Positions 1 through 64,000 of a stretch of DNA of 64,000 nt are shown one piece after another (positions within the stretch are counted from its first letter, which is position 1; the number at the start of each line of letters is the position of its first letter). The position numbers were made by a program, and so were the translations under genes. The notes beneath the pieces are model-generated. The model made no database searches. It saw only the letters and a list, made by a program, of their open reading frames with translations, and was not told the origin of the DNA. The stretch is taken from positions 307,676 to 371,675 of IMG/VR virus record IMGVR_UViG_3300035212_003113. The stretch is one strand, 5' to 3'.

Positions 1-1
1 G

Positions 2-403
2 CCTGCTGTTTTAGGAACCATTGCAGTAAGGCGCGCAATCTTCTCAGGTACTCCATTGGAGTCATTTGAGTACGCTGGCGTCTGGCCGGGAACTCTCAGT
101 GACCCTGCATATCCCGATACCTTTACTGGCTTCTTGTCGCCTTCCAACGCGACGCCACTGGAGTCGTTTGAGTACGCGGGCAACTGGCCTGGGACAATCT
201 CCGACCCTGCATATCCCTCAACGTTCACCGGCTTCGCCACGCCGTCAGACACGACGCCGTTAGAATCATTTGAGTATGTGGGCGGCTGGCCGGGAGCTCT
301 CAACGACCCTGCGTATCCCGATACCTTTACTGGTTTCTTGTCGCCGTCAGATGCGACACCGCTGGAGTCTTTTGAGGCCGCAGGGAGCTGGCCGGGGACC
401 TGA
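2..403 (+). CDS. 3' end of a repeat-containing protein, truncated at window start (probably virion-associated)
   Basis: Frame open from nt 2 (PAVLGTIAVRRAIFSGTPLESF...) to TGA at 403; 3.5 copies of a 34-aa repeat TPLESFEYxGxWPGxxxDPAYPxTFTGFxxPSxx. Confidence 0.7.
   Translation, partial: PAVLGTIAVRRAIFSGTPLESFEYAGVWPGTLSDPAYPDTFTGFLSPSNATPLESFEYAGNWPGTISDPAYPSTFTGFATPSDTTPLESFEYVGGWPGALNDPAYPDTFTGFLSPSDATPLESFEAAGSWPGT
50..400 (+). repeat. 102-bp coding tandem repeat, about 3.5 copies
   Basis: Units start at 50, 152, 254, 356; many differences are synonymous. Confidence 0.9.
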
Positions 404-447
404 TATCAACTGATGTACGGAATACGCAGACGTACTAGGAGGCTACG

Positions 448-1125
448 ATGTCTTTTGCAGATTGGACTTTTGTAACAAACGGGCTTGCCAGTAACGCGGA
501 GCCTTATGCTCCGAGCGGTGTGATACCTGCGCCTAGCATCGCGTCAGGTTCGTATGCCCGAATCATAAACGGAGATGGAAGCTCGTCGTCTTACGCTGGT
601 TTCGTGCCATCGAACGCATCATTTACCGGCGTTCCGGCGACGAAGGCGATTCGTATTCAAGCGTTCATCCGCTTGAACGGGAGCGTCGGGCAGTTTCTTA
701 TGGCTGCAAAATACACCCCGGCTGGTTTCAATAGTATTAGCGGCTACGCGCTAGGCACAAACAGATCATCTGCCCCTTCTTTGTTTTTTAGAACCCCTGG
801 CAGCCAGACAACATTGATAAACAGCATTTCTATCGATGTTTGGTACAGCTTCCGCATGACGGTGTATCCCATTTCTCCGACGGTAGACCGCATAATCTGC
901 GAGCAAGAGTCTTCTCCGGGGAGCGGTGTATGGTCATCAACATTCGCAGACGGCAATGGAGATATCACCATTGACCAAAGCATTACTCCTTCGCAGTACG
1001 TCGCATGGGGAGGATCGACGAACAATGGTGTATTTGGCGCAGGCGGCTACCTCGGTAGCCCCGGAAACACCATCATTGATATGATGCAAGTGTCGTTGGC
1101 AACAGTGCCTGTGCCAATTCCGTGA
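448..1125 (+). CDS. hypothetical protein, Gly/Ser/Thr-rich, beta-rich (possible virion protein)
   Basis: 225-aa ORF with AGGAGG upstream; no family recognised. Confidence 0.7.
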   Translation: MSFADWTFVTNGLASNAEPYAPSGVIPAPSIASGSYARIINGDGSSSSYAGFVPSNASFTGVPATKAIRIQAFIRLNGSVGQFLMAAKYTPAGFNSISGYALGTNRSSAPSLFFRTPGSQTTLINSISIDVWYSFRMTVYPISPTVDRIICEQESSPGSGVWSSTFADGNGDITIDQSITPSQYVAWGGSTNNGVFGAGGYLGSPGNTIIDMMQVSLATVPVPIP

Positions 1126-1484
1126 TACTCTGATGAGTATGTTGTCCGGCCCTGGCTACAGCCTGCTTGCTATCTAGCCAAGGGAGCTGTTATTGAGTAT
1201 GGGTCACTTGTTCGCCCAAAGTGCGCTTACTCTCCCAGATCGACATCGGCATATAGCTCGGTACCGAGTGCAGCTCCAAATAGTGATTTTTATTTCTAGT
1301 GGGCTGCCTACCTGAGATCTTTACCAGTTTTTGACTAAACTTTATTACTAGGCCAATGGCCTTGTAATGGCCTAATAGGCCATGCAAATGTAATAATAAA
1401 CAGACAACTCATGAGAGCATGCTGCCACTAGTCATGCAAGCAAATACTTGGTTATTACTCGAATCGGAATAACCAGAGGTAGAC

Positions 1485-3446
1485 GTGATAGGACCTAATC
1501 AATTAGCTATTCGAGCCGCGCCGCCTATTGACCTGCAGTCAATAGACTGTTATCGCGTTATTCTTGAGAAGAAAGCAGTATTCTCAGGCACTTCATTTGA
1601 TTTTGGAACAGGCTCCTTTTCAGGCTCCGGGCCAATTTTTGGAACATTCGCGGCACTGCCTCAGCCATCAAACAGCATAAATGGCAAAAAACTAGTAATT
1701 ACTCTGGATGGCACAAATCTGGGTATCGGCAGTCATACGGTTACTATAACCGGAACCTCATATAGCTCGGCAACCACAGAGACGATCACCTTTGCCTCAT
1801 CCGGTGTACAGCAGACTGTCGAATTCTGGAAAACAATTGATTCAATAGATATTTCGGTAGAAGTAGACGATCCAGTGTATCCAGCTGCCGCCATTCAGAT
1901 TGTCGAGGCAGTACCGCTCACCCAGTCTGAAAATGATGGGATTAATGCCGAAGTCTATTCCTATGATAACGGCGTCATTACGTTCCGCATTGCAGGTACA
2001 GATAACGACTTTATACTTTCCTCTGGATATTATCTTCTTGACTATCCATCGCCTATTTCTATTCAGATGGCTGACAAAGGCCGTCTTATTATAGGCGCAG
2101 ATGTCTCCGGCGTATATCGCGGTGAGGCAATTATCGAGGCACCATCTTTTTATTCTTCGACTCTAGAAGATGTGCGCATAGGCGAGAGCAGTGATATCCT
2201 TAATCAAACCCTGCTTCATAATTCTCCATTCCCTCCGGCTAAGATGCCAGAGGCGACCCTGCTCCTCGATTTTGATGAGCACGTAAAGGATATAACAGGA
2301 ATCTATCCAGCATTCCTCAGTCAATTCAAAACCGCATCCAGATCCCTGAACTCTGCCTTTGAAGATGCACTTTATGTTGATCGCAGGATCGTACTGGATA
2401 ATGCTAGAGAGCTAGTAGGTCCGCGGCGTGGTACAATAGAATTTTTTCTATCGCCGCTTTTAGATACATACTATGATGAGAACGAATACAGATTCATCAT
2501 GGATATTACGTCTCTTAAAAGCATTGATACCGTTAGCACAACCTCTAATACCATTATACTGCCATTTAAAGCCAGAAGCGTAAACCGCGTATACCTAAAA
2601 GGCGATGACACGCGAGAAAATCTTCTTGGACCGCGTAGTCTGCTTTCCGATGGACGTACCATTCGTCTGCCAAGCAGGCTGCCTGCTCAAAGAACAGCTG
2701 TTACCGTAGAATACACGCCAATAGACTTCGAGGGTGATCGCATATCGCTTTATCTCGACGGCTACAACAATGTTAATTTTGCTATAACGGCCAACAATAT
2801 TACTCGGGTGATCTCTAGAGAGATCGACTGGAAGCGAGACAGCTGGCATCGTATAATGGCCACTTGGGATGTTTCAAACATAGACAACTTCGACCAGATG
2901 CGGCTATTCCTTGATGGCACAGAAAATAACATAGTTACGTGGGGCAGTCCCGGCTTTATCTGGGGGGGCGGACATGTATGGGGAACATCTGCCACAGGTG
3001 TAACCGGCAGCCAGGCCTTAATTGACGATATAAACCTAGTTGACGAGTTCAGTGTAATAAATATTGGCTCTGATTTTTCTGGCTCGCAGCAATATTTGAT
3101 GAAAATGGATAACTTAAGATTTAGCTCTATTGCTCGCCAGCCTGTGCGCATTGGTGCGCTTGATTATGACTTAGTATGGAATGACAACCTAGGTGCAGTA
3201 TCTCCTGTTATACCCGATGCTTTTACAAAAGGTTTATTTGACTTCAATCGATCTGACTCTGAGAGCGACCGCTTGGCAAATCTTATCAGCACAGAGGGCT
3301 CGCTGTATTCAATCGGCGTAGAGATTGATGACGGATTTAACAAAATACTTTCGTCTGAGCGCAGTCGAGAGGCCCTGCTAAGCATCTATCAAAAAATAAA
3401 GCCGGCACATATGCGCCTGTTCTCAAAGTTTAAGCAAGAGATCTGA
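1485..3446 (+). CDS. putative virion structural protein with LamG/concanavalin-like segments
   Basis: 653 aa, GTG start after GAGG; WHRIMATWD...MRLFLDG...MDNLRFSSIAR resembles LamG pattern. Confidence 0.6.
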   Translation: MIGPNQLAIRAAPPIDLQSIDCYRVILEKKAVFSGTSFDFGTGSFSGSGPIFGTFAALPQPSNSINGKKLVITLDGTNLGIGSHTVTITGTSYSSATTETITFASSGVQQTVEFWKTIDSIDISVEVDDPVYPAAAIQIVEAVPLTQSENDGINAEVYSYDNGVITFRIAGTDNDFILSSGYYLLDYPSPISIQMADKGRLIIGADVSGVYRGEAIIEAPSFYSSTLEDVRIGESSDILNQTLLHNSPFPPAKMPEATLLLDFDEHVKDITGIYPAFLSQFKTASRSLNSAFEDALYVDRRIVLDNARELVGPRRGTIEFFLSPLLDTYYDENEYRFIMDITSLKSIDTVSTTSNTIILPFKARSVNRVYLKGDDTRENLLGPRSLLSDGRTIRLPSRLPAQRTAVTVEYTPIDFEGDRISLYLDGYNNVNFAITANNITRVISREIDWKRDSWHRIMATWDVSNIDNFDQMRLFLDGTENNIVTWGSPGFIWGGGHVWGTSATGVTGSQALIDDINLVDEFSVINIGSDFSGSQQYLMKMDNLRFSSIARQPVRIGALDYDLVWNDNLGAVSPVIPDAFTKGLFDFNRSDSESDRLANLISTEGSLYSIGVEIDDGFNKILSSERSREALLSIYQKIKPAHMRLFSKFKQEI

Positions 3447-3455
3447 GGAAATAAA

Positions 3456-6290
3456 ATGACTCAAAAACGCCCGCATTGGTTTGATTTTCAGAAGGTCACT
3501 ACAAATGATCTTAAGGCAGAGCAGGATGCTTGGCTTAGCGCCGTAGGCGGTGCCACTACCGGTGCATCAGGGACTGGCGTTCAGCTTGATAGTCCGCTAG
3601 AATCAGTTGTACTCGACACAGGAAGCCTAAATACTACCCAATCGGCGTGGGTAGCTACAGATTCTTTTGACGGTCGTGGCGTTCTGCTGGAAGAGTACGC
3701 CTGCAAGGATATCGTAAATGGCAATCAAATTTCGGTAACGCTTACGGACACAGCCGTTAGCGAGCGCGTTCCGCTGATACTAACTGTTATTGGAACGGAT
3801 TTTGATGATAATCCATATTACGAACATGTGCGTTGCCCGGTAAATGGACGCTATCATACGTATGGCCACTTTAAGATTGTCAAGAATATAATGTTTCAAA
3901 ACATGTTTGGCAATACCGATGCGCGGATTGACGGTCGCGGTTGCCTAGCACTTGGTGCTAATGGTGGTCGCGCAGTTGTGTCAGAGGCCAGCTCAATGCT
4001 GCCAGCTGCAGATACAATTGTTGAATCACAGTCCAAAACGCCTGACATTGTTTTTGCTGACTACAAGCTATACGATAGCGGCAAGACGCTTGATCAGGTG
4101 CTTGCTGAATCACTTGGATCAGAATACAGCGTAGATCAGCTTAACGTCAATACATCTATTTCTGAAACAAAACTTTTTAGTGCCGGCGCCTCTTCCGAGG
4201 TTACATATGGTCAGAAATTCAGGATGCGTGGTAACAATATCCAGAAGATCCAGCTGCTGCTTGCACTGGACTCTGGATCTTCTTGGTCTGGAGAGATTGC
4301 GGTAGGGCTTAAAAAGCTACTTAACCGTGAGACCTTTTCATCTGCAACGCGCTACCTGCCTGATACGCTTATTGACTTTGATCCAGAGACAGAGTTTCTC
4401 GCAGAGACGAGTCTTAGCCAGGCGGACCTAGAAGAGCAAGGAGTTGTCCTAGGACCTGATCACCAGCCAGTAGATTTTGTATTTTCTGAAACATCTATAG
4501 GCAATTCAAATCTGTCTGAGCTCGAGAATGATGCTTGGTATGTACTTGTTGTACGCCGGACCGGGTCGTCTACGACCGGAACCCTTAGTATACCAGTAGT
4601 ACCGGTATATACCGGTATAGACCCGTATACTAAGAGAGAAGATGAGGACTTTACTTCGGGGACGGGTCGTTTCACTGTATTCTCGGGCGGAATTTGGACA
4701 GACATCCAAGATCGCACTACCTGGTACAGGGTTTGCGGAGATGCATTCCGTGCTGCCTCTGGCACAATTGTCGATGACGGTGCTCGTGTAACAAGCCAGA
4801 AAACTACCGTTAATGACAAAGGCGTCAAGACTCAGCGACTAGAGCGCGGTATTGCTTTTGCCAACTCCACCGTTGATGCTGATAACTATTTTATCGCGCA
4901 GTCAGCAACACAGCTGACAGATATTATTACGCATCCTGCCACGGGTGATGATCAGGCCTCACGCGAGATAGATGTTCCAGACCTGGCCAGCCTAAGGCTG
5001 TCTGAAGTAGAAGACCTGCTTGTCACAAAGCCAAATCTCATTTGCTTGGCAGTAGGCACTGATGCAAATCCGCGTGCAAATCCGGTAATCACGGGAACTA
5101 TTTACCATCCTGGCTTATTTAGAAATAATATTCTTGACATTCCCAATCCACCGACAGATCTGATTAACAAGAATGTTGTTGGCAGTATCATAACTCCAAA
5201 TATTTTGAAGCCTTCGATCCGTTATCGCATCATTAGCCAGCAGCGCTTTGTCGATGGCTATGGTGACATGGATAGCAATGGTGAGCTAAATATATCCGAC
5301 CTGCTGCTGCTAGAGGCTTTTGACGGCTACAGCACTACGCTTGCAACTACATCAACGTACACTTCTGCACAGCAGATTGCCACTGTTGCCTCGGAAGAAA
5401 CACCAATGGTTTCTATACTCAAGGCAAATCTAGATACCGATTCCGAAGTGGGTACGGCTGATATCGCTGCTCTAAATGATTACCTGGTAAATGGCACGGG
5501 CTTCCCAAATGGCCAGGGCCAGTTCAATCGCGTGCGCCTGCATGTTGAGCCGCTCACTGACGGCTTGGACTTCCTGGACGACTTCGGCGCGTCTACGCTG
5601 GCCATTCACACGGCAGACACCAACCTCCTGTCAACTTTCTCGGCGCCTATAAACTGGTCGATTGCGCCGGTACGTGTTTGGTATGAGAGCTCAGTACAGG
5701 TAGTAGACATTAGGCGTTTTGCCATTTCTGCAAGCACGGATTTCTCGAGCGCAGATCTACGCTCTACTCCTCCATCCGGCGGGACAAATAGTCTTATTCT
5801 GCCAGGCGACCTATACCTGAGTGGCAATATTAAGACTCTAGAAGGCGACTACCATCGGCTTGATTACGAGCGCACGATTGTAGAACTAGAGCTACCTGAT
5901 GGTACTTCAGAGAAGGAGATAAATATATTTAATCTCTTTGTAAAGAACAAGATGCGCTTCAGCGATGGCGCTCTTGTGACGACTGAGGCCTTGGCATCTG
6001 GCCAGGTATTCTTCGAGGTCCAAGTCAGCTCGTTTGCAAAGAATATTGGATTTGCAGTTGATGGCTTTGTTGATTATTCCGATGTCGGAGATAGCGCCGA
6101 TGAAGCAATAGGCACGTACATCGATCAGGATACTGGTCTGATGAGAATACGCGCCTACAATATAGTCAACAACGACATACGCCCGGAAGTGCGCACACGC
6201 ATCTACGTAATTGTAAACATAAAGAAGGCTGGATGGCGTAATCCACCTCGAAAAGTAACTAGTGCGGAGCTTATTGCGCTTTGGAGTTAG
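3456..6290 (+). CDS. large putative virion structural protein with a dockerin-like double Ca-loop segment
   Basis: 944 aa; YGDMDSNGELNISDLLLL and ANLDTDSEVGTADIAALNDYL at nt 5259-5486. Confidence 0.6.
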   Translation: MTQKRPHWFDFQKVTTNDLKAEQDAWLSAVGGATTGASGTGVQLDSPLESVVLDTGSLNTTQSAWVATDSFDGRGVLLEEYACKDIVNGNQISVTLTDTAVSERVPLILTVIGTDFDDNPYYEHVRCPVNGRYHTYGHFKIVKNIMFQNMFGNTDARIDGRGCLALGANGGRAVVSEASSMLPAADTIVESQSKTPDIVFADYKLYDSGKTLDQVLAESLGSEYSVDQLNVNTSISETKLFSAGASSEVTYGQKFRMRGNNIQKIQLLLALDSGSSWSGEIAVGLKKLLNRETFSSATRYLPDTLIDFDPETEFLAETSLSQADLEEQGVVLGPDHQPVDFVFSETSIGNSNLSELENDAWYVLVVRRTGSSTTGTLSIPVVPVYTGIDPYTKREDEDFTSGTGRFTVFSGGIWTDIQDRTTWYRVCGDAFRAASGTIVDDGARVTSQKTTVNDKGVKTQRLERGIAFANSTVDADNYFIAQSATQLTDIITHPATGDDQASREIDVPDLASLRLSEVEDLLVTKPNLICLAVGTDANPRANPVITGTIYHPGLFRNNILDIPNPPTDLINKNVVGSIITPNILKPSIRYRIISQQRFVDGYGDMDSNGELNISDLLLLEAFDGYSTTLATTSTYTSAQQIATVASEETPMVSILKANLDTDSEVGTADIAALNDYLVNGTGFPNGQGQFNRVRLHVEPLTDGLDFLDDFGASTLAIHTADTNLLSTFSAPINWSIAPVRVWYESSVQVVDIRRFAISASTDFSSADLRSTPPSGGTNSLILPGDLYLSGNIKTLEGDYHRLDYERTIVELELPDGTSEKEINIFNLFVKNKMRFSDGALVTTEALASGQVFFEVQVSSFAKNIGFAVDGFVDYSDVGDSADEAIGTYIDQDTGLMRIRAYNIVNNDIRPEVRTRIYVIVNIKKAGWRNPPRKVTSAELIALWS

Positions 6291-6294
6291 CGCC

Positions 6295-6314
6295 CGGGCT
6301 CCGAAAGGAGCCCG
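6295..6314 (+). promoter_or_regulatory. 8-bp GNRA hairpin covering the Shine-Dalgarno of the glycosyltransferase
   Basis: CGGGCTCC-GAAA-GGAGCCCG directly before ATG 6315; no U-tract. Confidence 0.55.
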
Positions 6315-7478
6315 ATGTTTATTAGGAGCTTTACCTGGGGAAAAGCTGATCTGTCATGGAGCCCAGTCATGGAGCGCTTGTTGCGCGCGGCCGAAGGTCG
6401 TGGTCACAAGGTAAGTCTTTTGTCGACAAATGGCTATGATGGCATGGACTACTGGACTGCCGAGAGGTCTGCAGCTGCTGCAGCAGAAATTGATGCAGCT
6501 CGTGCCAGCGCCCCGTTCGATATAGATATTACTTATACAATTCCTTTTAACTTTCCGCAGAGGTTTTTGTCAGATAGCCGAGTGAAGATCGGTCGCTTTG
6601 ACTATGAGAGCAGCGTCCTGCCAAAGTTTTTCCGTCAGAATATAAATTTCCCTGATTACGTTGTAGGCAGCAGCAGATTTGTTGCCGATGTATTTTGTAA
6701 TGCAGGTGCCCATCCTGACAAGGTCAAGATCATACATTCTGGCGTGGATCGTTCTATCTTCAATGAAGACGTCCCGCCGCTAGATGTACAGAAACTCGGC
6801 ATAAGCGGCAAGCCCTTTGTATTCCTTGCAGTTGCTGAGCCGCATTATCGCAAGCAGCTAGATCGGCTCCTAAAGATCTATTGTGAGCGGTTTAGTGCAA
6901 GCGATGATGTAGTGCTGATTATAAAGACAAAGCTATTTGCGCCTGGTGACAAGCGCCAGGGCTTTGAGCAGGATATTCGCCCACATCTCGCCGCTCTTAA
7001 ATCAAAATATGGTGCAGCTATGCCACAGATCCGTATTCTAGGTAAGCGCTTGCCTAGTCTGGCAGCACTATACCGAGCTGCACACGCTTTCTGTTTACCA
7101 ACTGCTGGAGAGGGCTGGGGCATGCCATTCCTAGAGGCCATGAGCTGCGGTGCCCTCGTCATTGCTCCAGAATACGGAGGCCAGGTCGACTTCCTTAATC
7201 ACAATAATGCGATGTTGTGTCCTGTAAAGATACTTCCTGCTCTGCCGCAGGAGCAGTATGGTACTCACCCTGCTGCCCAACTAAACTGGAAAAATATATT
7301 AGATATGCCGAAGGGCGTAGTAGGGCGTCCGGATGAAGCTGTATTTGGAGATATGATGCGCCGGGCATATGAGAGCTATGACTCTTGCATAGATCCACTT
7401 AGGGTTAATATGCGCGCAACCGCCGACCGATTCACCTGGGACGCAGCTGCTCAACAGATGCTGGAGCTCGCCAAATGA
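6315..7478 (+). CDS. GT-B glycosyltransferase, GT4-like
   Basis: RKQLDRLLKIY and LYRAAHAFCLPTAGEGWGMPFLEAMSCGALVIAPEYGG (E-x7-E motif). Confidence 0.9.
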   Translation: MFIRSFTWGKADLSWSPVMERLLRAAEGRGHKVSLLSTNGYDGMDYWTAERSAAAAAEIDAARASAPFDIDITYTIPFNFPQRFLSDSRVKIGRFDYESSVLPKFFRQNINFPDYVVGSSRFVADVFCNAGAHPDKVKIIHSGVDRSIFNEDVPPLDVQKLGISGKPFVFLAVAEPHYRKQLDRLLKIYCERFSASDDVVLIIKTKLFAPGDKRQGFEQDIRPHLAALKSKYGAAMPQIRILGKRLPSLAALYRAAHAFCLPTAGEGWGMPFLEAMSCGALVIAPEYGGQVDFLNHNNAMLCPVKILPALPQEQYGTHPAAQLNWKNILDMPKGVVGRPDEAVFGDMMRRAYESYDSCIDPLRVNMRATADRFTWDAAAQQMLELAK

Positions 7479-7930
7479 TGCTGCTATCTGCCGATAAGGC
7501 TCCGGACATTTTAACCGCCCTCGCCAGCAGGGCGCTTGTGCTTTCGCTGCACGATGGCGGTACTCTCAGACTTGACCGCGAATCTGTACGCAGTATCACG
7601 CCTTCATCAGGCGTATTTGGATTTCAGACAGATGACGGCAGGATTATAGGGATTACTAGCTATTTGCAATCAGTGCAGCACAGCTCGGTACGCTTTTATG
7701 TGCATTTTGAAACCGATGATCGCAAAGAGATTAAAGAAGGACTGCTGTTGCTGCAAAAACTGGCATCTAGTTCTGGTACGGTGAAGATGAGTATCGTAGC
7801 CTGCCAGGACCAGGACGGCATGACTGATATTGCACGAGAGCTCGGTTTTTTCCCAGAGGTAAAACTGCGACAGCATGTTTATTCAAGAGGGCAATACCTT
7901 GCTGCAACAGAATATGGATGCATACTATGA
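7475..7930 (+). CDS. divergent GNAT (RimJ/RimL-like) protein
   Basis: C-terminal ELGFFPEVKLRQHVYSRGQYLAATEYG resembles the RimJ-type GFxxEGxLR...GxY pattern; overlaps both neighbours by 4 nt. Confidence 0.45.
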   Translation: MMLLSADKAPDILTALASRALVLSLHDGGTLRLDRESVRSITPSSGVFGFQTDDGRIIGITSYLQSVQHSSVRFYVHFETDDRKEIKEGLLLLQKLASSSGTVKMSIVACQDQDGMTDIARELGFFPEVKLRQHVYSRGQYLAATEYGCIL

Positions 7931-8445
7931 TCCCTAATAAAGAGCTAAACATAAAGCTGCGCAATTATCTCGATAGCGATGCTGCTAGCCTTATTGAGAT
8001 TCTTAATTCTGGCAAAGGACTGCTGCTTGGCGCAGCTGGAATTGCAAACTCCAGCAGCTGGGCCACCTTGCGCGGGAGTATGGTTGCCGAACAGGTAATT
8101 GTTGCAGAAAAAAATTTCAAGTCATACTTGATTGGCTATGTGGGCATCACAGCTCACTCAGTAAGTGCTCGTCGTGCAGAATTGTGCCTGTTCTGTATTG
8201 GTCCCGATACATCTAAAACTATTCCTGATCGCAAGACGCTCGACTGTGTTCTGGACTGGTGTTTCAATGTATTAGGGCTAAATAAAATAACCCTAGAAGT
8301 CATTGATGGCAATGCTATAATAGGCATACTGGAGTCTGCTGGCTTTATTTCCGAGGGGCTACGTAAAAGCCAGTATCAGATCGGCCAGAATCGCGCAGAT
8401 TCTGCCATGATGAGTCTGCTGGCCCCAGCCTGGAGGACGCAGTGA
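7927..8445 (+). CDS. GNAT N-acetyltransferase, RimJ/RimL/PseH-like
   Basis: LIGYVGI...AEL, FNVLGLNKITLEV, ESAGFISEGLRKSQ; ATG 7927 overlaps the upstream stop. Confidence 0.75.
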   Translation: MIPNKELNIKLRNYLDSDAASLIEILNSGKGLLLGAAGIANSSSWATLRGSMVAEQVIVAEKNFKSYLIGYVGITAHSVSARRAELCLFCIGPDTSKTIPDRKTLDCVLDWCFNVLGLNKITLEVIDGNAIIGILESAGFISEGLRKSQYQIGQNRADSAMMSLLAPAWRTQ

Positions 8446-8987
8446 ACGTAATTATGCTTCTAGATAATGATCCACTATGGAGGGCTGCAGTAGGAGTAAA
8501 CTCACTAGCCCAGCGCCTTATTGATGCGGCAGTAGGCTGCCGAGGAGTTCAGCGTCTTGTTGTATCTGCACTGCCATCCTGGACAGAGGATCGTCAGTAT
8601 TATAGGGTTGCGCCGTTCCAGCTGCCATCTCCCAAGATCAGGTCATGGATACGGTATTCCAGCTCAGAGCCAGAACAGCAGGTGTACGAAGCTATGCGTG
8701 AGCTCGGATGGGACACTGCATTAGTACTATCTAGTGCAACCCCATGCGTATTTTCGTTTATGCTGGATGAGATATTTTCTGGTCTACCTAATAAAGAATA
8801 TGGATTAAGAGTATTTACTTGGTCAGAGGTGGTTCGTGGAGGTTTTCTAGATACGGCTGGTACGCTTAGCGGCGCTAATCTGTCAGCAGAAGACGTTGAG
8901 TATGCTTATTCAGAAGTAATCAAGGGAGCCGCCTGGGAAGAGGTAATGGAAGAAATAAATGGCGAACAAGGATCTGTATCTATCTAA
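8442..8987 (+). CDS. truncated acylneuraminate cytidylyltransferase-like (NeuA/PseF/SpsF-like) protein
   Basis: LAQRLIDAA...RLVVS and LVLSSATPC resemble the family; N-terminal ARxGSK..KN motif absent. Confidence 0.4.
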   Translation: MNVIMLLDNDPLWRAAVGVNSLAQRLIDAAVGCRGVQRLVVSALPSWTEDRQYYRVAPFQLPSPKIRSWIRYSSSEPEQQVYEAMRELGWDTALVLSSATPCVFSFMLDEIFSGLPNKEYGLRVFTWSEVVRGGFLDTAGTLSGANLSAEDVEYAYSEVIKGAAWEEVMEEINGEQGSVSI

Positions 8988-9555
8988 TACGAGTACTAAG
9001 TTCGGGCCCGGAGAGCTTTCAGGCTTTGCTCCGGGTGGGCGTACACTTATACTCGGCAGAGGATTAGATTTAACGTCGCTCGGTGATTTGAAGAACTACT
9101 TCAGCATAATAATCGCCGAAGACCCTTCATACGCCACCGGCCTGGAGTTTCCACCAGACATCACTATTTGGCAACCAGGTAGTCCATATATCTCAGATGT
9201 TTATGCATTTCCTTATTCAAGGGAAACGCTTTTTGTTGTCAATAGGCATACTCTAAAGCGCTTGTTGTACGCTGGTGTTCTAACGGATACCTATAACCTT
9301 GCATATATTCCAGGTGGTGATATTAGCCATGTGCCAGCAGTAGTTGATTATGCGCCTATTGGATTGGATTCTCTTGCCACCGGGCAGCACCTGGCCACTA
9401 TAATGGGCGCAACCTCGTTTTATGATACAGAGGGGCGATCAGGAACAATACCGACAACGCTGCAGAGTCTCACTGAAGCTGTAAACACAAAGGATAAATA
9501 TGGCGTAAGTACATTTTATCTCGAGCGCAGATATTCTCTGATTGATCGGATCTAA
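8959..9555 (+). CDS. hypothetical protein (weak resemblance to Maf/MptE-like fold)
   Basis: 198 aa, operonic; RTLILGRGLDL loosely recalls the Maf IxxxGPSL strand. Confidence 0.3.
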   Translation: MANKDLYLSNTSTKFGPGELSGFAPGGRTLILGRGLDLTSLGDLKNYFSIIIAEDPSYATGLEFPPDITIWQPGSPYISDVYAFPYSRETLFVVNRHTLKRLLYAGVLTDTYNLAYIPGGDISHVPAVVDYAPIGLDSLATGQHLATIMGATSFYDTEGRSGTIPTTLQSLTEAVNTKDKYGVSTFYLERRYSLIDRI

Positions 9556-9563
9556 GGAACAAG

Positions 9564-10181
9564 ATGAAGATAGCTGTATGGGGCGCCGACACTTTTGTCG
9601 GCAGTAACATCTGCAACTATATGTTGCAGTATACAAAAAACGATATTTTTGGTGTGTTCGTTGGTCCTCCGCCATATAGGCATATGGAAGGACCGATGCG
9701 CAGTCGTACGAGATTTGATTGGCAGGTGACGACCGATCACCATGATGCTATAGACATGCGCCTCCAGGTCGAGTCGCCGGATCTGATTATCGTCACTACT
9801 CCTGTGCCAGATATGCTTTTCAATCGCTTTGCTACATGCTACGTAGGTCCTGATTTCGAGCAATTGGGGGCATCAAAGATCTTTCTGACGCCAGAACCAT
9901 TTGGTCCTCGTCAGCCGCGTAGCGAGGGTATTGCGAGCATCATCTACTGTGATGATCCACCGGCCGATGCCAGAAAAACAGTAATCTACATAAAGGATCT
10001 GTATGACCAGCTGATGTCTTTTATAGACTCTGGCTCCAAGAATGGCAGCGCAGTCGGCATCGAGACCACCACCAGGGAGCTCTGGAGTATTCCTCGTCTA
10101 GATAAAATTACTGGATCCTCTTTAGAGGCAGCGGTTATTCACACAATCGGGTGGTATTCCTCTAACAAGTGGTTTAAATAA
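9564..10181 (+). CDS. shortened NAD-dependent epimerase/dehydratase-like (RfbB-like) protein
   Basis: MKIAVWGADTFVGSN, PFGPRQP, IYIKD, LEAAVIHTIGWY; only 205 aa; LGASK at the YxxxK position. Confidence 0.6.
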   Translation: MKIAVWGADTFVGSNICNYMLQYTKNDIFGVFVGPPPYRHMEGPMRSRTRFDWQVTTDHHDAIDMRLQVESPDLIIVTTPVPDMLFNRFATCYVGPDFEQLGASKIFLTPEPFGPRQPRSEGIASIIYCDDPPADARKTVIYIKDLYDQLMSFIDSGSKNGSAVGIETTTRELWSIPRLDKITGSSLEAAVIHTIGWYSSNKWFK

Positions 10182-11528
10182 ATGGAGATTTCAGTAAAAA
10201 AGAACAAGATGGAGTTTACTAGGAACCCGGACTCAGACGCCGAGTTTCTTGCTGCTCTACAAGCAGATCACGCCGCTAAACGGGGTACTGCAGAAGAAAT
10301 TCCGAAGGAGAAAGCAATGAAGATTGGAACACGCCAGCACGTTAGTCTAAGGTTTGGAGTGGTCGGCAGCGGACAGGCTGGCGGACGCATGGCCGAGGTC
10401 TTTCACAAGTTTGGCTATGATGCATGTGCCATCAATACTGCGAAGCAAGATCTCGATACTCTTGCTATCCCAGAAGCTCGCCGGTTGCTACTAGATTATA
10501 CAATTAGCGGCAGTGGCAAGGATATCGAGATTGGTCAGGCAGCCATCGTAAATAATACCGAGCAAGTTTCTGAGTTTATAGGTCCGGTCCTGGAGAACTG
10601 CGATGTTGCAGTACTGACGCTATCACTAGGTGGCGGTAGCGGCAGTGGTAGCGCCGTACCAATGGTAGAACTACTCGCCGAGCTAGGCAAGCCGCTGCTT
10701 GTGCTTTGTGCGCTACCGGGCAGCTTTGATGACAGTCAGAGCAAATTCAATGCTACTGCTACACTCAGCCGTCTTGCAGAGTTCTCACAGCGTGGCATCG
10801 TAAATAGCCTTATTGTTATCGATAATGCAAAGATTGAGAACTCATTTCCTAGTCTCTCGCCATCGAAGTTCTGGGAAGTCAGTAATCGCAGCTCCATTGA
10901 ACCACTGCATCTTTTTAACACGGTCACTGCTATTCCCTCTGATCTAGAGGTCATGGATGCCATGGATCTAAGTCGCGCTCTCCTTGAGGCCGGCAGCTGC
11001 GCACTCTTTGGGAGCATGAGCATCTCAAAGGAGGAGTATGAACGCGATGACTCTGCTCTGCTCACCTCGATGATTCGCAAGCTGAGCGATGCTCTGCCGG
11101 CCGATGACTTTGACCTAAAGGAGGCGCAGGCCGTAGGTATCCTTGTAACTGCCAAGAAGGAAGTGCTTGATACGATTCCATATGCAAATATCGCGTACCT
11201 CTTTAAGTACGTCTCGGATGAGTTTGATTCATCGCGGTCATTCAAGGGTATCTATTCTGTTAGCCCAGAAGACGATTCAGACGACATCAAGGTCAGCTTT
11301 ATCTTCAGTGGCATGGGCCTTCCTACTCGCCGTATCGATGAGCTAAAGAAAGATGCTGACAAGCATCTCTCAAAGATCGAGGAGAAGCGCAAGAAGACGG
11401 CCGCCGGGATGCAAATGGGCACTGGCAAGACCTCTGTTAGCAAGGCCGATCAGATGATTGCAAAGGCCAAGCAGCAGCAGAGCGCAATTGGTAAGTTGCT
11501 TGGAAACAAGGTAGATCGCAAGCGATAG
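10182..11528 (+). CDS. tubulin/FtsZ-family GTPase (CetZ/TubZ/PhuZ-like) with a basic C-terminal tail
   Basis: GVVGSGQAGGRMA, AINTAKQDL, GSGKD, SLGGGSGSG signature, IVIDN; true start may be internal (MKIGTRQ). Confidence 0.9.
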   Translation: MEISVKKNKMEFTRNPDSDAEFLAALQADHAAKRGTAEEIPKEKAMKIGTRQHVSLRFGVVGSGQAGGRMAEVFHKFGYDACAINTAKQDLDTLAIPEARRLLLDYTISGSGKDIEIGQAAIVNNTEQVSEFIGPVLENCDVAVLTLSLGGGSGSGSAVPMVELLAELGKPLLVLCALPGSFDDSQSKFNATATLSRLAEFSQRGIVNSLIVIDNAKIENSFPSLSPSKFWEVSNRSSIEPLHLFNTVTAIPSDLEVMDAMDLSRALLEAGSCALFGSMSISKEEYERDDSALLTSMIRKLSDALPADDFDLKEAQAVGILVTAKKEVLDTIPYANIAYLFKYVSDEFDSSRSFKGIYSVSPEDDSDDIKVSFIFSGMGLPTRRIDELKKDADKHLSKIEEKRKKTAAGMQMGTGKTSVSKADQMIAKAKQQQSAIGKLLGNKVDRKR

Positions 11529-11533
11529 AGAAC

Positions 11534-11563
11534 AGGCCGGCTCCCGCCGGCCTTTCTATTTTT
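11534..11563 (+). terminator. intrinsic terminator after the tubulin gene
   Basis: AGGCCGGC-TCCC-GCCGGCCT followed by TTCTATTTTT. Confidence 0.8.
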
Positions 11564-11579
11564 ATTAGATAAGTCTTTT

Positions 11580-12038
11580 ATGAAGCTAAGCAAATGGTCG
11601 TTATATTACCAACCACTTGCATTAGATAATTTCGACAGTTTTCGCCAGGAGTTCCGTGACAGTAATCAACTGTTCTACACTCCTCAGTACGACAATGCCC
11701 TGCTCGCTATGTGGACAGCTGCTTGCGAGGCTATGGACAAAATTCAAACAGCCAATATGCAGCGCTGGCTGCCAGCAGACATATACTTCAATATGTCTGC
11801 TTTTTCATCTGTTTGGTTTTTTTCGTTGCACATTAAGCAACCGCTGCTGTCAATGCTAGATATGCGATGCATCCGCTGTTCGGTACCAACTATCCGTGGG
11901 CGAGTGCGGAATGAGCCAACGCCAATAAGCGTGGCGTTATATCTTTCTGGAGTTCAGCCGTCTGATGTTACTCTGCTGCGCCATCTACTTCCAACTGCAC
12001 AGATAGATGGCAATGAGGTTACCATTTACGTAGATTAG
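11580..12038 (+). CDS. hypothetical protein, MKL-signature N-terminus
   Basis: 152 aa, starts MKLSKWSL. Confidence 0.6.
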   Translation: MKLSKWSLYYQPLALDNFDSFRQEFRDSNQLFYTPQYDNALLAMWTAACEAMDKIQTANMQRWLPADIYFNMSAFSSVWFFSLHIKQPLLSMLDMRCIRCSVPTIRGRVRNEPTPISVALYLSGVQPSDVTLLRHLLPTAQIDGNEVTIYVD

Positions 12039-12060
12039 TAGGTCGGATGTAAAAATCCGT

Positions 12061-13533
12061 ATGCCTAATGTTGAAATAAAAGTATTTAACTGCCACGCAG
12101 AGATTGACGGCGAGCTGCAGCAGGGTGAAATCGATACGCTTGGTCGTGCTCTAAGTTACACCCAGGCAAATTCAAGATACAGCTTTGCATATAAATCTGG
12201 TCATTGGGATGGCCGAGTACGCCTCCTCAATAGACAGCTACAGTTCCCAGCTGGACTGGTGGACGAAGTAGTTAGAGTTCTGGCAGGATTTGGAATTGTA
12301 CCTCAAGTCACCGATTGTCGCAAAGGCATCTCTCACTCTCCTGTCGCGGACTGGCAAGGCCACCCGCTGCGGGACTATCAGCAAAGAGCTGTAGAGCGAG
12401 CACTTGATGTCGGCCGTGGCACAATGAAGATGGCCACTGGCGCCGGCAAGACAACCGTGATCGCCGCACTATGCGGGGCATACAACACTCAGACAGTGGT
12501 GTATGTCGTAAGCCTTGACTTGCTCACACAGGTAAAAGAAACAATCGAGACCTGTCTTGGTATTCCAGTAGGCCTTGTCGGCGGCGGCAATTGCAGTCTT
12601 GAAAAGATTACTGTATGCAGCGTGTGGAGTGCTGCAGCTGCGTATAATACAAAAGACGACGCAGACTCAGAAGAGGACGTAGCAGAGGATAAGTGGAGTC
12701 CTTCTGACGAACAAAAAAAGAATATCCGTGATATGGTCGAGGCAGCCAGACTTGTCATTCTAGACGAATCGCAATTTGCTGCAGCTGCCTCTATCCAAGC
12801 GATAATGAAAAATTCAAAATCTGCCGCTAACCGCTTTGGATTCTCTGGTACGCCATGGCGCAGTGATGGCGCAGATATCCTGCTGACTGCGGCATTTGGC
12901 GGTAACATTGTAGACATTCGTGCTTCTGATCTAATAGAGCTAGGATGGCTTGTTGAGCCACGTATAGCGTTTCGCGACATACCTGCAGACTTCAAGCTGC
13001 CCAAGAAGTGGGCAGATGTCAAAAAAGCATATATAGTTGAGAACGAAGTCAGGAATCATCTGCTTGTGCAGAATACTTGCAAGCTGCTGGATCTAGGTCG
13101 CAAGCCACTGCTGTTGTTCCGAGACATAAAGCACGGTCGCATGCTAGAAGAAATGTTGCCAGATGGTATCCGCTACGAGATGGTAACTGGAGCTCTTGCG
13201 ATGGATGAGCGCGAGCGTATCAAATCCCAGTTCAAAGCCGGCAAAATAGACTTGGTACTTGCTTCATCTGTATTTGACCAGGGCATCGACTTGCCTGCGC
13301 TTGATGCACTTGTGCTTGCTGGTGGTGGCAAGTCTACGGCAAAAGCACTGCAGCGTATTGGCCGAGTAATACGGGCTGCACCAGGCAAGACAGACGCACT
13401 TGTGCTAGAGACCTGGGATCAGTCGCATTTTGTCAAGAAGCATTCGTCTGCCAGATATGAGGCGTATCGTCTTGAGAGTAGGTTCAAGATCTCTGCTGGG
13501 CCTGAGATGCAGGCTACAATAGGAAAGAAATGA
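12061..13533 (+). CDS. superfamily 2 helicase (UvsW/XPB-like)
   Basis: LRDYQ Q-motif, ATGAGKT, DESQ, GFSGTP, GIDLP, QRIGRVIR. Confidence 0.9.
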   Translation: MPNVEIKVFNCHAEIDGELQQGEIDTLGRALSYTQANSRYSFAYKSGHWDGRVRLLNRQLQFPAGLVDEVVRVLAGFGIVPQVTDCRKGISHSPVADWQGHPLRDYQQRAVERALDVGRGTMKMATGAGKTTVIAALCGAYNTQTVVYVVSLDLLTQVKETIETCLGIPVGLVGGGNCSLEKITVCSVWSAAAAYNTKDDADSEEDVAEDKWSPSDEQKKNIRDMVEAARLVILDESQFAAAASIQAIMKNSKSAANRFGFSGTPWRSDGADILLTAAFGGNIVDIRASDLIELGWLVEPRIAFRDIPADFKLPKKWADVKKAYIVENEVRNHLLVQNTCKLLDLGRKPLLLFRDIKHGRMLEEMLPDGIRYEMVTGALAMDERERIKSQFKAGKIDLVLASSVFDQGIDLPALDALVLAGGGKSTAKALQRIGRVIRAAPGKTDALVLETWDQSHFVKKHSSARYEAYRLESRFKISAGPEMQATIGKK

Positions 13534-14240
13534 AAAAACAAGATTTTGGAATTCATGCGCCCAAGACCTGTGGTGGCGCGCTTGTTGCTGCATTTACAGA
13601 AAACAATTTGCCATACCTGGAGTGTGATCGCTGTAGTCATCGCATAGATGACTGGATTCGCTGGGCAGAAAAATACTCTGTAATGTGGCAGGACACAGAG
13701 GCTTGGAATGACTCCAAGAACCACATCTCGTGCCTGCTTGGCTATTTTTGTCACAAATACCAAGAATCATATGGCATGCCATATACCCTCAGCCTTTCTC
13801 CACAGGGCTTGTTCCGCGGCTCTGAGGCAGTCTTCTGTCGTCGGCTACTCGCTAGCTTTGCTAATTCTGTTACAGAGGCCCGCGACTATGTCGACTGGTA
13901 CTTTGTCAACAAGGTGCAGTCTCGGAAGAAGAAGGTTACAAGCATGAGCGTGCTGCTTGTGCCGAATGTTATCGGCCTATTCAAGCACCAGGCTGCCAAG
14001 AAGCAGCGCATTACGCGATCCACTCCGGTGCCGCTAAAGATGTTAGACTGGATTAAAGACAATGCCCCTACTGTTCTCTCTATGACGCAGCTCATTGACT
14101 TTGGCGATTTGCAGCAGCTACTACGTGCAGCTCCTAATCGTCGTGCAGCCAGCGAGGACCTGGATCGCTTTATCCAAGAGCTGTACAAGAAGAAGCTAAT
14201 AGACAATGACCTAAATATTCAGGGTTTGGAAGCAGAATGA
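13530..14240 (+). CDS. hypothetical protein with N-terminal Cys cluster, inside the replication module
   Basis: H-x3-TCGG...ECDRC; 4-nt overlaps with both neighbours. Confidence 0.65.
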   Translation: MKKQDFGIHAPKTCGGALVAAFTENNLPYLECDRCSHRIDDWIRWAEKYSVMWQDTEAWNDSKNHISCLLGYFCHKYQESYGMPYTLSLSPQGLFRGSEAVFCRRLLASFANSVTEARDYVDWYFVNKVQSRKKKVTSMSVLLVPNVIGLFKHQAAKKQRITRSTPVPLKMLDWIKDNAPTVLSMTQLIDFGDLQQLLRAAPNRRAASEDLDRFIQELYKKKLIDNDLNIQGLEAE

Positions 14241-14920
14241 AAAAAATAGTACTGGATACAAAACGCAATCAGGTGTTTTTTGCCGAGGAGATTCGTCAGG
14301 ATGGCGACTCTGTTGTTGCGGTATGTGGCAGCAAACTGCGCACGATTCAACTGGACAAGATCGCGTACATCGAGGACCTCGGCGATGAGCCTGTCACTAG
14401 AGAGATCGAGCCTCAAGATGAAGATACGGCGGTTACAAAATCGGCTGCTCCGCAGCCTGTTGTCGGCGCTGCACCACAACACATAAAGCTGCCGTCTTCG
14501 TTTGCACAGGCAGTAGAGAAGCGGCTGCGCGATGCCCCTCCGCCTGAACCATTTGATGATCATCCTTCAGTGGATGCCACATCACGCGTAACGGTTGAGC
14601 TAGTCGGTTCTGCATCAGGAGCATATGACGTACTCACTGATGCCGATTCTCTGGCGGCCGAGCACGTAAAGGAGCGGCTTGTCTCGGATATATTTTCAAA
14701 TGCCGTGCTAAAGGACAGTTTGCGTTCACACAATGTTGTCGGCATCACTAAGAGCGGTAATACTGTGACGTTGGATTGCAGGCAGAAGCCACCGATTCAG
14801 CCGCCAGCAGTAAGTGCGTCAGTAGCCAGTCTGGTGAATAATATCGTAGGTCTAGTTACCCCATCAGTAAAACTACCGGATCTTCCGTTACAGGTACCAA
14901 ATGAGGATAACCAAAAATAA
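14237..14920 (+). CDS. hypothetical protein with Pro-rich linkers
   Basis: 227-aa operonic ORF. Confidence 0.65.
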   Translation: MKKIVLDTKRNQVFFAEEIRQDGDSVVAVCGSKLRTIQLDKIAYIEDLGDEPVTREIEPQDEDTAVTKSAAPQPVVGAAPQHIKLPSSFAQAVEKRLRDAPPPEPFDDHPSVDATSRVTVELVGSASGAYDVLTDADSLAAEHVKERLVSDIFSNAVLKDSLRSHNVVGITKSGNTVTLDCRQKPPIQPPAVSASVASLVNNIVGLVTPSVKLPDLPLQVPNEDNQK

Positions 14921-15548
14921 AGCACGGGCATTCATGGATCAGCACCGGCTCACGATGCAGCAGCACCAGTTCGTCGATGCTATGGCAGACTCCAATATTC
15001 CAGTGGCGTACTGGCTGCTCCCGATGAGCAGCTTTGTTGGTTCAGAGGATATAAAGCGCACAGTCTTGCAGTATGTGCAAGAACTAAAGGGCAACTACAA
15101 TGATGGTCGCGGTTTTATCTTTGCCGGTCCGTATGGCGTAGGAAAGACTTATGGCATGTGCAGCGTCCTGAAGACTGCTCTACGTGCCGGTTACTCGACG
15201 TACTATACATCTATGACTGATATGTCGTTGTATGTCGGCTCACGAGCAACCCGCGACGAATACCTTAAGCTGTGCACCAAGTCAGATTTTCTTGCATTTG
15301 ACGAGCTTGATAGCCGGCACATCCCTACCTCTGATGAGGCCCGGGCATTCTTCGGGTCTGCGGTAGAGAAGATTATTCGTGAGCGTGTACAGAACAAACT
15401 ACCTACTCTGTTTGCAACAAATCACGAGTCACTTAAGCCGGTATTTGATGGCCAGTATGGTCGCGCTATTTTGAGCCTACTTGCTCCTGTGAGCGAGACG
15501 ATTACCGCACTCGGGCTAGACTTTAGGCAGGGACGAGGACGTCAGTGA
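14901..15548 (+). CDS. DnaC/IstB-like AAA+ ATPase (helicase loader candidate)
   Basis: Walker A GPYGVGKT, Walker B LAFDELD, RERVQNKLPTLFATN. Confidence 0.85.
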   Translation: MRITKNKARAFMDQHRLTMQQHQFVDAMADSNIPVAYWLLPMSSFVGSEDIKRTVLQYVQELKGNYNDGRGFIFAGPYGVGKTYGMCSVLKTALRAGYSTYYTSMTDMSLYVGSRATRDEYLKLCTKSDFLAFDELDSRHIPTSDEARAFFGSAVEKIIRERVQNKLPTLFATNHESLKPVFDGQYGRAILSLLAPVSETITALGLDFRQGRGRQ

Positions 15549-15961
15549 AGAGCGGTAGAGATATGCTACGCCGGCTACGGCATCGCGCCCTGGCCAGGGG
15601 GATCGGTTTTTCACTTTCTAGACCTGTGCTCAAAAAGATGCTTAAATGTGTTAACTGCCCGATATGCGGAGTAGCTTTCGTAAACGAGCAGAACCACGAG
15701 TACGAGATATCTATAGATCGCATTGTCCCTGCTCTTGGATATACAGATGCCAACACTGCTGCGATATGCAGAACGTGCAATGGCCTAAAGGCAGACCTTG
15801 ATCCAGAGCGTCTGGATGCAAAAGGCCACGGATACATTGCTACATGGGTGCGGGACACAGCTGCTGCGCGCGGCTTGCCACTGCGACTGACTCTAGCTGT
15901 TCGTACCCGCCGGGCACTTGCTCATTTTTTAAGACAGTTTGCTTCAAAGATAGAGGGCTAA
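15545..15961 (+). CDS. HNH-like Zn-binding endonuclease
   Basis: CPICG...SIDRIVPALGYTDAN...CRTCNGLK. Confidence 0.7.
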   Translation: MKSGRDMLRRLRHRALARGIGFSLSRPVLKKMLKCVNCPICGVAFVNEQNHEYEISIDRIVPALGYTDANTAAICRTCNGLKADLDPERLDAKGHGYIATWVRDTAAARGLPLRLTLAVRTRRALAHFLRQFASKIEG

Positions 15962-15962
15962 G

Positions 15963-17513
15963 ATGAAAGTAGAAAAGATTGATGGCATCATGCTAAAGTA
16001 TGCCTTTAGCGGACGCCGGTACATGCTTGATATGATCAATCGTGGTATTCGCAGCGAGTACTTTGCTCCAGGTGCTGATGCAGTATTCCGCATTCTTTTT
16101 GAGATCTTCACTGATCCCACTGTCAACTCAGTCATCTCACAGGAAGCTTTCACTGAGCACTGCAACCGCCTGAGGCTGACAGAGACTGCGGCGTTCGCTG
16201 AGTCGATGTTCAAGAAGATGACCTCTCTCAATACAAGTGACACAGACTTCCCATTCTATATGAAGGAGTTCCGTGATCGCCATAACCTGGTTGTTGCGCG
16301 CAAGTATATAGATTCTATCTCTGAGGCATTGGGCTCTGGTGCAAAGGCAGATGATCTAAATGAGATGTATCACAAGGCTTGGAATGAGATCGCTGCACTT
16401 AACCGTGTAGAGGTCTTTGACGAAGGTAGCCTTGGTAATGATATGACTAATATGCGGGCGGAGTACGAGGCTGTGAGAAAGGATCCTCATGGCTACCGCG
16501 GCGTCACGGTAGGACTACCTAGCCTTGACAATCTTACCAACGGCTTTCAGCCATCAGAGCTCATTATTGTGGCAGGTATGGAGGGCACCGGCAAGAGCCT
16601 TGTCATGATGAACATGGGCATTAATGCCTGGCTTGGCACAAATCGGATTGGTCGCGAGATCCTGCCGACTGGCAAGAATGTCCTGTACTTTACCCTGGAA
16701 ATGCCGCGCAGCAATCGTGGAAAGTTCGGTACTGCTGGTTATTTGAATCGCCGCATCCTGAGTTCTGTTGCTGAGGTGCCCTTTAGTAGTTTACGCAAGT
16801 CGCAGTTGAATCCAACAGAAGAGAAAAAACTGATGGACGCAATCGACTTTATTGCGGAATACGATAAGCATAATAAGTTCTATGTAGTCGACATCCCGCG
16901 TGGCGCTACTGTAGAGGATATCGAGATTAAATTCCAGGAGCTGCGTGAGAAGTTCCCGGTGCACCTAGTCATCATAGATTACATGGGTATTATGGCCGGC
17001 TCCACTACTGGTAAAGGCGATGATGCAGACTGGCAGGCACAGGGACAAATTGCCTCGGGTCTCCATGAGTTCGCCCGGTCGTTTTCTGTTCCGGTAATTA
17101 CTGGCGTCCAGGTAAACCGTCCACAGGGCAAGAATAACTCCCTAAAGGACCAGAATTACAATACTACTCGTATTGCCCGTTCTGCCCAGATCAGCCAGAA
17201 TGCTAACATCGTAATGCAGATCGGTTGTCGCGACCAGGAAGAAAATTACATGGATATGCCCATGTACCTGACCAAGATGCGCGATGGCAACAAAGGGCTG
17301 CTAACTTTTACAAAGGGCTTTGACAAGATGCGCATATATGACGGGGCGCCCTCTACCCCCGCCGAGCTGGATCGCTTTGAGGATGCGCTACCTGCCCCAT
17401 CACCCATTTCGGCCACGCCGCAGGACCTGGGCGAGTATGAGATTAGTAGTTCGCCGAAGTTGGATTTTGGCGATGGTGATGGAGAGTTTAATTACTCTGA
17501 AGCAGATTTTTGA
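15963..17513 (+). CDS. dnaB: DnaB-like replicative helicase
   Basis: AGMEGTGKS, FTLEM, IIDYMG, QVNR, KMRDG motifs; 516 aa. Confidence 0.9.
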   Translation: MKVEKIDGIMLKYAFSGRRYMLDMINRGIRSEYFAPGADAVFRILFEIFTDPTVNSVISQEAFTEHCNRLRLTETAAFAESMFKKMTSLNTSDTDFPFYMKEFRDRHNLVVARKYIDSISEALGSGAKADDLNEMYHKAWNEIAALNRVEVFDEGSLGNDMTNMRAEYEAVRKDPHGYRGVTVGLPSLDNLTNGFQPSELIIVAGMEGTGKSLVMMNMGINAWLGTNRIGREILPTGKNVLYFTLEMPRSNRGKFGTAGYLNRRILSSVAEVPFSSLRKSQLNPTEEKKLMDAIDFIAEYDKHNKFYVVDIPRGATVEDIEIKFQELREKFPVHLVIIDYMGIMAGSTTGKGDDADWQAQGQIASGLHEFARSFSVPVITGVQVNRPQGKNNSLKDQNYNTTRIARSAQISQNANIVMQIGCRDQEENYMDMPMYLTKMRDGNKGLLTFTKGFDKMRIYDGAPSTPAELDRFEDALPAPSPISATPQDLGEYEISSSPKLDFGDGDGEFNYSEADF

Positions 17514-17559
17514 CTCTAATAATTGTAATGCAAGTGATGTGGGAGTTATCCCGCCATAA

Positions 17560-17913
17560 ATGACAAAAGAATTTAACGAAATACTCGTTGTCGACCGAAA
17601 TGACCTGGCTCAAGTAGTCAGTGATCATCGTCGCCGGTGGGTTTTTCGCATTTTGGGGCGCAGCGGCGTAGATATAGCGGCTGCCAAGTCATTGTACCCA
17701 GAAACCGAGGAGATAGTATTAAGAGCTTGGTCGGATTTCCTAATAAGGTACGACTTAGAGCTCTTTTACTACATAAAGGAGCAGGAGCTGCGGCTTTGGA
17801 ATGCGGCATCCAGCAGAGTTCTAGGCTTTTGGCGCGAGCCAAAGCCTGTGAGGAGTAAGGCTCATAGACCTGATCAGAGTGTAGTTTTGTTTACGTATTC
17901 TGAGCCAGTTTAG
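17560..17913 (+). CDS. hypothetical protein
   Basis: 117-aa ORF, GGGAG upstream. Confidence 0.55.
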   Translation: MTKEFNEILVVDRNDLAQVVSDHRRRWVFRILGRSGVDIAAAKSLYPETEEIVLRAWSDFLIRYDLELFYYIKEQELRLWNAASSRVLGFWREPKPVRSKAHRPDQSVVLFTYSEPV

Positions 17914-17925
17914 CCGGAGAATAAT

Positions 17926-19173
17926 TTGAAATACTTGGTTGATACTAACATCTTGCTGTCTTATCCTGAATTCGTTACGCAGCCATCCATTGAGGTAATT
18001 CTAACCTATAGCGTTATTTGCGAGCTAGATAAGAAAAAGTATGAGCCGGGTACTATTGGCCTTGCTAGCAGGCAGGTCAGCAAGTGGCTGGACCGCGCCA
18101 GGACCGAGGGCGACCTTGCTGCTGGAGTAGATACAGAGTACGGCAACAAAGCTTATGTCATAATGGATCAGGAGCTCGGCCTGCCAACTGACGATGCTCT
18201 GGTGGCTATCGGAAGCCAGCTGTGCGAGGCTGGTGCCGACTTTGTGCTGCTTAGCAATGATATAAATGTACGCATCAAGGCAGCTCTGTCGGGGGTAAAG
18301 ACGGCAGGCTGGGGTTCTGGTCTGGCCTCCAAGGTAGAGTATCAGGCGATCCGCGAGATCATGGTTTCGGATGACATAATTAATCTTTTTTATGCGAATG
18401 GTCGTCTGGACCCACTAGAGGGATGGGATATAGTAAAAAATAGCTATGTCATGTTGCGCTCAGAGATCCGCACGACTACCACTGCTATTGGCTTTTTCAA
18501 CGGCCAGGACATGCAGGTAATTACCGGCAAGAATGGCATGTTTGGGATCAAGCACAAGAACGTAGATCAGATGTGCGCTATCGACGCGCTGGGCCGCGAG
18601 AACGTCCCGCTGGTTACGCTTGTGGGTAAAGCAGGCAGCGGCAAGACGCTGCTTGCCATAGCTGCAGCTCTTGATGCAATGCTTGAAAAGCGCAGCGTAG
18701 AGAAGATCATGCTTGTTCGTCCACCTATTCCCATGGGCAAAGATATCGGCTACTTGCCGGGTTCCGAGGCCGAAAAAATGGCAGCCTGGGCTGGTCCACT
18801 TTACGACAACCTTGACGTCATGATGAAGGGCAAGGGCAAGAATCTCGAGATGTATATCGAGAGTGGCGCTATCGAAGTGGTTCCGCCAACCTTCATGCGC
18901 GGTCGTTCTCTTAACAAGACTTTCGTCATTCTTGATGAAGGCCAATCTCTAACCCGTCACGAGATGAAGACGATTGCAACCCGCATTGGCGAGGGCTCTA
19001 GGCTTGTTGTAACAGGAGACCTTGAGCAGATCGACAATCCGCGCGTAAGCGCAACAGACAACGGTCTTGCGGTATTGGTCGAAACCTTCAGAGGTACGCA
19101 GTGGGGCATCTGCCTCAACCTAGTCAAGGGCGAGCGCAGCGACTTCGCAGCTGCAGCAGCAGAATTGATGTGA
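17926..19173 (+). CDS. phoH: PIN-domain PhoH-family protein
   Basis: PIN start YLVDTNILL...DD...ND; GKAGSGKT, GYLPG, RGRS, DEGQ, GDLEQID; TTG start after GGAG. Confidence 0.9.
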   Translation: MKYLVDTNILLSYPEFVTQPSIEVILTYSVICELDKKKYEPGTIGLASRQVSKWLDRARTEGDLAAGVDTEYGNKAYVIMDQELGLPTDDALVAIGSQLCEAGADFVLLSNDINVRIKAALSGVKTAGWGSGLASKVEYQAIREIMVSDDIINLFYANGRLDPLEGWDIVKNSYVMLRSEIRTTTTAIGFFNGQDMQVITGKNGMFGIKHKNVDQMCAIDALGRENVPLVTLVGKAGSGKTLLAIAAALDAMLEKRSVEKIMLVRPPIPMGKDIGYLPGSEAEKMAAWAGPLYDNLDVMMKGKGKNLEMYIESGAIEVVPPTFMRGRSLNKTFVILDEGQSLTRHEMKTIATRIGEGSRLVVTGDLEQIDNPRVSATDNGLAVLVETFRGTQWGICLNLVKGERSDFAAAAAELM

Positions 19174-19189
19174 AAGATTGAGCCTTTAA

Positions 19190-19621
19190 ATGAAGCTAGA
19201 TAGTTATGGGATATACTTCCTAGGCCAAGCAGCAATGCGAAGGATGCCCGTCTCTCATCTAATAGATTCATTTAAAGGCTCATCTTTGGGCTGGGATCGC
19301 GAGCAAGCTATTCGCCTTGAATGGCTAAAAAAGCAATATCCCGAGTACCACAAACTGGTGACGACAGGAGACATAGATGGTTCTATGTTATTCCTGTCTT
19401 CTTCCAATATAGAAGACAGTAGCATAAAAGAAGGTCAGCGCTGCGCTGTATGGGTAAATGGTCACAGAGCTGGCACTGCTGAATATCAGCAAGGACGGGA
19501 ATACAGCAAGATCATAGTGTCCTTGTTTGTCGATATGCGATGGGCAGAGGGAATTCTGGTTTCAGAATATCCGCAGTTTAAATCTAATCTTGGTAAGCTG
19601 ACCTGGGTCAGGCGGCACTGA
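19190..19621 (+). CDS. hypothetical protein, MKL-signature N-terminus
   Basis: 143 aa, starts MKLDSYGI. Confidence 0.6.
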   Translation: MKLDSYGIYFLGQAAMRRMPVSHLIDSFKGSSLGWDREQAIRLEWLKKQYPEYHKLVTTGDIDGSMLFLSSSNIEDSSIKEGQRCAVWVNGHRAGTAEYQQGREYSKIIVSLFVDMRWAEGILVSEYPQFKSNLGKLTWVRRH

Positions 19622-19630
19622 AGGGCAAAA

Positions 19631-19987
19631 ATGAATATAGGGAATCTCTCAATCTCGCCCACCGGTCATGTGTTTTATGGCATAGAGCTAATTGGCACAG
19701 TGGTGCACTTTGACTTTCGTTGTGCTGGTCCAGTTCGCTCCGGTAATTTGTCAATTCGTCCGTGTGAGTGCAATCTGGAGCACTTGGCCCTGGCTACGCA
19801 TCTTGCGCACAATGGCATATCTCTATCGGTTGACATTTTCGCCGAGTTCTGGCCTAACTCATATGTTCGAGATGGTTACTGGTATTTCGAGGCATCGCCT
19901 GGCGACAGCATCCCGCTGAACATAGCTAGTCAGAAACCCCAGGAAGAGGAAGATGATTTTGACATCTGCTTAACAGGCGTTTACTGA
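19631..19987 (+). CDS. hypothetical protein
   Basis: 118-aa ORF with acidic C-terminus. Confidence 0.55.
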   Translation: MNIGNLSISPTGHVFYGIELIGTVVHFDFRCAGPVRSGNLSIRPCECNLEHLALATHLAHNGISLSVDIFAEFWPNSYVRDGYWYFEASPGDSIPLNIASQKPQEEEDDFDICLTGVY

Positions 19988-20685
19988 AGCCGGCTCCAAT
20001 CGAAGTTCGGGGCTAGATCCAGTTTCTCGCGTCGAAAGTTCACATGAGACACGACGCCCGCTGCGCCAGCGAGCACCTTTCCCGGCACGGTCTCGAAGCG
20101 CACGCTTTCTGGCAACAGTGTATTGGGTATAGAATACTTGCCACTCAGATCAGCAACGAGGCGCTTCAGGGTGCTGTACTGCTCTGTAGTATAGCTGGCA
20201 AAGTACTCATATCCACGATAGGAGACTGCAGCATATGCCTCTGTTGTGCTAGTACTGCAATAATCTTTCCCGTATATGTCGACCAAGCGGTCGCCGTTCT
20301 TTTTAAGAGGCCCAATGTTACTTATCTCTATGCCAATGCTGGAGAAGGACGCCTCACTATTGCGGTAGCCTTCGCCAATTCCCAGGTGATAAGCCGAGTA
20401 ATCAGGATGGAAAAGCTGATATGCAGTGCCATCGCGTGCAAGCACAAATGCAGTGCTAACCGTATTTTCAGTTAAGGTTGCAATGTCTCCGGTCAGTACG
20501 CCGCATGTGTTGTGACAAACAATAAACTTTTTCTTCAGCTTTTTATCCAGGTAGTGAGTGGTTTTTGGAGCCTGTAGCCCGATCACATATGGAAATACTC
20601 CTTCCACCTGTTTAAACTTTTTGCCGCCAGCAATAAGAGTTTGCTTGAAACCACTTTCTATTCCTGGAATTTTGCCGTATCTCAT
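19981..20685 (-). CDS. N-acetylmuramoyl-L-alanine amidase (Amidase_2-like), endolysin candidate
   Basis: IVCHNT, STAFVLARDGTAYQL, AYHLG, SIGIEISN, SHVNF...D. Confidence 0.85.
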   Translation of the reverse strand: MRYGKIPGIESGFKQTLIAGGKKFKQVEGVFPYVIGLQAPKTTHYLDKKLKKKFIVCHNTCGVLTGDIATLTENTVSTAFVLARDGTAYQLFHPDYSAYHLGIGEGYRNSEASFSSIGIEISNIGPLKKNGDRLVDIYGKDYCSTSTTEAYAAVSYRGYEYFASYTTEQYSTLKRLVADLSGKYSIPNTLLPESVRFETVPGKVLAGAAGVVSHVNFRREKLDLAPNFDWSRLQ

Positions 20686-20822
20686 GTTTATGGGCTATCA
20701 AATTAGTACACTTAATGTATGTTGCATCAAGATGTCGCAGTCCACGGATTACTTGACGTCTTCGCAAAATTCCGTTGTACATCGCTGCTAGTGAGCCGCA
20801 ATGCGCGGCCAGAAGTAACGGA

Positions 20823-21323
20823 ATGCAAATGATCGAGAGAGTATTACTCCTTACGCAGTCTTACCAGCCGATCTCGGCAGTATCCTGGCGCAAGTGCGCA
20901 GACCTTGTTATCTTCAGGGAAAAAGCCGAGGTAGTTGCGTATTATGCTGATGGCAAGCCTGCAGCAATCCGTCTACTGGTGCGAACGCCAGATCCACATC
21001 GCTGGTTACGTAAGGCCGAGAACACCCGATATGTAAAGAGCAATGTATTTATGCGCGATGATTTCACATGCGTGTATTGCGGCTACCGCTCTGCTACTGG
21101 AAAAAATCTAACGATTGACCATGTGATTCCACGAAGTCGCGGTGGTGGGTCTACCTATAAGAACTGCGTCACTGCCTGCAAGACCTGTAACAACTTCAAG
21201 GATTGCTATACTCCGGAAGAAGCCGGCATGAAAATGCTGTACCAAACAAGGTGCCATAACGTGGAGTCGCTGTACTTCATAAGAGAAGTTCCTGAAGAGT
21301 GGAAGGTGTTTCTAGGCATATAG
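20823..21323 (+). CDS. HNH endonuclease
   Basis: RDDFTCVYCG, LTIDHVIPRSRGG, NCVTACKTCNNFK. Confidence 0.9.
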   Translation: MQMIERVLLLTQSYQPISAVSWRKCADLVIFREKAEVVAYYADGKPAAIRLLVRTPDPHRWLRKAENTRYVKSNVFMRDDFTCVYCGYRSATGKNLTIDHVIPRSRGGGSTYKNCVTACKTCNNFKDCYTPEEAGMKMLYQTRCHNVESLYFIREVPEEWKVFLGI

Positions 21324-21356
21324 TGCTTTGCTTGTAAGAGTACATCGGAGGTTCCG

Positions 21357-21581
21357 ATGTTTGACAAGAGCATTCAGACCGGTGATGGCGGGCTGCTAAA
21401 GATTAGTACAAGACTGGTTGGAGCAGAGGAGCGTGTATTGCTAACTCTTTCCGGCAAGTCAGGTGTATACGTTGTTGACGCAAATACGCTCTTAACAGAA
21501 GGCGCAGTTCGCGAGATAGTTGATGCTTTAAATGATGCCCTATTGTCACGCCGGCTCTCGCCCCCAGCGGAGAAAAAGTAA
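21357..21581 (+). CDS. hypothetical protein
   Basis: 74 aa, GGAGG upstream. Confidence 0.55.
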   Translation: MFDKSIQTGDGGLLKISTRLVGAEERVLLTLSGKSGVYVVDANTLLTEGAVREIVDALNDALLSRRLSPPAEKK

Positions 21582-22882
21582 TGGATATAGTTTACGATGT
21601 GATAATCATTGGCGGCGGTGCCGCAGGTGTGCTTGCAGCAGTGGAGCTAGCAAGCTCTACGAATCTAACAGTTGCTCTGCTGGAAAAAGCACGACGCCTG
21701 AATGATGCTCGAAATATCGGCTATTGCTGGCTTGGTGCGTCGGCACGCAGCAGTGCTCGTTTATTCAAGGATCCAGCAGTTGGCGGCTCAGGCTTTTCGT
21801 CAGAGGAGTGGACTCAGTTCGCCGAGCACATGCGCCACTATTATGGCTCGCCCCTTAAATTCAAGAAGCCAAAGCTTGGCAAGCGTACTCAAAAAGAAAT
21901 AGAGGACAATGGCTTTGCTGTTGCCGGCCATGAGATGTGCACTCTATCAGAGGAGCAGTTCATCCGCTGTGCGGATCGCATGCACATGGTTCTCAAGAGG
22001 AATATAAACATAATTCACAAGTGCGACATTGCATCAATTACAAAGGTGCCAGCGGGTCAAGACCTCCCCGAGCATTTCCTTATAGAGACGGATGATTTCC
22101 CATACCGCGCCAAGCAGGTACTGCTATCGACCGGTCGCTCGTCGCAGCAGTGGTGGGAGGACCTCCCTAAGAACTTCTCTGTTCCATTCTCGGCTGACTC
22201 ATTCAACATCGGCTTGCGCGTCGAGATCCCAACGCATCACATCGATTCGGCACTGACAAAAGACTTTGAGCACAAGCTATACTGGGATAAGTGGCGTACA
22301 TCAATGCCGATTCGTCGCATGAATGTAGAGACCGAAGAGGTCGGGCAGCTCAAGATATCCAATTCACGGCAGTGTCACAACGGCAAGAAGACGTACAGCA
22401 GCCTTTCGATCTCATGTGATCATGCCTCAGGTTCTGCGGCTCAGTCACAGCAGCGTCTAGTGGCGCTTAGCAACGTACTAAGCGACTTCCAGTTGAGCAG
22501 AGAGCCTGCCTCAAAACTGGTTTCTGGCGACTCTGTACTAAGTCCTATTCCAGAATATTCTGCATTTGCTCTTGCCCTAAAAGATCTTGCGCGTATTATA
22601 CCCAATATAATAGAGCGTGGCATGATATTCAGCCCTGAGGCAAATCTAAATGTTCGGAAGTACGCTCTATCCCCCGATGGTCATAGTCCGACGTCTGGGT
22701 TTTATATGATGGGAGATATAACAGGTCATCAAACTAGTTTTGTTCAGGCGGCAATAAGCGGACTTCGCACAGCGAATGGAATTATTGCACAGACGTCGAA
22801 GAACAAACTCAAGAAGAAAGAGGAGTTAGATTATGCAACTATCGAATCAGCCAGCAGAAAAAAAGCTAAGAAAGAAGATTAA
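21581..22882 (+). CDS. FAD-dependent oxidoreductase-like protein (COG2509-like, divergent)
   Basis: YDVIIIGGGAAG, LLSTGR, GLRVEI, MGDITG...QAAISG. Confidence 0.75.
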   Translation: MDIVYDVIIIGGGAAGVLAAVELASSTNLTVALLEKARRLNDARNIGYCWLGASARSSARLFKDPAVGGSGFSSEEWTQFAEHMRHYYGSPLKFKKPKLGKRTQKEIEDNGFAVAGHEMCTLSEEQFIRCADRMHMVLKRNINIIHKCDIASITKVPAGQDLPEHFLIETDDFPYRAKQVLLSTGRSSQQWWEDLPKNFSVPFSADSFNIGLRVEIPTHHIDSALTKDFEHKLYWDKWRTSMPIRRMNVETEEVGQLKISNSRQCHNGKKTYSSLSISCDHASGSAAQSQQRLVALSNVLSDFQLSREPASKLVSGDSVLSPIPEYSAFALALKDLARIIPNIIERGMIFSPEANLNVRKYALSPDGHSPTSGFYMMGDITGHQTSFVQAAISGLRTANGIIAQTSKNKLKKKEELDYATIESASRKKAKKED

Positions 22883-23222
22883 GCCATTGTTTGATCGCGT
22901 ACTGCTGGAGCCACTGCTGCAGAAGCAGGCCGGCAAGATTCTTGTTCATGATGACCTAGCTAAGCAGTCCCTGTCGCTTGCGCGTGTAGTTGCGTGCGGG
23001 CCAGGCAAGCTGCGTGCTGATACCAATGACTATCTCGTATGCCAACTGCAGCCAGGTGATCTTGTCTATATCAACCCAATGCTCGGTAACCGCGTTCGTT
23101 GTCCGTCGGATATGGAGTTCGTGGTAGAGGGAGCAGCAGAGAACGGTGGCGACCTCCTCCTTGAGGGTGGCAAGGACTATCATCTCCAGACTGAAGATTC
23201 CATCTATATGCGAATCGTTTGA
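22833..23222 (+). CDS. groES: GroES/Cpn10-like co-chaperonin
   Basis: IKPLFDRVLL...ARVVACGPGK...LQPGDLV. Confidence 0.8.
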   Translation: MQLSNQPAEKKLRKKIKPLFDRVLLEPLLQKQAGKILVHDDLAKQSLSLARVVACGPGKLRADTNDYLVCQLQPGDLVYINPMLGNRVRCPSDMEFVVEGAAENGGDLLLEGGKDYHLQTEDSIYMRIV

Positions 23223-23237
23223 AGGGCGGTTACTAGA

Positions 23238-23528
23238 GTGAACGACAACGATAATGTTTTTGAAGAGTCAGAGTTTGTAAAGGTAGTCCCAACTGATGAG
23301 GACTTTGATTCCGGCCTAGAGGGGCGCAATGGGCCAATGTACCATGTGCGCTTTTGTAAGACGGATGTCAAGGTGCTAATTGACACAAAGATTGTCGCGG
23401 AAGTCGATTACGGCGACCTGCTCCCTGGCTTTGATCGTTCAGACTACAAAGTAGTGATGACAATGGTCAAGGATATTAAGGAGATGTCGCTTGATGCCTG
23501 GCTGAAGAAGTACAAAACTGTAAAGTGA
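23238..23528 (+). CDS. hypothetical protein
   Basis: 96-aa ORF, GTG start. Confidence 0.5.
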   Translation: MNDNDNVFEESEFVKVVPTDEDFDSGLEGRNGPMYHVRFCKTDVKVLIDTKIVAEVDYGDLLPGFDRSDYKVVMTMVKDIKEMSLDAWLKKYKTVK

Positions 23529-23531
23529 AGA

Positions 23532-23753
23532 ATGACAAGAAAAGAGAAGAAAGACTATCGCAGCCAACCTCCAACGCAGCTATATATAGTATGGGTTGAT
23601 GGCAAGTGGCGCTTCTATAAAAACTCTGCACAGGCATCGCGGCGCTTTATCGAGGCCGCAGATGCAGACAGTAGAGCGCAGCTGATCCGATACGAAGCAG
23701 TAGAAATTGTTGGCGAAGCCAATATTGATAGACAAATAAAAGCATCGCAGTAG
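23532..23753 (+). CDS. hypothetical protein
   Basis: 73-aa ORF. Confidence 0.5.
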   Translation: MTRKEKKDYRSQPPTQLYIVWVDGKWRFYKNSAQASRRFIEAADADSRAQLIRYEAVEIVGEANIDRQIKASQ

Positions 23754-23936
23754 AATTTCGTTATATAGTGTTATAGAGAATGGGCCGCACCAGCTGCCCA
23801 TTTTCGCTTTCTATAGCGGTTTTTTTACCGATCAATAAGCATAGCGAACTTTACCCTTTCTTCGGTGACGACGTCGGCAGACGTAGTCTGGTAGATAAGC
23901 CCAGCGCCATATAGGTTGATGATTAGTGAGGATTAT

Positions 23937-24917
23937 ATGACAGACTCGCCTCGTTTAATGACAAAAACAGAGAGCTTTGTGGTGGAGTATCCACAGGCCG
24001 TAGACTTTGCAAACAAGCAACTTAAGATATTTTGGCTGCCGGATGAGATCAAGGTAGAGAAGGATGTGCAGGATATCCTGGTTAATATGACGCCTGCAGA
24101 AAAGCATGGCGTAATTACGACCTTACGCCTGTTTACGCTTTATGAGCTAAAGGCCGGAGCAGAGTACTGGGGCGGTCGTTTTATGCGTCTGTTTCCTCGA
24201 CCTGAACTAATGCGCATGGCAAGCGCATTCAGTATGTTTGAGCTGGCAGTGCACAAGCCATTCTATAACAAGATCAATGAGCTACTGCATCTAAATACAG
24301 ATGAGTTTTATCTGTCTTACGCAGCAGACCCTGTGCTCGCAGAGCGCATGGCGTTCATCGATCAGATTGTCAGTGGAGATGATCCGCTGCTATCGCTGGC
24401 CGGCTTTTCAATGGTAGAAGGAGCTGTGCTTTATAGCTCTTTTGCGTTCCTAAAGCATTTCCAGTCAAAGGGCAAGAACAAGCTCAACAACGTAGTACGC
24501 GGCATTAACTTTAGTGTTCGCGATGAGAACCTGCATAGCATGGGCGGCGCCTGGGCATTTAAGCAGCTGCTGGAGGAGATGGCTCCTGATCAGGGCGCAC
24601 TCAAGGAGCTCGAGAGCAAGATATTTGCTATCGCTAATACCCTGTGTGAGCACGAGCATCGCATCGTAGAGATGATTTTTGAAAAAGGCGACATAGAGGG
24701 CATTTCAAAAGAACAGATGCAGATCTTTGTCAAGAGCCGTGTAAACGTGTGCCTGTCGCAACTGGGCTTTGCACCGCTCTTCAAGGTAGATCCAGAAGAA
24801 GATCGTGTGTCTGCTTGGTTCTACCGCGGTATAAATAACTACGGCTACAATGATTTTTTTGCCGGGGCGGGTAAAGAGTATAACCGCAACTGGGATGAGT
24901 TCGGATTTACTTGGTGA
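23937..24917 (+). CDS. nrdB: class I ribonucleotide reductase beta subunit
   Basis: FWLPDEI, ELAVHKPFY, VEGAVLYSSF, RDENLH; ATG 23937 after GAGG. Confidence 0.92.
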   Translation: MTDSPRLMTKTESFVVEYPQAVDFANKQLKIFWLPDEIKVEKDVQDILVNMTPAEKHGVITTLRLFTLYELKAGAEYWGGRFMRLFPRPELMRMASAFSMFELAVHKPFYNKINELLHLNTDEFYLSYAADPVLAERMAFIDQIVSGDDPLLSLAGFSMVEGAVLYSSFAFLKHFQSKGKNKLNNVVRGINFSVRDENLHSMGGAWAFKQLLEEMAPDQGALKELESKIFAIANTLCEHEHRIVEMIFEKGDIEGISKEQMQIFVKSRVNVCLSQLGFAPLFKVDPEEDRVSAWFYRGINNYGYNDFFAGAGKEYNRNWDEFGFTW

Positions 24918-24925
24918 GGCATATT

Positions 24926-26620
24926 ATGGATCTTTATGAAAAACTATCTACTGAGCGCAAAGAGCTACAGGCCCAGGGCCTGATACCTGAATGGTACAGC
25001 ACTGCCGGATGGCAGATGTTCAAGGAGCGCTATCTTAGTGGCACAGATCGCGCAGTACGCGGTCAGTTCGAGCGCATTGCGGCAACGGCCGCTCGTCATT
25101 TGCGCAGCATTGGCAAAGAGGAAGAGGCTCGGGAGAAGTTCTTCCAGATGCTTTGGGACGGATGGCTAAGCCCTAGCACTCCAGTCCTGTCTAACATGGG
25201 CACAAACAAGGGCATGCCCATCAGCTGCAGTGGCACATACGTAGGCGACGAGATCGACCAATTTTATGGAGTACGGCACGAGACTGCCATGCTTACCAAG
25301 AATGGCTTCGGTACTGCAGCCTATCTCGGCGACATTCGTCCTCGCGGTAGCAAGATTAGCCGGGGCGGCAAGGCGTCCGGAGTTCTGCCTGTTTTCAAGG
25401 GCTTTGTACAGGATTCGCGAGACGTAAGCCAGGGCACCCGTCGTGGCGCATGGGCAGGGTACCTGCCAATTGATCATGGCGACTTTGACGAGCTTGCTGA
25501 CTATGTAATGGCAGAAGTCGATGACTGCAACGTTGGCTGGAATGTTAGCGATGCCTTTATCGCAAAGCTCGATGCTGGCGACCCAGAGGCTGTGCGACGC
25601 TACCAGAAAGCCATGAAGATGAAGATGGTAACCGGTCGCGGATACTTCTTCTTTCCAGACAAGGCAAATAAAAAGCGTCCCAAGATGTATGTCGAGCGCG
25701 GTCTTGATGTCAAGGCACCGCAGCTGTGCAACGAGATCATGCTTCATTCGAGCAAGGAATTCACGTATACCTGTGTACTGTCAAATATGAACCTCGCTCA
25801 CTATGATGCGTGGAAAGACACAGATGCAGTATTCTGGGCTACAGTATTCTTGGACTGCGTTATTTCCGAGTTCCTCGAGAAAGCAGAGAGCGAGCCAATG
25901 CTTGGCAAGGCTGTTCGTTTTACGAAGGCCGGTCGTGCTCTTGGCCTGGGCGTTTGCGGCTTCCATTCATATCTTCAGGAAAAGCGCTTGGCGTACGAGA
26001 GTCTTGATGCACACTTCAAGAACATGGAAATCTTTAAGCATCTGCATGATGAGTCCAAGCGCGCTTCGGCGTGGCTGGCGCAGCAGCTCGGCGAGCCTGA
26101 GTGGTGTGTAGGACATGGTGTGAGAAATACCCACAATATCGCACTTCCTCCCACCAAGTCAACGGCGCTACTTATGGGCGGCGTTTCAGAGGGAATCTCT
26201 CCTGATCCTGCCATGACATATACCCAGACTTCTGCTGCAGGCGAAGTGGACCGAATCGTAGTTCCTCTACTGAAGCTCATGAAGGAGCGCGGAGTGTATA
26301 CGGATGCTGTGATCAATGACCTTGTTGATCATCAAGGTTCCGTTCAGCATGTAGCTTGGCTAACTGATGACGAGAAGGCCGTCTTTAAGACTGCGTTTGA
26401 AATCAATCAAAAGACTGTGCTGCGCATGGCTGCTGCCCGTGCTAAGCATATCGACCAATGGCAAAGTCTTAATCTTTTCTTTGCTGCAGACGAGGATCCT
26501 GCGTGGATTTCGGAATGCCACAAGGTAGCTTTCCATGACCCCGACATCCTTGGGCTGTACTATATCTATACCCAGGCTGGAGTTCAGGCCAGCAAGGGCG
26601 AGTGCGAGGCCTGCCAGTAA
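24926..26620 (+). CDS. nrdA: class I ribonucleotide reductase alpha subunit (short, no ATP cone)
   Basis: SPSTPVLSN, ISC, QLCNEI, TCVLS, PPTKS, YYIY, C-terminal CEAC. Confidence 0.93.
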   Translation: MDLYEKLSTERKELQAQGLIPEWYSTAGWQMFKERYLSGTDRAVRGQFERIAATAARHLRSIGKEEEAREKFFQMLWDGWLSPSTPVLSNMGTNKGMPISCSGTYVGDEIDQFYGVRHETAMLTKNGFGTAAYLGDIRPRGSKISRGGKASGVLPVFKGFVQDSRDVSQGTRRGAWAGYLPIDHGDFDELADYVMAEVDDCNVGWNVSDAFIAKLDAGDPEAVRRYQKAMKMKMVTGRGYFFFPDKANKKRPKMYVERGLDVKAPQLCNEIMLHSSKEFTYTCVLSNMNLAHYDAWKDTDAVFWATVFLDCVISEFLEKAESEPMLGKAVRFTKAGRALGLGVCGFHSYLQEKRLAYESLDAHFKNMEIFKHLHDESKRASAWLAQQLGEPEWCVGHGVRNTHNIALPPTKSTALLMGGVSEGISPDPAMTYTQTSAAGEVDRIVVPLLKLMKERGVYTDAVINDLVDHQGSVQHVAWLTDDEKAVFKTAFEINQKTVLRMAAARAKHIDQWQSLNLFFAADEDPAWISECHKVAFHDPDILGLYYIYTQAGVQASKGECEACQ

Positions 26621-26665
26621 TTAAAATGTATAATGGTAGGCCACTGCCCGCGGCTGTGGTCGGAG

Positions 26666-26701
26666 CAAGCCGGGACTTGGTTCTCGGCTTGTTTCTTTTT
26701 T
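26666..26701 (+). terminator. intrinsic terminator downstream of nrdA
   Basis: CAAGCCGGGA...TCTCGGCTTG stem followed by TTTCTTTTTT. Confidence 0.7.
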
Positions 26702-26734
26702 ATATTACTTAGCCCTCAGTTCTATGAGGTGTCT

Positions 26735-27187
26735 ATGGGACGCGTAATTGCTGGCGTGTTGGCATTGTTCTTGAGTTCATGCATTGGACATGTGGAACCT
26801 GCTGTGCAGCCGACTGCGGTGGCGCCGGTAGCGTCTGCCGCAGCAGATGAAAAGACTGCTTTTTGCAGCATGGCACAGCAGCAGATGGCCCACAATGAAA
26901 CGGTCTCTAGAGCCAAAGCCGCTGAGGGCGGACTCGACCTAAAAATAAAGATTACGGAGTGCGACCTGGTAGGTAATTCTGCAGGTCGCATTTATTATAC
27001 CCTGAACACGACCATGGGCGAGCAGCCTGTTCTCACGGTTGACTCTGTTGCAATAATTATGCGTATCGATGGCACATGGACGATAGTGAAAGATTCGCCG
27101 ATCTATGTAATAAATCATGTACTAGGGGAGTTCTCTTGGTTCGTTAATGAACCGCTCACTGATGACGACCGAGGGCAGGATATATAG
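26735..27187 (+). CDS. putative lipoprotein
   Basis: MGRVIAGVLALFLSSC signal/lipobox-like N-terminus; GAGG upstream. Confidence 0.6.
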   Translation: MGRVIAGVLALFLSSCIGHVEPAVQPTAVAPVASAAADEKTAFCSMAQQQMAHNETVSRAKAAEGGLDLKIKITECDLVGNSAGRIYYTLNTTMGEQPVLTVDSVAIIMRIDGTWTIVKDSPIYVINHVLGEFSWFVNEPLTDDDRGQDI

Positions 27188-27196
27188 GAGAGTGAA

Positions 27197-27466
27197 ATGG
27201 CCATTACACCAGATATTGCACTTGAGCTAACAGATGATCAGCTGATCACAATAGCAGATGTTCAAGCTGAAGTGGATCTGTACCTGGCCAATGAATACTC
27301 CGATGGCCGCAGCGTAGAGGTGCGTCACGCGCTTCTTGCGCCGCTATTTGCGTACGAAGAAAAAGTACTTGATGCGTTTGTGTTGATGTATCAGGCCGCC
27401 GGCTGGACGGTGGTCCGCTACCCTGACAAGCGTCAGGGCGATTGGCTCTCTTTTTCTAGAACCTGA
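27197..27466 (+). CDS. hypothetical protein
   Basis: 89 aa, AGGAG upstream. Confidence 0.65.
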   Translation: MAITPDIALELTDDQLITIADVQAEVDLYLANEYSDGRSVEVRHALLAPLFAYEEKVLDAFVLMYQAAGWTVVRYPDKRQGDWLSFSRT

Positions 27467-27819
27467 TCCACCCACCAGTTTATTGCCCCGGCTATAAAAG
27501 CTGATTGCTCTGCAGATATCCGCGCAACCAGTGCATCTCTGATCGCAAGCAGTTTTTTGGTAGCTGGTAGTCTCGAGAAACCCGGGCAATCTACGATCAC
27601 TGGCAACAGGTCCCTGCGTTTAAAAGGCGCCGGGCTGCCGGTCACCAATAGATGCGACAGCATATCGTCTTCTGGCTCAAGTACAAAACCCCATGCCGAT
27701 GAAGACAACACATAGCTGGGTCGACCACTGAAGTGCAGCTTAGTGGGGCGATTGGGAGAGGGCGCCTCTGCAGGTTCGTCATCGACCGTAAAGCGCACGC
27801 CGAGGTTTGCCAGCTTCAA
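27433..27819 (-). CDS. MKL-signature hypothetical protein
   Basis: TTG start, MKLANLGV; 4-nt overlap with the upstream stop. Confidence 0.6.
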   Translation of the reverse strand: MKLANLGVRFTVDDEPAEAPSPNRPTKLHFSGRPSYVLSSSAWGFVLEPEDDMLSHLLVTGSPAPFKRRDLLPVIVDCPGFSRLPATKKLLAIRDALVARISAEQSAFIAGAINWWVDQVLEKESQSP

Positions 27820-28061
27820 TAGAGCTCCAGGTATATCGCGACAATTTCTACGCCAAAGAGTCGCGACATTCGTTCTGCACTAAGTGGTGGGATCTGTTCC
27901 CGTCCTATCTCCCGGAAATCACCCAGCATGGTCATGTGCATTATGTCTGACGGAATGCTGTACTCCGCCATGACCTTTACATCACCGCTGGTGACGTCCT
28001 CTACACCAAGCAGGGAGTCGGAGATTATTACGTATTGAAACCGAATATCATCTAGTTTCAT
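27816..28061 (-). CDS. MKL-signature hypothetical protein
   Basis: MKLDDIRF; ATGA overlap with the upstream stop. Confidence 0.6.
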   Translation of the reverse strand: MKLDDIRFQYVIISDSLLGVEDVTSGDVKVMAEYSIPSDIMHMTMLGDFREIGREQIPPLSAERMSRLFGVEIVAIYLELY

Positions 28062-28390
28062 AGTCCGCCTGAGTATGATCGGAACCAGCGAATACGTTCA
28101 AGAGAATCTGCGTCAAACAGATCTGCGTTGCTATCTAGATGGTTCGCAAGAGGAGCTCTGCAGTCTCCAGAACGGATGATGTCCGGCTTATACTCACTCC
28201 TATAGGTAGTGCGCTCGTAGTCATTCAAAGTAATCTTTTCTTCCCAGACGGAAATCAGCCCAATTCTGCGCCTTAGCCAGATCTCTATTATGTCATAGGA
28301 CGAGCCGATTACTAGTAGTGATACTGGCTGCAGGGCTCCTATTTCACGCCCACCGGTTTTAAAGTATGGGAAGAACCTGGATAATTTCAA
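28058..28390 (-). CDS. MKL-signature hypothetical protein (re-called start)
   Basis: TTG 28390 overlaps the stop of 28387..28974 and gives MKLSRFFP...; C-terminal LANHLDSNADLFDADSLE. Confidence 0.55.
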   Translation of the reverse strand: MKLSRFFPYFKTGGREIGALQPVSLLVIGSSYDIIEIWLRRRIGLISVWEEKITLNDYERTTYRSEYKPDIIRSGDCRAPLANHLDSNADLFDADSLERIRWFRSYSGGL

Positions 28391-28974
28391 GGGGTTGCTA
28401 TACTGGCTGCCCGTCGCGCGAGCTCGGCATCGAGAGCATCTGCCTCTGCAAAAAGACCTTCTGCATCTAGTCGCTCGGCAAGTGCTGCCAACTCTGTAGA
28501 CCGCAGCTCGCTGAGCGTCTCTGTATCGGCGCCTGCCAGGCGGACTATGCCTTCGAAAAGGGGCAGTAGAGTGGCGCGTGCTTTTTTCTTTTTCTTGGCC
28601 TTGGCATCTGCAGCATCCATCTGGCGCACGATTTTGCGAGCCCAAGCATAGCCGGGCTGGCCGCCCCAAATAGCGCCCGCAATATAGCCGCGATCAGTTT
28701 GAGGAGTTTTACCGGGATCGACCTTGATATTTTTCTCATGCCGCATGAAAAAACGCAACATGCGACGTACGGTTGATGGATTAAGAGTGTTGCGGTTCTT
28801 AAGGTTTACTGCGCGCTGAACACCAGATCCAACGCCTTCTTTCTTGGCCTGACTGGTAGTAAGTCCACCCTTGTGGCTTTTCTTGGCTTTTTGGCGCAGC
28901 TCAAGGCCGCGAGCCGCCGCATCGGCAACGCTCTTCGGCGGTTTAAAGTCTATGTGATCGTATTTGCCGGCCAT
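28387..28974 (-). CDS. conserved phage protein (FKPP...RMLRFFxRH...WGG type domain, often head-associated)
   Basis: FKPPKSVADAAARGLELR, TVRRMLRFFMRHE, IWGGQPGYAWARKIV. Confidence 0.7.
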   Translation of the reverse strand: MAGKYDHIDFKPPKSVADAAARGLELRQKAKKSHKGGLTTSQAKKEGVGSGVQRAVNLKNRNTLNPSTVRRMLRFFMRHEKNIKVDPGKTPQTDRGYIAGAIWGGQPGYAWARKIVRQMDAADAKAKKKKKARATLLPLFEGIVRLAGADTETLSELRSTELAALAERLDAEGLFAEADALDAELARRAASIATP

Positions 28975-29086
28975 TGTTCACCTCTTTTTTACTAGCGGAA
29001 ATATCCTATGAATAGATATATTTTCCGCACTGTTATTTGGCGCAGCAAGCGCGCTGATTCGCATCTCCTGTAAGAATATTTGCAAA

Positions 29087-29437
29087 ATGAAGCTGGCTAA
29101 TTTCTTTTACCTTCTTAGCGATGAACAAGTCTTCACCATATTCCGAGCCGTGTATCGTCCATCGGTGTCCGATGCCGCAATTACAGAGCTTGTTCAGCTA
29201 TGTCTGAGTTCAATACCCGACGACATCATAATCTCCGAGTGGTTTCTTTTTGAAGAGCTGCGACTAACAAGACGAAACAATAGACAATTGCCTGCGAAAA
29301 CATTTTACCTTATGTCATCAGATGATAAAAAACAGTACTTCATCCGTCATAGCGGCAATCGTCGCCGCCCTCTTTCGCATATCGGCTTTGCCGCTATTGC
29401 ATACCCGCTCAACATGCGGCTACTGGTAAAGCTATGA
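29087..29437 (+). CDS. MKL-signature hypothetical protein
   Basis: MKLANFFY. Confidence 0.6.
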   Translation: MKLANFFYLLSDEQVFTIFRAVYRPSVSDAAITELVQLCLSSIPDDIIISEWFLFEELRLTRRNNRQLPAKTFYLMSSDDKKQYFIRHSGNRRRPLSHIGFAAIAYPLNMRLLVKL

Positions 29438-29796
29438 AGCTGGATTCACTCTCGCTTGCTTTTGGTGGGCCAGCGGCAATATCGGCATTTATAGCGAAAT
29501 GCATGTTCCCATATAGGCTGCATTCAGAGGACATGTCTGCTGTCGTCTCAAAGGTACTGGATGAGCAAGGCTACATTCTGTATTCCCCGCGCTACTCTGT
29601 CTCTATATGGGATACTGCTTGGCCGCACCGGGTATGGATGTTTAGCAAAGATTATCAGGCATTTAATCGAGCAGAGGATGAGCCTACGTGCGGGCATTAT
29701 GTGCAGCCGATACTGCAGATATCTGCTCAGCGCAGCAGGGGAGAGTTACAGGCATCTGTAATAAAGCATGTGCTGAAGAGGCCGGTAGAAAAATGA
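29434..29796 (+). CDS. MKL-signature hypothetical protein
   Basis: MKLDSLSL; ATGA overlap. Confidence 0.6.
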   Translation: MKLDSLSLAFGGPAAISAFIAKCMFPYRLHSEDMSAVVSKVLDEQGYILYSPRYSVSIWDTAWPHRVWMFSKDYQAFNRAEDEPTCGHYVQPILQISAQRSRGELQASVIKHVLKRPVEK

Positions 29797-30032
29797 AAAC
29801 AGAGTCGTACATACTTCGATTCGGCGACGCGGCACAAATACGGGAACTTGCACGCGATACCCTTGATAACGCCGGAATAGTATGTGATGCAGAGGCAGAT
29901 GCTTTTGTAATTAAAGCCGGCTATGCTCAGCAAATGGCGGCTTCCGCAGGGTCTGCTTGTATGTCTGTGAAGATCATAAATAAAAAGTTGTACATCAGTG
30001 GCGAAGCTAACGGCCTAATGTTCACCATATGA
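29793..30032 (+). CDS. MK(T)-variant hypothetical protein
   Basis: MKTESYIL; ATGA overlap; start re-called from the ORF track. Confidence 0.55.
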   Translation: MKTESYILRFGDAAQIRELARDTLDNAGIVCDAEADAFVIKAGYAQQMAASAGSACMSVKIINKKLYISGEANGLMFTI

Positions 30033-30463
30033 AACTAGATACCTGGGCTTTTAATAATCTGAGTAGCCACGAGCTGCTACAATATCTATTTATCACAGGA
30101 TGTCCACCGCTAGATAAGAACGGTGTTGATGCCATCATATCACTACTAGACTCATTCTGTAGGCGGCGCTCTACAGCAGGAAAGCACCACAAGCTCCTTT
30201 GGGCAACTGTATCTCAAACAGGCGGTCGATATCTGCATTACTATTCATCAAGGATCTTCTCCAGGTATCCACGGTATACCGTCAAGTACCATGTATTATC
30301 CTCTCCTCCTCCGGCACCAGACTGGGTCCTGCTGCAATGGATTGATGGCAGCGGGTTCTCCCGTGAAGCGATGCGCAGGCTGAACATCTGCATCCGCCCG
30401 TCTGCGCTTAACGCCTCTGGGCATCCGATACCACGAAGGAGCAGCAAATATGAAGATGCATAA
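30029..30463 (+). CDS. MKL-signature hypothetical protein
   Basis: MKLDTWAF; ATGA overlap. Confidence 0.6.
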   Translation: MKLDTWAFNNLSSHELLQYLFITGCPPLDKNGVDAIISLLDSFCRRRSTAGKHHKLLWATVSQTGGRYLHYYSSRIFSRYPRYTVKYHVLSSPPPAPDWVLLQWIDGSGFSREAMRRLNICIRPSALNASGHPIPRRSSKYEDA

Positions 30464-30719
30464 TTGGATTTTTAAGAATGGTTCGGCCCTGGAGATCGCT
30501 CAAGAGTTGTCTCGCCTTACCCGTTACTCCCCTGAGCGCCTGGCCGAGGCCGCTGCATTTATCGCCTCCTTTCGCCCAAGCGACATTCGCTTTGCCCTTG
30601 GTTCAGCCGTATGGGCAGATGGAACCTTTACAGAAGTAGACTGTGAAGAGCCAGCGGCTCGCCTAGAGGTATGGATGTCTACAGAGTTTGGCGACCACAT
30701 GATTACAGTCGACATCTGA
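30450..30719 (+). CDS. MK(M)-variant hypothetical protein
   Basis: MKMHNWIF; AGGAG upstream. Confidence 0.6.
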   Translation: MKMHNWIFKNGSALEIAQELSRLTRYSPERLAEAAAFIASFRPSDIRFALGSAVWADGTFTEVDCEEPAARLEVWMSTEFGDHMITVDI

Positions 30720-30746
30720 TTATGGATAATGCAGCAATAGTTCGGG

Positions 30747-31037
30747 ATGAAACTGCTGCCATTTTCATACAAATTACATCCCGGACCAGAAACGCAAATA
30801 GGCTATTGCGGATACATGATGTTTATCCGCGCAACATCCACACTAGGAAAGCCTGTTGCATTTGCAGTTTATTATGACAACAATCTGTACGTCTGGCATG
30901 TTTCTCCACTCGCATATGGAGAGCTAGAGCTTCCGGACGCGTCGGATCTATGTGATGCGATCTACGCTGCCAGGAAAACAGAGATAGTTCTGCTGCTCGC
31001 AGAAGCAAGGTGCAAGAATGAAGCTAAGAACACTTGA
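30747..31037 (+). CDS. MKL-signature paralogue family member
   Basis: MKLLPFSY. Confidence 0.6.
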   Translation: MKLLPFSYKLHPGPETQIGYCGYMMFIRATSTLGKPVAFAVYYDNNLYVWHVSPLAYGELELPDASDLCDAIYAARKTEIVLLLAEARCKNEAKNT

Positions 31038-31296
31038 ATATCGGATCGAGTCACAGAAGGCTGGCGAGGTTGGCCTAACAGTAACAGCTTCTCATCCGGA
31101 TGGTGAGGTCCACCAGTTTCATGTATGCCCGGTCGGCAGCGGCCAGATTGGCTTTATTTCACGTGACATTATAACGCGGATGCGCGCCGGTGACTCTGCC
31201 GGGGCCAGGAGTCTATCAGATCTTTATCGCGCTATCTTTGCGGTTCATGCCTCTGGTATTGAAGCCGAGCCTAGTTATCGCTTTTCAGGTTTGTGA
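31018..31296 (+). CDS. MKL-signature paralogue family member
   Basis: MKLRTLEY...HPDGEVHQF. Confidence 0.65.
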   Translation: MKLRTLEYRIESQKAGEVGLTVTASHPDGEVHQFHVCPVGSGQIGFISRDIITRMRAGDSAGARSLSDLYRAIFAVHASGIEAEPSYRFSGL

Positions 31297-31297
31297 A

Positions 31298-31564
31298 GTG
31301 AAGCTGCGGGATTTTGAATATGAGATTGTGCTATCGCGTATTTACTCATGGTCATCTTATTCTACAACGGTGCACGCGGTACTGGTCCATCCTGACGGCG
31401 AAGAGCATCACATTTATTTCTATGAGCATGAGCCACCAGGCCCAGGTAAAGCCTTTTGGTCCGTAGGCGGCACGAATAATACTAATTATGCTGAGCTGCA
31501 GGAGATGCAGCGTTTTTATCATCGCATCTATGCTACCAGGCTTGCCGACATGTTGAAGAAATGA
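31298..31564 (+). CDS. MKL-signature paralogue family member
   Basis: GTG start, MKLRDFEY...HPDGEEHHIYF. Confidence 0.65.
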   Translation: MKLRDFEYEIVLSRIYSWSSYSTTVHAVLVHPDGEEHHIYFYEHEPPGPGKAFWSVGGTNNTNYAELQEMQRFYHRIYATRLADMLKK

Positions 31565-31851
31565 AGTTACAATACTTTGAATACGAGGTTCATGTTGTTG
31601 ATGACGCTGCAGCGCCGCCAGATCTCGCTTCGCGTTCTGCAATGACACTGCGAATAACACACCCGTCTGGAGAGAATCATATATTTTATATATATCCTAC
31701 GGGGTTAGGCTGGAATGACCCTGCAGTTTGGTCTCCGGATATCGTGCGACTATTACAGGAGTCGCGTACAGTAGAGGCAAGTTCGCTATATCATCTGCTC
31801 AAGACACTGGTCCGCTTGAACGCTAGAAAGATCCTAGGTGATCGCCAATGA
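31561..31851 (+). CDS. MKL-signature paralogue family member
   Basis: MKLQYFEY...HPSGENHIFY. Confidence 0.65.
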   Translation: MKLQYFEYEVHVVDDAAAPPDLASRSAMTLRITHPSGENHIFYIYPTGLGWNDPAVWSPDIVRLLQESRTVEASSLYHLLKTLVRLNARKILGDRQ

Positions 31852-32135
31852 AGCTAGAGGCACTTGAATACCGAATAACTGCAATAGAGTCGGTCGTTGC
31901 CGGAGTCGCAGAGATAACCGCACAACACTCCGAGCGGGAGCTGCAGTTTCAAATAATAACATATACTGAAAAGCCAATGGCTCTGTCGCATCACATACTC
32001 AGTGCCATTGAGGCAAATAACATGGCTCAGGTCCATGCCTTTTCCTCACTATTCCTTTCGATCTATTCTCTCAATAAAGAGCAGATCGATGGCTTCTTGC
32101 GGGAGAAATATGAAGCTAGAAAACTTCCAGTATAA
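31848..32135 (+). CDS. MKL-signature paralogue family member
   Basis: MKLEALEY. Confidence 0.65.
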   Translation: MKLEALEYRITAIESVVAGVAEITAQHSERELQFQIITYTEKPMALSHHILSAIEANNMAQVHAFSSLFLSIYSLNKEQIDGFLREKYEARKLPV

Positions 32136-32400
32136 GATTTATGCTGCCAGAGAAAACAACTACTACCGGATAAGAGCGATCTCCCCGAGCGCCTGCCACG
32201 ATTTTAATGTGCACCACTCGCTGACCCTTAAGTATACCGTAGTGGTTTCAGATGAGATATCTGCTCTGCTAGAAGATCGCTTTGCAGATGAGGCGATTGC
32301 CTTGCGTGCCAGACTCACTTCGCTTTTTATGACGCACCAGGCTGCAATAGATGCCGCTACGGAGCGCTGCGCTGAATTTGTAGAGGTGTATTGCCCATGA
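32110..32400 (+). CDS. MKL-signature paralogue family member
   Basis: MKLENFQY; ATG 32110 after GGGAG. Confidence 0.65.
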   Translation: MKLENFQYKIYAARENNYYRIRAISPSACHDFNVHHSLTLKYTVVVSDEISALLEDRFADEAIALRARLTSLFMTHQAAIDAATERCAEFVEVYCP

Positions 32401-32651
32401 AGCTAGCAGATATACCAAGAAAATATCCGGAGATATTTGTAGAGCTGCCGTTGCTGCAACAGGCTGCCGCCCTGGAGGAGTCTGGCTATATTGTAAAGCT
32501 GGATACCAGACTGACTGAATTCTCTATAAGTGAGTCGCAGCAGTATGAAGATATATATAGTTTTTCTGGATTTGCTGCTAGAGAGCTGCGGGCCGTGTCC
32601 CGCACAATTACCTATCGCGGCGGCGGGGTCACGCTGATAATCGACTGCTAG
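32397..32651 (+). CDS. MKL-signature hypothetical protein
   Basis: MKLADIPR; ATGA overlap. Confidence 0.55.
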   Translation: MKLADIPRKYPEIFVELPLLQQAAALEESGYIVKLDTRLTEFSISESQQYEDIYSFSGFAARELRAVSRTITYRGGGVTLIIDC

Positions 32652-33811
32652 CCGGTTCTTATGCCATCCAGCCAGTATTCTGTACTGCCATCGCTCCATA
32701 TGATAGCCGGTCCGCCTTCTCTATGAAGCACGCCGTGGCGGTGCCAGAACCGTGATCCGTCTTCCTGCATATAGGAGGGCGTATCGTTCCAGCTATGCAG
32801 TAGACCACGGTTATACCAGCATTTTGCACCACGGGCAGTTACTACTGCTGGGACAATTAACCCTCCTAGATCGCTATGCAGCAGCCCGCGCTCATCGAGC
32901 ACAATGCGCTTCGCACTGCTCCATGTCCATTCCCCAACACTGCGTATTCTTTTTGCCGCATAGCGCTCATGACGTAAGTGCTTGCGTAGCATGCTATGCA
33001 GCCCTTGTACGAGCACCGGATCTATACAAGTGTTATTTGTATAATCTTTAAACTGGCGCGAGCCGTATTCAAACTGATAGATGCCCCCAGTTCGACGGTT
33101 CATGAATACAAATAGCACAAAGCCGGCATCTGGATTATGGTACTTCTCGAAATAATTCTTCTCCATGCCACTGAGGGATGTGCACCAGAATGTGCCATTA
33201 CCCCAATACTTTGCCGCCTCGCTACTTAGAGGGACTACGATGTCCCATTCGGCCTCGTCTATCCATTCGCCGGTACGGTCTTCTCCACCAATCCACCCTG
33301 GCGGTCCTGCCGGGCCGCCTTTCACGTATTCGGTTTCCCGGCGCGCAGCTGCCTGCAGTGCTACCCAGCGTCCTTTTGCTCGCGCCTTTGCCTCAGCAGC
33401 ACCGGCTCGCCGCCATCCGCGGCTAATTGCTCCACGCAAACCGTTATAATCTAGCAGATGAATATTCCTGTCACCCGTGTCTAGCCAACGGTGTATTCTG
33501 TGATAAAGCTCGAGCAGGCGGGGCGCTTCTCTCATTCCACTGTACACTAGTTTTCCTGTCCATGACATGGTCGTTACAAGGCGCTTGCGTAGCCATATTA
33601 TGACTTCACCCATGAACTCGTCTGCAACGTCTGTGGGAAGCAGGCGGCATAGCATTGTAGCAAATTCTTCTCGCAGGTCTATATCACCTGGATCAGCGCC
33701 TATTAGCGCCCATACCTGCCCTCGCAGCCGCCGCCGCCAGCGCTCATCAAACAGATAGCGCAGCTCTTCGCCAGTGCGACTGTTCTCGGAAATACGGGTA
33801 CGCCAGTCCAT
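32648..33811 (-). CDS. hypothetical protein with a GTxWC domain and C-terminal LH(R/S)..GPA repeats
   Basis: VPLSSEAAKYWGNGTFWCTS; GLLHSD, GLLHSW, GVLHREGGPAIIWSDGSTEYWLDG. Confidence 0.65.
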   Translation of the reverse strand: MDWRTRISENSRTGEELRYLFDERWRRRLRGQVWALIGADPGDIDLREEFATMLCRLLPTDVADEFMGEVIIWLRKRLVTTMSWTGKLVYSGMREAPRLLELYHRIHRWLDTGDRNIHLLDYNGLRGAISRGWRRAGAAEAKARAKGRWVALQAAARRETEYVKGGPAGPPGWIGGEDRTGEWIDEAEWDIVVPLSSEAAKYWGNGTFWCTSLSGMEKNYFEKYHNPDAGFVLFVFMNRRTGGIYQFEYGSRQFKDYTNNTCIDPVLVQGLHSMLRKHLRHERYAAKRIRSVGEWTWSSAKRIVLDERGLLHSDLGGLIVPAVVTARGAKCWYNRGLLHSWNDTPSYMQEDGSRFWHRHGVLHREGGPAIIWSDGSTEYWLDGIRTG

Positions 33812-33900
33812 GCACTACACCTGTTTAATTAGATTGCACTGCATTGACTCTATTTTTAATATTACTGAGTGATGGAAACCCTGCTCAACAAGAGGAAAAG

Positions 33901-36900
33901 ATGCCAAAGAAGCCTTTTACACTGCCATTTATAACGCTTAGAGGAAAGTATTCTGACATGTCGCCTGTTGACAGTCAGCCAGGTCAATTTATACTGTACT
34001 TTAACAAAGAGGATGGCAAAATCCTTTTCAGCTCTGATGGAAATCCATATGAGCCACTGGACCAGAGCATTCGTGATGACATAGTAATTGATGCGGATGG
34101 CGTCCTTCTGGGGATTGGTACGCCTGGCGTAAAAGTTGATAACTCTAACATCACCATTGATCTAGGTGGCAGGATCCAGGGAATCGGAACACCGGGTATA
34201 AAAGTCAATAACGAAAAGGTATTCGAAGACCCCAGGTTCGTAGTTATAGAGCAGAAGGTTCTTGATCTTGAGCCCGCTGCAGATAATACAATAGAGCTAA
34301 AGGCTAGCAAGATATTTTTTAAGTACGACGGCGACAATCGCCCTGTTCCTGGGCAGCAGATCGAGATAGAATTCATTAAGGGTGCTGCGCTATCCGGAAC
34401 TCCGATTATCGAGATACTACCTAGCGATAAGGGCATTGATCTGCTCGAGGCTGAGCCCGGCAAGTATACTCTTTATGTATCAGAATTCAACAAGGCTCAG
34501 GCAGATAGCATCGACGTAAAGGCAACCTTTGCTAGCTCCTCAGGTGTTCTTACCGACTCGGTTACCATATACAAGGCCCGAGATGGCATGAATTCCCTTG
34601 TAGGCGGCTTAACAAATCCATTTGTTGCAGTACAGGTAAATGGCAGCGGCGTAGTAGATGGCAGCCTTCAAAGCATACTTAATTCTGCCGGAGGTGTATT
34701 TACCGTACTGAAAGGAACGGAAAATCTTACTGGCGACAGCAGTCGCATATCTTACTCAATAGAAAGCACTCCCGAGGCCTTTTTGGGCAGTGATGGCGAA
34801 CCAACCGTTGCCATCAGCAACAGTGGCGCTTACTCATTTACTGACTTTGATATCAATGAGCTCATAGGAGAACTAACCTTTGTTGCCACGGATCTGTTAA
34901 CAGGCCAGGAGCTGCGCTCAAAGTTTACAATGGTAGTGGTTCGGCAGGGCGAAGATGGCTTGCCAGGCGCTACTGGCGTTAGCTCAAGAACAGTAAAGCT
35001 TACTGCAGATGACTCCCAGATAGCTTATCGATCCGATGATCAGCTGCTTGATCCGGCTACAATTACTGTTCAGGCTGCGCAGCAGAATCATGATGGAACC
35101 GTATTTTATGAATTCATTGTTTCAGAAGGACTAAGTGGCACAGAAATAATTCTTTGTAATTCAACATCAGAGACAATCATCCTCACGGATGATTTAAAGA
35201 ATTATGGCTCGGGGCTTTCGTACACATTTATAGAAGCCAGTAAGACTGCATTTGGCAAGAGCAAGACGCTCAAGGTGCGCACACGAGAAGGCAGCGCTAC
35301 CGCTGCCGTTAAGGCCGAGGACGCTATAACGATAATCGCCACCAAGGATGGCAGCGACGCGCTTGAGGTTGTTTTTGAAAATAGCAATCATTCATTCGTA
35401 GCCAATGCCGCAGGTCTGGTGTCGGATTACGCCGGCGGCGGATCGATTGTAGAGGCATATATAGGCAATGAGCAGCTAAATGCCAAAGCCTCTGGTATCC
35501 CTGGAAACGGAGAATTCGTTGTCAGCATAAATACCCAGGTCGATATTACAAGTGGTCCACCGGCAGTGGACAGCGAGAATGCCAAGCGGATTATAATTGG
35601 CGACCCAACCGGCATGCCCAATGGCAAGGATACTGCAAGCGTCACTTATACTATAACCGGCAAAAGTTCTGCCGGGGTACAGAAGACGCAGAGCATAAAG
35701 GCCAGCTTTAGCAAGTCAAAGCAGGGCGTGACCGGTAGCAATGGCGTTGGAGCCAGGAGCGTAGAGCTGGTATCTAGCGCCTATCAGTTCAACTATGACA
35801 ATCTGAACCAGGTTTCTCCGGCTAGCTTTACACTAACCGCTACTGCTCGAGGAACTACCAGTACAAACATAAAGTACAAGTTTTACAAGGATGGCGTCGT
35901 ACTAGACAGCCCGTCACAGCCGCAGACATCAAATACACTTGGACCGATAAGCAGTGTGCCCAGTGCCAACTCTCTTGCTGGATACTCAGTAGAGCTTATT
36001 GAGGATGACGTAGTAAAGGCCACGGACTCCCTGTCTATTTATGGCACAAAAGACGGCAGTGACGGCATAACGCTAATTGTTCCAAATGATAACCACACGG
36101 TCACTACTGATGGCAATGGATCGCCTGCTACCCTCGCGGGCTCTGGCACAAAGATAAATCTTCTCATTGGAAGTCAACCGTTAACTGCAACGGCAAGCGC
36201 CACCTTGTTGCCCGGGAGATTCCGTGCATCACTGGCTGCGACCGGCATCGAGTTCCCAGATCCAGAAATAACTGTATTTGACACAAATACCTTGATACTT
36301 GGTGAAGCGACTGCTTTTGCTGCTGACGCCGGTATTGGCACCTTGACGGTCGAATTCATGCGGCCGAATGCTTCTGTATCCGAGACGATAACGCGCAACC
36401 TGTCGTACTCCAAGAGCAAGCAGGGCGCGCAAGGCCTGGCAGGCAGCAATGGCGTCGGCGCGCGCTCCGTAGAACTAGTGTCTAACTACTACCAGTTCAA
36501 CTACAATAGTAGCGACGAAGTATTCCCTGCAGAGTTTTTGCTTACTGCGACCCCGCGAGGGACAAGCAGCAGCGACATAAAATACAAATTTTACAAAGAC
36601 GGCGCTCTCATAACAAGCCCTACGCAGCCGCAAACATCGAACACACTAGGCCCAATTACCGAAGTGCCCGCATCTGACTCTGGTACCGGGTATTCGGTAG
36701 AGATGCTCGAAGACGGAGTAGTAAAGGCTACCGACTCTATATCGATATATGGTACCAAGGACGGCAGCGATGGAGTTACCCTTGTTGTTCCAAATGACAA
36801 CCATACGGTGACCACTGATAGCGATGGCGTTCCGAGTACGCTTGCATCTTCTGGAAGCATAATTCGTCTTTTGGTCGGGAGCTTGGCTTTAACAGCAACA

Positions 36901-39900
36901 ACTGCTTTAGAGTCACAGGCTGGTGAGTTCAGAGCATCTATAGTGCCCACTGGTATATCTTTCCCAGGCACAGCCATAACTCTTTCAAATTCAACAACAC
37001 TGCAGCTAGCAGATGCAACTGCATTCGGTTCAGATTCTGCATCAGCTGTTCTGACTGTAGAGTTTGTGCGCCCTGGCAATACAGTAAAAGAAACAATTAC
37101 AAGAAGCCTGTCCTATTCCAAGAGCAAGCGCGGCATCCAGGGCCTTACCGGAAGCACCGGCGTAGGTGCTCGCTCAGTAGAGCTGGTATCTAATTCTTAT
37201 CAGTTTAACTACAATGCTGCTAACCAGGCAAGTCCGTCCAACTTTAGCCTTTCTGCTACCGCACGAGGCACGACAAGTTCAAACGTAAAGTATAAGTTTT
37301 ACAAAGATGGGGTTGCCGTAACAAGTCCGCCTCAGCCCCAGATATCTGACACTCTGGGTCCGATCTCCGCGCTTCCTACAGTGAATGCAACGGTCGGATA
37401 CTCCGTAGAGCTGCTGGAAGATGATGTGGTAAAGGCTACGGATTCTATATCCGTCTATGGGACAAAAGACGGCAGTGATGCCATAACCCTTGTTGTTCCT
37501 AACGATAGCCATACTGTGACCACTGATAGCGCTGGCGCGCCACTGACGCTTGTTGGTTCGGGCTCTGCAATAAAGTTGCTGATTGGCAGCCAAGCCCTTG
37601 ATGCAGTTGTCGGCTCAAGCATTGCTGCCGGACAATTCAGGGTCTCTGGACTTACTCCTACCGGAATCACGTTTCATTCGACCGGGTCTCCGCCTATTTT
37701 CACAACGCTACTAGACTCAACCACCCTAAAGCTAAATGATGCTTCTGTCTTTGCCGCAGACTCTGCCACAGCAGTACTGGAGGTTTCTTTTATACGACCC
37801 GGCGGATCGGAGACCGAAACAATAATACGAAATCTATCATACTCCAAGAGCAAGCAGGGTGCAGATGGCGAGGATGCTGTCACGATAGAGATTCCCAATA
37901 CTAATCACACGTTCCCGGCGGACTCTGGCGGTGTGATATCGACCTCTGCTCCGGACAATTATCTTGATTCTGGAACAACCATACAGGCGCTAGTCGGCGG
38001 AACTCCTCTGGCATATGTTAGCAGTATTACTGCCGCAGGACAATTTACAGTGACCTCGTCAGTAAGCCCGGTTGGCGGCATAACTGTTCCAGCTCCAACT
38101 GGAACAGGCACACCGACCGCGACAATAGGAGCGCTTTCCGCTTTCTCCAGCTCTGTGGATGTGGCCACGGTAACGTACACGATAACACTGCGGCGCCAGG
38201 GCTCCTCTGTAGATGAAACATTTACAAGAGTAGGGACCTATACCAAGGCCAAGGGCGGTAGCAATGGCGTTGGGGCTCGCTCAATAGAGCTGGTATCCAA
38301 TGCTTACCAGTTTAACTATAACAGCAGCAATCAGTCTTCTCCGGCAAACTTTACTCTGACGGCAACGGCCAGAGGAACCACTGATGCAGTAGTAAAGTAC
38401 AAATTCTACAAGAATGGAGTGGTACTCACAAGCCCCGTACAGCCTCAGGATTCCGGTACACTGGGTCCGCTTACTGACTTGCCAGCAGCAAATGCACTAG
38501 TTGGTTATTCCGTTGAGCTCCTTGAGGGCGCCACGAGCGGAAGTCTTGCAGTCAAGGCAACCGACTCTGTATCGATATATGGCACAAGGGACGGCAGCGA
38601 TGGCGTAACACTGATTGTTCCTAATGATAATCACACCGTTACCACTGACAGCAATGGCGCACCAATAGCTCTCACTGGATCAGGCTCCGCTATACAGCTC
38701 ATAGTCGGAAGCCAGGGCTTGCTTGCTACGACCGGTACGCTGTCAGCGGGCAGGTTCAAGGCTTCTATTTCTGGCGCAACCGGGATTACATTCGCAGCAT
38801 CTCCGATGAGTGTTTCGGGTGCAGATGCTACTGGAAAAACGCTGCTGCTTGCGGATGCCACTGCTTTCTCGGGCGACTCTGGCACGGCCACGCTTACTGT
38901 CGAGTTTATCAGATCAGGAGGCTCAGCCACTGAATCCGTTGTTCGTACGCTGTCATACTCAAAGAGCCGGCAGGGCGCTACAGGTGCTACAGGTGCTGCC
39001 GGCGCTACAGGCGCAACAGGCGCTACAGGTGCTGTCGGCGCAACAGGCGCCACCGGTGCGCAAGGCATACAGGGGCCTGATGGGCCCGAGGGTGGAAATC
39101 CCGAAGACATCGGCTTCTTCTCCTCGATATACATAAAAGACGGAGTCAAATACCCATGGGGTTGGGGCAGAACCAGTAGTATTAGCTCTACCGTGCAAAC
39201 CGTGCTGAATAGCGGCACCAGCGCACCTATCGAAGAGGCGCTGGTGTATGACCCAGACCTAGTGAGCTCTGTACAGGGCAGTACGCTTTCAACAAAAGGC
39301 GGATATGTCTTCCTGCCGCAAAACGGCCTATCGGTCAGCACAAGCGCATTTTGCTATAGCAGACCAATACCAATAGATACCGATTACAGATCCAAGTTAA
39401 GATTTCAACTGGCCAGGGAATCCGCAACAGGCTATGGCACAGTAACTATCGGTGCTTTCTTTCTTGGCTCAAATTTACAAAAACTTGTGGCTAGCGATGG
39501 CAACACCCTGCATGTCCGAGCAGTCTATGCAAATGATCAATCGCTAATAACAACGAGCCTGCGAACAGTTACATTCAACTTTTCTCCAAGTGCCACGGCT
39601 GCCGTGAGTTACTCGCCTGCCGGGCAAGGAACCAAGTCTGACAATCTGACGCCCATCAACGGTGCTCTCTATAGCGACATAAGCAACATATCTGTTCCAA
39701 CAGATGCCAGATATGCCGTGCCATTTATACACATAGCGGGCGCAACGAACAGCAGACTGACCGTGGCCACTGCCAGGTGGTGGGCCTTTAATCCAGCTCA
39801 AGTGGTGAACGGCGAATCAATAGTTATTTCTACCTCGGATTACTCAGATATCTTCGCCCGCCCCGAAAGACTTTTCGTAATTGGAAGTACGGCGGTAGCG

Positions 39901-41037
39901 GGCTCTGTTGGCGTAGAGACTGGGTCCGGCGTAGCCCTATATGCCGGCCCATCTTTTGCAGGCAGAGAGTTTGAGGTAACCGGCCTCGGCATGATAACTG
40001 GCAGAGCTATAACACTGAGCGGGACAAATACTTCGAGTTTCGCCGGAGCCGTGAACATTACCGGGAATACAACGATTGCTGGCACGCTAGATGTTAATTC
40101 TACATCCACCTCCTCGATAAAAAAACTGCAGGTCGGCGATCCTGGAGATATCACAAATCAACTACAGGTATACGGTTCTGCCACATTTAATCGCGGAGTG
40201 GATATACTAACTATCGGGCCCAGATTAAACACTGTGCCGCTGCAAGTAGCCGGCGCGGGCACATTTTCCACCGCCGATGGCGATATAATCATTAAGCAGC
40301 CAGCACTAAACAATCAAGCAACAGATGCCTCAGGAAATGCAAATACAAACGCCGGAATTGTGCTGGAACCAGCCGGCAGCACAAATCGCTGGCGTATGTT
40401 CGTAAATGATGGAAACTCATTTGTTTGGTCTTACGATGGCGGACAAAAAGCGTATCTTAATGAAGCGGTCGCAACCGGCACAAATCAAATAAATTTCACC
40501 GGACAACACCGATCTCGTCAGGCTGACCCAGCTACAGACTTCTCGGATAAAACCGGGCTAATCGTCGTCTCTGTCGGAGAGTACCTGTCGACCGACGGGA
40601 ATAGTATAACCATTAACGAGTCCCTACCCAAGGTGGCTCTAAGCTCAACAAGAAACCAAAAAGCCGTGTTTGGCGTGGTCTCTGACCGGGAAGATACAAA
40701 CTCTACAGTCAGAGAATATACATTTGGGCACTTTGTCAGTGTACACGAAAAAGCACCGGACGACACTCGCCTAGTCATCAACTCCCTAGGCGAAGGCGCC
40801 ATCTGGGTAACCAACGTAAACGGCAACCTGCAAAACGGCGACTATATAACAACCTGCGAAATTCCCGGATATGGTATGCGCCAGGACGATGACCTGCTGC
40901 ATAACTATACCGTAGCGAAAATTACCTGCGATTGCGATTTCGACCTAAACAGTCCGATTTATATCTGCGAGGAATTTACCTTTAATGGGCAGACGTACCG
41001 CAGGGCGTTTGTAGGCTGTACGTACCACTGCGGATAG
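33901..41037 (+). CDS. large modular tail fibre / receptor-binding protein
   Basis: ATG 33901 after GAGG; repeated ~236-aa two-part modules, collagen-like G-X-Y run at 38974-39099, C-terminal NFTGQHR...GEGAIWV...GDYITT...AK domain of intramolecular-chaperone type. Confidence 0.8.
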   Translation: MPKKPFTLPFITLRGKYSDMSPVDSQPGQFILYFNKEDGKILFSSDGNPYEPLDQSIRDDIVIDADGVLLGIGTPGVKVDNSNITIDLGGRIQGIGTPGIKVNNEKVFEDPRFVVIEQKVLDLEPAADNTIELKASKIFFKYDGDNRPVPGQQIEIEFIKGAALSGTPIIEILPSDKGIDLLEAEPGKYTLYVSEFNKAQADSIDVKATFASSSGVLTDSVTIYKARDGMNSLVGGLTNPFVAVQVNGSGVVDGSLQSILNSAGGVFTVLKGTENLTGDSSRISYSIESTPEAFLGSDGEPTVAISNSGAYSFTDFDINELIGELTFVATDLLTGQELRSKFTMVVVRQGEDGLPGATGVSSRTVKLTADDSQIAYRSDDQLLDPATITVQAAQQNHDGTVFYEFIVSEGLSGTEIILCNSTSETIILTDDLKNYGSGLSYTFIEASKTAFGKSKTLKVRTREGSATAAVKAEDAITIIATKDGSDALEVVFENSNHSFVANAAGLVSDYAGGGSIVEAYIGNEQLNAKASGIPGNGEFVVSINTQVDITSGPPAVDSENAKRIIIGDPTGMPNGKDTASVTYTITGKSSAGVQKTQSIKASFSKSKQGVTGSNGVGARSVELVSSAYQFNYDNLNQVSPASFTLTATARGTTSTNIKYKFYKDGVVLDSPSQPQTSNTLGPISSVPSANSLAGYSVELIEDDVVKATDSLSIYGTKDGSDGITLIVPNDNHTVTTDGNGSPATLAGSGTKINLLIGSQPLTATASATLLPGRFRASLAATGIEFPDPEITVFDTNTLILGEATAFAADAGIGTLTVEFMRPNASVSETITRNLSYSKSKQGAQGLAGSNGVGARSVELVSNYYQFNYNSSDEVFPAEFLLTATPRGTSSSDIKYKFYKDGALITSPTQPQTSNTLGPITEVPASDSGTGYSVEMLEDGVVKATDSISIYGTKDGSDGVTLVVPNDNHTVTTDSDGVPSTLASSGSIIRLLVGSLALTATTALESQAGEFRASIVPTGISFPGTAITLSNSTTLQLADATAFGSDSASAVLTVEFVRPGNTVKETITRSLSYSKSKRGIQGLTGSTGVGARSVELVSNSYQFNYNAANQASPSNFSLSATARGTTSSNVKYKFYKDGVAVTSPPQPQISDTLGPISALPTVNATVGYSVELLEDDVVKATDSISVYGTKDGSDAITLVVPNDSHTVTTDSAGAPLTLVGSGSAIKLLIGSQALDAVVGSSIAAGQFRVSGLTPTGITFHSTGSPPIFTTLLDSTTLKLNDASVFAADSATAVLEVSFIRPGGSETETIIRNLSYSKSKQGADGEDAVTIEIPNTNHTFPADSGGVISTSAPDNYLDSGTTIQALVGGTPLAYVSSITAAGQFTVTSSVSPVGGITVPAPTGTGTPTATIGALSAFSSSVDVATVTYTITLRRQGSSVDETFTRVGTYTKAKGGSNGVGARSIELVSNAYQFNYNSSNQSSPANFTLTATARGTTDAVVKYKFYKNGVVLTSPVQPQDSGTLGPLTDLPAANALVGYSVELLEGATSGSLAVKATDSVSIYGTRDGSDGVTLIVPNDNHTVTTDSNGAPIALTGSGSAIQLIVGSQGLLATTGTLSAGRFKASISGATGITFAASPMSVSGADATGKTLLLADATAFSGDSGTATLTVEFIRSGGSATESVVRTLSYSKSRQGATGATGAAGATGATGATGAVGATGATGAQGIQGPDGPEGGNPEDIGFFSSIYIKDGVKYPWGWGRTSSISSTVQTVLNSGTSAPIEEALVYDPDLVSSVQGSTLSTKGGYVFLPQNGLSVSTSAFCYSRPIPIDTDYRSKLRFQLARESATGYGTVTIGAFFLGSNLQKLVASDGNTLHVRAVYANDQSLITTSLRTVTFNFSPSATAAVSYSPAGQGTKSDNLTPINGALYSDISNISVPTDARYAVPFIHIAGATNSRLTVATARWWAFNPAQVVNGESIVISTSDYSDIFARPERLFVIGSTAVAGSVGVETGSGVALYAGPSFAGREFEVTGLGMITGRAITLSGTNTSSFAGAVNITGNTTIAGTLDVNSTSTSSIKKLQVGDPGDITNQLQVYGSATFNRGVDILTIGPRLNTVPLQVAGAGTFSTADGDIIIKQPALNNQATDASGNANTNAGIVLEPAGSTNRWRMFVNDGNSFVWSYDGGQKAYLNEAVATGTNQINFTGQHRSRQADPATDFSDKTGLIVVSVGEYLSTDGNSITINESLPKVALSSTRNQKAVFGVVSDREDTNSTVREYTFGHFVSVHEKAPDDTRLVINSLGEGAIWVTNVNGNLQNGDYITTCEIPGYGMRQDDDLLHNYTVAKITCDCDFDLNSPIYICEEFTFNGQTYRRAFVGCTYHCG

Positions 41038-41056
41038 TTCACGAACAAGCAAGAAT

Positions 41057-41090
41057 AAAAAAACCGGATGCGCAACATCCGGTTTTTCTT
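41057..41090. terminator. bidirectional intrinsic terminator between convergent genes
   Basis: AAAAAAACCGGATG-CGCAA-CATCCGGTTTTTCTT. Confidence 0.9.
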
Positions 41091-42125
41091 TCACTCGTCT
41101 TCATTCATAAATCGGTATAGGCCATAGTCAATCAGTACCCACTCGCCAGTCCCGGGCCGTTCCATGATATTATCTTCATGAATATCGCCGCTCAACACCC
41201 CGCCCTCTCGCATCCAGTCCAGGGTCTCACGCAGCGACCGACGGTCACTGTCCGAATCCAGCGCCTCCGTACTCCGGCTCAGAGTCTCGTACGGCCCTAC
41301 CACATCATCCCCTGCCCGCCCAGGGTGGAACTTTGGCAGCCAGCCTGCTCGCACTATCGCAAAAACGAGCTCTGGGTATTTGCCCTCTAGCAAACGAGCT
41401 GCAACTCGTGCCCGGCCACTCAGTGCAGACCGTACCCGCCCGCCCAGCAGAGATGCAATGTCGCCAACACTCGCCCGCCCGCCACGGCCAAATTCCCCGC
41501 CCAGCGAAACCAGGACGCCAGTAATCGCCCTCTCTAGATCAGTACGAAAAGAATTTAAACCGCCCCTATCACCGCCGAAGACAGCCGCAGCCGCCCTGCC
41601 GTTACGCCCAAACCACTCCGCAAACGCTCCTGCCACTAACCCCGCGTCCAGCAGCTTCTCCCCGCTGCTCCCGCCCACAAGAACCGCATGCTGCACGTCC
41701 GCTATGCCGCTCACGTCCGCGTCCAGCCGGAAGCGCAAGCCTTTCACCCCCGACTCCACGTCAGCGCTCCAATCTGTACCTACTAAGTCCCGCGCGATCC
41801 CACGATCCAAAGGACGTAGAATTTCCATAACATAATAACAGAAAGCCCCGCCGCAGCCTACTCGATACACCACCGGCACATGACGCTTTATAGCACCCGG
41901 AGCACCGGCACGCATCGTCCGTAGTCGATCAAGCACAGCATACTCGGCAGAACCACTCTCCCGCCCCTCGATCTTGATCGCCACCGGTCGACCTTCCGCC
42001 ACACCAAAGTAAACCCGGCCATATGCGCCCTCACCAGCAGGCACATCGCCGGTTACCCCGTACTCGCCCAGTAGCGCACGCAGCTCTTCGTCCTCATCCC
42101 CGGCCATCCGAAATAAAGCAAACAT
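41091..42125 (-). CDS. protein kinase-like (Ser/Thr kinase fold) protein
   Basis: Start re-called at MFALFRMAG; GEGAYGRVY, VAIK, YVMEIL, GDIHEDNIM, LIDYG. Confidence 0.8.
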   Translation of the reverse strand: MFALFRMAGDEDEELRALLGEYGVTGDVPAGEGAYGRVYFGVAEGRPVAIKIEGRESGSAEYAVLDRLRTMRAGAPGAIKRHVPVVYRVGCGGAFCYYVMEILRPLDRGIARDLVGTDWSADVESGVKGLRFRLDADVSGIADVQHAVLVGGSSGEKLLDAGLVAGAFAEWFGRNGRAAAAVFGGDRGGLNSFRTDLERAITGVLVSLGGEFGRGGRASVGDIASLLGGRVRSALSGRARVAARLLEGKYPELVFAIVRAGWLPKFHPGRAGDDVVGPYETLSRSTEALDSDSDRRSLRETLDWMREGGVLSGDIHEDNIMERPGTGEWVLIDYGLYRFMNEDE

Positions 42126-42665
42126 AAATCCTCCAAGTCTCCAGCAAAGCCTCCTATAAAAATAGACCGACAGGAATAAAACGCAACTCCCGCCCACAAA
42201 AGGCCCCCTCCTCACCCGGGCCCCCTCCCATTTATCCACAGTTTTCTTTGACCACTCTACTAAACCACGAATCCTACTTTTCACTACACCACACCACCAA
42301 CCACAATCACCGCCCCAGTAAACTACCGCAAAGCCGCATCCCACCGCCAAAAAACCGCCTGCCGCAACGCACCGCGTTACCAACAGAAACCCCCTAAAAT
42401 AACCCCCACCGCATCCGGAAGCCGCCCCCGCCCAGTACCAACAAAAACAACCCGCAACCGGATCCACCCGCCCGCTATAATAAAAGCATCAAGGTTCTAA
42501 TCCGCCCCCGCCCTATAAGAAAAACACAAGGAATACACCCACGCTTCTGCACTCAAAGCGCCCCCGCTATATAGAGAAAACACTAGAGAATATACCAGAA
42601 GGAGTCCGTGGCACACAAGGAGGCGTCCCCTCAATAGATAACCTATCGATAATCGGTAGATGTCT

Positions 42666-42951
42666 GCACGTAGTACAGCCCCTGTCCCGTAGAAAATACC
42701 AAAAGATATACCCGGGAGATGCCGGGAGATGCTTGGAGAATACCGGGAGGTACTTGCGCGTAGAGCAGGCCTTGCCCAGTAGAAAATACCAGAAGATATA
42801 CCCGGCATTTGCCGGGAGAATACCGGGAGGTGCTTGCACGTAGTGCAGGCCTTGTCCAGTAGAAAATACCAGAAGATATACCCGGTAGATACCTGGAGAA
42901 TACCGGGAGATATCTGGAGATATCTGGAGATATCTGCACGTAGTGCAGGCC
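42666..42951 (+). repeat. non-coding tandem repeat: ~50-bp core plus 10-bp fillers
   Basis: GCACGTAGTGCAGGCCTTGTCCAGTAGAAAATACCAGAAGATATACCCGG-like cores at 42666, 42756, 42836, partial 42936; fillers GGAGAATACC/GGAGATATCT. Confidence 0.9.
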
Positions 42952-43201
42952 CCCTGAAATTTGCAAATTTTCCTAGCGTGCAATCCGCGTGCCACGCTAC
43001 CCCTCCGCCCCTATAACCCGCCAACCCCCGCCCAGGGGTTGCTTTCCTGTAAACGGCCAGGCAGCCGCCCGTAATAAAAGCGGCACAAATCTTGCCTATT
43101 ACTTTCCATTCCTTTCGGTCCTAAAGACATTCTTTCCTGATCCTGACGCGTGAGACAGGGACCCGTCCGTCAACCCCTTCCCCCTGTCTGTGAGGTAAGT
43201 C

Positions 43202-43612
43202 ATGACCACCACCATCACAGCCCGCGCCGCCTACGTTGCTACCGTAACCAAGACCGCGCTGGCGCTGGCCATCATGGCTCAAGAAGAATATCGCAAGGCG
43301 GTAGTGGAGGCGTTTGCCGCCTATGACGGCGGGCGCCCCGGCGCGGCGGCCGTCGCCGCCTTGCGGCGCGTGGCAGTCCGGCCCGCCACCGCCATTGAAA
43401 GCCGCCGCCCGGCGACGGAGACCGCCGCCCTTCTCGTGAACGCCTATGACGGCGGATACGACGCGGCGGAACGAGCCGCACGCCGTTGGGACATTGACGC
43501 CGTCGAGGGCGTCCCCTTCGCCGACCGGGTTGATGCCCGCCCATGGTTCCTTAATGTCATGCCTGATGGGACTGAGATGTGGCAGACGATTCCCGATGAC
43601 GTCGAGTTCTGA
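43202..43612 (+). CDS. cassette gene, Ala-rich hypothetical protein
   Basis: Preceded by element, leader L1 and GAGG; followed by hairpin and T-tract. Confidence 0.7.
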   Translation: MTTTITARAAYVATVTKTALALAIMAQEEYRKAVVEAFAAYDGGRPGAAAVAALRRVAVRPATAIESRRPATETAALLVNAYDGGYDAAERAARRWDIDAVEGVPFADRVDARPWFLNVMPDGTEMWQTIPDDVEF

Positions 43613-43771
43613 TGGCCGGGGCCGACCCTGCCCTGTCTGCCCCGGCTAGCCCGGGGCTTTTCTTTCACCGGGTTTCGAGCCGGGCCGGTCCTAAAAACAT
43701 TATCTTTTGATCCTGACGCGTGAGACAGGGATCAGTCCATCAACCCCTTCCCCCTGTCTGTGAGGTAAGTC

Positions 43772-44005
43772 ATGACCACCGCCGCCGTCACCACCGCCGC
43801 CCTCGCCGTCAACGCCCTCGCCGCCGCCCTCGATGCCGTCCGCGCCGCTCACGCCGCGTCACCGTCCTGCCCGGCGGCGGCCGCCGCGTTGGCGGTTACG
43901 GAGGCCGCGCTGGAACTCGCAAACCAAGGGCTCGACTCCGCCATCGGGGCGGATTCCATCGACTGGCGCCCGGGGCTTTGCGAGAGTCTCGTCGCCGGGG
44001 AATGA
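43772..44005 (+). CDS. cassette gene, Ala-rich hypothetical protein
   Basis: Preceded by element, leader L1 and GAGG. Confidence 0.7.
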   Translation: MTTAAVTTAALAVNALAAALDAVRAAHAASPSCPAAAAALAVTEAALELANQGLDSAIGADSIDWRPGLCESLVAGE

Positions 44006-44032
44006 CCCCGGCCTTCCCTCTCACCCTTCCGA

Positions 44033-44063
44033 CCCCGGCCACGCGCCGGGGTTTTTTTATTTT
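44033..44063 (+). terminator. intrinsic terminator, representative of cassette terminators
   Basis: CCCCGGC-CACGC-GCCGGGG plus T-tract; similar CCCCGGC..GCCGGGG+T hairpins near 44711, 45112, 48650, 49200. Confidence 0.8.
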
Positions 44064-44261
44064 CTGTCCGCCGTCGTCGCACGCCTATGTCACGGTCAAG
44101 GTCTAGGGCGGGGCGTCCCCGGCGCCAGCCCCGGCACGGGCCGGGGCTTTTCTTTTGCCCGGTCTCGAACCAGGCGAAATCCTAAAGACATTATCTTTTG
44201 ATCCTGTATGTCGAGACAGGGATCAGTCCATCAACCCCTTCCCCCTGTCTGTGAGGCCGTC

Positions 44262-44696
44262 ATGACCGCTTTCAATGACACGTTCCCCATCGTCGGCATG
44301 ACTGCCAAGTCCGTTGGACTCTGTAAGGACAAAGACGGCGGGGACGCCGTCCGATTCACGTTCGCGGACGGCAGCGAGTGGTTGATGCACCACTCGCGCA
44401 GCTGCTGCGAGTATGTTGGCCTCACGCAGGTCGACGGCGACCTGTGCGACCTTGTTAACTCCCCGCTCGTCATGGCGGAGTGCGCGGGCGAGATTGTCGA
44501 CGACATCGACGAGGACGGCCACTCGCTCGGAACAAGCGGTTGGACGTTCTACCGCTTCGCCACGGGGAAGGGCTACGTCACCCTGCGCTGGCAAGGCAAT
44601 AGCAACGGGTATTATTCAGTCGAGGTCTCTTTCTATCAGACGAAAGAGTCCGCGTCGATATCGTTCTATGATAACGACGACGACGACAACTACTAA
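44262..44696 (+). CDS. conserved phage hypothetical protein (CCE...WTFY...SNGYYS family)
   Basis: HHSRSCCEYV..VDGDLCDL, WTFYRFATGKGYVTLRWQGNSNGYYS; start re-called after GAGG. Confidence 0.75.
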   Translation: MTAFNDTFPIVGMTAKSVGLCKDKDGGDAVRFTFADGSEWLMHHSRSCCEYVGLTQVDGDLCDLVNSPLVMAECAGEIVDDIDEDGHSLGTSGWTFYRFATGKGYVTLRWQGNSNGYYSVEVSFYQTKESASISFYDNDDDDNY

Positions 44697-44828
44697 CCCG
44701 TAGTGAATCGCCCCGGCCCTGCCGGGGCTTTCGCTTTTCCGGGTTTCTTTCCCGGCCCCGGCCGGTCCTAAAGACATTATCTTTTGATCCTGATGCGCGG
44801 GACAATCCAGTCCCGTTTGGAGGCCGCC

Positions 44829-45089
44829 GTGACCATCCGCCGCACTGCTACCATCGTTGATGCCACCGCCGTCCGCACGGCGGTCATCGCCGCCCGTCTG
44901 CGGGCCGCCTACAGCGAGGCCGGTGACGCTGAGGCGGCCCGCATTCATCGGGGGCAGCTCGACGACGGTACGGTGGTGGTGGGGGTGCTTGACGCCCCTC
45001 CGCCCCCGCCGACGGAAGCGGAGTTGGTAGCGGAGCGCATCCGGGCGATGCGCGCCCGTATGGGTGGCGCGGCCCGCCCGCTCCGGTGA
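44829..45089 (+). CDS. cassette gene, hypothetical protein
   Basis: GTG start after GGAGG downstream of element 44764. Confidence 0.65.
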   Translation: MTIRRTATIVDATAVRTAVIAARLRAAYSEAGDAEAARIHRGQLDDGTVVVGVLDAPPPPPTEAELVAERIRAMRARMGGAARPLR

Positions 45090-45241
45090 ACCCGGCCCGC
45101 CGCTTCTCTCGCCCCGGCCCTGCCGGGGTTTTCTTTTGCCCGGTCTCGAGCCTGGCCCGTCCTAAAAACATTTCTTTTTGATCTTGTATGTCGAGACAGG
45201 GTCCAGTCCGTCAACCCCTTCCCCCTGTCTGTGAGGCAACC

Positions 45242-45604
45242 ATGAAGACCACCCGCGCCACCACCGCCGCCGTCAACGCCGCCATCGGGCGCGCCCACGC
45301 CCTCCTCTCCTTCGCCGCGCAAGCGGCTGAAGACGCCGACCTCGCCGCCACCACCGCCGCCGCCTACGGTGACGGCGGCGAAGCAGCCGCCTACGGAGCC
45401 GCCGCCGCCGCATGGGCGGCCAGCGGCGACGCCGCCGCCCGAAAGGGGGCAATCCTCGCCCCCCTCGTCGAGGGGGGGCGCATCACCCCCGCCCGCGCGG
45501 AGGAGGTGGTCAACGACCCCGCTTACTATCCCCTGGGGGACGAGGTCCTCCAAGACGAAGACGGAGTTTCCTACTCCGTCTGGGGGCACCCGGTTTACTG
45601 GTGA
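45242..45604 (+). CDS. cassette gene, Ala-rich hypothetical protein
   Basis: MKTTRATT after leader L1 and GAGG. Confidence 0.7.
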   Translation: MKTTRATTAAVNAAIGRAHALLSFAAQAAEDADLAATTAAAYGDGGEAAAYGAAAAAWAASGDAAARKGAILAPLVEGGRITPARAEEVVNDPAYYPLGDEVLQDEDGVSYSVWGHPVYW

Positions 45605-45742
45605 CCCCCGCCCCCCCGACCCCGCCCTAACCCGGCGGGGTTTCCGCTTTTCCGCTTTTCTTTCCCGGCCCCGGCCGGTCCTAAAAACATTTCTTTTTGA
45701 TCCTGTTAGATGTCAGAACAACCCGCAACACCCGGAGGCAGT

Positions 45743-45952
45743 ATGTCTAGCTATGACTGCATGTTTGAGCGCCTGAGCGCGGCTTCGGCCGCCGACAAGG
45801 CCGAGACCCCCACCGCCACCACTCCCGAGTGGCGCCTGCGGCCCACCCCGGGCCGGGACATCTGCTACTACTGCGGGACCGACAATGGCCCGCTTAGCGG
45901 GGAGTGCAGCTCCCGGCAAGGGCACGATTGCTATCACTGCGGCGGGAACTAA
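45743..45952 (+). CDS. cassette gene, small Zn-finger-like protein
   Basis: CYYCG...CSS...CYHCGG; GGAGG upstream. Confidence 0.65.
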   Translation: MSSYDCMFERLSAASAADKAETPTATTPEWRLRPTPGRDICYYCGTDNGPLSGECSSRQGHDCYHCGGN

Positions 45953-46092
45953 CTCCCGCCCATCGCCCCGCCCCGCCAGCAAGGCGGGGCCTTGCCGTTT
46001 TCTGCGTTTCTTTCCCGGCCCCGGCCGGTCCTAAAGACATTCTCTCTTGATCCTGTTAGGCGTCAGAACAACCCGCAACACCCGAGGCTCGC

Positions 46093-46425
46093 ATGGCGTT
46101 TGTGAACTTGACCCCCCACACCATCACCGTCGTCGACCAAGCGGGCGCGCCCGCGCTCGTCCTGCCCGCCGACGGGACCGTCGCCCGCGTGGCGACAAAG
46201 ACGGCCGTGGCCGCCGTCGTCGACGGCGTGGAGATTTTCGAAACCTCTTTCGGGGAGGTCGTCGGCCTCCCCGCGCCGGCCCCCGGCGTGACGTGGGTTG
46301 TCTCCGGCCTCGTCGCCGGACACCCGGCGGTGCGGGGCCGTACCGACGTCCTTTCCCCCGGGGCGCTTGTGCGCGGCCCCGATGGTCAGCCGGTTGGCTG
46401 CCGGGGCTTGAGCCGTCCCGCGTGA
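46093..46425 (+). CDS. conserved viral hypothetical protein (NLTPH family)
   Basis: NLTPHTIT...ARV...GLPAP...VVSGLVA...RTDVLSPG..VR..DG...GCRGL. Confidence 0.75.
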   Translation: MAFVNLTPHTITVVDQAGAPALVLPADGTVARVATKTAVAAVVDGVEIFETSFGEVVGLPAPAPGVTWVVSGLVAGHPAVRGRTDVLSPGALVRGPDGQPVGCRGLSRPA

Positions 46426-46539
46426 GCGGCTCCCCGGTCAATCGACCGGGCTGCCCGGCTCGTCACCCGTCCTAAAAACATTATCTTTTGATCCTGTTAG
46501 ACAGAAGCCGGAACGAAACAAACCGGCACGGAGGATACG

Positions 46540-47007
46540 ATGAAGACCCTGACGATTATGCGTGGCGTCCCCGGTAGCGGCAAGAGCACCCTTGCCAAGG
46601 TGCTCGCCAACGTCCCGGGCGTCGAGACGGCTCCCGTGTTTTCCACAGATGATTTTTTCATGGTCGATGGCGAGTACCGCTTCGACGGGTCGAAGCTCGG
46701 GGCCCACCACGCGGCCAACCTCCGCCGCACGGCGGAGGCGATGGAAGCCGGTGTTACCCACGTCATCGTGGACAACACTATGACTCAAGGATGGGAGGCG
46801 CGGGAATATGTCCGCGCCGCGACCTTCCACGGATACAGGGTGCAGTTCGTCGAGCCGCGCACGCCGTGGGGGCGGGACGCGGCGGAGTGCGCCGCCCGTA
46901 ACTCTCACGGGGTTCCCCTCGCCGCAATCGAGGGGATGCTGGCCCGGTGGGAGCCGGACCTCACCCCGGAAGCGTGCTTGAACGCCCGCGCCCCGTGGGA
47001 GGGGTGA
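46540..47007 (+). CDS. P-loop kinase, AAA_33/N4BP2-like
   Basis: MRGVPGSGKST, FSTDDFF, VIVDNT, HGVP...IEGML. Confidence 0.85.
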   Translation: MKTLTIMRGVPGSGKSTLAKVLANVPGVETAPVFSTDDFFMVDGEYRFDGSKLGAHHAANLRRTAEAMEAGVTHVIVDNTMTQGWEAREYVRAATFHGYRVQFVEPRTPWGRDAAECAARNSHGVPLAAIEGMLARWEPDLTPEACLNARAPWEG

Positions 47008-47110
47008 GAGATGCCCGGCGCCGGCCGGGCTCTTTCCCCGGCCGGTCCTAAAAACAGAAAGTTTTGATCCTGATAGGCAGAGCGGCAAACAACACGCCGC
47101 AGGAGGCAAC

Positions 47111-47425
47111 ATGCGTACCGAAACGACCCTCTCTGTTCGCATTGGAATCGTAAATGCCATGGCCCGCCGGGCCGGGGACGCGGGCCTGGCTGCCCGTGCA
47201 GATCAGGTCACGGATCTCGCCTTTGCCTTGCTCGCCATCGGCGGCGACGCCGGGCCGGTGGTGGAGGCACTGGCCAACCTCGCCGGAGAGTTGGAAACGG
47301 CGATGGTACGCCGTGGCTTCAACCGCCGCGAGATTCCGGCGGTTATCCGCCGGGACTGCGAAGCTGCCGGGCTGCCGGTGGCCGATGCCACGGTCACGGT
47401 CCGCAAGCCGGGGGTGGGGCTGTGA
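47111..47425 (+). CDS. cassette gene, hypothetical protein
   Basis: AGGAGG upstream; follows element 47044. Confidence 0.7.
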   Translation: MRTETTLSVRIGIVNAMARRAGDAGLAARADQVTDLAFALLAIGGDAGPVVEALANLAGELETAMVRRGFNRREIPAVIRRDCEAAGLPVADATVTVRKPGVGL

Positions 47426-47568
47426 AGCCGTGGAACATCCCTGACGACGAAACCGATAACCGCCCCGCCCGCATGGGCCGGGGCCGCCCGGCGGGTGAGT
47501 CGCCCCGCCCGACAAAGGGTCGTCCCCGCTCGTGGGATGCCCGCCGAAGGGAAAAGCGCCGCGACTAG
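47422..47568 (+). CDS. small Arg/Pro-rich peptide
   Basis: GTG overlapping the upstream stop; MKPWNIPDDETDN...WDARRREKRRD. Confidence 0.45.
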   Translation: MKPWNIPDDETDNRPARMGRGRPAGESPRPTKGRPRSWDARRREKRRD

Positions 47569-47650
47569 CGGACCGGGGGAGCAATCCCCCGCCCGCCTTC
47601 CGCCGGTCCTAAAAACATTCTTTTTTGATCTTGATAGGCAAGAGGTGAGT

Positions 47651-47749
47651 ATGACCCGCCGCGATGCTGCCGATGCGTTTTTCTTCCTTGCCGGTATGTT
47701 TGTTCTCGTGTTCGTCTATCCCGTCTTGTTCTACGGGATGGCGGGTTAG
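47651..47749 (+). CDS. 32-aa membrane peptide
   Basis: GAGGTG SD; MTRRDAADAFFFLAGMFVLVFVYPVLFYGMAG; has its own element (47605). Confidence 0.6.
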   Translation: MTRRDAADAFFFLAGMFVLVFVYPVLFYGMAG

Positions 47750-47825
47750 TCTCCGGGGCCGGTGCCCCCTTTCTCGCCGGTCCTAAAAACATTCTTTCCT
47801 GATCCTGTTAGTCACGGAGGCAGCG

Positions 47826-48038
47826 ATGAAAGACAAGGCTGGCAAGATGACGGTGACCTTTCCCGACGGCAGCAAGCTGACGGCCATGGCTCCGATGGGG
47901 CTCCCCGGTACGCTGGCCACGGTCGGATGGGAGGCCCACCGCGCCCGGGCGGCGATAGCCGAGATGGACATGACAAGTATTCAAAGGCTCCTGCGCCACT
48001 CCGATGCGCTGCGGGCGCTCCGGCAAGCGGGCTACTGA
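47826..48038 (+). CDS. cassette gene, hypothetical protein
   Basis: GGAGG SD after element 47779. Confidence 0.7.
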   Translation: MKDKAGKMTVTFPDGSKLTAMAPMGLPGTLATVGWEAHRARAAIAEMDMTSIQRLLRHSDALRALRQAGY

Positions 48039-48126
48039 TAAGGAATCGGGCCGGGGCTTGTCCCCGGTGCCGAGCCGGACCGGTCCTAAAAACATTCTTT
48101 TCTGATCCTAATAGGCGGAGGTCAGC

Positions 48127-48291
48127 ATGGCTCAATCGGTTCGGATTCGCATCGCTGGAAACTTCGGGCACGCGCTTTGCCTGTGCCCGGGGTGTTGTCC
48201 CCGTGGCGGCGGGGGCAAGGCGGCCGTCAAGCGCAAGACGGCGCGGGCCGTCCGGCGTTCCGAGCGCCGGGAGATCGAGACGGAGGATTAG
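48127..48291 (+). CDS. 54-aa Cys/basic peptide, missed by the ORF track
   Basis: GGAGG at 48117; MAQSVRIRIAGNFGHALCLCPGCCPRGGGGKAAVKRKTARAVRRSERREIETED. Confidence 0.65.
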   Translation: MAQSVRIRIAGNFGHALCLCPGCCPRGGGGKAAVKRKTARAVRRSERREIETED

Positions 48292-48370
48292 CCGTCCCGG
48301 CCCGGGGAGTCGCATCCCCGGTCCCGAACCTGCCCGGTCCTAAAAACATTATCTTTTGATCTTGATAAGC

Positions 48371-48628
48371 ATGAACAACAACGACAGCCTCACTGCCCGA
48401 TCCAACATCGTCGCGCTCCGGCGCGCCGACCGCGATGCGGCTGCCGCGCGCCGCGCGGGCTACGGAACTGACCGCGCCGCTTGGTGCGGCGTCGATGCCG
48501 GCCTTGCCAAGCTCATGACGGAGGCGGGCCTTTTCGCCCGCCTGCCCGCTGAGGCCCGCGAGCAGTGGGACGCCGGTTGTCTTTCCGCGTCGGAAGCTTT
48601 CGCTATCATCGGCGACGAACTATTTTAG
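48371..48628 (+). CDS. cassette gene, probably leaderless
   Basis: ATG falls exactly on the inferred +1 of element 48336; no SD. Confidence 0.65.
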   Translation: MNNNDSLTARSNIVALRRADRDAAAARRAGYGTDRAAWCGVDAGLAKLMTEAGLFARLPAEAREQWDAGCLSASEAFAIIGDELF

Positions 48629-48772
48629 TTCGCCGCCCACCCTTCCACCGCCCCGGCCCCGCCGGGGCTTTTCTTTTGCCAGGTCTCGAACCTGGCAGCG
48701 GTCCTAAAAACAGATATTTCTGATCCTGTTAGACATCGGAACGGCGGCACGGGCCGCACAACGGAGGATAGC

Positions 48773-49183
48773 ATGGCTTCGCAAAAGCGCTCTCTCGCCC
48801 TTGACATTCGTCTCGCTGGCATCGATTTCCCGTCGGACGTGGGCCGGGCGTTGGAGTTCTACGTTAACGGCAAGCTCCTGTTTCGTGGGGACCGTGCGGG
48901 ATTCGAGCGGCTCTGGGCCGCTCTCCCAAATATCCATGCCGCTTTCGGCGGGATGGAGTCTGAAGGCGTGCGCCCCTTCCGCACGGGGACCGTGCGCTTT
49001 CAGCCGGGCCGCAACCCGCAAGTCGGATACGTCTACACGTTGGAGGACGTGGCCGCCTGCATGCTGTTCCGTCATGAAGTCGAGGAAGCTCTTGACGGGC
49101 GCGGGGCGTTCCTGCCGGACGACGTGCTCGAAGATACTCACTCCTGCGCAGGGTGGGGATGTGTTTGTCACAGTGAGAGCTAG
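48773..49183 (+). CDS. cassette gene, hypothetical protein
   Basis: GGAGG SD after element 48700. Confidence 0.7.
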   Translation: MASQKRSLALDIRLAGIDFPSDVGRALEFYVNGKLLFRGDRAGFERLWAALPNIHAAFGGMESEGVRPFRTGTVRFQPGRNPQVGYVYTLEDVAACMLFRHEVEEALDGRGAFLPDDVLEDTHSCAGWGCVCHSES

Positions 49184-49339
49184 CCTCACAGCGGGCCTCG
49201 CCCGGCCCCGGCCTAATCAGCCGGGGTTTTTTTGTCTTTTTTTGCGGGCGTCATCGGTCCTAAAAACATAACTTTTTGATCCTGATAGGTGTCCAGCGGT
49301 TCCCGGCGCTCCTGCCGGCCCGCCCTGCCCGAGGTTAGC

Positions 49340-49648
49340 ATGACCAACGTCATCGGCATTATTCTCTCTACCGACTACGGCACCCTCGAAATCGAGGGGG
49401 TGGAGGCCGGCGCTCTTGCCCGCCTGCGCCGTGACCCGGTACTGGTCGCGGCCGTGGAGGCGGCCGACGACGACGCCTTTGCGGCTCGTCTCATCGACCT
49501 CCACCCGGAAGTGGCGGACTATGAGGTCCCGTCAACCGACTTCCTGCGGGTGACGCGCCTGCCCGCCGGCACCCGGTACGGGATTGTCATGGGCGACGGG
49601 GATACCGAAGCGCTCGTCTCGGAGCTTGACCTTACCGAGACGGCATGA
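49340..49648 (+). CDS. cassette gene, hypothetical protein
   Basis: GAGGT SD; MTNVIGIIL. Confidence 0.65.
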   Translation: MTNVIGIILSTDYGTLEIEGVEAGALARLRRDPVLVAAVEAADDDAFAARLIDLHPEVADYEVPSTDFLRVTRLPAGTRYGIVMGDGDTEALVSELDLTETA

Positions 49649-49743
49649 CCGTCCGGGCGGGGGCCGGGTTCACCCGGCTCCGCCCCTCTCCTCCCCGGTC
49701 CTAAAAACAGATTCTTTTGATCCTGTTAGACATGGAGGCCACG

Positions 49744-50010
49744 ATGAAGCTGACAAAGAAGGAAGCTCGCAACGTTCGCGTTCTCGCCGCGCAGCACGAC
49801 GGGTTGGACGTGCTCGCCAGTGCGGCGGGCATCGCCCGGGGCGACCGCTCGGTCGCTTACCCGGTGGAGAACCGGGGCCGGGTGGGTTGGTTCAAGCAGG
49901 TGTGCCACCTCGCCGGCCGCGAGACGGGTCGCAACCACTGGGTTGCGGCGGTGGTCCGCGCCAACCGTCCCGCTAACGCGGTGGCGATTCTCCGGGCGCT
50001 CGAAGACTAG
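49744..50010 (+). CDS. cassette gene, hypothetical protein
   Basis: GGAGG SD; an in-frame ATG at 49732 also sits on the inferred +1. Confidence 0.7.
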   Translation: MKLTKKEARNVRVLAAQHDGLDVLASAAGIARGDRSVAYPVENRGRVGWFKQVCHLAGRETGRNHWVAAVVRANRPANAVAILRALED

Positions 50011-50192
50011 CGGGTGACGGGCCGGGGCGCGTAGCCCCGGACCCGAGCCTACCGGTCCTAAAAACAGATTCTTTTGATCCTGTTAGACAGAACGGCGGCG
50101 ACGAAACGATACGATGCGCCGCACATAACGGGTTAAACGTAGCGCCGGTGGTCGGCGGTACGCTAGGCCCTAGAAACAAAAGGGAAAGCACA

Positions 50193-50705
50193 ATGTCGCT
50201 CATCAAGTTTGGTTCCAACACCGGCAACTCTGGCAACACCCTTGCTCTCCCCGCTCCCCGTGTGACGGCGCCCGCCCCTATGGCGCCGATGCCTCTCCCG
50301 GCGCCGGTCGCTGCGACGAGCACGAGCCCGGACATTGCGGCTCTTATGGCGAGGCTTGCGGCGGCCGAGGCGGGGCTCGCTACAGAGAAGGCCCGGGCCG
50401 ATGCGGCCGAGGCTGCCCGTGCGGCGAGTGGCGGTAGCCGTGGATACAGCATGAAGGCGTCGGAGAAGGGCGCTATCTCGATCTACGGCGTCTCTACCAA
50501 GTTCCCGGTGACGCTCTACGCTCCCCACCTCGTGGGAATCATCCGTGATCTGGTTATGACCGGCAAGGCGTCGGCGTTCCTCCGGGAGAATGCGGCGAAG
50601 CTTTCGGTCAAGGTCGACGGCACGGGCCAGGCGGGCACGGGTGCTTCGGAATCGGCAGTGCGCAGCCTTGCCGATGAGCTTGATCGGGTCACCCGCAAGG
50701 CGTGA
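50193..50705 (+). CDS. MSLIK paralogue 1 (coiled coil + SEKGAISIYG..FPVTLY domain)
   Basis: Near-colinear similarity to 53453..53896 and 54869..55297. Confidence 0.8.
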   Translation: MSLIKFGSNTGNSGNTLALPAPRVTAPAPMAPMPLPAPVAATSTSPDIAALMARLAAAEAGLATEKARADAAEAARAASGGSRGYSMKASEKGAISIYGVSTKFPVTLYAPHLVGIIRDLVMTGKASAFLRENAAKLSVKVDGTGQAGTGASESAVRSLADELDRVTRKA

Positions 50706-50826
50706 ACGGTAGGAAGGGGGCCGGGTTCGCCCGGCCCTTTCCTTCCCCGCCGGTCCTAAAAACAGATTCTTTTGATCCTGTTAGACAAGCGGCGACGACG
50801 AAACAAACGCCGCGAATGGAGACGCG

Positions 50827-51219
50827 ATGCGCAAGCAGTCTGCTCGTTCCCTCACCCTTGCTCTTTCCCGTGCCGCTGCTGACGTGCTTGTCGGCAAGCT
50901 GTCAAGCCTTAACTATGGGAATACCACCACGCCGGGGCCGCGTCAAACGGCCATCCTCGCAGATATTGCCCGCCGCAAGGCAACCCGGCGCGGGCGTCGG
51001 GCTGCTACTGCCGCTGAGATTGCGGAAACGCAAGGCATCCCGGTCTCCAACGTGGAGCGGGCGCTGTCCTGTCTCCGGTGCCGTGGCCTTGTCGACCGCC
51101 GGGGCACCCGGTTCGGCCTTACCATCCGGGGGACGGAAGCTGCCGCCCTGTTCTCCGGGGTGCAGGTGCCCGACGGCATCGGGCTGGTCCTGACTGGTCA
51201 TGCTATCCGCAAGGTGTGA
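50827..51219 (+). CDS. winged helix-turn-helix protein
   Basis: RQTAILADI...TAAEIAETQGIPVSNVERALSCLRCRGLV...LTIRG. Confidence 0.75.
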   Translation: MRKQSARSLTLALSRAAADVLVGKLSSLNYGNTTTPGPRQTAILADIARRKATRRGRRAATAAEIAETQGIPVSNVERALSCLRCRGLVDRRGTRFGLTIRGTEAAALFSGVQVPDGIGLVLTGHAIRKV

Positions 51220-51320
51220 CCGTCCGGGGCGGGTCGGGGGAGAAATCCCCCGGCCTTTCCTTCCGGCCCCGGTCCTAAAGACATACTTACCTGATCCTGA
51301 TAAGCACAACGGAGGCCGGT

Positions 51321-51515
51321 ATGAAAAGCAAGTTTTCTTGCCCTACTTGTAAGCAACGCCCTGCGTGTGACTGTGCACCCCCGGACTATGCCCGGATGCG
51401 CCGGGAAAGCGAGCATGCACCGTCGACTGCCGTCTATGTTGCCGCCCTGCAACGTGCATGGGAGCACCGTGCGATGATGCTCGAAGCGGACGAGACCCGC
51501 GACCACCGCGATTAG
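51321..51515 (+). CDS. small Cys-rich protein
   Basis: CPTC...CDC; GGAGG SD. Confidence 0.65.
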   Translation: MKSKFSCPTCKQRPACDCAPPDYARMRRESEHAPSTAVYVAALQRAWEHRAMMLEADETRDHRD

Positions 51516-51533
51516 CGGGTAGGAGGACTGCGC

Positions 51534-51716
51534 ATGAAAGAGCTTTTCTTTTGCATTGATCAGGAACACGTTGATGCCGGGGAGTTCCTGCCCGGCGAGA
51601 TCGGGCACTGGGCAGTGCGCGGACTCCCCGGCGGGGTGCTCGTATTCAACAACCGCTATCTAGCCGAACTGGTGTGGGCGGGTATCGCACCTCACCACGG
51701 CTACGCTCACAACTAG
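51534..51716 (+). CDS. hypothetical protein
   Basis: AGGAGG SD. Confidence 0.65.
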   Translation: MKELFFCIDQEHVDAGEFLPGEIGHWAVRGLPGGVLVFNNRYLAELVWAGIAPHHGYAHN

Positions 51717-51795
51717 GGGATCGGGGCGGACACCTGCCCCTTTCCTTCCCGGTCCTAAAAGCATACCGGGCCGATCTTGATAGCCGGGAGGCACG

Positions 51796-51987
51796 ATGGA
51801 ACGGCTCCGACAAACGCTCCGGGCGTTGTTCGCCCCGCCGCATTATCCGCCCGGCTATGCGCCGGTGTCCGGTCATGCGGTGCATTCATACGAGAAAAAC
51901 TATTTTCTGGCGGACACGCGCCGCCGTGCGAGGGTAGCCTATGAAGCCGCGAAACGCAATCTTGTTGCAGATGATCCTAACCCGTAA
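51796..51987 (+). CDS. cassette gene, hypothetical protein
   Basis: GGAGG SD after element 51751. Confidence 0.65.
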   Translation: MERLRQTLRALFAPPHYPPGYAPVSGHAVHSYEKNYFLADTRRRARVAYEAAKRNLVADDPNP

Positions 51988-52178
51988 AGGCGGGGTCATG
52001 CGCGACCGCAAGGCGGAATCGAAACGCCGGGCGTGCCGGGGGCGAGTCCGCCGGGACCGCGACGACGAGTGACCGGCTGGGGCGCCAGCCCCACCTGGCT
52101 CGCGACCGGTCCTAAAAACATACTCCTCTGATCCTGTATAGCAGAAGCCGGAACGAAACCAACTAGCAGGAGGCAGCT

Positions 52179-52472
52179 ATGTCCAAGGTTCACTTCAACA
52201 CCGGTCGTCTTTATGGTCCCCATGGTCAACGCATCGTGGCTATGCAGTGCCCTTCCGGCGAAGTTGTGTTCGTTGACCGGGACCGGGGCATCCTAGGTGC
52301 CTTGACTGAAAAGTCGGGGGAGATGGGCGCCAACACCGGAGGCGTCAAGGTGTTCCCGCCGTTGACGGCGGCGCAGGTACAGGCGGAAGTCAGTCGCCGC
52401 TATGTCGGCAGCTACGCTTATCAAAGCAGCTCACTGGCCTACCAGTTTGAGGCGCAGCTTCTCGCGGACTGA
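52179..52472 (+). CDS. cassette gene, hypothetical protein
   Basis: AGGAGG SD after element 52108. Confidence 0.7.
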   Translation: MSKVHFNTGRLYGPHGQRIVAMQCPSGEVVFVDRDRGILGALTEKSGEMGANTGGVKVFPPLTAAQVQAEVSRRYVGSYAYQSSSLAYQFEAQLLAD

Positions 52473-52556
52473 GGTCCGGCCCCGCACGCGCGGGGTTCTT
52501 TGCTGAGCCGGTCCTAAAAACAGATTCTTTTGATCTTGTTAGACACGGAGGCGACG

Positions 52557-52850
52557 ATGCGCAGCAGCGAGCAGGTTTTCGTGGCAGTCGTTTCAACCTC
52601 CCGCCACTTTGGCGGGCATGAGGAAGGCGGCTGGTGGTTCGACTGGTCGAATGTAGAAAAGGCGTGGTCTTTTGACAACCCGCGCCGGGCGCGCCGGTTT
52701 GCCCGGCGGCTGGAACGCGAGGAAGCGCATTACGCGCCGCGTCATGACCGCTTCTCGGTTCTCGGCGGGACCGATGTAGAAGTCCGCCGCACGCGGGACC
52801 CGGAAGCACTCGCCGAATGGCAGAGCCGGCAGCGCCCGCGATACGAGTGA
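52557..52850 (+). CDS. cassette gene, hypothetical protein (GGxEEGGWW motif)
   Basis: GGAGG SD; FGGHEEGGWWFD. Confidence 0.7.
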   Translation: MRSSEQVFVAVVSTSRHFGGHEEGGWWFDWSNVEKAWSFDNPRRARRFARRLEREEAHYAPRHDRFSVLGGTDVEVRRTRDPEALAEWQSRQRPRYE

Positions 52851-52945
52851 GCGGACAACGGACCGGGGCCTAGCTCCGGTCCCGAGTCCGGCCGGTCCTA
52901 AAAACATAAACTTTTGATCCTGATAGGTGCCACAACGGAGGCTGC

Positions 52946-53146
52946 ATGCAGGTGACGGAGATTGCGATTGACGGCAACGGCAACGCGACGGTGAACGCCC
53001 GCGAGGGCGGGATGGAAGCGGCGCTCGCCCGCGCCCCGTGGGCGCTGCGGGGATGGGCGGCGGAACGCTGCAATCTGGAAATGACGGGGCGGGAGTACCT
53101 GACCCGCCGCGCCGAGATGCTGCGGGCGCTGGCGGACGTCCGCTAG
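52946..53146 (+). CDS. cassette gene, hypothetical protein
   Basis: GGAGG SD after element 52894. Confidence 0.7.
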   Translation: MQVTEIAIDGNGNATVNAREGGMEAALARAPWALRGWAAERCNLEMTGREYLTRRAEMLRALADVR

Positions 53147-53452
53147 GGGACGGGGTGCCGGGGGGGCACCTGACTCCGGACCGGGCCTAAAAACATACTC
53201 CTCTGATCTTGTCCCGCATACGTGGGAGGTGTGCCATGCGGGGCTAAAAGATTGCAAAACTTATCTGCAAGGGCCAACGGCGAGTCCGGGGGCGGGCGTC
53301 CTATTGTCCGAAAAGCGCGGTCGCCACCGGTCCTAAAAACAGCTTCCCCTGATCTTGTAGGGTGTCCCGGCGACGACGCCGCGACGCAGCGCCGATGACG
53401 CAGCGCCCGATGGTCGGGGGTTGCGGATAGGCTAGAACGCAGGATACAAGCC

Positions 53453-53896
53453 ATGTCGCTTATCAAGCTCCCCGCCCCTGTCGCCGCCACCGTTGCCACG
53501 CCCGTCACGGCGCCGTCTCTGTCTCCTGACATTGCCGCGCTCATGGCCCGCCTCGCAGCGGCGGAAGCTGCGGTCGCGACGGAAAAGGCCCGCGCCGACG
53601 CCGCTGAAAAGGTCAAGGCGGAGTCGCGGGGTTATTCTGCGAAGGCATCGGAAAAGGGCGCGGTTTCCATCTACGGGGTTAGCGCCCGCTTCCCTGTCAC
53701 GCTGTATGCCCCGCACTTTGTCGGGGTGTGCCTTGACCTTATCATGACGGATAAGGGGGTCAACTTCCTGCGTGAAAACGCGGATAAGTTGTCTGTCAAG
53801 GTGGACGGCACCGGGCAGGCCGGGACGGAGGCGAGCCGGGCGGAAGTGCTGCGCCTCGCAGACCGGCTGGCCGGTGCGGTTGCCCGCCTGAAGTGA
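53453..53896 (+). CDS. MSLIK paralogue 2
   Basis: SPDIAALMARL...KASEKGAVSIYGVSARFPVTLYAPH. Confidence 0.8.
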   Translation: MSLIKLPAPVAATVATPVTAPSLSPDIAALMARLAAAEAAVATEKARADAAEKVKAESRGYSAKASEKGAVSIYGVSARFPVTLYAPHFVGVCLDLIMTDKGVNFLRENADKLSVKVDGTGQAGTEASRAEVLRLADRLAGAVARLK

Positions 53897-54868
53897 GGCG
53901 GGCCGGGGGTGGGCGGGGCGACCCGCCTGCCCCTTTTCCGGCGACCGGCGCCCGGCCGGACCCGCCGGGTTCGCCACCGGCCCTAAAAACATACTCGCCT
54001 GATCCTGTAGGACGTACTCTGGTGACAAACCGGGGCGGGCGAACTATTCCTTTTTTTATTGCCCGGCGCGGGGCAGTCCGGTCGTCGGTCCTAAAAACAT
54101 ACGCCGACGATCCTGACAGACGGGTCAACGGGACAACCGGGGGCGGGATAGGTGCGTCGATTGCAAGAAAAAACCGGGGAACAATAACAGGATCGGGAAA
54201 GCCCGTTTTTAGGACCGGGATTGCCTGCAAAGTTTATGCCCCTTTTTATTGTGCCGGTCCTAAAAACAGCTTCTCCCGATCCTGTTACGCGTCAACGCTA
54301 TAGTCGGGGGCGGGGAGAGGTGTATCCGGTGGATTAGTTATGTGGACAAAAGATCCGTTTTGTTTTTGCGTTTTATGATAGCTGACAGGGGCCGGCGGTC
54401 CTAAAGACGGAGTCCGCCGATCCTGTAACCTGCGTCAACGGGACAACCGGGGACGGGTGCGGTGTGCCTAGTGGCTTTGTAATGCTGATGCAATGTTTGC
54501 AGGATCTTTTCTATCTGTTATTAGGATTGCGGCTTCAGTCCTAAAGACGGTGTTGTGTGATCCTGTTGTGCTTTTACTGATTCTGGCTTTCCCTAACGGT
54601 AGAGAGCTGGGAGATAACTTTATAATCTTTAGCAGGCCGCCCGGGCTTGCTGGATAGCTATTGTCTCGCGCGCGTTGATAGGGATGCTTGGTAGGTTGCT
54701 AGATAGTACCTGCTAGAAAGCAGTTTTTCTTGACAGGGGGCGGCGGTCCTAAAGTCGGGGTCCGCCGATCCTGTAGAGCAGAACGGCGGCCCACTACATA
54801 GCCGCAAAGGTGAAGCGTTATACCCGGTGGTCGGGTATCTCGTGGAGCCTAAATACAGGGAGAGCATC

Positions 54869-55297
54869 ATGTCGCTCATCAAGGTCGGAACCCCCGTCGC
54901 CAACAACACCGTCACCTCTGTCAGCCCGGATGTGGCAGCTCTCATGGAGCGTCTCAAGGCTGCCGAGGCTGCGCTGGCAGCAGAGAAGGCCCGTGCCGAT
55001 GCTGCTACCAAGACTAAGGGCGAGGCGCGTGGTTACACCGCCAAGGCCAGCGAGAAGGGTGCTATCAGCATCTACGGTGTGTCCGCTCGCTTTCCTGTCA
55101 CGGTCTACGCTCCCCACTTTGTGGGGATTGCGCTGGACCTCATCATGACCGACAAGGGAGTGGCGTTTCTCCGGGAGAACGCTGATAAGCTCTCTGTCAA
55201 GGTGGATGGTACCGGGACCGCTGGTACCGAGGCTAGCCGTGCCGAGGTTCTCCGGCTGGCTGACCGTCTCGCTGAAGCTGTCGCCAAGCTGAAGTGA
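54869..55297 (+). CDS. MSLIK paralogue 3
   Basis: SPDVAALMERL...KASEKGAISIYGVSARFPVTVYAPH; start re-called. Confidence 0.8.
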   Translation: MSLIKVGTPVANNTVTSVSPDVAALMERLKAAEAALAAEKARADAATKTKGEARGYTAKASEKGAISIYGVSARFPVTVYAPHFVGIALDLIMTDKGVAFLRENADKLSVKVDGTGTAGTEASRAEVLRLADRLAEAVAKLK

Positions 55298-55658
55298 GGC
55301 AGGCAGGTGGGGGCCGGGATAACCCGGCTCCCTTTCCTGTTAGAATGACAGCTTACCCCTACACAGGTGGCAATAATGCTGCGCTTTTTGGAACTTCCTC
55401 CTAGCCGTCCTGACGTCGAGCCTACGTGGACGGAGTGTATTGCGATGGCCTTTCAATGTGCCCGCTTTGCGCCGCTCGAAGCGGACAGGGCACGGGCCAT
55501 GCATGCTGCCTGTAGCTGGTTAGAAAAAGGCTTGTTTTGGCTTGATTGAAGCCACTACCGGGGAGGGGCGACTCTCCCCGGTACCTACAACCTGCAACAC
55601 ACCTGCCAACGGGACAACCGGGGGCGGGCGATCTATTCGCGCGCGCGTTGTGTGCTCC

Positions 55659-56025
55659 GGTCCTAAAAACAGCGATTTCTGATCCTGATACAGTTGCCCC
55701 TCTGTCAGGCAGAGGATTGCAGCGTTCCGGTCCTAAAGACGGGTGTTGCTGATCCTGTAGGGGTTTGCCGATTGCCTGCAATCCTCTGCCCTTGCTCCGT
55801 CCTAAAGACGGGGATCTGTGATCCTGTATCGGTTTGACCTGTGTGTGTCTATATACTTGTTTCTATGTGAAACGCGCCGGTCCTAAAAACAGATTCTTTT
55901 GATCCTGTCGCCCTTTGTCTTTTTGTCAACTTCACGCGGTCCTAAAAACATACTCGCCTGATCCTGTTAGCATTTTCTTTTTTCTAGACTCGCTCCAGTC
56001 CTAAAGACGGTGTGCCCTGATCCTG
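55659..56025 (+). repeat. ORF-free cluster of six 29-bp elements with 30-52-bp gaps
   Basis: Starts 55659, 55729, 55798, 55879, 55938, 55997; gaps 41, 40, 52, 30, 30. Confidence 0.9.
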
Positions 56026-56281
56026 TCCCGGTTGCCCCGCTGTTTGCTTCTTCTCTCTTTTTCTTGTGCCTAGAGCGGCTGGCCTATTGCCGGCAGACAA
56101 CCGCTTTGCAGCGTTTACCCGTCTGAAGAATAATGGGCAAAAGATACCAAGGGAACCGCCACCACCCACCGGGAGCTAAAACCTCTCTTGATGCCGGTAT
56201 TACAGCTGTACTAAGTATTAGACAGCTGCTAGTTGACCCGCGCCGGCTCTAAAGCCGGGTATGCCGCTGTATGGAGTTGTC

Positions 56282-56776
56282 ATGAAACTTGACAAAGTCG
56301 CGCTGTCTTATGCAAGATCCAGCGAAGAAGCTATATCTATACTAACAGAGAGCAGACCAGAGTTTGTCCCGCTGCTGCATCCTGATGATTTGCGTAAGAT
56401 AACAAAATATATTGTTGCCTGCAATAACCATAATCATAAAGTCTTCAAGGTTACTATACCCCTGTTTGCTTGGTACGAGCATAGGATATGGCCAGATCCT
56501 TCTGCCTTTCCTAGCAGCACAGGAATCATTTACTCTATCATGGTGTGGGTAAAGTCTCCAAAAAGAGTTCTGAAAAAGAACTTCACTCTTTTGTATCCAT
56601 TTGATCTGGGTTCTAATGCCGCATTAGACAGGGAAAGCATAAAGGAAATAATCCGATTGAAGGTAGAGAAAATAGAGAGTATGAAGGTTAGCTATAAGGC
56701 TGCCGCTGATAAGCTAAAGAATATGGCAATCGTGACAATCGGGGCCGGGCCTAAAGTCGGGTCCGGCCGATCCTGA
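56282..56776 (+). CDS. MKL-signature protein inside the cassette array
   Basis: MKLDKVAL after GGAG; stop codon lies at the right end of element 56747. Confidence 0.65.
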   Translation: MKLDKVALSYARSSEEAISILTESRPEFVPLLHPDDLRKITKYIVACNNHNHKVFKVTIPLFAWYEHRIWPDPSAFPSSTGIIYSIMVWVKSPKRVLKKNFTLLYPFDLGSNAALDRESIKEIIRLKVEKIESMKVSYKAAADKLKNMAIVTIGAGPKVGSGRS

Positions 56777-56891
56777 GGGACGACCGACGAACCGCCGCAG
56801 CATACAGGATGCGGTGGATCTAACAGTAGCGCCGGTCCTAAAGCCGGTGTCCCCCGATCCTGTAGGACGAACCGCAAACCCCGGAGACGCC

Positions 56892-57200
56892 ATGACCCTG
56901 CCTATTGTTGGTGAGAAGCCCGCTCATACCGGCAGCCTGTCGGAGATTCGTACTTGGATGCGTGCTCCTAGCACCCGTGATGCCTGGATGGCACAGAATG
57001 TACTGCTGGGTGGTGCGTTCGCTACCTACATGGCAGACCAAGAGCCTGACGATGTTCGCCGAGTTTTTTGCATTGAGCCTGTCTGTCAGTTGAAGGAGGA
57101 TGCGGGCATCCGTGGTCGTGGTATCCACCTGTTTGCTCTGAAGGACTTTGAAGACGCGCTGTGGACTGGGTTTGCCGCTACCATCAACCGCCGTCGCTGA
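56892..57200 (+). CDS. cassette gene, hypothetical protein
   Basis: GGAG SD after element 56834. Confidence 0.65.
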   Translation: MTLPIVGEKPAHTGSLSEIRTWMRAPSTRDAWMAQNVLLGGAFATYMADQEPDDVRRVFCIEPVCQLKEDAGIRGRGIHLFALKDFEDALWTGFAATINRRR

Positions 57201-57219
57201 AGCCCTGACAGGAGACAAC

Positions 57220-57714
57220 ATGCATAAGTCTTTTTCGGAAATGCTTGGCGCTAACTTCAAGCCGGCTGACTTTGCTCCCGGTCGCTATGACATGATGGTA
57301 GACTATTTCTCTTGGACCCTGCATGTTGCCAATGCTATTTCTGAGGCCGTTGCTAATCATGTTCGGGAAAGCCGCCCGGATGCCATGCCGGACCTGAATG
57401 ACCCGGCTGTTATTGTTCGCACTCTGTATAGCTTTTTCAATGGGCGTATTACTGAGAATGACGGGCTAGAGCTTGTCCTGATTCCCGAAGGTCAGCCGTC
57501 TGATCACTGGGATATTATTCCCGGCAAAAAGTATAGCGTCAACTACGCTTACTTGCACAATGCCTGCGCTATTATGCTCGGTGTTCCTACCTATGTCAAG
57601 CAGGATGATGCTGGTCTTATTCGCAACTTTTGGTTTGTCGAGGAATACTTTTTCCGTGATGCCGAAGGCCTTGAGCGTTGGCTAAAGATCCGGGCTGCCC
57701 GCCGGGCTGCCTGA
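57220..57714 (+). CDS. hypothetical protein
   Basis: AGGAG SD; stop overlaps the left end of element 57713. Confidence 0.65.
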   Translation: MHKSFSEMLGANFKPADFAPGRYDMMVDYFSWTLHVANAISEAVANHVRESRPDAMPDLNDPAVIVRTLYSFFNGRITENDGLELVLIPEGQPSDHWDIIPGKKYSVNYAYLHNACAIMLGVPTYVKQDDAGLIRNFWFVEEYFFRDAEGLERWLKIRAARRAA

Positions 57715-57764
57715 TCCTAAAGACGGTTTATCCCGATCCTGTAACCTGTAACCCCGGAGATCCT

Positions 57765-58226
57765 GTGCCTAACTGGTGTGGTAACATTGTCGAGATTTCT
57801 TCCAACAGCACCGCTGACATGGATGGGGTCATGGCCCTACTCTGCAATACCGACGAGCCATTCGCTGCTATCTTTCCCCGTCCGCCTGACGAGGATTGGT
57901 ATGATTGGAATACTACCAACTGGGGCACCAAGTGGGATGCCACCGGCTTCTCTATTAGCCGGGATTCTGATGATCACATTACTCTGACCTTTGACACAGC
58001 TTGGGCTCCGTCACTTGGCGTCACCGGCCGGCTGGCAGATCGCTTTCCCAGCCTGGAGATCCGCCATCTCTATGAGGAGCCTGGTATGTGTTTCAATGGC
58101 TGTGCTACTTTTGCCAAAGGACGCATGACTGGCGATGAATGCCGGGACATGACTGATAATGATCTGGAGATAAACGAGGACGGGGAAGAAAATCCCGACT
58201 TTGTTTACCTGTCTGATCGCTTCTAG
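57765..58226 (+). CDS. YubB/Api92 (DUF1281-like) family protein
   Basis: MPNWC..N, WYDWNTTNWGTKWDA, FDTAWAP, LYEEPG. Confidence 0.8.
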   Translation: MPNWCGNIVEISSNSTADMDGVMALLCNTDEPFAAIFPRPPDEDWYDWNTTNWGTKWDATGFSISRDSDDHITLTFDTAWAPSLGVTGRLADRFPSLEIRHLYEEPGMCFNGCATFAKGRMTGDECRDMTDNDLEINEDGEENPDFVYLSDRF

Positions 58227-58571
58227 GAATGACATGAGCAAGCCTATTGTTCATGCCGGACGAGCATTGGCACTTAGTCCGGCACAGGCAGATGCCGCCA
58301 TTAGTGGATAGCTAAAGGTGGCACTTGCCTACCGGCAAGGTCGTAAGCGCCGCATTCGTAAAGGACTATTGCGGGTTTATGGTTGCCCTTGCTGTGGTAT
58401 ATTTGCAGATGTCATCGGCGTCAACACGCAGCGCCGCTATGTCAACTTCACAAATCTTTTCTCCCTCTTTCGTGATCGACTGATACCAGCCCATGACTGA
58501 GGGGGCCGGGCCTAAAGCCGGTGCCGCCCGATCCTGTAGGTCGACCGCCACACCCCAACAACGGAGTCAGT

Positions 58572-59177
58572 ATGACCGAGCGTATCCCGCAGATTGGTGA
58601 GACTATCCGCAATCGTACCGGTGGCAATCTGAGCGCCAGCTTTGCTGCCATGCAGAATCTGCGTGCTGTCATCGAGGAGATTACTGAGGCTGCCCGTGTG
58701 CAGGCTATCCTCCAACAGCACCTGGATGGCAAGGTGTCGGCTCTGGCCGTCCGCTATGATGACATTGTTGAATGTCCAGAAATCCTGAACTTTGTTACGC
58801 CGATTAGCCGCGAGCCGGACTTTGACGGCAAGTTTATCCTCTGGGAAGGCTACGCCCGTGATGCCGGCAATCCTATGAGTGGTATGCGTGGTGACCGTGG
58901 CCAGCTCCACCGGGTTATCCAGCACGCCAACGGCCACCGTGTTTTCTGCAAGTACAACAGCGTGTTGCAGAGCTGGAATACTTGCGAGGCCCGTGACCCT
59001 GAAACTGGCAATAAGATTCCCAATCGTTTTCCCAAGGCTGTGTTCCGCCGCCGCAAGAGCGATGACTGGGCGGACGTTGGCGCTGACACGGTTAGCCGGA
59101 CTGTTATGAGCCCCAAGGGTGATACCACTACCCGTGTCTTTGACGCCAACTGGAAGCCACGTTCGGTTCGTCGCTGA
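58572..59177 (+). CDS. cassette gene, hypothetical protein
   Basis: GGAG SD after element 58508. Confidence 0.7.
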   Translation: MTERIPQIGETIRNRTGGNLSASFAAMQNLRAVIEEITEAARVQAILQQHLDGKVSALAVRYDDIVECPEILNFVTPISREPDFDGKFILWEGYARDAGNPMSGMRGDRGQLHRVIQHANGHRVFCKYNSVLQSWNTCEARDPETGNKIPNRFPKAVFRRRKSDDWADVGADTVSRTVMSPKGDTTTRVFDANWKPRSVRR

Positions 59178-59257
59178 CAAGTAATCGGTTGCTGCCGACG
59201 GACAGCAAGTGGTTTGCACGTTCCGCAAAAAAACGTGCGCTTTTTACCGGGAGAGCT

Positions 59258-59422
59258 ATGAGCGAATACAACGATTACCCTTATTGTGGAACCTGCTTGC
59301 GCTATCTGCACGAGCCTCCCGAGTATTCCTTTTGTCTGGCACTATTCAAGATGTCGGTTTGCCGGGAGTGTGGCAAGCAGCAGGTGCCGGAAGATAGGCA
59401 GTCTCATAAGGATAATCCATGA
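59258..59422 (+). CDS. small Zn-finger-like protein
   Basis: CGTC...CRECG. Confidence 0.55.
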   Translation: MSEYNDYPYCGTCLRYLHEPPEYSFCLALFKMSVCRECGKQQVPEDRQSHKDNP

Positions 59423-59634
59423 CCGCTGCTGATGACCGTCTGACAAGCATTGTCGAGGAGCGGGATGCTGCCCATTTCGAGGCGAAACTTCTGCGCGAAG
59501 ATAATGAACGCCTGCGAACGGCACTAAAGCGGTTGATGGATGCTGCCCCTTTAGAGGACAACGGCAGCACACAACTTGTCGACGCTTTTATTCACGCCCT
59601 AAATACTCTTGACCGAACCAGAGATGAGCCATGA
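59419..59634 (+). CDS. small coiled-coil protein
   Basis: EERDAA...DNERLR; ATGA overlaps. Confidence 0.6.
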   Translation: MTAADDRLTSIVEERDAAHFEAKLLREDNERLRTALKRLMDAAPLEDNGSTQLVDAFIHALNTLDRTRDEP

Positions 59635-60011
59635 AGATTGATGATTTCCTAGAGGCCGACGAGAATGGCTGGCACATTGACTGGTACACGCTGCACGCCA
59701 ATGAAGCGGATGTTATCTACGCAAAGGAAGAACACGGGAAAGATATTCAGGCTGGAGATGTGCTATGGCGCTTGCCTAAAGCGATTGGTCCTATTGACAT
59801 TGACTACAATGGCTGGACCGGCTATTATCTCAAGTGCAGGGAGAGTGATGCCCTACTCGCTGCTGCCGCTCCCGATCTGCTAGCCGCCTGTGAACTACTG
59901 CTAAAGGCACAAAGCTGTGCAGACGCAGGCGAGGGAGATGGCTTTGGGTATTATGTCGATGCTGTTCAAGCAGCAGGCATCGCTATTGCCAAAGCAAAGG
60001 GCAAGTCATAA
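59631..60011 (+). CDS. hypothetical protein with AAAPDLL motif
   Basis: LLAAAAPDLLAACE...AIAKAKG. Confidence 0.65.
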   Translation: MKIDDFLEADENGWHIDWYTLHANEADVIYAKEEHGKDIQAGDVLWRLPKAIGPIDIDYNGWTGYYLKCRESDALLAAAAPDLLAACELLLKAQSCADAGEGDGFGYYVDAVQAAGIAIAKAKGKS

Positions 60012-60035
60012 TGATCCGAGCGAAAGAAGAAAATC

Positions 60036-60392
60036 ATGAATGATTTACTCGACGAGATCAAAGAAAAGTGGAACATACCATACACGCTGCCTATGTCTGT
60101 TCCATGGGGAAAAGACGACGTTGTATGGCTGGTGCAAGAGATCGAACGCCTGCGCGCCGAGAGCGAACGTCTTCTGAGAGAACGGGCCACGGCGTGGTTT
60201 GAGCGCGACGAAGCCCGCTATGGGCTGTTGGAAATGCACCGTGAGCGCAACGAAGCACGAGATGATAACGAGCGCTTGCGTGAAGTGATTCAATCCCTAG
60301 TAGAACAAAAAAAGATTGTCAATATCCGTGAGGCCGATGGCACATACATTGACGTGACAGCTTGGTGCAAGGCTGCTCTTGAACAGGAGTGA
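60036..60392 (+). CDS. coiled-coil (Ead/Ea22-like) hypothetical protein
   Basis: DVVWLVQEIERLRAE, ERDEAR/ERNEAR heptads. Confidence 0.6.
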   Translation: MNDLLDEIKEKWNIPYTLPMSVPWGKDDVVWLVQEIERLRAESERLLRERATAWFERDEARYGLLEMHRERNEARDDNERLREVIQSLVEQKKIVNIREADGTYIDVTAWCKAALEQE

Positions 60393-60478
60393 CAGCCCGC
60401 CCCGGTCCTAAAGCCGGGGACCGCCGATCCTGAGCGGCGAGCCACCGACAGCCGGTGAGTTTTTTGTCCGGGAGACAC

Positions 60479-60685
60479 ATGATCTTTGACAGACTCGATG
60501 AGTACGAAGGCGGTGGTGGTTTCGACGGAACCTACTGCCCGGAATACTACAATCGAAAGCCAACGCGAGAGCCTGGCTACAGCGTACAAGTATTCGACCG
60601 ATACGCCGACGAAGATGCAGTCCTCCAAAAAAATAAATCAAAACCATCGCCATTGGCAATGCTGTGGCTCAAGGAGCAACCATGA
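60479..60685 (+). CDS. cassette gene, hypothetical protein
   Basis: GGGAG SD after element 60404. Confidence 0.55.
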   Translation: MIFDRLDEYEGGGGFDGTYCPEYYNRKPTREPGYSVQVFDRYADEDAVLQKNKSKPSPLAMLWLKEQP

Positions 60686-61251
60686 GCAAACCACTGACCG
60701 ACAACGCTATCCGCCTACCCGCCGACCTCGCTGGCGCTCTTGCACTCATCGAAAGCCTCACCGTCCAGCGTGACGCAGCGGAGGCGTTGGCGAAGGAGCG
60801 GACGATTGAGCGCGACAACTACGGACAGGAACTCGACAAGTCGACTGGCATGGTCGAGATGCTCGTCGACGACGCCGAAGCAGCCCGCATGTTGTGGCGC
60901 TCGTCAGAGAAGGCGTGCGCGCACATGGATACCCAGCGTGCCATCGCCCGCGCCGAGCGTGACGACGCCGAGCAGATGGTGGCGCAGTTGCGGGAGACGT
61001 TGACGACTGGTCGAGACATCGTCATCGAAACCAGCCGCCAACACACTCAGTGGGTCGAGGGTGCCTACGATATCCTTGAATCCTCCGCCCCCATCGCCGG
61101 TCGGTGGTGTCTGGCGAGCGAACATGCCGCTGCTATCGCACGTCTTGAGTTCTTGGAACGCAAGGTCAGACGGGCGGAGGAGGTCATGGACGTGATCCGG
61201 TCTAGTTTACCCCTGCTGGTGCAGCACTATGAAGAAGAGGTGAAGTCATGA
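60682..61251 (+). CDS. coiled-coil hypothetical protein
   Basis: AGGAG SD; QRDAAE/ERDNY/ERDDAE repeats. Confidence 0.65.
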   Translation: MSKPLTDNAIRLPADLAGALALIESLTVQRDAAEALAKERTIERDNYGQELDKSTGMVEMLVDDAEAARMLWRSSEKACAHMDTQRAIARAERDDAEQMVAQLRETLTTGRDIVIETSRQHTQWVEGAYDILESSAPIAGRWCLASEHAAAIARLEFLERKVRRAEEVMDVIRSSLPLLVQHYEEEVKS

Positions 61252-61460
61252 GCCCGCTTGTTGCCGCTGTTGTCTCGCTGGCGCTGCCGGTCATTGCTGC
61301 CGACGCCTTACTTGCTGTACTGTGCTTCGCCCTTGGGGGTGAGGCCAAGCGGTGGGCGGTTATCTGGTGGGCGCGGTTATTTTACCCCGCGATTACTTGT
61401 GCATTCGCCCTCGTGTCCCTTGGTATTTACCATATGCTGGTGCAAGGGGTGAAACCATGA
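61248..61460 (+). CDS. small membrane protein
   Basis: Two hydrophobic segments; GAGGTG SD. Confidence 0.6.
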   Translation: MSPLVAAVVSLALPVIAADALLAVLCFALGGEAKRWAVIWWARLFYPAITCAFALVSLGIYHMLVQGVKP

Positions 61461-61533
61461 TGACGAATCACACACCGGGACCGAAGGGGTGCATCATGAA
61501 TCTGCCTGACCCCGGCGACGACAAGGAGACGGC

Positions 61534-61845
61534 ATGACCACAAAATACACACCCGGACCGTGGGACTGGCGAGACACATCCGATTTGCGTCAGGCGAAAT
61601 CAACGAGGACCGACGGGAGGTACGGCGAATCTGTGCTCTGTGCGTCCTATGATTATGATCGTGGACCGTACCTGGATACGACGGATGCCAACCGAGCCCT
61701 GATCGGTGCAGCGCCTGACCTGCTGGCGGCGCTGGTTCATCTGGAGCGTATGGTATCTAAAATGCGCCAAACATTAGACGACGACGACCCGGCGCTAGAG
61801 TCAGCCCGCGCCGCCATCGCAAAGGCGACGAAGGAGCAGTCATGA
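61534..61845 (+). CDS. TPGPW...ANxxLIxAAPDLL family hypothetical protein
   Basis: YTPGPWDW; ANRALIGAAPDLL. Confidence 0.7.
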   Translation: MTTKYTPGPWDWRDTSDLRQAKSTRTDGRYGESVLCASYDYDRGPYLDTTDANRALIGAAPDLLAALVHLERMVSKMRQTLDDDDPALESARAAIAKATKEQS

Positions 61846-61899
61846 ACACCAACAGCGCGACCTCGCGCCTCTACGGGCTGGACGGGTACCGGAGAAACC

Positions 61900-62178
61900 A
61901 TGACAATGAAACGTGACCGGGCGGCAGCCGCTGCCTTTTTCCACGACCAGCCCGAGTGGGATCTCACCATTGCCCACTGGATTGAGACGGGCGAAAAACG
62001 CTACGGCGCGGGCACCGTGCGCTCCAACGTGCTGGCGCTGGCAGAAGCCTTCGCGGCTCACTCCGTCCCCGTCGACAACTCCAGCAGCAGCCATGCGACT
62101 CACAAGCGCGAGCGCGAGGAGTTGAAAGCGTCGACCGACAAGATTTTTGCTGATTTAGACAAGGTGGTGAAACCATGA
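61900..62178 (+). CDS. hypothetical protein
   Basis: GGAG SD. Confidence 0.55.
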   Translation: MTMKRDRAAAAAFFHDQPEWDLTIAHWIETGEKRYGAGTVRSNVLALAEAFAAHSVPVDNSSSSHATHKREREELKASTDKIFADLDKVVKP

Positions 62179-62369
62179 GTAAAGACGAAGCACTTGTTCT
62201 GATGACTATTCGCTGTTTGGAGGCCGAAGCACGCCTACAACAGGCCGTGCCGCTTGACGCCGTTCAACGGCTCCGAGAGGAAGTATTGTCACGGGCACCC
62301 GAGAGCCTGCGGGGTGGTTATGACCGGTTCTTTGCAGAGGTAGTAGGCAAGCCCTGTAGGCCGTTGTGA
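62175..62369 (+). CDS. hypothetical protein
   Basis: ATGA overlap. Confidence 0.55.
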   Translation: MSKDEALVLMTIRCLEAEARLQQAVPLDAVQRLREEVLSRAPESLRGGYDRFFAEVVGKPCRPL

Positions 62370-62506
62370 CGGCAGCACTCAGCTGCGTATTGTGCGGACG
62401 CCCCGGCCCTAAAGACGGAGTCCCCCGATCTTGAAGGCCGAAGCGCCCCGCCTAAATGGCAAACTGTTCCTGCCTGCCTCTACAGAGTTCTAAAAGGATA
62501 AAAGCC

Positions 62507-62899
62507 ATGAAGATTCTAAATCGTGAAAACTTCCTGCGCTGTCCTGCTGGCACGGTATTCTTTGACTATAAGCCGCAAGTCTTTGGAGGTCTTTCTATCA
62601 AGACATGCGAGCCAAAGCCACTCAATAGGAATAACGGATATCCGGACGATTTCTTCCGCATTGATATTGACACGGTGCTCAATGTAGGGGAACCCGGTCG
62701 TGGTGAGTCATGCAGCGATACCTATGAAGCTATTTCTCTCCTGGAACGCGCGGAGGCTGGCGAGCAGGTAGACCTGCATTTTGATGCCGATGGACGCGAC
62801 GGCATCTTTGACGAGGATGCCCGCTTTGCCGTTCTCGATCCCGAGGATGTGCAACGCTTGATTGCTGTACTCAGTAATGCGCCCAAGGAAATGCCTTGA
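62507..62899 (+). CDS. cassette gene, hypothetical protein
   Basis: MKILNRENFLRCPAGTVF; AAGGA SD after element 62405. Confidence 0.65.
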   Translation: MKILNRENFLRCPAGTVFFDYKPQVFGGLSIKTCEPKPLNRNNGYPDDFFRIDIDTVLNVGEPGRGESCSDTYEAISLLERAEAGEQVDLHFDADGRDGIFDEDARFAVLDPEDVQRLIAVLSNAPKEMP

Positions 62900-62960
62900 T
62901 CCGTACAACGGCTGACATTATCTAGAGAGGCAACTTTCTCTAAGAATTTTGGAGCAAAGC

Positions 62961-63335
62961 ATGAGCAAGCACACACCTGGACCATGGGCTGCCGGCCGAG
63001 CTGATATGCAGACCATTGTAGAAGGTTATCCCTGCAAATGGATCTATGGTCCAGACGATTCTTATTTGGCCTTGGCAAGCGGCCGTGCATCCGATAACTG
63101 GGATGAAGTTATGGCCAATGCCCGGCTAATCGCAGCCGCTCCAGCACTACTTGCATTTGCCGAGCGCGTACTAGCCCGCTGGCATTCCCATGACGGCCAG
63201 CTAGATCGCATTGATGATGCGCTCGCTGCGCTTGCAGCAGCTACCGGCAAAGAATCAGAAGATATTCTCCGTCAATCAGAAAGTGCTGTACGGCAAATGC
63301 TGAAGGAACTGTATGGAGAAGATACAGAGGAATAA
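62961..63335 (+). CDS. TPGPW...ANARLIAAAP family hypothetical protein
   Basis: HTPGPW; ANARLIAAAPALL. Confidence 0.7.
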   Translation: MSKHTPGPWAAGRADMQTIVEGYPCKWIYGPDDSYLALASGRASDNWDEVMANARLIAAAPALLAFAERVLARWHSHDGQLDRIDDALAALAAATGKESEDILRQSESAVRQMLKELYGEDTEE

Positions 63336-63427
63336 GACTTCCTGACAGTCCCCGCCGGCCCTAAAGCCGGCGTCCCCCGATCCTGAAGGCCGAACCCCGC
63401 CGCAAACCTTCTAACGCTGGAGATAAA

Positions 63428-63748
63428 ATGGGCACCCGTTTTGTACCGATGGCTGATGTAAAGTCCGCTTCTCTCGCTGCCGGCTCCCATTGGTTTGAGC
63501 CAGATTCTATGCGATTCTTCCGCACCCGCTTGCCCCTGCTTGGTAAGATGGATGACGGCGGCAGAGTATGGTTCGTCAGCTCTGAGGCACCCCGCAGCGG
63601 AAACCGCAAGTATTCTGTTCGGGTATTTATTCCACAGACCGGCTCTGTACAAACTCACGGAACTTTTCACTCGTACGCTTCCTCTCGTGCTGCACAGCGG
63701 GCTGTCGATACTGCGATTGCAGCTGGTATTGGTCCGCAGTCAGCATAG
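63428..63748 (+). CDS. conserved phage hypothetical protein (HWF...MRFF family)
   Basis: HWFEPDSMRFFRTRL...FVSSE...YSVR; GGAG SD after element 63357. Confidence 0.7.
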   Translation: MGTRFVPMADVKSASLAAGSHWFEPDSMRFFRTRLPLLGKMDDGGRVWFVSSEAPRSGNRKYSVRVFIPQTGSVQTHGTFHSYASSRAAQRAVDTAIAAGIGPQSA

Positions 63749-63902
63749 CAGAAAGGGCCGCCCTAAAGCCGGTGTCCCCTGATCTTGTAGGTGGAGCCTG
63801 CTGACTGCATCAGTCCCGTCAAAAGAATTTATTATTTCTTACCAGGACAATCATCCACAGTGACGTTGTGTCCCATTAGACTGCCTTTGCACGGAGGACA
63901 AA

Positions 63903-64000
63903 ATGAAACTAGACGTCTGGTCTCTCCTCGATGCTGGTGGCGTCTTTCAATACGGAAGGTACGAGATCAGGAACAGTAATGGCTTGCTTCACCGGGATGA
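63903..64000 (+). CDS. 5' end of an MKL-signature protein with an LHR motif, truncated by window end
   Basis: GGAGG SD; MKLDVWSLL...NGLLHRD. Confidence 0.6.
   Translation, partial: MKLDVWSLLDAGGVFQYGRYEIRNSNGLLHRD

What the first reader, a model, noticed from the sequence alone, without database searches (positions are those of the whole stretch)
50089..55297. Triplicated MSLIK gene whose three long leaders share a hairpin with compensatory stems
Seen: three paralogues (50193, 53453, 54869) share an Ala-rich coiled coil and a KASEKGA[IV]SIYGVS.[KR]FPVT[LV]YAPH domain. Their leaders are about 90-105 nt, longer than in most cassettes. About 35 nt before the ATG each has a hairpin with loop (G/A)UGGU and a different but paired stem: CGCCG/CGGCG (50143-50157), CCCG/CGGG (53406-53418), ATACCCG/CGGGTAT (54820-54838). 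Two paralogues directly flank the non-coding cluster. Inference: a conserved RNA operator, possibly autoregulatory. The SEKG..S.YG..RFPVTLY domain recalls small PC4/PUR-like nucleic-acid-binding folds (from memory, unverified). The loop resembles but does not equal the CsrA ANGGA site.
Basis: partly seen in the sequence, partly recalled or inferred. Interest (0 to 1): 0.65.

Follow-up and report, generated by a model that had tools for sequence, protein, structure and literature searches.

The report
Conserved leader hairpin of phage paralogues
Four copies of an uncharacterised small basic protein gene in a 372-kb jumbo phage each carry an unusually long mRNA leader with an evolutionarily maintained stem-loop (loop RUGGU), most likely a gene-specific regulatory RNA, possibly bound by the protein itself.

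Summary
The window is the last 64 kb of a 371,675-bp jumbo-phage record. The three paralogues are real (67-75% identity), and a fourth lies outside the window. All four sit behind a phage promoter-like box with leaders of 95-110 nt, against a median of about 37 nt for 58 cassettes.

Each leader has a hairpin about 38 nt before the AUG. In 24 distinct leaders (own and metagenomic relatives), a 12-bp helix is 81% paired, against 34-42% when slid, and 11 of 12 pairs show double changes. G·U pairs make it strand-specific, so it acts as RNA. The loop is RUGGU in 23 of 24.

A covariance model finds only these four sites in the genome, and only paralogue leaders in 104 kb of related contigs. An untrained, more divergent orthologue also has the hairpin.

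The protein has no Pfam, PHROG, NCBIfam or PDB sequence match. It belongs to a very large unannotated family (5,504 representatives), is basic, and is predicted to form a homodimer. Its core resembles PC4/Pur-alpha folds only weakly (Z 3.7).

Autoregulation is plausible but untested. I rate this a new member of a known kind (phage 5'-UTR operator hairpins), of moderate interest.

The parts
50054..50082 (+). Promoter-like box of copy A (GTCCTAAAAAC-N10-GATCCTG)
   Evidence: One of about 75 co-oriented copies of this motif in the genome, each in front of a gene. The transcription start is not mapped.
50095..50122 (+). 5'-proximal hairpin HP1 of leader A (GGCGGC...GCCGC); approximate limits
   Evidence: Minimum-free-energy fold. 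A similar 5' hairpin is also present in an unrelated cassette at 48739, so it is not specific to this gene family.
50130..50170 (+). Leader hairpin HP2 of copy A; core 50143-50157, loop GUGGU 50148-50152
   Evidence: covariance-model hit at genome 357810-357840, 31.3 bits.
50193..50705 (+). Paralogue A, 170 aa, pI 9.8
50723..50747 (+). Terminator-like hairpin and T-rich tail after copy A
53329..53357 (+). Promoter-like box of copy B
53391..53432 (+). Leader hairpin HP2 of copy B; core 53406-53418, loop AUGGU 53410-53414; extended stem 53399-53425
   Evidence: 36.7 bits.
53453..53896 (+). Paralogue B, 147 aa, pI 9.3. Modelled structure: helix 25-55, core strand-strand-strand-helix-helix 62-108, beta-hairpin 115-122, helix 126-146
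   Evidence: predicted homodimer.
54745..54773 (+). Promoter-like box of copy C
54808..54850 (+). Leader hairpin HP2 of copy C; core 54820-54838, loop GUGGU 54827-54831
   Evidence: 33.7 bits.
54869..55297 (+). Paralogue C, 142 aa, pI 9.4
55309..55342 (+). Terminator-like hairpin and T-rich tail after copy C

Best explanation
Each of the four paralogous genes is a single-gene unit: a phage promoter-like box, a leader of about 100 nt, the gene, and a terminator-like hairpin.

The leader RNA has three parts. First comes a generic 5' hairpin. Second comes a family-specific irregular stem-loop (HP2) whose tip is R-UGG-U. Third comes a purine-rich, mostly unpaired stretch of about 30 nt that carries the ribosome-binding site.

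HP2 is a cis-regulatory RNA maintained by selection; this part is shown. I infer that it is an operator read at its conserved tip by a trans-acting factor. The most likely factor is the family's own basic, dimeric, PC4-like-shaped protein. Binding at HP2 would then extend over, or bend onto, the adjacent single-stranded purine-rich ribosome-binding site and lower translation. Because the loop is the same in all four leaders, the four paralogues would be under one common dosage feedback.

The layout (a structured nucleation site upstream plus an unstructured ribosome-binding site) works like the T4 gene 32 operator. Hairpin-tip recognition by a dimer works like the MS2/PP7 coat-protein operators.
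For: Shown:
- Helix covariation. The 12-bp helix is 81% paired, against 34-42% for slid partners. Eleven of 12 pairs have double changes, and 0 of 500 shuffles reach the observed values.
- RNAalifold on whole leaders returns only this hairpin.
- 28 of 252 helix cells are G·U, and covariance-model hits occur only on the + strand. This argues for RNA, not duplex DNA.
- The loop is RUGGU in 23 of 24 leaders across four orthogroups whose stems differ completely.
- Exclusivity. The model finds only the 4 leaders in 371 kb at E<=10, and only paralogue leaders in 104 kb of relatives' contigs.
- An orthologue not used for training (L277) has the hairpin 38 nt before its ATG.
- The leaders are about 2.5-3 times the median cassette leader.
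- The ribosome-binding-site region is 70% purine, and its predicted unpaired probability is 0.52-0.81, against 0.34-0.50 for the rest of the leader.

Supporting the inference about the protein:
- pI is 9.3-9.8.
- A homodimer is predicted with ipSAE 0.79 against a best control of 0.01; 21 of 30 solved homodimers and 0 of 23 solved monomers reach the mark.
- The invariant residues K64, S66, E67, S72 and T83 lie in the beta-strands but outside the predicted dimer interface. They are therefore on the exposed sheet face, which PC4-like domains use for nucleic acids (PMC7549692).
- The best fold matches are PC4 and Pur-alpha type single-strand binders.
Against: - No binding or expression data.
- The hairpin ends well upstream of the Shine-Dalgarno sequence (its core 3' end is about 35 nt before the ATG). 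A single bound dimer would therefore not obviously block the ribosome.
- The fold similarity is weak (Z 3.7, below the tool's own caution level of 8). Foldseek finds nothing.
- One orthologue (L165:4783) keeps a perfect 10-bp stem but has the loop AUUCC. The loop sequence is therefore dispensable there.
- 140 distant short-form homologues in other phages lack any such hairpin, so binding to this RNA is not a family-wide trait.
- A conserved loop in four diverged paralogues fits a shared foreign factor (host or another phage protein) as well as it fits the proteins themselves.
Confidence: 0.4

Rival explanations
1. HP2 is a processing or stability element. It would be an irregular helix of about 14-20 bp that is cut by, or protects against, a host or phage ribonuclease (RNase III-type site or decay barrier). 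It would set the mRNA half-life or activate translation, with no involvement of the encoded protein.
For: Minimum-free-energy folds extend the hairpin with outer helices and internal loops to about 14-17 bp, like T7 RNase III sites (established knowledge). The stem is maintained even where the loop changed (L165:4783).
Against: The loop sequence is kept in 23 of 24 leaders while the stems turn over, which a pure duplex signal does not need. The element is absent from the other roughly 70 cassettes of the same phage. A separate 5'-terminal hairpin, HP1, already fits the stabiliser role.
Confidence: 0.2
2. HP2 is an operator for a different trans factor, not for the paralogues themselves. Candidates are another phage early or middle protein, a host RNA-binding protein, or the ribosome (a standby or enhancer site).
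For: The same loop is kept in four paralogues that have diverged to 67-82% identity. The hairpin does not overlap the ribosome-binding site.
Against: There is strict co-occurrence with this one gene family, in this genome and in its relatives. No candidate partner emerged. There is no above-chance complementarity to the neighbouring non-coding transcripts: the longest match is 9 nt, against 8.3-8.5 nt on average in shuffles.
Confidence: 0.2
3. The conserved RUG in the loop is a start codon, for either a short upstream ORF or an N-terminally extended isoform, and the 'loop conservation' is really coding or initiation conservation.
For: The loop begins with AUG or GUG in 23 of 24 leaders. In the window, the loop GUG of copies A and C is in frame and open to the main ORF (185-aa and 156-aa ORFs). 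Copy B gives a 6-codon upstream ORF and the fourth copy (D) a 4-codon one.
Against: The frame and length are not conserved among orthologues. L090 is out of frame, L183 and L175 stop after 3 to 8 codons, and L165 has no start codon in the loop. Leader lengths differ by non-multiples of three. No Shine-Dalgarno sequence precedes the loop, and the codon sits in a 3-5-nt loop closed by G-C pairs.
Confidence: 0.05
4. The element acts at the DNA level, as a palindromic operator or cruciform for a DNA-binding protein or for a recombination or replication function.
For: It is an inverted repeat. The paralogues flank a cluster of promoter-like repeats.
Against: The half-site sequence is not conserved; only complementarity is. 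11% of helix cells are G·U, which would be A·C mismatches on the other strand. Covariance-model hits occur on the + strand only.
Confidence: 0.03

Closest known systems
T4 gene 32 translational operator (autogenous control by the single-strand-binding protein; established knowledge)
   Same: A structured nucleation element well upstream in the gene's own leader, followed by an unstructured region that contains the ribosome-binding site. A basic protein with a plausible single-strand-binding fold. Dosage feedback is the inferred logic.
   Different: In T4 the element is a pseudoknot and the spacer is AU-rich; here it is a hairpin with a UGG tip and a purine-rich spacer. The protein is unrelated to gp32 (OB fold). 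Four paralogues share one operator type. Binding is untested.
MS2 / PP7 coat-protein operator hairpins (classed with PC4-like domains in PMC7549692)
   Same: A symmetric protein dimer with a beta-sheet face reads the tip of a short RNA hairpin. Stems covary while loop bases are fixed. The outcome is translational repression.
   Different: The MS2 and PP7 hairpins contain the start codon or ribosome-binding site of the repressed gene and have a bulged A. HP2 ends about 35 nt before the AUG and regulates (if it does) its own gene. There is no sequence or significant fold match to coat proteins.
PC4 / Sub1 / Pur-alpha / YdbC / phage T5 PC4-like proteins (PC4-like fold family)
   Same: A small sheet-plus-helix unit that is predicted to dimerise, is basic, and has PC4 6ycs_A as its top structural match, with 12 family members among 40 rows.
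   Different: The similarity is weak: Z is only 2.0-3.7. There are three strands before the helix instead of four. There is no Pfam PC4 or PurA signal. An N-terminal coiled-coil-like helix and a C-terminal beta-hairpin plus helix are added.
Lambda N / nutL boxB (leader hairpin that mediates antitermination and N autoregulation; established knowledge)
   Same: A stem of 5-7 bp with a five-base loop in the leader of an early phage gene, far upstream of the start codon, read by a phage protein.
   Different: The loop RUGGU is not the GNRA-like GAAAA/GAAGA pentaloop. No boxA is seen in the leaders. The protein is not an arginine-rich peptide. Each unit has its own promoter and terminator.

Membership tests
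PC4-like fold family (PC4, Sub1, Pur-alpha, Whirly, YdbC, T5 PC4 homologue) | Repeat topology: four antiparallel strands followed by a helix (PMC7549692) | tested here: inconclusive
   AlphaFold2 models (pLDDT 81.5) give strand-strand-strand-helix-helix, then a beta-hairpin and a helix. That is three strands before the helix, not four. VIA-align best match is PC4 6ycs_A: Z 3.7, rmsd 3.3, 48 residues aligned. Foldseek finds nothing at E<=0.001.
PC4-like fold family | Two repeats pair (within one chain or as a homodimer) to build the functional domain | tested here: met
   Prediction only. Homodimer ipSAE is 0.79 against a best control of 0.01. 21 of 30 solved homodimers and 0 of 23 solved monomers reach the mark. 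Runs agree in at least 88% of contacts, and the partner's pLDDT is 80. The interface runs through residues 59-146, with helix 86-98 on the symmetry axis.
PC4-like fold family | Sequence membership in Pfam PC4 (PF02229) or PurA (PF04845) | tested here: not met
   There is no match in the whole genome at E<=10. Neither family appears in hmmscan of the proteins at E<=1.
PC4-like fold family | Binds single-stranded DNA or RNA on the sheet face | not testable with these tools
   Only indirect evidence: pI 9.3-9.8, and invariant K64, S66, E67, S72 and T83 lie on the exposed strand positions.
Autogenous translational operators of phages (T4 gp32, gp43, RegA; MS2 coat) | Conserved structured RNA element in the leader of the regulated gene | tested here: met
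   Covariation, independent RNAalifold prediction, and covariance-model exclusivity.
Autogenous translational operators of phages | The element overlaps or adjoins the ribosome-binding site, so that binding excludes the ribosome | tested here: inconclusive
   The core hairpin ends about 35 nt before the AUG and does not pair with the Shine-Dalgarno region. Occlusion would need spreading over the unpaired purine-rich spacer, as with gp32.
Autogenous translational operators of phages | The gene product binds its own leader and represses translation | not testable with these tools
   No protein-RNA docking tool is available.
CsrA/RsmA binding hairpins | GGA (ANGGA) presented in the hairpin loop | tested here: not met
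   The loops are RUGGU (23 of 24) or AUUCC; none contains GGA.
Any curated Rfam family | Score at or above the gathering threshold | tested here: not met
   There are 0 matches in the window at gathering thresholds. In 50000-56300 at E<=1 the only match is a sub-threshold PrrB/RsmZ hit, which lies elsewhere, at 50615-50744.
Lambdoid nut boxB hairpins | GNRA-like pentaloop (GAAAA/GAAGA) with boxA upstream | tested here: not met
   The loop is RUGGU, and no boxA-like sequence was seen on reading the 24 leaders.
RNase III processing sites (T7 type) | Irregular duplex of about two helical turns | tested here: inconclusive
   Minimum-free-energy folds give about 14-17 bp in three helical segments with internal loops. 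Cleavage cannot be tested here.

The most novel reading that the evidence does not exclude
The SEKG...FPVTLY domain would define a very large, unannotated family of dimeric PC4-like binders of single-stranded RNA or hairpins. The family has 5,504 representatives at 50% identity. Its members are stand-alone chromosomal genes in Acidobacteriaceae, Myxococcota and Bdellovibrionota, and genes in hundreds of phages. In this jumbo-phage lineage the family expanded to four paralogues held under one shared translational feedback through a new UGG-tipped operator hairpin. That would give the first handle on the ligand and function of the whole family.
Probability: 0.2. Interest if true: 0.7.

Novelty: new member of a known kind. 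Interest (0 to 1): 0.5.

Why it matters
It would add a defined, testable cis-regulatory RNA from a jumbo phage; no curated Rfam family matches this one. It would also link that RNA to a protein family that none of the scanned libraries (Pfam, PHROGs, NCBIfam) covers, although the family has thousands of members in soil and freshwater bacteria and in phages.

The hairpin offers a ready-made candidate ligand for working out what the family binds.

Four paralogues sharing one operator would be a simple natural case of collective dosage control.

Tried and rejected
- Family scans. Pfam, PHROGs and NCBIfam scans of the paralogues, and of six short-form relatives, gave nothing above noise.
- Solved structures. 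A PDB sequence-profile search gave nothing.
- Fold searches. Foldseek against the PDB with the full model and with the domain model, Foldseek against BFVD, and the ESM Atlas by features and by shape gave no significant or named match, only 'hypothetical protein' virus clusters.
- GenBank phages. Only two uncultured records, at 38% identity.
- First viral-contig scan. It failed because low-complexity patterns were chosen. The repeat with a broader alignment found only distant short forms.
- Hairpin in distant homologues. 4 of 140 upstream regions have an RTGGT hairpin with a stem of at least 3 bp, which is chance level. Acidobacterial orthologues show a promoter-like TAGACT box instead.
- Gene neighbourhood of bacterial homologues. 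It is not conserved.
- Domain fusions among longer family members. None was informative.
- Antisense pairing between the leaders and the adjacent non-coding cluster. It is at chance level (the first script timed out).
- Upstream ORF or extended isoform from the loop RUG. Not conserved.
- Sigma-70 promoters in front of the genes. None.
- One paper search was rejected for a formatting slip.


Full report
CONTEXT

The window is bases 307676-371675 of a 371,675-bp IMG/VR virus record. A 127-bp terminal overlap indicates a circularly assembled jumbo phage. The window encodes a tubulin/TubZ-like protein, UvsW-like and DnaB-like helicases and a ribonucleotide reductase.

A two-box motif, GNCCTAAARNC followed about 10-11 nt later by GATCCTG, occurs about 75 times. 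Nearly all copies are on the + strand, running from about 350 kb through the record ends to 123 kb, and each lies shortly before a gene. I read it as the promoter of one transcription class. The start sites are not mapped.

Between window positions 44 and 54 kb the G+C content is 65%, against about 49% elsewhere. There the genome is a dense array of units, each with a promoter, a small gene and a terminator-like hairpin.

THE OBSERVATION

The three genes at 50193, 53453 and 54869 are paralogues, 67-75% identical. A search of the whole genome found a fourth at genome 12024-12437, outside the window.

The three hairpins are at the stated coordinates. The fourth copy has CCCCTA/ATGGT/TAGGGG 39 nt before its ATG. 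It keeps the same loop, but both inner base pairs are exchanged.

Measured from the GATCCTG box, the four leaders are 95-110 nt. The median over 58 cassettes is 37.5 nt and the 90th percentile is 99 nt.

IS THE HAIRPIN SELECTED?

The word-index protein search found about 80 close homologues (at least 56% identity), all metagenomic. From these and one metagenome scan I fetched contigs. These yielded 24 non-identical leaders that fall into the same four orthogroups, A to D.

Anchored on the loop, the leaders align without gaps. For a 12-bp helix:
- 81% of cells are standard pairs, against 34-42% when the 3' partner is slid by 1-3 columns.
- 11 of 12 pairs show changes on both sides.
- The covariation score is 0.58, against 0.25 +/- 0.03 in shuffles, and 0 of 500 shuffles reach it.

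Several exchanges arose more than once. For example, C-G to U-A at the second pair occurs both in group D and in one group-C leader.

Eleven per cent of cells (28 of 252) are G·U pairs, which would be mismatches on the other strand.

RNAalifold run on the complete leaders returns this hairpin as the only consensus structure. It additionally pairs the first and last loop bases (A-U or G·U), leaving a UGG triloop.

The loop is RUGGU in 23 of 24 leaders. One group-C orthologue has AUUCC on a perfect 10-bp stem, and one group-B orthologue has GUGGUU.

IS IT SPECIFIC TO THE FAMILY?

A covariance model of the 31-nt core finds exactly the four leaders in the 371-kb genome at E<=10, all on the + strand. 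In 104 kb of related contigs it finds only the leaders of paralogues. That set includes a weak hit in L277, the most divergent orthologue, which was not used for training. L277 has ACCCCG/GTGGT/CGGGTT 38 nt before its ATG.

Distant short-form homologues in other phages do not have the hairpin.

REST OF THE LEADER

Minimum-free-energy folds give a 5'-proximal hairpin (HP1), the family hairpin HP2 extended by outer helices, and an unpaired tail.

HP1-like sequence also occurs in an unrelated cassette. I therefore take HP1 to be generic.

The last 30 nt before the AUG are 39% A and 31% G. Other cassettes have 28% A and 28% G. The predicted unpaired probability of the last 25 nt is 0.52-0.81, against 0.34-0.50 upstream.

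THE PROTEIN

There is no match in Pfam, PHROGs or NCBIfam, and none to PDB sequences.

The profile search of 1.84 billion representatives gives 5,504 proteins at E<=0.001 and 4,061 at E<=1e-10. Most are 80-220 aa.

The common form is about 80-110 aa: a heptad-like helix followed by the block KVSEKGAVS.YG..RFPVTLY and two helices. It occurs in 165 IMG/VR loci and in 559 places in bacterial genomes. Among the 80 loci listed, these are mostly Acidobacteriaceae and other Terriglobia, Myxococcota and Bdellovibrionota. In bacteria it is a stand-alone gene without conserved neighbours.

Longer members carry no informative fused domain.

The phage paralogues are a long form. They have an extra N-terminal tail and a C-terminal beta-hairpin plus helix.

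AlphaFold2 models are confident, with a mean pLDDT of 81.5.

Foldseek finds no significant match. The exhaustive VIA-align search with the core domain returns only 48 chains with Z>=2 out of 48,161. The best is the PC4 DNA-binding domain (6ycs_A: Z 3.7, rmsd 3.3, 48 of 66 residues aligned). Twelve of the 40 listed rows are PC4, Sub1, Pur-alpha, MRP1/2, YdbC, BPSL1147 or the phage T5 PC4 homologue. Each Z value is below the level the tool regards as safe, so this is a coherent lead and not a demonstration.

The Pfam PC4 and PurA models do not match the genome.

The proteins are basic, with pI 9.3-9.8.

A homodimer is predicted with ipSAE 0.79, against a best control of 0.01. In the tool's calibration, 21 of 30 solved homodimers and 0 of 23 solved monomers reach the mark. 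The runs agree in at least 88% of contacts, and the partner's pLDDT is 80.

The predicted interface uses alternate strand residues and helix 86-98. The invariant residues K64, S66, E67, S72 and T83 are not in the interface, so they should line the exposed sheet face. According to the review PMC7549692, PC4-like domains are sheet-plus-helix repeats that pair into a two-repeat domain and bind nucleic acids on the sheet. That review also places the hairpin-binding MS2 and PP7 coat proteins in this class.

MECHANISM

Shown: there is a strand-specific, family-exclusive, evolutionarily maintained stem-loop with a fixed tip, in an unusually long leader, followed by an open purine-rich ribosome-binding region.

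Inferred: the tip is read by a trans factor. The strict co-occurrence with one gene family makes the family's own protein the most economical candidate. Because all four leaders show the same tip, the four proteins would cross-regulate, giving a shared dosage feedback.

Because the hairpin does not touch the Shine-Dalgarno sequence, repression would need spreading or bridging over the single-stranded spacer, as in the T4 gene 32 operator (established knowledge).

I put 0.9 on 'selected RNA structure' and about 0.4 on 'operator for its own protein'.

The rivals, with their tests, are given in their own section. They are a processing or stability element, an operator for another factor, a start codon in the loop, and a DNA-level site.

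The start-codon idea deserves mention. The loop begins with AUG or GUG, and in copies A and C of the window it is in frame with the gene. However, frame, length and even the presence of the codon are not conserved among orthologues.

NOVELTY AND SCORE

No Rfam family matches, and the protein family is unannotated in every library scanned. The kind of system, a leader hairpin operator of a phage gene, is well known.

I therefore file this as a new member of a known kind, with interest 0.5. The RNA is a solid and directly testable candidate. The larger prize would be a first ligand for a very large orphan protein family.

NOT DONE

Noticed in passing
whole genome; window 43118-63760: A two-box promoter-like motif occurs about 75 times, nearly all on the + strand. 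It has two spacer classes. In the GC-rich island the spacer is AT-rich (AAAACAnnnTCTTTTGATCCTGTTAGAC). Elsewhere it is GC-rich (AAAGCCGGnnnCnCCCGATCCTGAAGGnCGA).
   Followed up: partly
window 44000-54000: An island of 65% G+C in a genome of about 49% G+C. It is packed with small-gene units, each with a promoter and a terminator.
   Followed up: no
window 53980-54745 and 55660-56030: Promoter-like elements with no ORF behind them. Six stand in tandem at 59-81 bp spacing (55660 to 55998). A box CAACGGGACAACCGGGG(G/A)CGGG recurs near 54127, 54437 and 55604, with variants near 53278, 54017 and 54294. One promoter element lies on the minus strand (54215-54180), convergent with the one at 54088.
   Followed up: partly
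window 43118-45215: Four cassettes (promoters at 43118, 43688, 44179 and 45159) share a leader of about 55 nt with a hairpin GACAGGG-N21-CCCTGTC before the Shine-Dalgarno sequence. The proteins behind them are unrelated, so this leader module is shared by non-homologous genes.
   Followed up: partly
window 10182-11528: A tubulin/FtsZ-TubZ-like gene. Nearby lie a UvsW-like helicase (12061-13533), a DnaB-like helicase (15963-17513) and a ribonucleotide reductase (24911-26620). A 2397-aa ORF at 33844-41037 was not examined.
   Followed up: no
window 50615-50744: A sub-threshold Rfam match to PrrB/RsmZ (22.8 bits against a gathering score of 44, E 0.038). It overlaps the 3' end of paralogue A and its terminator. 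It is probably chance.
   Followed up: no
L201-L273 (bacterial genome contigs): Short-form homologues of about 80 aa are stand-alone chromosomal genes in many Acidobacteriaceae, Myxococcota and Bdellovibrionota. A conserved TCTAGACTG box, perhaps a -10 region, lies about 40 nt upstream in the Acidobacteriaceae.
   Followed up: partly
L167:5191-5727, L168:3949-4485: In related phage contigs the D-type paralogue lies about 2 kb upstream of an ArdA anti-restriction gene (PF07275), which fits an early-gene region. The C-type paralogue is followed by a DUF1281_C gene in L175, L183, L190 and L277.
   Followed up: no
P0122, P0123, P0193: Some family members of about 216-221 aa contain two or three tandem copies of the domain. 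This would be an intramolecular version of the predicted dimer.
   Followed up: no

What the first reader, a model, noticed from the sequence alone, without database searches (positions are those of the whole stretch)
53979..54773. Duplicated head-to-head module flanking a G-rich short RNA candidate
Seen: forward element 54087 faces reverse element 54188, and forward 54397 faces reverse 54500 (offsets 101 and 103 nt). Each encloses about 72 nt containing CAACGGGACAACCGGGG (54126, 54436). A third copy is at 55607, with variants after 53979 (GACAAACCGGGGCGGGCG) and 54256 (GTCAACG..TCGGGGGCGGGG). The forward copies are YR class, the reverse copies TT class, and there is no ORF. Established: G-rich nascent RNA favours R-loops, and transcription-primed origins exist (ColE1 RNAII, mitochondrial CSBII). 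Inference: short G-rich transcripts stopped by a facing non-initiating site, i.e. a small-RNA cluster or transcription-primed origin.
Basis: partly seen in the sequence, partly recalled or inferred. Interest (0 to 1): 0.7.

Follow-up and report, generated by a model that had tools for sequence, protein, structure and literature searches.

The report
Phage promoter cluster making hairpin RNAs
The repeated "elements" are copies of a promoter used by an uncultured 372-kb lake phage, and here they sit in a conserved gene-free island where they precede a new, strongly supported small hairpin (most likely RNA) rather than genes; what the hairpin does is not known.

Summary
The window is the last 64 kb of a 371,675-bp virus record from lake and river metagenomes. 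The forward and reverse "elements" are copies of a two-part motif, CCTAAARNC, then 10 nt, then GATCCTG. A weight matrix finds 75 copies on the + strand and one on the - strand (54188), none in shuffles. Most sit 15-60 nt before a ribosome-binding site and start codon, often just after a terminator-like hairpin, so I read them as phage promoters. The finding lies in a gene-free island with "orphan" copies. The G-rich motif is the 3' half of a 21-nt hairpin: 98.8% of cells paired in 41 distinct copies, and three of six pairs show compensatory changes. Its GACAA loop is the same as in phage P22 boxB. The hairpin occurs five times in the genome, only here. About 20 related contigs have the motif; all 14 that span this position keep one facing reverse promoter 72-104 nt away (72-78 in all but one). 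The second reverse copy (54500) is degenerate. Best reading: short non-coding hairpin RNAs with one antisense partner, probably bound by a protein. An R-loop origin is neither excluded nor supported. No RNA data could be obtained.

The parts
53183..53211 (+). Orphan promoter copy (core 53186-53211), first of the island
   Evidence: Weight matrix 38.4 bits; no start codon with a ribosome-binding site within 200 nt
53273..53293 (+). G-box hairpin copy with a divergent loop (CGAGT); the stem is kept
   Evidence: Covariance model R1 31.7 bits; row in alignment A1
53453..53896 (+). Paralog A gene (147 aa, unknown function), left flank of the island
   Evidence: ORF; 70% nt identity to 54926-55225 (D2); 84 homologues in metagenomes
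53979..54008 (+). Orphan promoter copy (core 53982-54007)
   Evidence: 46.6 bits
54017..54035 (+). Variant hairpin: 7-bp stem with the same GACAA loop, followed by GGCGGG
   Evidence: Fold; the orthologous sequence follows promoter 274 in L011
54087..54115 (+). Forward promoter of head-to-head module 1 (core 54090-54115)
   Evidence: 34.5 bits
54124..54147 (+). G-box hairpin 1 (GUC AA CGG [GACAA] CCG GG GGC) plus the invariant GGG
   Evidence: R1 45.2 bits; covariation counts; present in the minimum-energy fold
54188..54216 (-). Full-strength reverse promoter copy, the only - strand copy in the genome. It faces promoter 54090 across 73 nt.
   Evidence: 39.3 bits; one facing reverse copy in all 14 related loci that span the position, gap 72-78 nt in 13 and 104 nt in one
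54256..54284 (+). Orphan promoter copy, back-to-back with the reverse copy (34-nt arms, 88% complementary)
   Evidence: 49.1 bits; inverted repeat I4
54291..54311 (+). Divergent G-box copy (loop region CTATAG); the ortholog is L011:410-443
   Evidence: R1 27.8 bits
54397..54425 (+). Forward promoter of module 2 (core 54400-54425)
   Evidence: 43.1 bits
54434..54457 (+). G-box hairpin 2 (GUC AA CGG [GACAA] CCG GG GAC) plus GGG
   Evidence: R1 43.7 bits; a U-A pair replaces C-G at the outer stem
54500..54525 (-). Degenerate reverse copy (CCTAAT..., -8.1 bits), absent from the 90%-identical relative L011
54537..54565 (+). Orphan promoter copy that drives a second kind of structured non-coding unit
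   Evidence: 28.5 bits
54583..54654 (+). Two further conserved hairpins after promoter 54540
   Evidence: RNAalifold on 7 genomes: 17 pairs, 5 with compensatory changes; single-sequence fold z = -1.6
54710..54733 (+). Terminator-like hairpin plus T-run that closes the non-coding units
54745..54773 (+). Promoter of the paralog B gene (95-nt leader)
   Evidence: 43.4 bits; distance to the start codon
54869..55297 (+). Paralog B gene (142 aa, unknown function), lying between the two non-coding clusters
55605..55628 (+). G-box hairpin copy after paralog B (best match in the genome)
   Evidence: R1 48.1 bits
55659..56025 (+). Array of six orphan promoter copies (55662, 55732, 55801, 55882, 55941, 56000) with short T-rich or C-rich leaders. 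The leader at 56027-56042 is 88% complementary to the G-box.
   Evidence: (D1, I17, I19-21)

Best explanation
**Promoters (inferred from anatomy; no transcript data).** The forward and reverse elements are copies of a phage-specific two-part promoter: ggY-CCTAAARNC, exactly 10 nt, then GATCCTG. It serves about 144 kb of co-oriented genes in an uncultured 372-kb freshwater phage. In the GC-rich zone just upstream (window 43-54 kb), each small gene has its own terminator-promoter cassette.

**Non-coding island (shown: conservation and absence of ORFs).** The finding lies in a conserved gene-free island around a duplicated small gene. Here the promoters drive short non-coding transcripts instead of genes.

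**Hairpin (shown: covariation and strand specificity; inferred: that it acts as RNA).** The G-rich motif is the 3' half of a 21-nt hairpin, the 'G-box': G-Y-C / AA / C-G-N / loop GACAA / N'-C-G / GG / G-R-C, followed by GGG. In nearly half of the copies it starts 8-12 nt after a promoter. The stems covary, while the loop, the AA/GG internal loop and the trailing GGG stay constant. That pattern is typical of a site read by a protein.

**Proposed mechanism (inferred).** Five to seven such hairpin RNAs per genome are made early and bind a phage or host protein, either as decoys or as a loading site on the transcript in the manner of a nut site. The single conserved reverse promoter, 72-78 nt away in 13 of 14 related loci, makes an antisense RNA. 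This RNA carries the complement of the G-box and can pair with the sense copies or interfere with their transcription.
For: **Promoter reading**
- 75 copies on the + strand and 1 on the - strand, with none in shuffles. All lie in genome 350.8 kb -> end -> 123 kb.
- The spacer is always 10 nt.
- Most copies lie 15-60 nt before a GGAG-type ribosome-binding site and a start codon.
- At least 10 strong terminator-like hairpins lie 30-55 nt upstream of copies.
- The same motif holds the same positions in about 20 related contigs whose flanks have diverged.

**Hairpin**
- Alignment A1 has 41 distinct copies from the window and 15 related contigs.
- 98.8% of cells are paired. Three of six pairs show changes on both sides (G-C/C-G/U-A, C-G/U-A/U-G, G-C/U-A), 24 cells in all. 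0 of 500 shuffles reach this, and slid registers give 41-58% paired.
- In 26 chance matches to the same pattern in unrelated contigs, the N/N' position is complementary in only about 7.
- U-G pairs make the structure specific to the + strand.
- All 71 covariance-model hits lie on the promoter strand. Only 5 hits occur in the whole genome, all at window 53269-55634.
- 24 of 54 distinct copies start 8-12 nt after a promoter, 11 at about 65 nt and 7 at about 120 nt.
- The GACAA pentaloop is the loop of P22 boxB, which binds the N peptide (PDB 1A4T, as described in PMC12550061).

**Antisense promoter**
- The copy at 54188 scores 39.3 bits.
- All 14 related loci that span this position have one reverse copy facing a forward copy with a G-box in between. 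The gap is 72-78 nt in 13 and 104 nt in one.

**Other structured units in the island**
- Two further covarying hairpins follow promoter 54540.

**No coding potential**
-.
Against: - No RNA run holding this phage could be listed, so no transcript, start site or length has been observed.
- The polymerase or sigma factor that reads the motif is unidentified. There were no Pfam hits to T7-like or multisubunit RNA polymerases, and only a weak sigma-like ORF at genome 177,957-178,745.
- About 10 of 54 G-boxes have no promoter within 400 nt upstream. They sit after a gene's terminator-like hairpin and T-run, so as RNA they would need read-through.
- A hairpin on displaced single-stranded + strand DNA would give the same covariation.
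- Whole predicted transcripts fold no better than shuffles (z = -0.8 to +1.1).
- No binding protein was found. A scan for arginine-rich peptides gave only unverified candidates.
- The flanking paralog protein has no family and a poor structure model.
Confidence: 0.5

Rival explanations
1. Transcription-primed (R-loop) replication origin. Orphan promoters make short G-rich RNAs that stay hybridised to the C-rich template and prime DNA synthesis. The displaced G-rich strand folds into the hairpin. The reverse promoter either primes the other direction or supplies a ColE1 RNAI-like antisense inhibitor.
For: - The geometry fits ColE1: convergent promoters about 100 nt apart, with the antisense RNA covering the 5' end of the sense RNA.
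- T4 oriF and oriG are a phage-specific promoter plus a downstream unwinding element, about 100 bp in all (PMC3016281). This phage carries T4-like genes: rIIA, topoisomerase II, DNA polymerase.
- The hairpin is specific to the + strand, which is also the strand displaced in an R-loop.
- AT-rich patches (35% GC) lie at 54321-54380 and 54469-54528, and the 55882-56060 promoters have T-rich leaders.
- The island is a conserved gene-free stretch of about 1 + 0.9 kb in all relatives.
Against: - There is no GC-skew switch at the locus. The cumulative minimum is a broad plateau at window 46-51 kb, and skew follows gene orientation across the genome.
- The AT-rich patches are not exceptional. Lower-GC stretches lie inside the gene at 56373-56701.
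- R-loop formation at T4 oriF needs no specific sequence. Here, by contrast, the loop, the internal loop and the trailing GGG are invariant, which points to specific recognition.
- No initiator gene lies adjacent, and no depth data were available, because contigs give flat depth.
Confidence: 0.2
2. Nut-like processive antitermination site. The G-box is a boxB analogue that loads an N-like factor on RNA polymerase, so that it reads through the many terminators of the downstream co-oriented genes.
For: - The GACAA pentaloop is the same as in P22 boxB.
- The hairpin sits promoter-proximal on the sense strand.
- Terminator-like hairpins are frequent between genes.
- More than 100 kb of co-oriented genes follow the island.
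Against: - There is no conserved boxA-like sequence beside the hairpin. The 5' flank varies among TTTT, GCGT and TGTG.
- The stem carries an AA/GG internal loop, unlike the plain 5-bp boxB stem.
- There are five to seven copies within 3 kb, not one per operon.
- In the window, the six-promoter array just before the long operons has no G-box downstream of it.
- No N homologue was recognised.
Confidence: 0.15
3. Functionless debris. Recombination between the near-identical promoter-terminator cassettes deleted the intervening genes, leaving empty promoters and leader stubs. One cassette was inverted by chance.
For: - The cassettes resemble PeSLs, which mediate insertions and deletions in T4-type phages (PMC2839356, PMC4122927).
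- The G-box region resembles part of the 95-nt leader of the paralog genes (sequence read directly, D19).
- Assembly graphs break at identical promoter copies.
- The number and order of units differ among relatives.
- The copy at 54500 is decaying.
Against: - Compensatory changes keep the hairpin in 41 distinct copies.
- The loop and the GGG are invariant.
- All 14 related loci that span this position keep one reverse promoter, with a 72-78-nt gap in 13 of them, in relatives whose marker protein is 62-90% identical.
- Further covarying hairpins lie in the same island.
Confidence: 0.07
4. Double-stranded DNA protein-binding repeats: iterons, or packaging or partition sites bound by a phage protein.
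For: - Five to seven direct repeats of about 25 bp lie in one orientation within about 3 kb, many flanked by T-runs.
- T4 oriE has direct repeats of unknown role.
- The genome has a weak PhuZ/tubulin-like hit.
Against: - Spacing is irregular, at 143-1171 bp (D5).
- One position shows three Watson-Crick alternatives within a single genome, and U-G pairs also occur. This argues for base pairing in a single strand rather than half-site reading by a dimer.
Confidence: 0.08

Closest known systems
PeSL cassettes (promoter-early stem-loop) of T4-type phages (PMC2839356, PMC4122927)
   Same: These are repeated composite terminator-hairpin plus promoter units. They flank small genes of unknown function in a variable region, and near-identical copies are scattered over tens of kb.
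   Different: The promoter here is not sigma-70-like. It is two-part with a fixed 10-nt spacer. The island of the finding holds cassettes with no gene but with a conserved hairpin, which has not been described for PeSLs.
boxB hairpin of the nut sites of lambdoid phages, especially P22 boxB (PDB 1A4T)
   Same: It has the same GACAA pentaloop. It is a small hairpin on the sense transcript close to a phage promoter, with covarying stems and an invariant loop, as expected for a peptide-binding RNA.
   Different: There is no boxA. The stem is interrupted by an AA/GG internal loop and followed by an invariant GGG. There are five to seven clustered copies, and no recognisable N protein.
ColE1 RNAII/RNAI primer and antisense pair
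   Same: Convergent promoters about 100 nt apart, so that an antisense RNA would cover the 5' end of the sense RNA. A G-rich stretch lies in the sense RNA.
   Different: The three kissing stem-loops are missing. The G-run lies about 25 nt from the start rather than about 290 nt. Both promoters are the same phage type. No origin evidence exists.
T4 oriF/oriG R-loop origins (PMC3016281)
   Same: A phage-specific promoter with nothing to express downstream, in a phage with T4-like replication genes. The box at about -30 plus a -10-like block resembles the layout of a MotA-dependent middle promoter.
   Different: The DNA directly downstream is G+C-rich and structured rather than an A+T-rich unwinding element. 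There are many copies instead of one, and no replication data.
Multi-copy protein-sponge small RNAs (CsrB/RsmX-Z type; from my own knowledge)
   Same: Several paralogous short RNAs, each with its own promoter, present the same hairpin-loop motif with covarying stems.
   Different: The loop motif is different (GACAA, not GGA). They are phage-encoded, the binding partner is unknown, and there is an antisense promoter.

Membership tests
Phage nut site (boxA + boxB) | boxB: short hairpin with a GNRA-like pentaloop | tested here: met
   The GACAA loop occurs in 45 of 54 distinct copies, with GACGA in 5 more. The same loop is in P22 boxB. The stem is supported by covariation, but it has an AA/GG internal loop that boxB lacks.
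Phage nut site (boxA + boxB) | Conserved boxA sequence a few nt upstream of boxB | tested here: not met
   Columns 1-4 of A1 and the 45-nt upstream flanks vary (TTTT, GCGT, TGTG, CTAG). No shared boxA-like block is present.
Phage nut site (boxA + boxB) | A cognate N-type protein with an arginine-rich motif encoded by the phage | tested here: inconclusive
   A scan for arginine-rich windows gives candidates, such as the 54-aa ORF at window 48127-48291, but many are out-of-frame ORFs in GC-rich DNA and none has a family hit.
ColE1-type primer RNA with antisense control | Antisense promoter facing the primer promoter about 100 nt downstream | tested here: met
   The gap is 73 nt in the window, 72-78 nt in 13 related loci and 104 nt in one. 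The reverse copy is full strength.
ColE1-type primer RNA with antisense control | Multiple stem-loops in the overlap that allow kissing | tested here: not met
   Folds of the overlap show only the G-box hairpin. z-scores are -0.2 and -0.6 for the sense strand and +1.1 and -0.1 for the antisense strand.
ColE1-type primer RNA with antisense control | Persistent RNA-DNA hybrid processed into a primer at an origin | not testable with these tools
   No RNA runs could be listed. Contigs give no local depth.
T4 oriF/oriG-type origin | Phage-specific promoter followed directly by an A+T-rich unwinding element | tested here: inconclusive
   The DNA directly after the G-box promoters is G+C-rich. Patches of 35% GC lie 35-70 nt further on, but they are not the lowest in the region. 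T-rich leaders occur only in the 55882-56060 array.
T4 oriF/oriG-type origin | Compositional-skew switch or strand switch at the origin | tested here: not met
   The cumulative GC-skew minimum is a plateau at window 46-51 kb, and no switch occurs at 54 kb. The gene-strand switch is at about 43.05 kb.
PeSL (promoter-early stem-loop) cassette | Terminator stem-loop directly followed by a promoter, repeated between small ORFs | tested here: met
   At least 10 terminator-like hairpins lie 30-55 nt upstream of promoter copies in 43-54 kb: 20 found against 10.5 expected. A start codon follows within 15-60 nt.
PeSL (promoter-early stem-loop) cassette | The promoter is a host sigma-70-type early promoter | tested here: not met
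   The conserved blocks CCTAAARNC and GATCCTG do not match TTGACA/TATAAT, and the sigma-70 scan finds none at these sites. The strict motif is at chance level in 185,579 bacterial and archaeal genomes, with 5 single hits.
CRISPR array or solitary repeat unit (RNA anti-CRISPR) | Repeat of 28-37 nt at regular spacing, or matching a known repeat family | tested here: not met
   Spacing is 143-1171 nt (D5). Rfam gives no hit. The motif is found only in this phage lineage in metagenomes. It was not compared with a repeat database.
Intramolecular G-quadruplex | Four runs of at least three G within about 30 nt | tested here: not met
   Most copies have only two such runs (GGGGG and GGG), and part of the first run is paired in the hairpin.

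The most novel reading that the evidence does not exclude
The G-box would be a new class of phage RNA element: an array of boxB-like hairpin RNAs, each made from its own dedicated phage promoter and held in check by one antisense RNA. The array would capture a host or phage protein, such as a transcription-elongation or immunity factor. Alternatively, it would nucleate R-loops that prime bidirectional replication of a huge phage under ColE1-style antisense control.
Probability: 0.3. Interest if true: 0.75.

Novelty: new variant of a known kind. Interest (0 to 1): 0.55.

Why it matters
Huge phages from lakes are known almost only as sequence, and their transcription signals and non-coding RNAs are uncharted. 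Three things come out of this work:

- A complete candidate promoter set for about 144 kb of such a genome.
- A PeSL-like cassette architecture outside the cultured T4-type phages.
- A small, strongly supported hairpin motif with no Rfam family. It is confined to one conserved gene-free island and paired with a single antisense promoter.

If the hairpin binds a protein, it would be a new phage regulatory RNA with a boxB-like loop. If it marks an R-loop origin, it would be a candidate replication origin in a lineage known only from sequence. Either outcome can be tested directly with RNA 5'-end mapping and depth profiling in samples where the phage is abundant.

Tried and rejected
- **Known RNA families:** Rfam at gathering and at permissive thresholds found nothing. 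There are no tRNAs in the window; five lie elsewhere in the genome.
- **Cultured or catalogued relatives:**
  - No DNA match among 50,697 phage records.
  - Only remote helicase matches by protein, at 23-24% identity.
  - No match for the 944-aa protein.
  - IMG/VR scans for both promoter flavours and for the paralog protein were empty.
- **Who reads the promoter:**
  - No Pfam hit for T7-like polymerase, Rpb2 or Rpb1 domains.
  - PHROGs gave no polymerase among 13 large proteins, and five giant ORFs have no family at all.
  - Only a weak sigma-like ORF turned up.
- **Host:** the strict promoter pattern gives 5 single hits in the genome collection, which is chance level.
- **RNA evidence:** no RNA run was listed.
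- **Inversion of the enclosed segment:** contigs of four DNA runs show the same arrangement. Their only joints are skips or back-steps at identical promoter copies, and none changes strand. This is weak evidence, because contigs drop rare forms.
- **Origin signals:** GC skew is uninformative and AT-rich minima are not distinctive.
- **G-quadruplex:** the G-runs are too few and partly paired.
- **Micro-ORFs after the G-run:** read by eye from the listed sequences, their lengths and frames are not conserved. ORFs in the gaps are not conserved either.
- **Wider pairing around the hairpin:** pairing of the GACAA loop with a downstream TTGTC, or of the leader with the 3' flank, holds only in subsets.
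- **Flanking paralog protein:**
  - No Pfam family.
  - AlphaFold mean pLDDT is 67.7, with a low-confidence core.
  - The Atlas look-alikes are unnamed.
  - No fold search was run on so weak a model.
- **Largest non-coding gaps:** my crude gene calls could not rank them genome-wide.
Full report
**Where the window lies.** The window is bases 307,676-371,675 of a 371,675-bp virus record. The exact 127-bp terminal repeat suggests a circular assembly (my inference). Near-identical DNA is present in at least 20 lake and river metagenome runs. The genome carries T4-like genes: rIIA, topoisomerase II, DNA polymerase, a clamp-loader-like ATPase, GroEL, helicases and ribonucleotide reductase. It has no close cultured relative. 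Almost all genes are on the + strand. The stretch from 43 to 54 kb of the window is unusually GC-rich, at 65% against about 50% elsewhere.

**The observation.**
- The 'elements' are copies of one motif: ggY-CCTAAARNC, exactly 10 variable nt, then GATCCTG.
- A weight matrix trained on copies outside the finding gives 75 hits on the + strand and one on the - strand in 372 kb, with none in shuffles.
- All copies lie in one contiguous arc, from 350.8 kb through the record's end to 123 kb.
- The - strand hit is the reverse element at 54188, at 39.3 bits. The second reverse element, at 54500, scores -8.1 bits and is a decayed copy.
- The 'TT class' carries no meaning. TT follows the motif in 10 of 58 copies that sit in front of genes.

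**What the elements are.** I read them as promoters, for these reasons:
- Most copies lie 15-60 nt upstream of a GGAG-type ribosome-binding site and a start codon.
- In the GC-rich zone nearly every small ORF has its own copy.
- At least ten copies follow a strong terminator-like hairpin with a T-run by 30-55 nt.
- The motif has two conserved blocks at a fixed distance. The spacer composition is free: AT-rich in one zone, GC-rich in the other.

This is the architecture of the PeSL cassettes of T4-type phages. The box at about -30 plus a -10-like block (GATCCT) also recalls T4 middle promoters. The sequence is not sigma-70-like, and its strict form is at chance level in bacterial genomes. I could not find the polymerase or factor that reads it. 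There are no recognisable phage RNA polymerases. A weak sigma-like ORF lies at genome 177,957-178,745. No RNA run was listed, so promoter function is inferred and not shown.

**The island.**
- Between 53.1 and 56.3 kb, fourteen + strand copies are packed together (D1). Twelve of them have no ORF behind them. The exceptions are 53332 and 54748, which precede the two paralogous genes (53453-53896 and 54869-55297; 142-147 aa; no family).
- No ORF in the gaps is conserved.
- Using the paralog protein, and later the G-rich motif itself, I recovered about 20 related contigs from metagenomes. Marker-protein identity to the window is 62-90%.
- They use the same promoter motif.
- On four related contigs with gene calls, gaps of about 1 kb and 0.6-0.9 kb flank the paralog B gene.

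**The G-rich motif is a hairpin.** Across 41 distinct copies, the sequence G-Y-C AA C-G-N GACAA N'-C-G GG G-R-C GGG keeps six base pairs in 98.8% of cells.
- Three of the six pairs change on both sides: G-C/C-G/U-A, C-G/U-A/U-G and G-C/U-A.
- 0 of 500 shuffles reach the observed covariation. Slid registers give only 41-58% pairing.
- Twenty-six chance matches to the same pattern in unrelated GC-rich contigs keep the variable pair complementary in only about seven. This serves as a negative control.
- The loop, the AA/GG internal loop and the trailing GGG are invariant or nearly so.
- U-G pairs make the structure specific to the + strand.
- A covariance model finds 71 copies in the window and its relatives. 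All are on the promoter strand, and there are none in three loci (two contigs) that carry a homologue of the paralog gene without the island.
- In the whole 372-kb genome it finds five copies, all at window 53269-55634. A sixth, at 54017-54035, has the same loop on a 7-bp stem.
- 24 of 54 distinct copies begin 8-12 nt after a promoter. Others lie about 65 or about 120 nt after one. About ten sit after a gene.
- GACAA is the pentaloop of P22 boxB, which folds like a GNRA loop and binds the N peptide. I treat this as a lead and not as family membership. There is no boxA, the stem differs, and no N-like protein was recognised.

**The head-to-head module.**
- All 14 related loci that span this position have one reverse promoter facing a forward one, with a G-box between them. 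The gap is 72-78 nt in 13 loci and 104 nt in one.
- The kind of G-box enclosed, and the distance to the next forward promoter behind the reverse copy, both vary. It is therefore the convergent arrangement itself that is kept.
- The window's second module is a lineage-specific partial duplication: 84 nt at 74% identity. Its reverse copy has decayed, and the 90%-identical relative lacks it.
- Contigs from four DNA runs show no inversion.

**More structure in the island.**
- The unit after promoter 54540 holds two further hairpins with compensatory changes across seven genomes. It ends at a terminator-like hairpin.
- After paralog B come another G-box and six tandem orphan promoters with short T-rich or C-rich leaders. 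One leader (56027-56042) is 88% complementary to the G-box.

**Interpretation.** The best-supported reading is a conserved cluster of short non-coding transcription units.
- The common product is a protein-type recognition hairpin at the 5' end of the RNA.
- One conserved antisense promoter gives an RNA that carries the complement of that hairpin.
- I put this at about 0.5. Within it, a decoy or sponge role and a nut-like loading role cannot be told apart.
GC skew does not switch here, the AT-rich patches are ordinary, and no depth or RNA data were available. I put it at about 0.2.
- Pure recombination debris is disfavoured by the covariation and by the conserved spacing.
- Double-stranded DNA repeats such as iterons are disfavoured by the irregular spacing and by Watson-Crick alternatives occurring within a single genome.

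**Novelty.** The promoter-terminator cassettes are a new instance of a known kind (PeSL-like). The G-box hairpin with its convergent promoter has no Rfam family and is confined to this phage lineage in the collections searched. I rate the whole as a new variant of a known kind, of moderate to good interest. Its function remains open and is directly testable.

Noticed in passing
window 43000-54000: An 11-kb zone of 65% GC, against about 50% for the rest of the genome. It is packed with small ORFs, each with its own AT-rich-spacer promoter copy and often a strong terminator. It begins right after the only local strand switch (- strand genes 41091-43024). It looks like a hyperplastic early region.
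   Followed up: partly
window 56170-56260; L011:2215-2290; L015:5030-5100; L010:8560-8640: Just upstream of the first gene after the island (56261-56776), the relatives carry repeats of the palindrome TACCGGTA (such as ATATACCGGTATAT). The window has one half-decayed copy (CCGGTAT). This looks like a binding site on double-stranded DNA for an operator or initiator.
   Followed up: no
window 54583-54654: Two conserved hairpins with compensatory changes lie in the transcript from promoter 54540. This is a second kind of structured non-coding unit, distinct from the G-box.
   Followed up: partly
window 55708-55722 and 55776-55790: A perfect 15-nt inverted repeat brackets orphan promoter 55732. 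A read-through transcript would fold the promoter region into a long hairpin.
   Followed up: no
window 56027-56042 and the leaders of promoters 55662-56000; also the leader of the reverse promoter 54188: The C-rich leaders (CCGGTTGCC-like) are complementary to the loop and 3' stem of the G-box (ACAACCGG). They could act as anti-G-box RNAs in trans.
   Followed up: no
genome 177,957-178,745 (L009:1351-2139): A 262-aa ORF has weak sigma-70 region 2 and ECF/region 4 signals. It is the only candidate transcription factor found. It lies outside the arc that carries the promoter motif.
   Followed up: partly
window 53453-53896 and 54869-55297: These paralogous 142-147-aa proteins have an invariant core (SEKG..S..G..FP.T.YAPH.VG) and 84 homologues in metagenomes, with no family. 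They always flank the non-coding island. The AlphaFold model is poor (pLDDT 67.7).
   Followed up: partly
window 10182-11528: A weak PHROG match to the tubulin PhuZ (E = 3e-6). The phage may position its DNA with a tubulin, as some jumbo phages do.
   Followed up: no
genome 12482-35886: Five tRNA genes (Thr, Met, Ser, Leu, Gln), all on the + strand and inside the arc served by the promoter motif.
   Followed up: no
window 33844-41037 and genome 178,711-186,807; 268,176-306,997: Several giant ORFs (1,529-2,698 aa) have no PHROG family. An unrecognised virion RNA polymerase could be among them.
   Followed up: partly

What the first reader, a model, noticed from the sequence alone, without database searches (positions are those of the whole stretch)
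54188..56033. Second class of the element: all 9 copies with TT at the initiation position lie in ORF-free clusters
Seen: the copies at 54188(-), 54500(-), 54537, 55659, 55729, 55798, 55879, 55938 and 55997 all have TT at the inferred +1/+2, while all 38 other copies have a purine at +1. Both boxes stay intact, and two central spacers are identical to those of purine-class copies (AACAGATTCTTTT at 55879 = 49697/50054/50752/52510; AACATACTCGCCT at 55938 = 53979). A 9/9 versus 0/38 split is unlikely by chance. Inference: binding-competent but non-initiating sites, acting as an RNAP/sigma decoy or loading depot, a transcription roadblock, or a centromere/ori-like protein platform.
Basis: partly seen in the sequence, partly recalled or inferred. 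Interest (0 to 1): 0.85.

Follow-up and report, generated by a model that had tools for sequence, protein, structure and literature searches.

The report
Promoter subclass with a GTTT start
An uncultured 372-kb phage keeps a conserved second version of its own promoter, starting G-T-T-T instead of C-purine, that occurs only in two gene-free control regions, where it most likely drives non-coding or throttled transcription rather than acting as a dead decoy.

Summary
The window holds 47 copies of (CGG)nCCTAAA-N13-GATC(C/T)TG. Nine have TT at positions 7-8 after box 2 and 38 have a purine at position 7. All nine TT copies lie in two ORF-free gaps flanking a 142-aa gene. No other exact-box TT copy exists in the 371,675-bp contig.

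The class is conserved. Six related phage contigs carry TT copies in the same syntenic gaps, giving 45 distinct TT copies. Their consensus is G6-T7-T8-T9 with a T-rich downstream sequence. The coding class has C6-R7 and a T-poor downstream sequence.

The "non-initiating" inference is not supported for three of the nine copies. One sits directly upstream of a two-hairpin RNA with covariation. Two are antisense promoters 123-125 nt from G-box promoters. Relatives carry purine-class copies at these same positions.

The six-copy tandem array (55661-56033) remains functionally open. My best reading is that these are real but throttled promoters. They would start at G6 or T7 on a T-tract, which is prone to slippage or abortive cycling. 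A decoy or an origin role is not excluded. I rate this a new variant of a known kind, of moderate interest.

The parts
54180..54214 (-). TT-class copy. It is the antisense promoter facing the G-box promoter at 54089, 123 nt away.
   Evidence: Orthologous minus-strand copies lie 122-128 nt from a G-box promoter in all 8 loci examined. Their start dinucleotides are TT, G-TT, TC, AA or GG.
54492..54526 (-). TT-class copy with TCCTAAT in box 1. It is the antisense partner of the G-box promoter at 54399, 125 nt away, and lies back to back with 54539(+).
54539..54573 (+). TT-class copy directly upstream of the conserved two-hairpin RNA.
   Evidence: The orthologous copy is TT in L039, L046 and L050 and GC in L044, L045, L049 and L041.
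54582..54653 (+). Conserved structured non-coding RNA. Hairpin 1 is 54582-54611 and hairpin 2 is 54629-54653.
   Evidence: Across 8 sequences 92.5% of cells are paired and 7 pairs show compensatory changes. No shuffle of 500 reaches the observed covariation score, and slid controls pair at 36-49%. G-U pairs place the RNA on the + strand.
55661..55695 (+). TT array unit 1 (start region cag-TTG).
55731..55765 (+). TT array unit 2 (ggg-TTTG). It lies inside a perfect 15-bp inverted repeat, 55708-55722 / 55776-55790.
   Evidence: (I13).
55800..55834 (+). TT array unit 3 (cgg-TTTG), followed by the most AT-rich stretch of the array.
55881..55915 (+). TT array unit 4 (ccc-TTTG, then a T5 run). Its spacer is identical to that of four coding-class copies.
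55940..55974 (+). TT array unit 5 (gca-TTTT, then a T6 run). Its spacer is identical to that of 53981.
55999..56033 (+). TT array unit 6 (cgg-TTG), followed by a 40-nt pyrimidine tract.
   Evidence: AT skew down to -0.6.
54089..54147 (+). Purine-class promoter plus G-box (GTCAACGGGACAACCGGGGGCGGG). This is the sense half of the first convergent module. A second module starts at 54399.
55605..55650 (+). G-box without its own promoter, followed by CTATTC and a CGCGCGCG run. It is conserved immediately upstream of the array in L039, L046, L044 and L045.
56150..56212 (+). Conserved tail of the gap: the block GGAACCGCCACCnCCCACCGGGA and CCGGTAT(A)TAC-type repeats.
54869..55297 (+). 142-aa gene of unknown function between the two gaps. 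A paralogue lies at 53453-53896 and a third lies near the contig start.
   Evidence: 84 homologues, all unnamed; no Pfam, PDB or fold match.
56282..56776 (+). AT-rich gene present in this phage only. It has an SD but no canonical copy of the element. The nearest upstream promoters are the TT array.

Best explanation
The element is this phage lineage's own two-box promoter. Box 1 is CGGnCCTAAA, followed by 13 nt, then box 2 GATCCTG, with the start 6-7 nt downstream.

The TT copies are a conserved subclass of that promoter. Their start region reads G-T-T-T followed by T-rich sequence. The coding class reads C-purine followed by T-poor, SD-bearing sequence. The subclass is used only for non-coding transcription inside a conserved regulatory hub around the 142-aa gene:
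- Two copies are antisense promoters facing G-box RNA promoters at a fixed distance.
- One copy precedes a structured two-hairpin RNA.
- Six copies form a tandem array that occurs once per genome. It lies just upstream of a block of small genes, each with its own promoter. That block includes a DUF1281_C protein and, in relatives, ArdA and Tad3, so I read it as an early/anti-defence block.

Shown here: the class exists, is conserved, is confined to non-coding DNA, and is interchangeable with purine-class copies at three orthologous positions.

Inferred: the polymerase binds these copies and starts at G6, or at T7 on the T-tract. The homopolymeric T-tract and the weak rU:dA initial hybrid would make initiation slippage-prone or abortive and sensitive to UTP. 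The copies would then be throttled or conditional promoters. They would hold polymerase and give little full-length RNA. Only the promoter boxes and the GTTT start are conserved in the array, not the transcribed sequence. The array's function therefore lies in initiation or occupancy itself, not in a specific RNA product.
For: - Promoter identity: 32 of 38 purine copies precede an SD plus ORF. The SD core never starts before position 7. Copies elsewhere in the contig are almost all gene-associated and carry a purine.
- Class logos: among 254 distinct copies, 46 have T at position 7, and 45 of those have TT. 33 of 45 have TTT. Position 6 is G in 34 of 45. Downstream T content is 38% in the TT class against 12% in the purine class.
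- Conservation: TT copies lie in the syntenic gaps of L039, L046, L044, L045, L049 and L050. The array is 56% identical to that of L039, against 83% for the flanking gene.
- Orthologous TT/purine swaps occur at the two-hairpin RNA promoter and at the antisense promoters.
- Uniqueness: no other exact-box TT copy exists in the 372-kb contig.
- Precedent: homopolymers of at least 3 nt at or next to the start site cause reiterative initiation, low full-length yield and NTP sensing, including template A+1A+2A+3 (PMC8812562).
- Gene 56282-56776 has only the TT array upstream.
Against: - No transcript data exist, and start sites are inferred.
- The polymerase or sigma factor that reads the element was not identified, so bacterial start-site rules may not apply.
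- Only 5 of the 9 window copies (33 of 45 overall) have the 3 or more T's needed for efficient slippage.
- The two-hairpin RNA could be read through from the purine promoter at 54399.
- The six array copies have no purine-class orthologues, so the interchangeability argument does not reach them directly.
- The next genes downstream in L039 and L046 have their own canonical promoters, so the array is not needed to express them.
Confidence: 0.45

Rival explanations
1. Polymerase or sigma sink. The array copies bind the transcription machinery but never escape productively. They would buffer or sequester it, or block read-through from upstream units.
For: - Boxes are intact while the start region is non-canonical.
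- Only the boxes and GTTT are conserved, not the downstream sequence.
- Copy number varies from 1 to 7 among relatives, as expected for a dosage-type array.
- The array is a single site in the genome.
Against: - Three TT copies sit where relatives have normal promoters that drive conserved RNAs.
- G at position 6 offers a usable start.
- Units spaced 52-59 bp apart are closer than a typical roughly 75-bp open-complex footprint (established knowledge for bacterial RNAP), so not all sites could be filled at once.
- Relatives L041 and L047 do without TT copies.
Confidence: 0.17
2. Transcription-activated replication origin. The gene-free promoters, G-rich boxes, T-rich tracts and CCGGTAT repeats would together form an origin. 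Short transcripts would open the DNA or prime synthesis, as at T7 phi1.1A/B or T4 oriF/oriG.
For: - Promoters without genes, unique in the genome.
- G-box with G-runs at the 5' end of short transcripts, plus a fixed antisense partner. This is reminiscent of primer and antisense RNA pairs.
- A local GC dip to 41-46% at 55840-55960.
- Repeat motifs in the tail of the gap.
Against: - TT copies are missing from L041/L047, although the G-boxes, the hairpin RNA and the tail repeats are kept there. TT copies themselves are therefore dispensable.
- No initiator gene was recognised next to the array.
- The GC dip is modest.
- Genome-wide skew could not be examined, because only the window and scattered loci were readable.
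- The T-rich transcripts would form weak rU:dA hybrids, which are poor for forming R-loops.
Confidence: 0.15
3. Binding platform for another protein, such as a regulator, a partition protein or a packaging protein. In this reading the TT/GTTTG motif next to box 2 is part of a composite site and not a transcription start.
For: - GGTTTG(N)C-like words recur after box 2. In 4 copies the motif is shifted by one base.
- L046 has five units at exactly 52 bp, about five helical turns.
- A tubulin-family gene is present in the window.
Against: - Spacing is irregular in the window (59-81 bp) and in L039 (54-140 bp).
- The tubulin gene is 44 kb away and has no adjacent repeats.
- Two independent assemblies of about 371.7 kb break at different points. 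The array is therefore not at a fixed genome end.
- No candidate binding protein was identified. The 142-aa protein has no recognisable fold.
Confidence: 0.1
4. Neutral by-product. Tandem duplication of one variant copy would explain the shared TT without any function.
For: - Array units are tandem, so they are not independent.
- Spacers shared with distant copies suggest recombination among copies.
Against: - TT(T) and G6 are retained in 45 distinct copies across seven phages, while the surrounding sequence has diverged to 56% identity.
- T at position 7 is followed by T in 45 of 46 cases.
- TT copies also occur at three non-array positions.
Confidence: 0.05

Closest known systems
Reiterative ("stuttering") initiation promoters of bacteria: pyrBI (AATTTG), galP2 (ATTT), codBA and upp
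   Same: A purine followed by a run of T's, or the T-run itself, sits at the start site. The known consequences are low full-length yield, release of U-ladders and sensing of the UTP pool (PMC8812562; the galP2, codBA and upp details are from my own knowledge).
   Different: - Here the feature defines a whole promoter subclass of a phage-specific promoter.
- It is used only for non-coding units and occurs as a six-copy tandem array.
- A quarter of the copies have only TT.
- The polymerase is unknown and no slippage has been observed.
Phage T7 gene-free promoters: the tandem early promoters A1-A3 before gene 0.3, and the replication promoters phi1.1A/B, phiOL and phiOR
   Same: Clusters of promoters in ORF-free DNA, lying next to early anti-restriction genes or origins (established knowledge).
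   Different: - The T7 promoters have canonical start nucleotides.
- A1-A3 sit at a fixed entering end of the genome. Here two assemblies break at different points.
- The copies here carry a distinct start motif.
E. coli "promoter islands" and other non-productive RNAP-binding clusters
   Same: A high density of promoter-like sites and little evidence of productive mRNA (my own knowledge).
   Different: - Promoter islands are degenerate AT-rich sigma-70-like sites in horizontally acquired DNA.
- Here the sites are exact copies of a specific 40-bp promoter and are conserved between phages.
Convergent sense/antisense RNA control modules such as ColE1 RNA II/RNA I, P1 c4 and P22 sar. This comparison applies to the two minus-strand TT copies.
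   Same: A promoter faces another at a fixed short distance, giving complementary short RNAs of about 60 nt overlap.
   Different: - There is no sequence or Rfam relationship.
- The function of the G-box RNA is unknown.

Membership tests
The phage's own two-box promoter (the element) | Box 1 CCTAAA and box 2 GATC(C/T)TG separated by 13 nt | tested here: met
   Eight of nine TT copies are exact. Copy 54526(-) has one mismatch in box 1.
The phage's own two-box promoter (the element) | Pyrimidine at position 6 and purine at position 7 (the start) | tested here: not met
   TT copies have G6-T7-T8. Across all 254 copies the commonest position 6-7 pairs are CG 70, CA 64 and TG 57.
The phage's own two-box promoter (the element) | A transcription unit lies downstream in the same orientation | tested here: inconclusive
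   There is no ORF downstream of any TT copy. A covarying RNA follows 54539. G-box antisense targets lie downstream of the two minus copies. The array has only unconserved T-rich sequence, followed at a distance by gene 56282.
Reiterative-initiation promoters (pyrBI / galP2 type) | Homopolymer of at least 3 nt at or immediately after the start site | tested here: inconclusive
   TTT is present in 5 of 9 window copies and 33 of 45 copies overall. The rest have only TT.
Reiterative-initiation promoters (pyrBI / galP2 type) | Non-templated U-ladders and UTP-dependent output | not testable with these tools
   This needs transcription assays or 5'-end RNA-seq.
Sigma-70-type bacterial promoter | TTGACA-17-TATAAT-like hexamers | tested here: not met
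   The consensus scan finds 3 weak sites in 53300-56900, against 1.4 expected from shuffles, and none is at an element. GATCCT shares only the A and the two T's (A-11, T-10, T-7) with TATAAT; this comparison is by inspection.
Transcription-activated or iteron-type replication origin | Gene-free promoter(s) next to an AT-rich unwinding region and initiator binding repeats, at a site conserved across relatives | tested here: inconclusive
   The promoters are gene-free and unique. GC dips to 41-46% and the tail of the gap carries repeats. However, TT copies are absent from L041/L047, no initiator was found, and whole-genome skew is not available.
Entry-end tandem early promoters (T7 A1-A3 type) | Location at the fixed leading end of the genome | tested here: not met
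   The window is the last 64 kb of one contig. The same region lies at 215-222 kb of an independent 371,689-bp contig. This implies a circular or permuted map.
Type III (TubZ/TubR) partition centromere | Iterons adjacent to tubR-tubZ, with regular phasing | tested here: not met
   The tubulin-family gene is at 10182-11528, 44 kb from the array. Unit spacing ranges from 52 to 140 bp.
Known RNA families (Rfam 15) | Match at or near the gathering score | tested here: not met
   No match at gathering score in the window. Only chance-level matches (E of 0.37 or more) in 53850-56300.

The most novel reading that the evidence does not exclude
The six-copy array is a DNA device, present once per genome, built from start-site-altered copies of the phage's own promoter. 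It would work through polymerase occupancy and not through its RNA product. It could be a sink or timer that titrates the phage-specific transcription machinery, or that senses the UTP pool through poly-U slippage. Alternatively it could be the transcription-primed origin of a jumbo-phage lineage with no cultured member.
Probability: 0.2. Interest if true: 0.75.

Novelty: new variant of a known kind. Interest (0 to 1): 0.5.

Why it matters
- It gives a clean, testable example of a phage promoter family split into two classes by the start region alone: C-purine with a T-poor leader for genes, and GTTT with a T-rich leader for non-coding DNA.
- If the TT class is slippage-prone or non-productive, it would show a phage using start-site chemistry, rather than a repressor, to throttle transcription or to hold its polymerase.
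- The analysis also maps a conserved non-coding control hub next to the early/anti-defence genes of an uncultured 372-kb phage group. The hub holds G-box sense/antisense modules, a covarying two-hairpin RNA and the tandem array. This is a useful entry point for studying the regulation of that group.

Tried and rejected
1. Antisense pairing of TT-copy leaders with the G-box RNA. Duplex energies are no better than for purine-class leaders, except for the true antisense copy 54214(-).
2. Array RNAs as pyrimidine-rich anti-SD regulators of the early mRNA leaders. Pairing is no better than for shuffled sequences.
3. Known RNA families. There is no Rfam hit and no tRNA or tmRNA.
4. A structured RNA in the tail of the gap (56030-56262). 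The z-score is -0.72.
5. Function of the adjacent 142-aa protein. I found no Pfam, PHROG-level, PDB sequence, fold or Atlas lead.
6. Identifying the polymerase or sigma factor. The large ORFs of the window and of nine other loci of the contig show none. Most of the 372 kb was not readable here.
7. Cultured relatives. There is no DNA match in the phage collection. The only protein match is a 25%-identity tubulin hit to Bacillus phage G.
8. The metagenome-wide DNA pattern scan gave only single, chance-level hits. One viral scan was wasted on a mis-spaced pattern.
9. The literature search found no description of this promoter.

Full report
**What the window is**

The window is the last 64 kb of IMG/VR contig IMGVR_UViG_3300035212_003113, which is 371,675 bp long. 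It is a jumbo-phage genome. It encodes a DnaB-type helicase, ribonucleotide reductase, PhoH, a tubulin/TubZ-family protein and a 2397-aa ORF. It has no cultured close relative. An independent 371,689-bp assembly carries the studied region at 215-222 kb, and two further assemblies carry it unchanged. The sequence is therefore real. The genome map is circular or permuted, so the region is not at a fixed end.

**The element**

Searches find 47 copies of (CGG)[T/G/C]CCTAAA-N13-GATC(C/T)TG between 43119 and 63787. Shuffles predict 4.5. All but two copies are on the + strand.

- In 32 of the 38 purine copies an SD and ORF follow within 110 nt.
- Position 6 after box 2 is C or T, and position 7 is G or A.
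- The SD core never begins before position 7 and begins exactly there nine times.
- One ORF has its ATG at position 7.

Further copies elsewhere in the contig are almost all gene-associated and carry a purine. Both boxes are conserved in every related contig examined. The polymerase or sigma factor that reads them was not found.

**The observation**

The nine listed copies do have TT at positions 7-8, and the other 38 have a purine. All nine lie in two ORF-free gaps flanking a 142-aa gene at 54869-55297. Gap A is 53897-54868 and gap B is 55298-56260.

The stated spacer identities hold. The gaps also contain purine-class copies at 53981, 54089, 54258, 54399 and 54747. One TT copy has a mismatch in box 1.

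A collection-wide scan for box1-N13-box2-N6-TT finds a cluster only in this contig, and within it only in these two gaps.

**The class is conserved and has its own signature**

Homologues of the 142-aa protein led to related contigs with the same gene order. The order is: the 142-aa gene, an ORF-free gap, then small genes that include DUF1281_C. ArdA and Tad3 lie nearby. This marks an early/anti-defence block.

TT copies sit in the syntenic gaps of L039, L046, L044, L045, L049 and L050. They are absent from L041/L047, L042/L043 and L048.

Over 254 distinct copies, position 7 is G in 135, A in 68, T in 46 and C in 5. Of the 46 with T, 45 read TT and 33 read TTT. Position 6 is G in 34 of 45 TT copies. 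Downstream sequence is 38% T in the TT class and 12% T in the purine class, and T-runs are longer in the TT class. Four further copies carry the same G-TTTG motif shifted by one base.

The window array is only 56% identical to that of L039, while the flanking gene is 83% identical. What is kept is the boxes and the GTTT start, not the transcribed sequence.

**What the nine copies are next to**

1. Copy 54539(+) lies directly upstream of a two-hairpin RNA (54582-54611 and 54629-54653).
   - In eight sequences 92.5% of cells are paired and seven pairs show compensatory changes.
   - No shuffle reaches the observed covariation score, and slid controls pair at 36-49%.
   - G-U pairs place the RNA on the + strand.
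   - The promoter copy in front of it is TT in four phages and GC in four others.
2. Both minus-strand TT copies face a purine-class promoter that drives a conserved G-box (GTCAACGGGACAACCGGGGGCGGG), at 123 and 125 nt.
   - Every minus-strand copy in all eight loci has this arrangement at 122-128 nt.
   - The start dinucleotide varies among TT, G-TT, TC, AA and GG.
   - So at three positions TT and purine copies are interchangeable. The simplest reading is that TT copies initiate.
3. The other six form a tandem array (55661-56033) with spacings of 70, 69, 81, 59 and 59 bp.
   - A promoter-less G-box and a CGCGCGCG run precede it.
   - A pyrimidine tract, a conserved block and CCGGTAT-type repeats follow it.
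   - Relatives have one to seven units with irregular spacing.

**Mechanism**

If GATCCT is the -10-like hexamer, the canonical start is position 6. This alignment is by inspection: GATCCT shares the A and the two T's (A-11, T-10, T-7) with TATAAT. Under it, the purine class starts one base later, at R7 after Y6. The TT class has its purine at position 6, followed by TTT.

Homopolymers of three or more bases at or just after the start cause reiterative initiation. The yield of full-length RNA is low and depends on NTP concentration. This includes template-strand A+1A+2A+3 (PMC8812562).

I therefore favour throttled or conditional promoters. They would be occupied by polymerase, start on a U-tract and yield little full-length RNA.

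It remains an inference for three reasons. Only 33 of 45 copies have TTT. The polymerase is unknown. There are no RNA data.

**Rivals**

- A pure decoy fits the conservation pattern and the copy-number variation. It is weakened by the orthologous swaps, by G6, and by units packed more closely than a polymerase footprint.
- An origin fits the uniqueness, the G-rich boxes with antisense partners and a modest GC dip. However, TT copies are missing from relatives that keep the rest of the hub, and no initiator or skew evidence is available.
- A platform for another protein is not supported by the spacing, by the position of the tubulin gene or by any candidate binder.
- Neutral duplication is unlikely given the retention of G-T-T(-T) across diverged copies.

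**Ideas tested and dropped**

- Pairing of TT leaders with the G-box RNA.
- Pairing of array RNAs with early mRNA leaders.
- Rfam membership.
- A structured tail RNA.

**Verdict**

The thing is a new variant of a known kind: a promoter subclass defined by its start region, including a tandem array that occurs once per genome. Its exact role needs 5'-end mapping or in vitro transcription.

Noticed in passing
window 43000-54000: This 11-kb block is 62-69% GC, against about 48% for the rest of the window. It is packed with small genes, each with its own copy of the promoter (spacer type AACAT/AACAG) and usually a preceding CCGGTCTCGAACC-type hairpin. The composition jump is sharp at about 43 kb.
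   Followed up: partly
window 43152-43190, 43722-43760, 44213-44251, 45193-45231: Four promoter copies are followed by the same roughly 39-nt leader, GAGACAGGGAyCAGTCCrTCAACCCCTTCCCCCTGTCTG. Its ends are inverted repeats (GACAGGG...CCCTGTC). It is a shared structured 5' UTR in front of different ORFs.
   Followed up: no
window 54024-54049, 54124-54147, 54291-54314, 54434-54457, 55605-55628; also all relatives: The G-box family (GCCAAC/GTCAAC-GnGACAAnCGGGGGCGGG) comes in two flavours. One is followed by CTATTGTC and a T-run. The other is followed by ATAGGTGCGTC. It is more conserved between phages than the genes around it. The copy at 54119-54147 fits a G-quadruplex motif, but this is not conserved in all copies.
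   Followed up: partly
window 55708-55722 and 55776-55790: A perfect 15-bp inverted repeat (GGCAGAGGATTGCAG / CTGCAATCCTCTGCC) brackets array unit 2. The 12-mer GATTGCCTGCAA also occurs at 54219-54230, next to the minus-strand copy.
   Followed up: no
window 56190-56230; L044 about 6040-6090; L045 about 5990-6040; L041 about 12560-12610: CCGGTAT(A)TAC / ACAGCTGTA repeats lie between the array and the next canonical promoters, with 2-4 copies per phage. They look like operator or iteron sites.
   Followed up: partly
window 56261-56776: An AT-rich (35-48% GC) 164-171-aa gene is absent from L039 and L046. It has an SD but no copy of the promoter, and a box-1-only remnant (CTCTAAAGCCGG) lies just upstream. 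It looks like a recent insertion that would depend on read-through from the TT array or on a host-type promoter (weak TTTGCA-18-AATAAT at 56105-56134).
   Followed up: partly
every copy of the element: Box 2 always contains GATC, a Dam-type methylation site. 45 of the 91 GATC sites in 43-64 kb lie in box 2. Promoter activity could therefore be sensitive to methylation.
   Followed up: partly
window 48371-48628: An 85-aa ORF has its ATG exactly at position 7 after box 2 and no SD. It is a candidate leaderless mRNA.
   Followed up: partly
window 53453-53896, 54869-55297; L038 6001-6411: There are three paralogues of a 142-147-aa protein per genome, with 84 unnamed homologues. The predicted fold is helical plus small sheets (pLDDT 72) and has no match. 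The protein always borders the non-coding hub.
   Followed up: yes
window 33844-41037: A 2397-aa ORF has only sub-threshold Pfam hits (ComP_DUS-like, collagen repeat). It may be a tail-fibre or virion protein.
   Followed up: no
window 59631-60011, 61534-61845, 62949-63335: Three small paralogous proteins share an N-terminal K(H/Y)TPGPW motif and a C-terminal AAPDLL/AAPALL helix. They lie in the early block.
   Followed up: no
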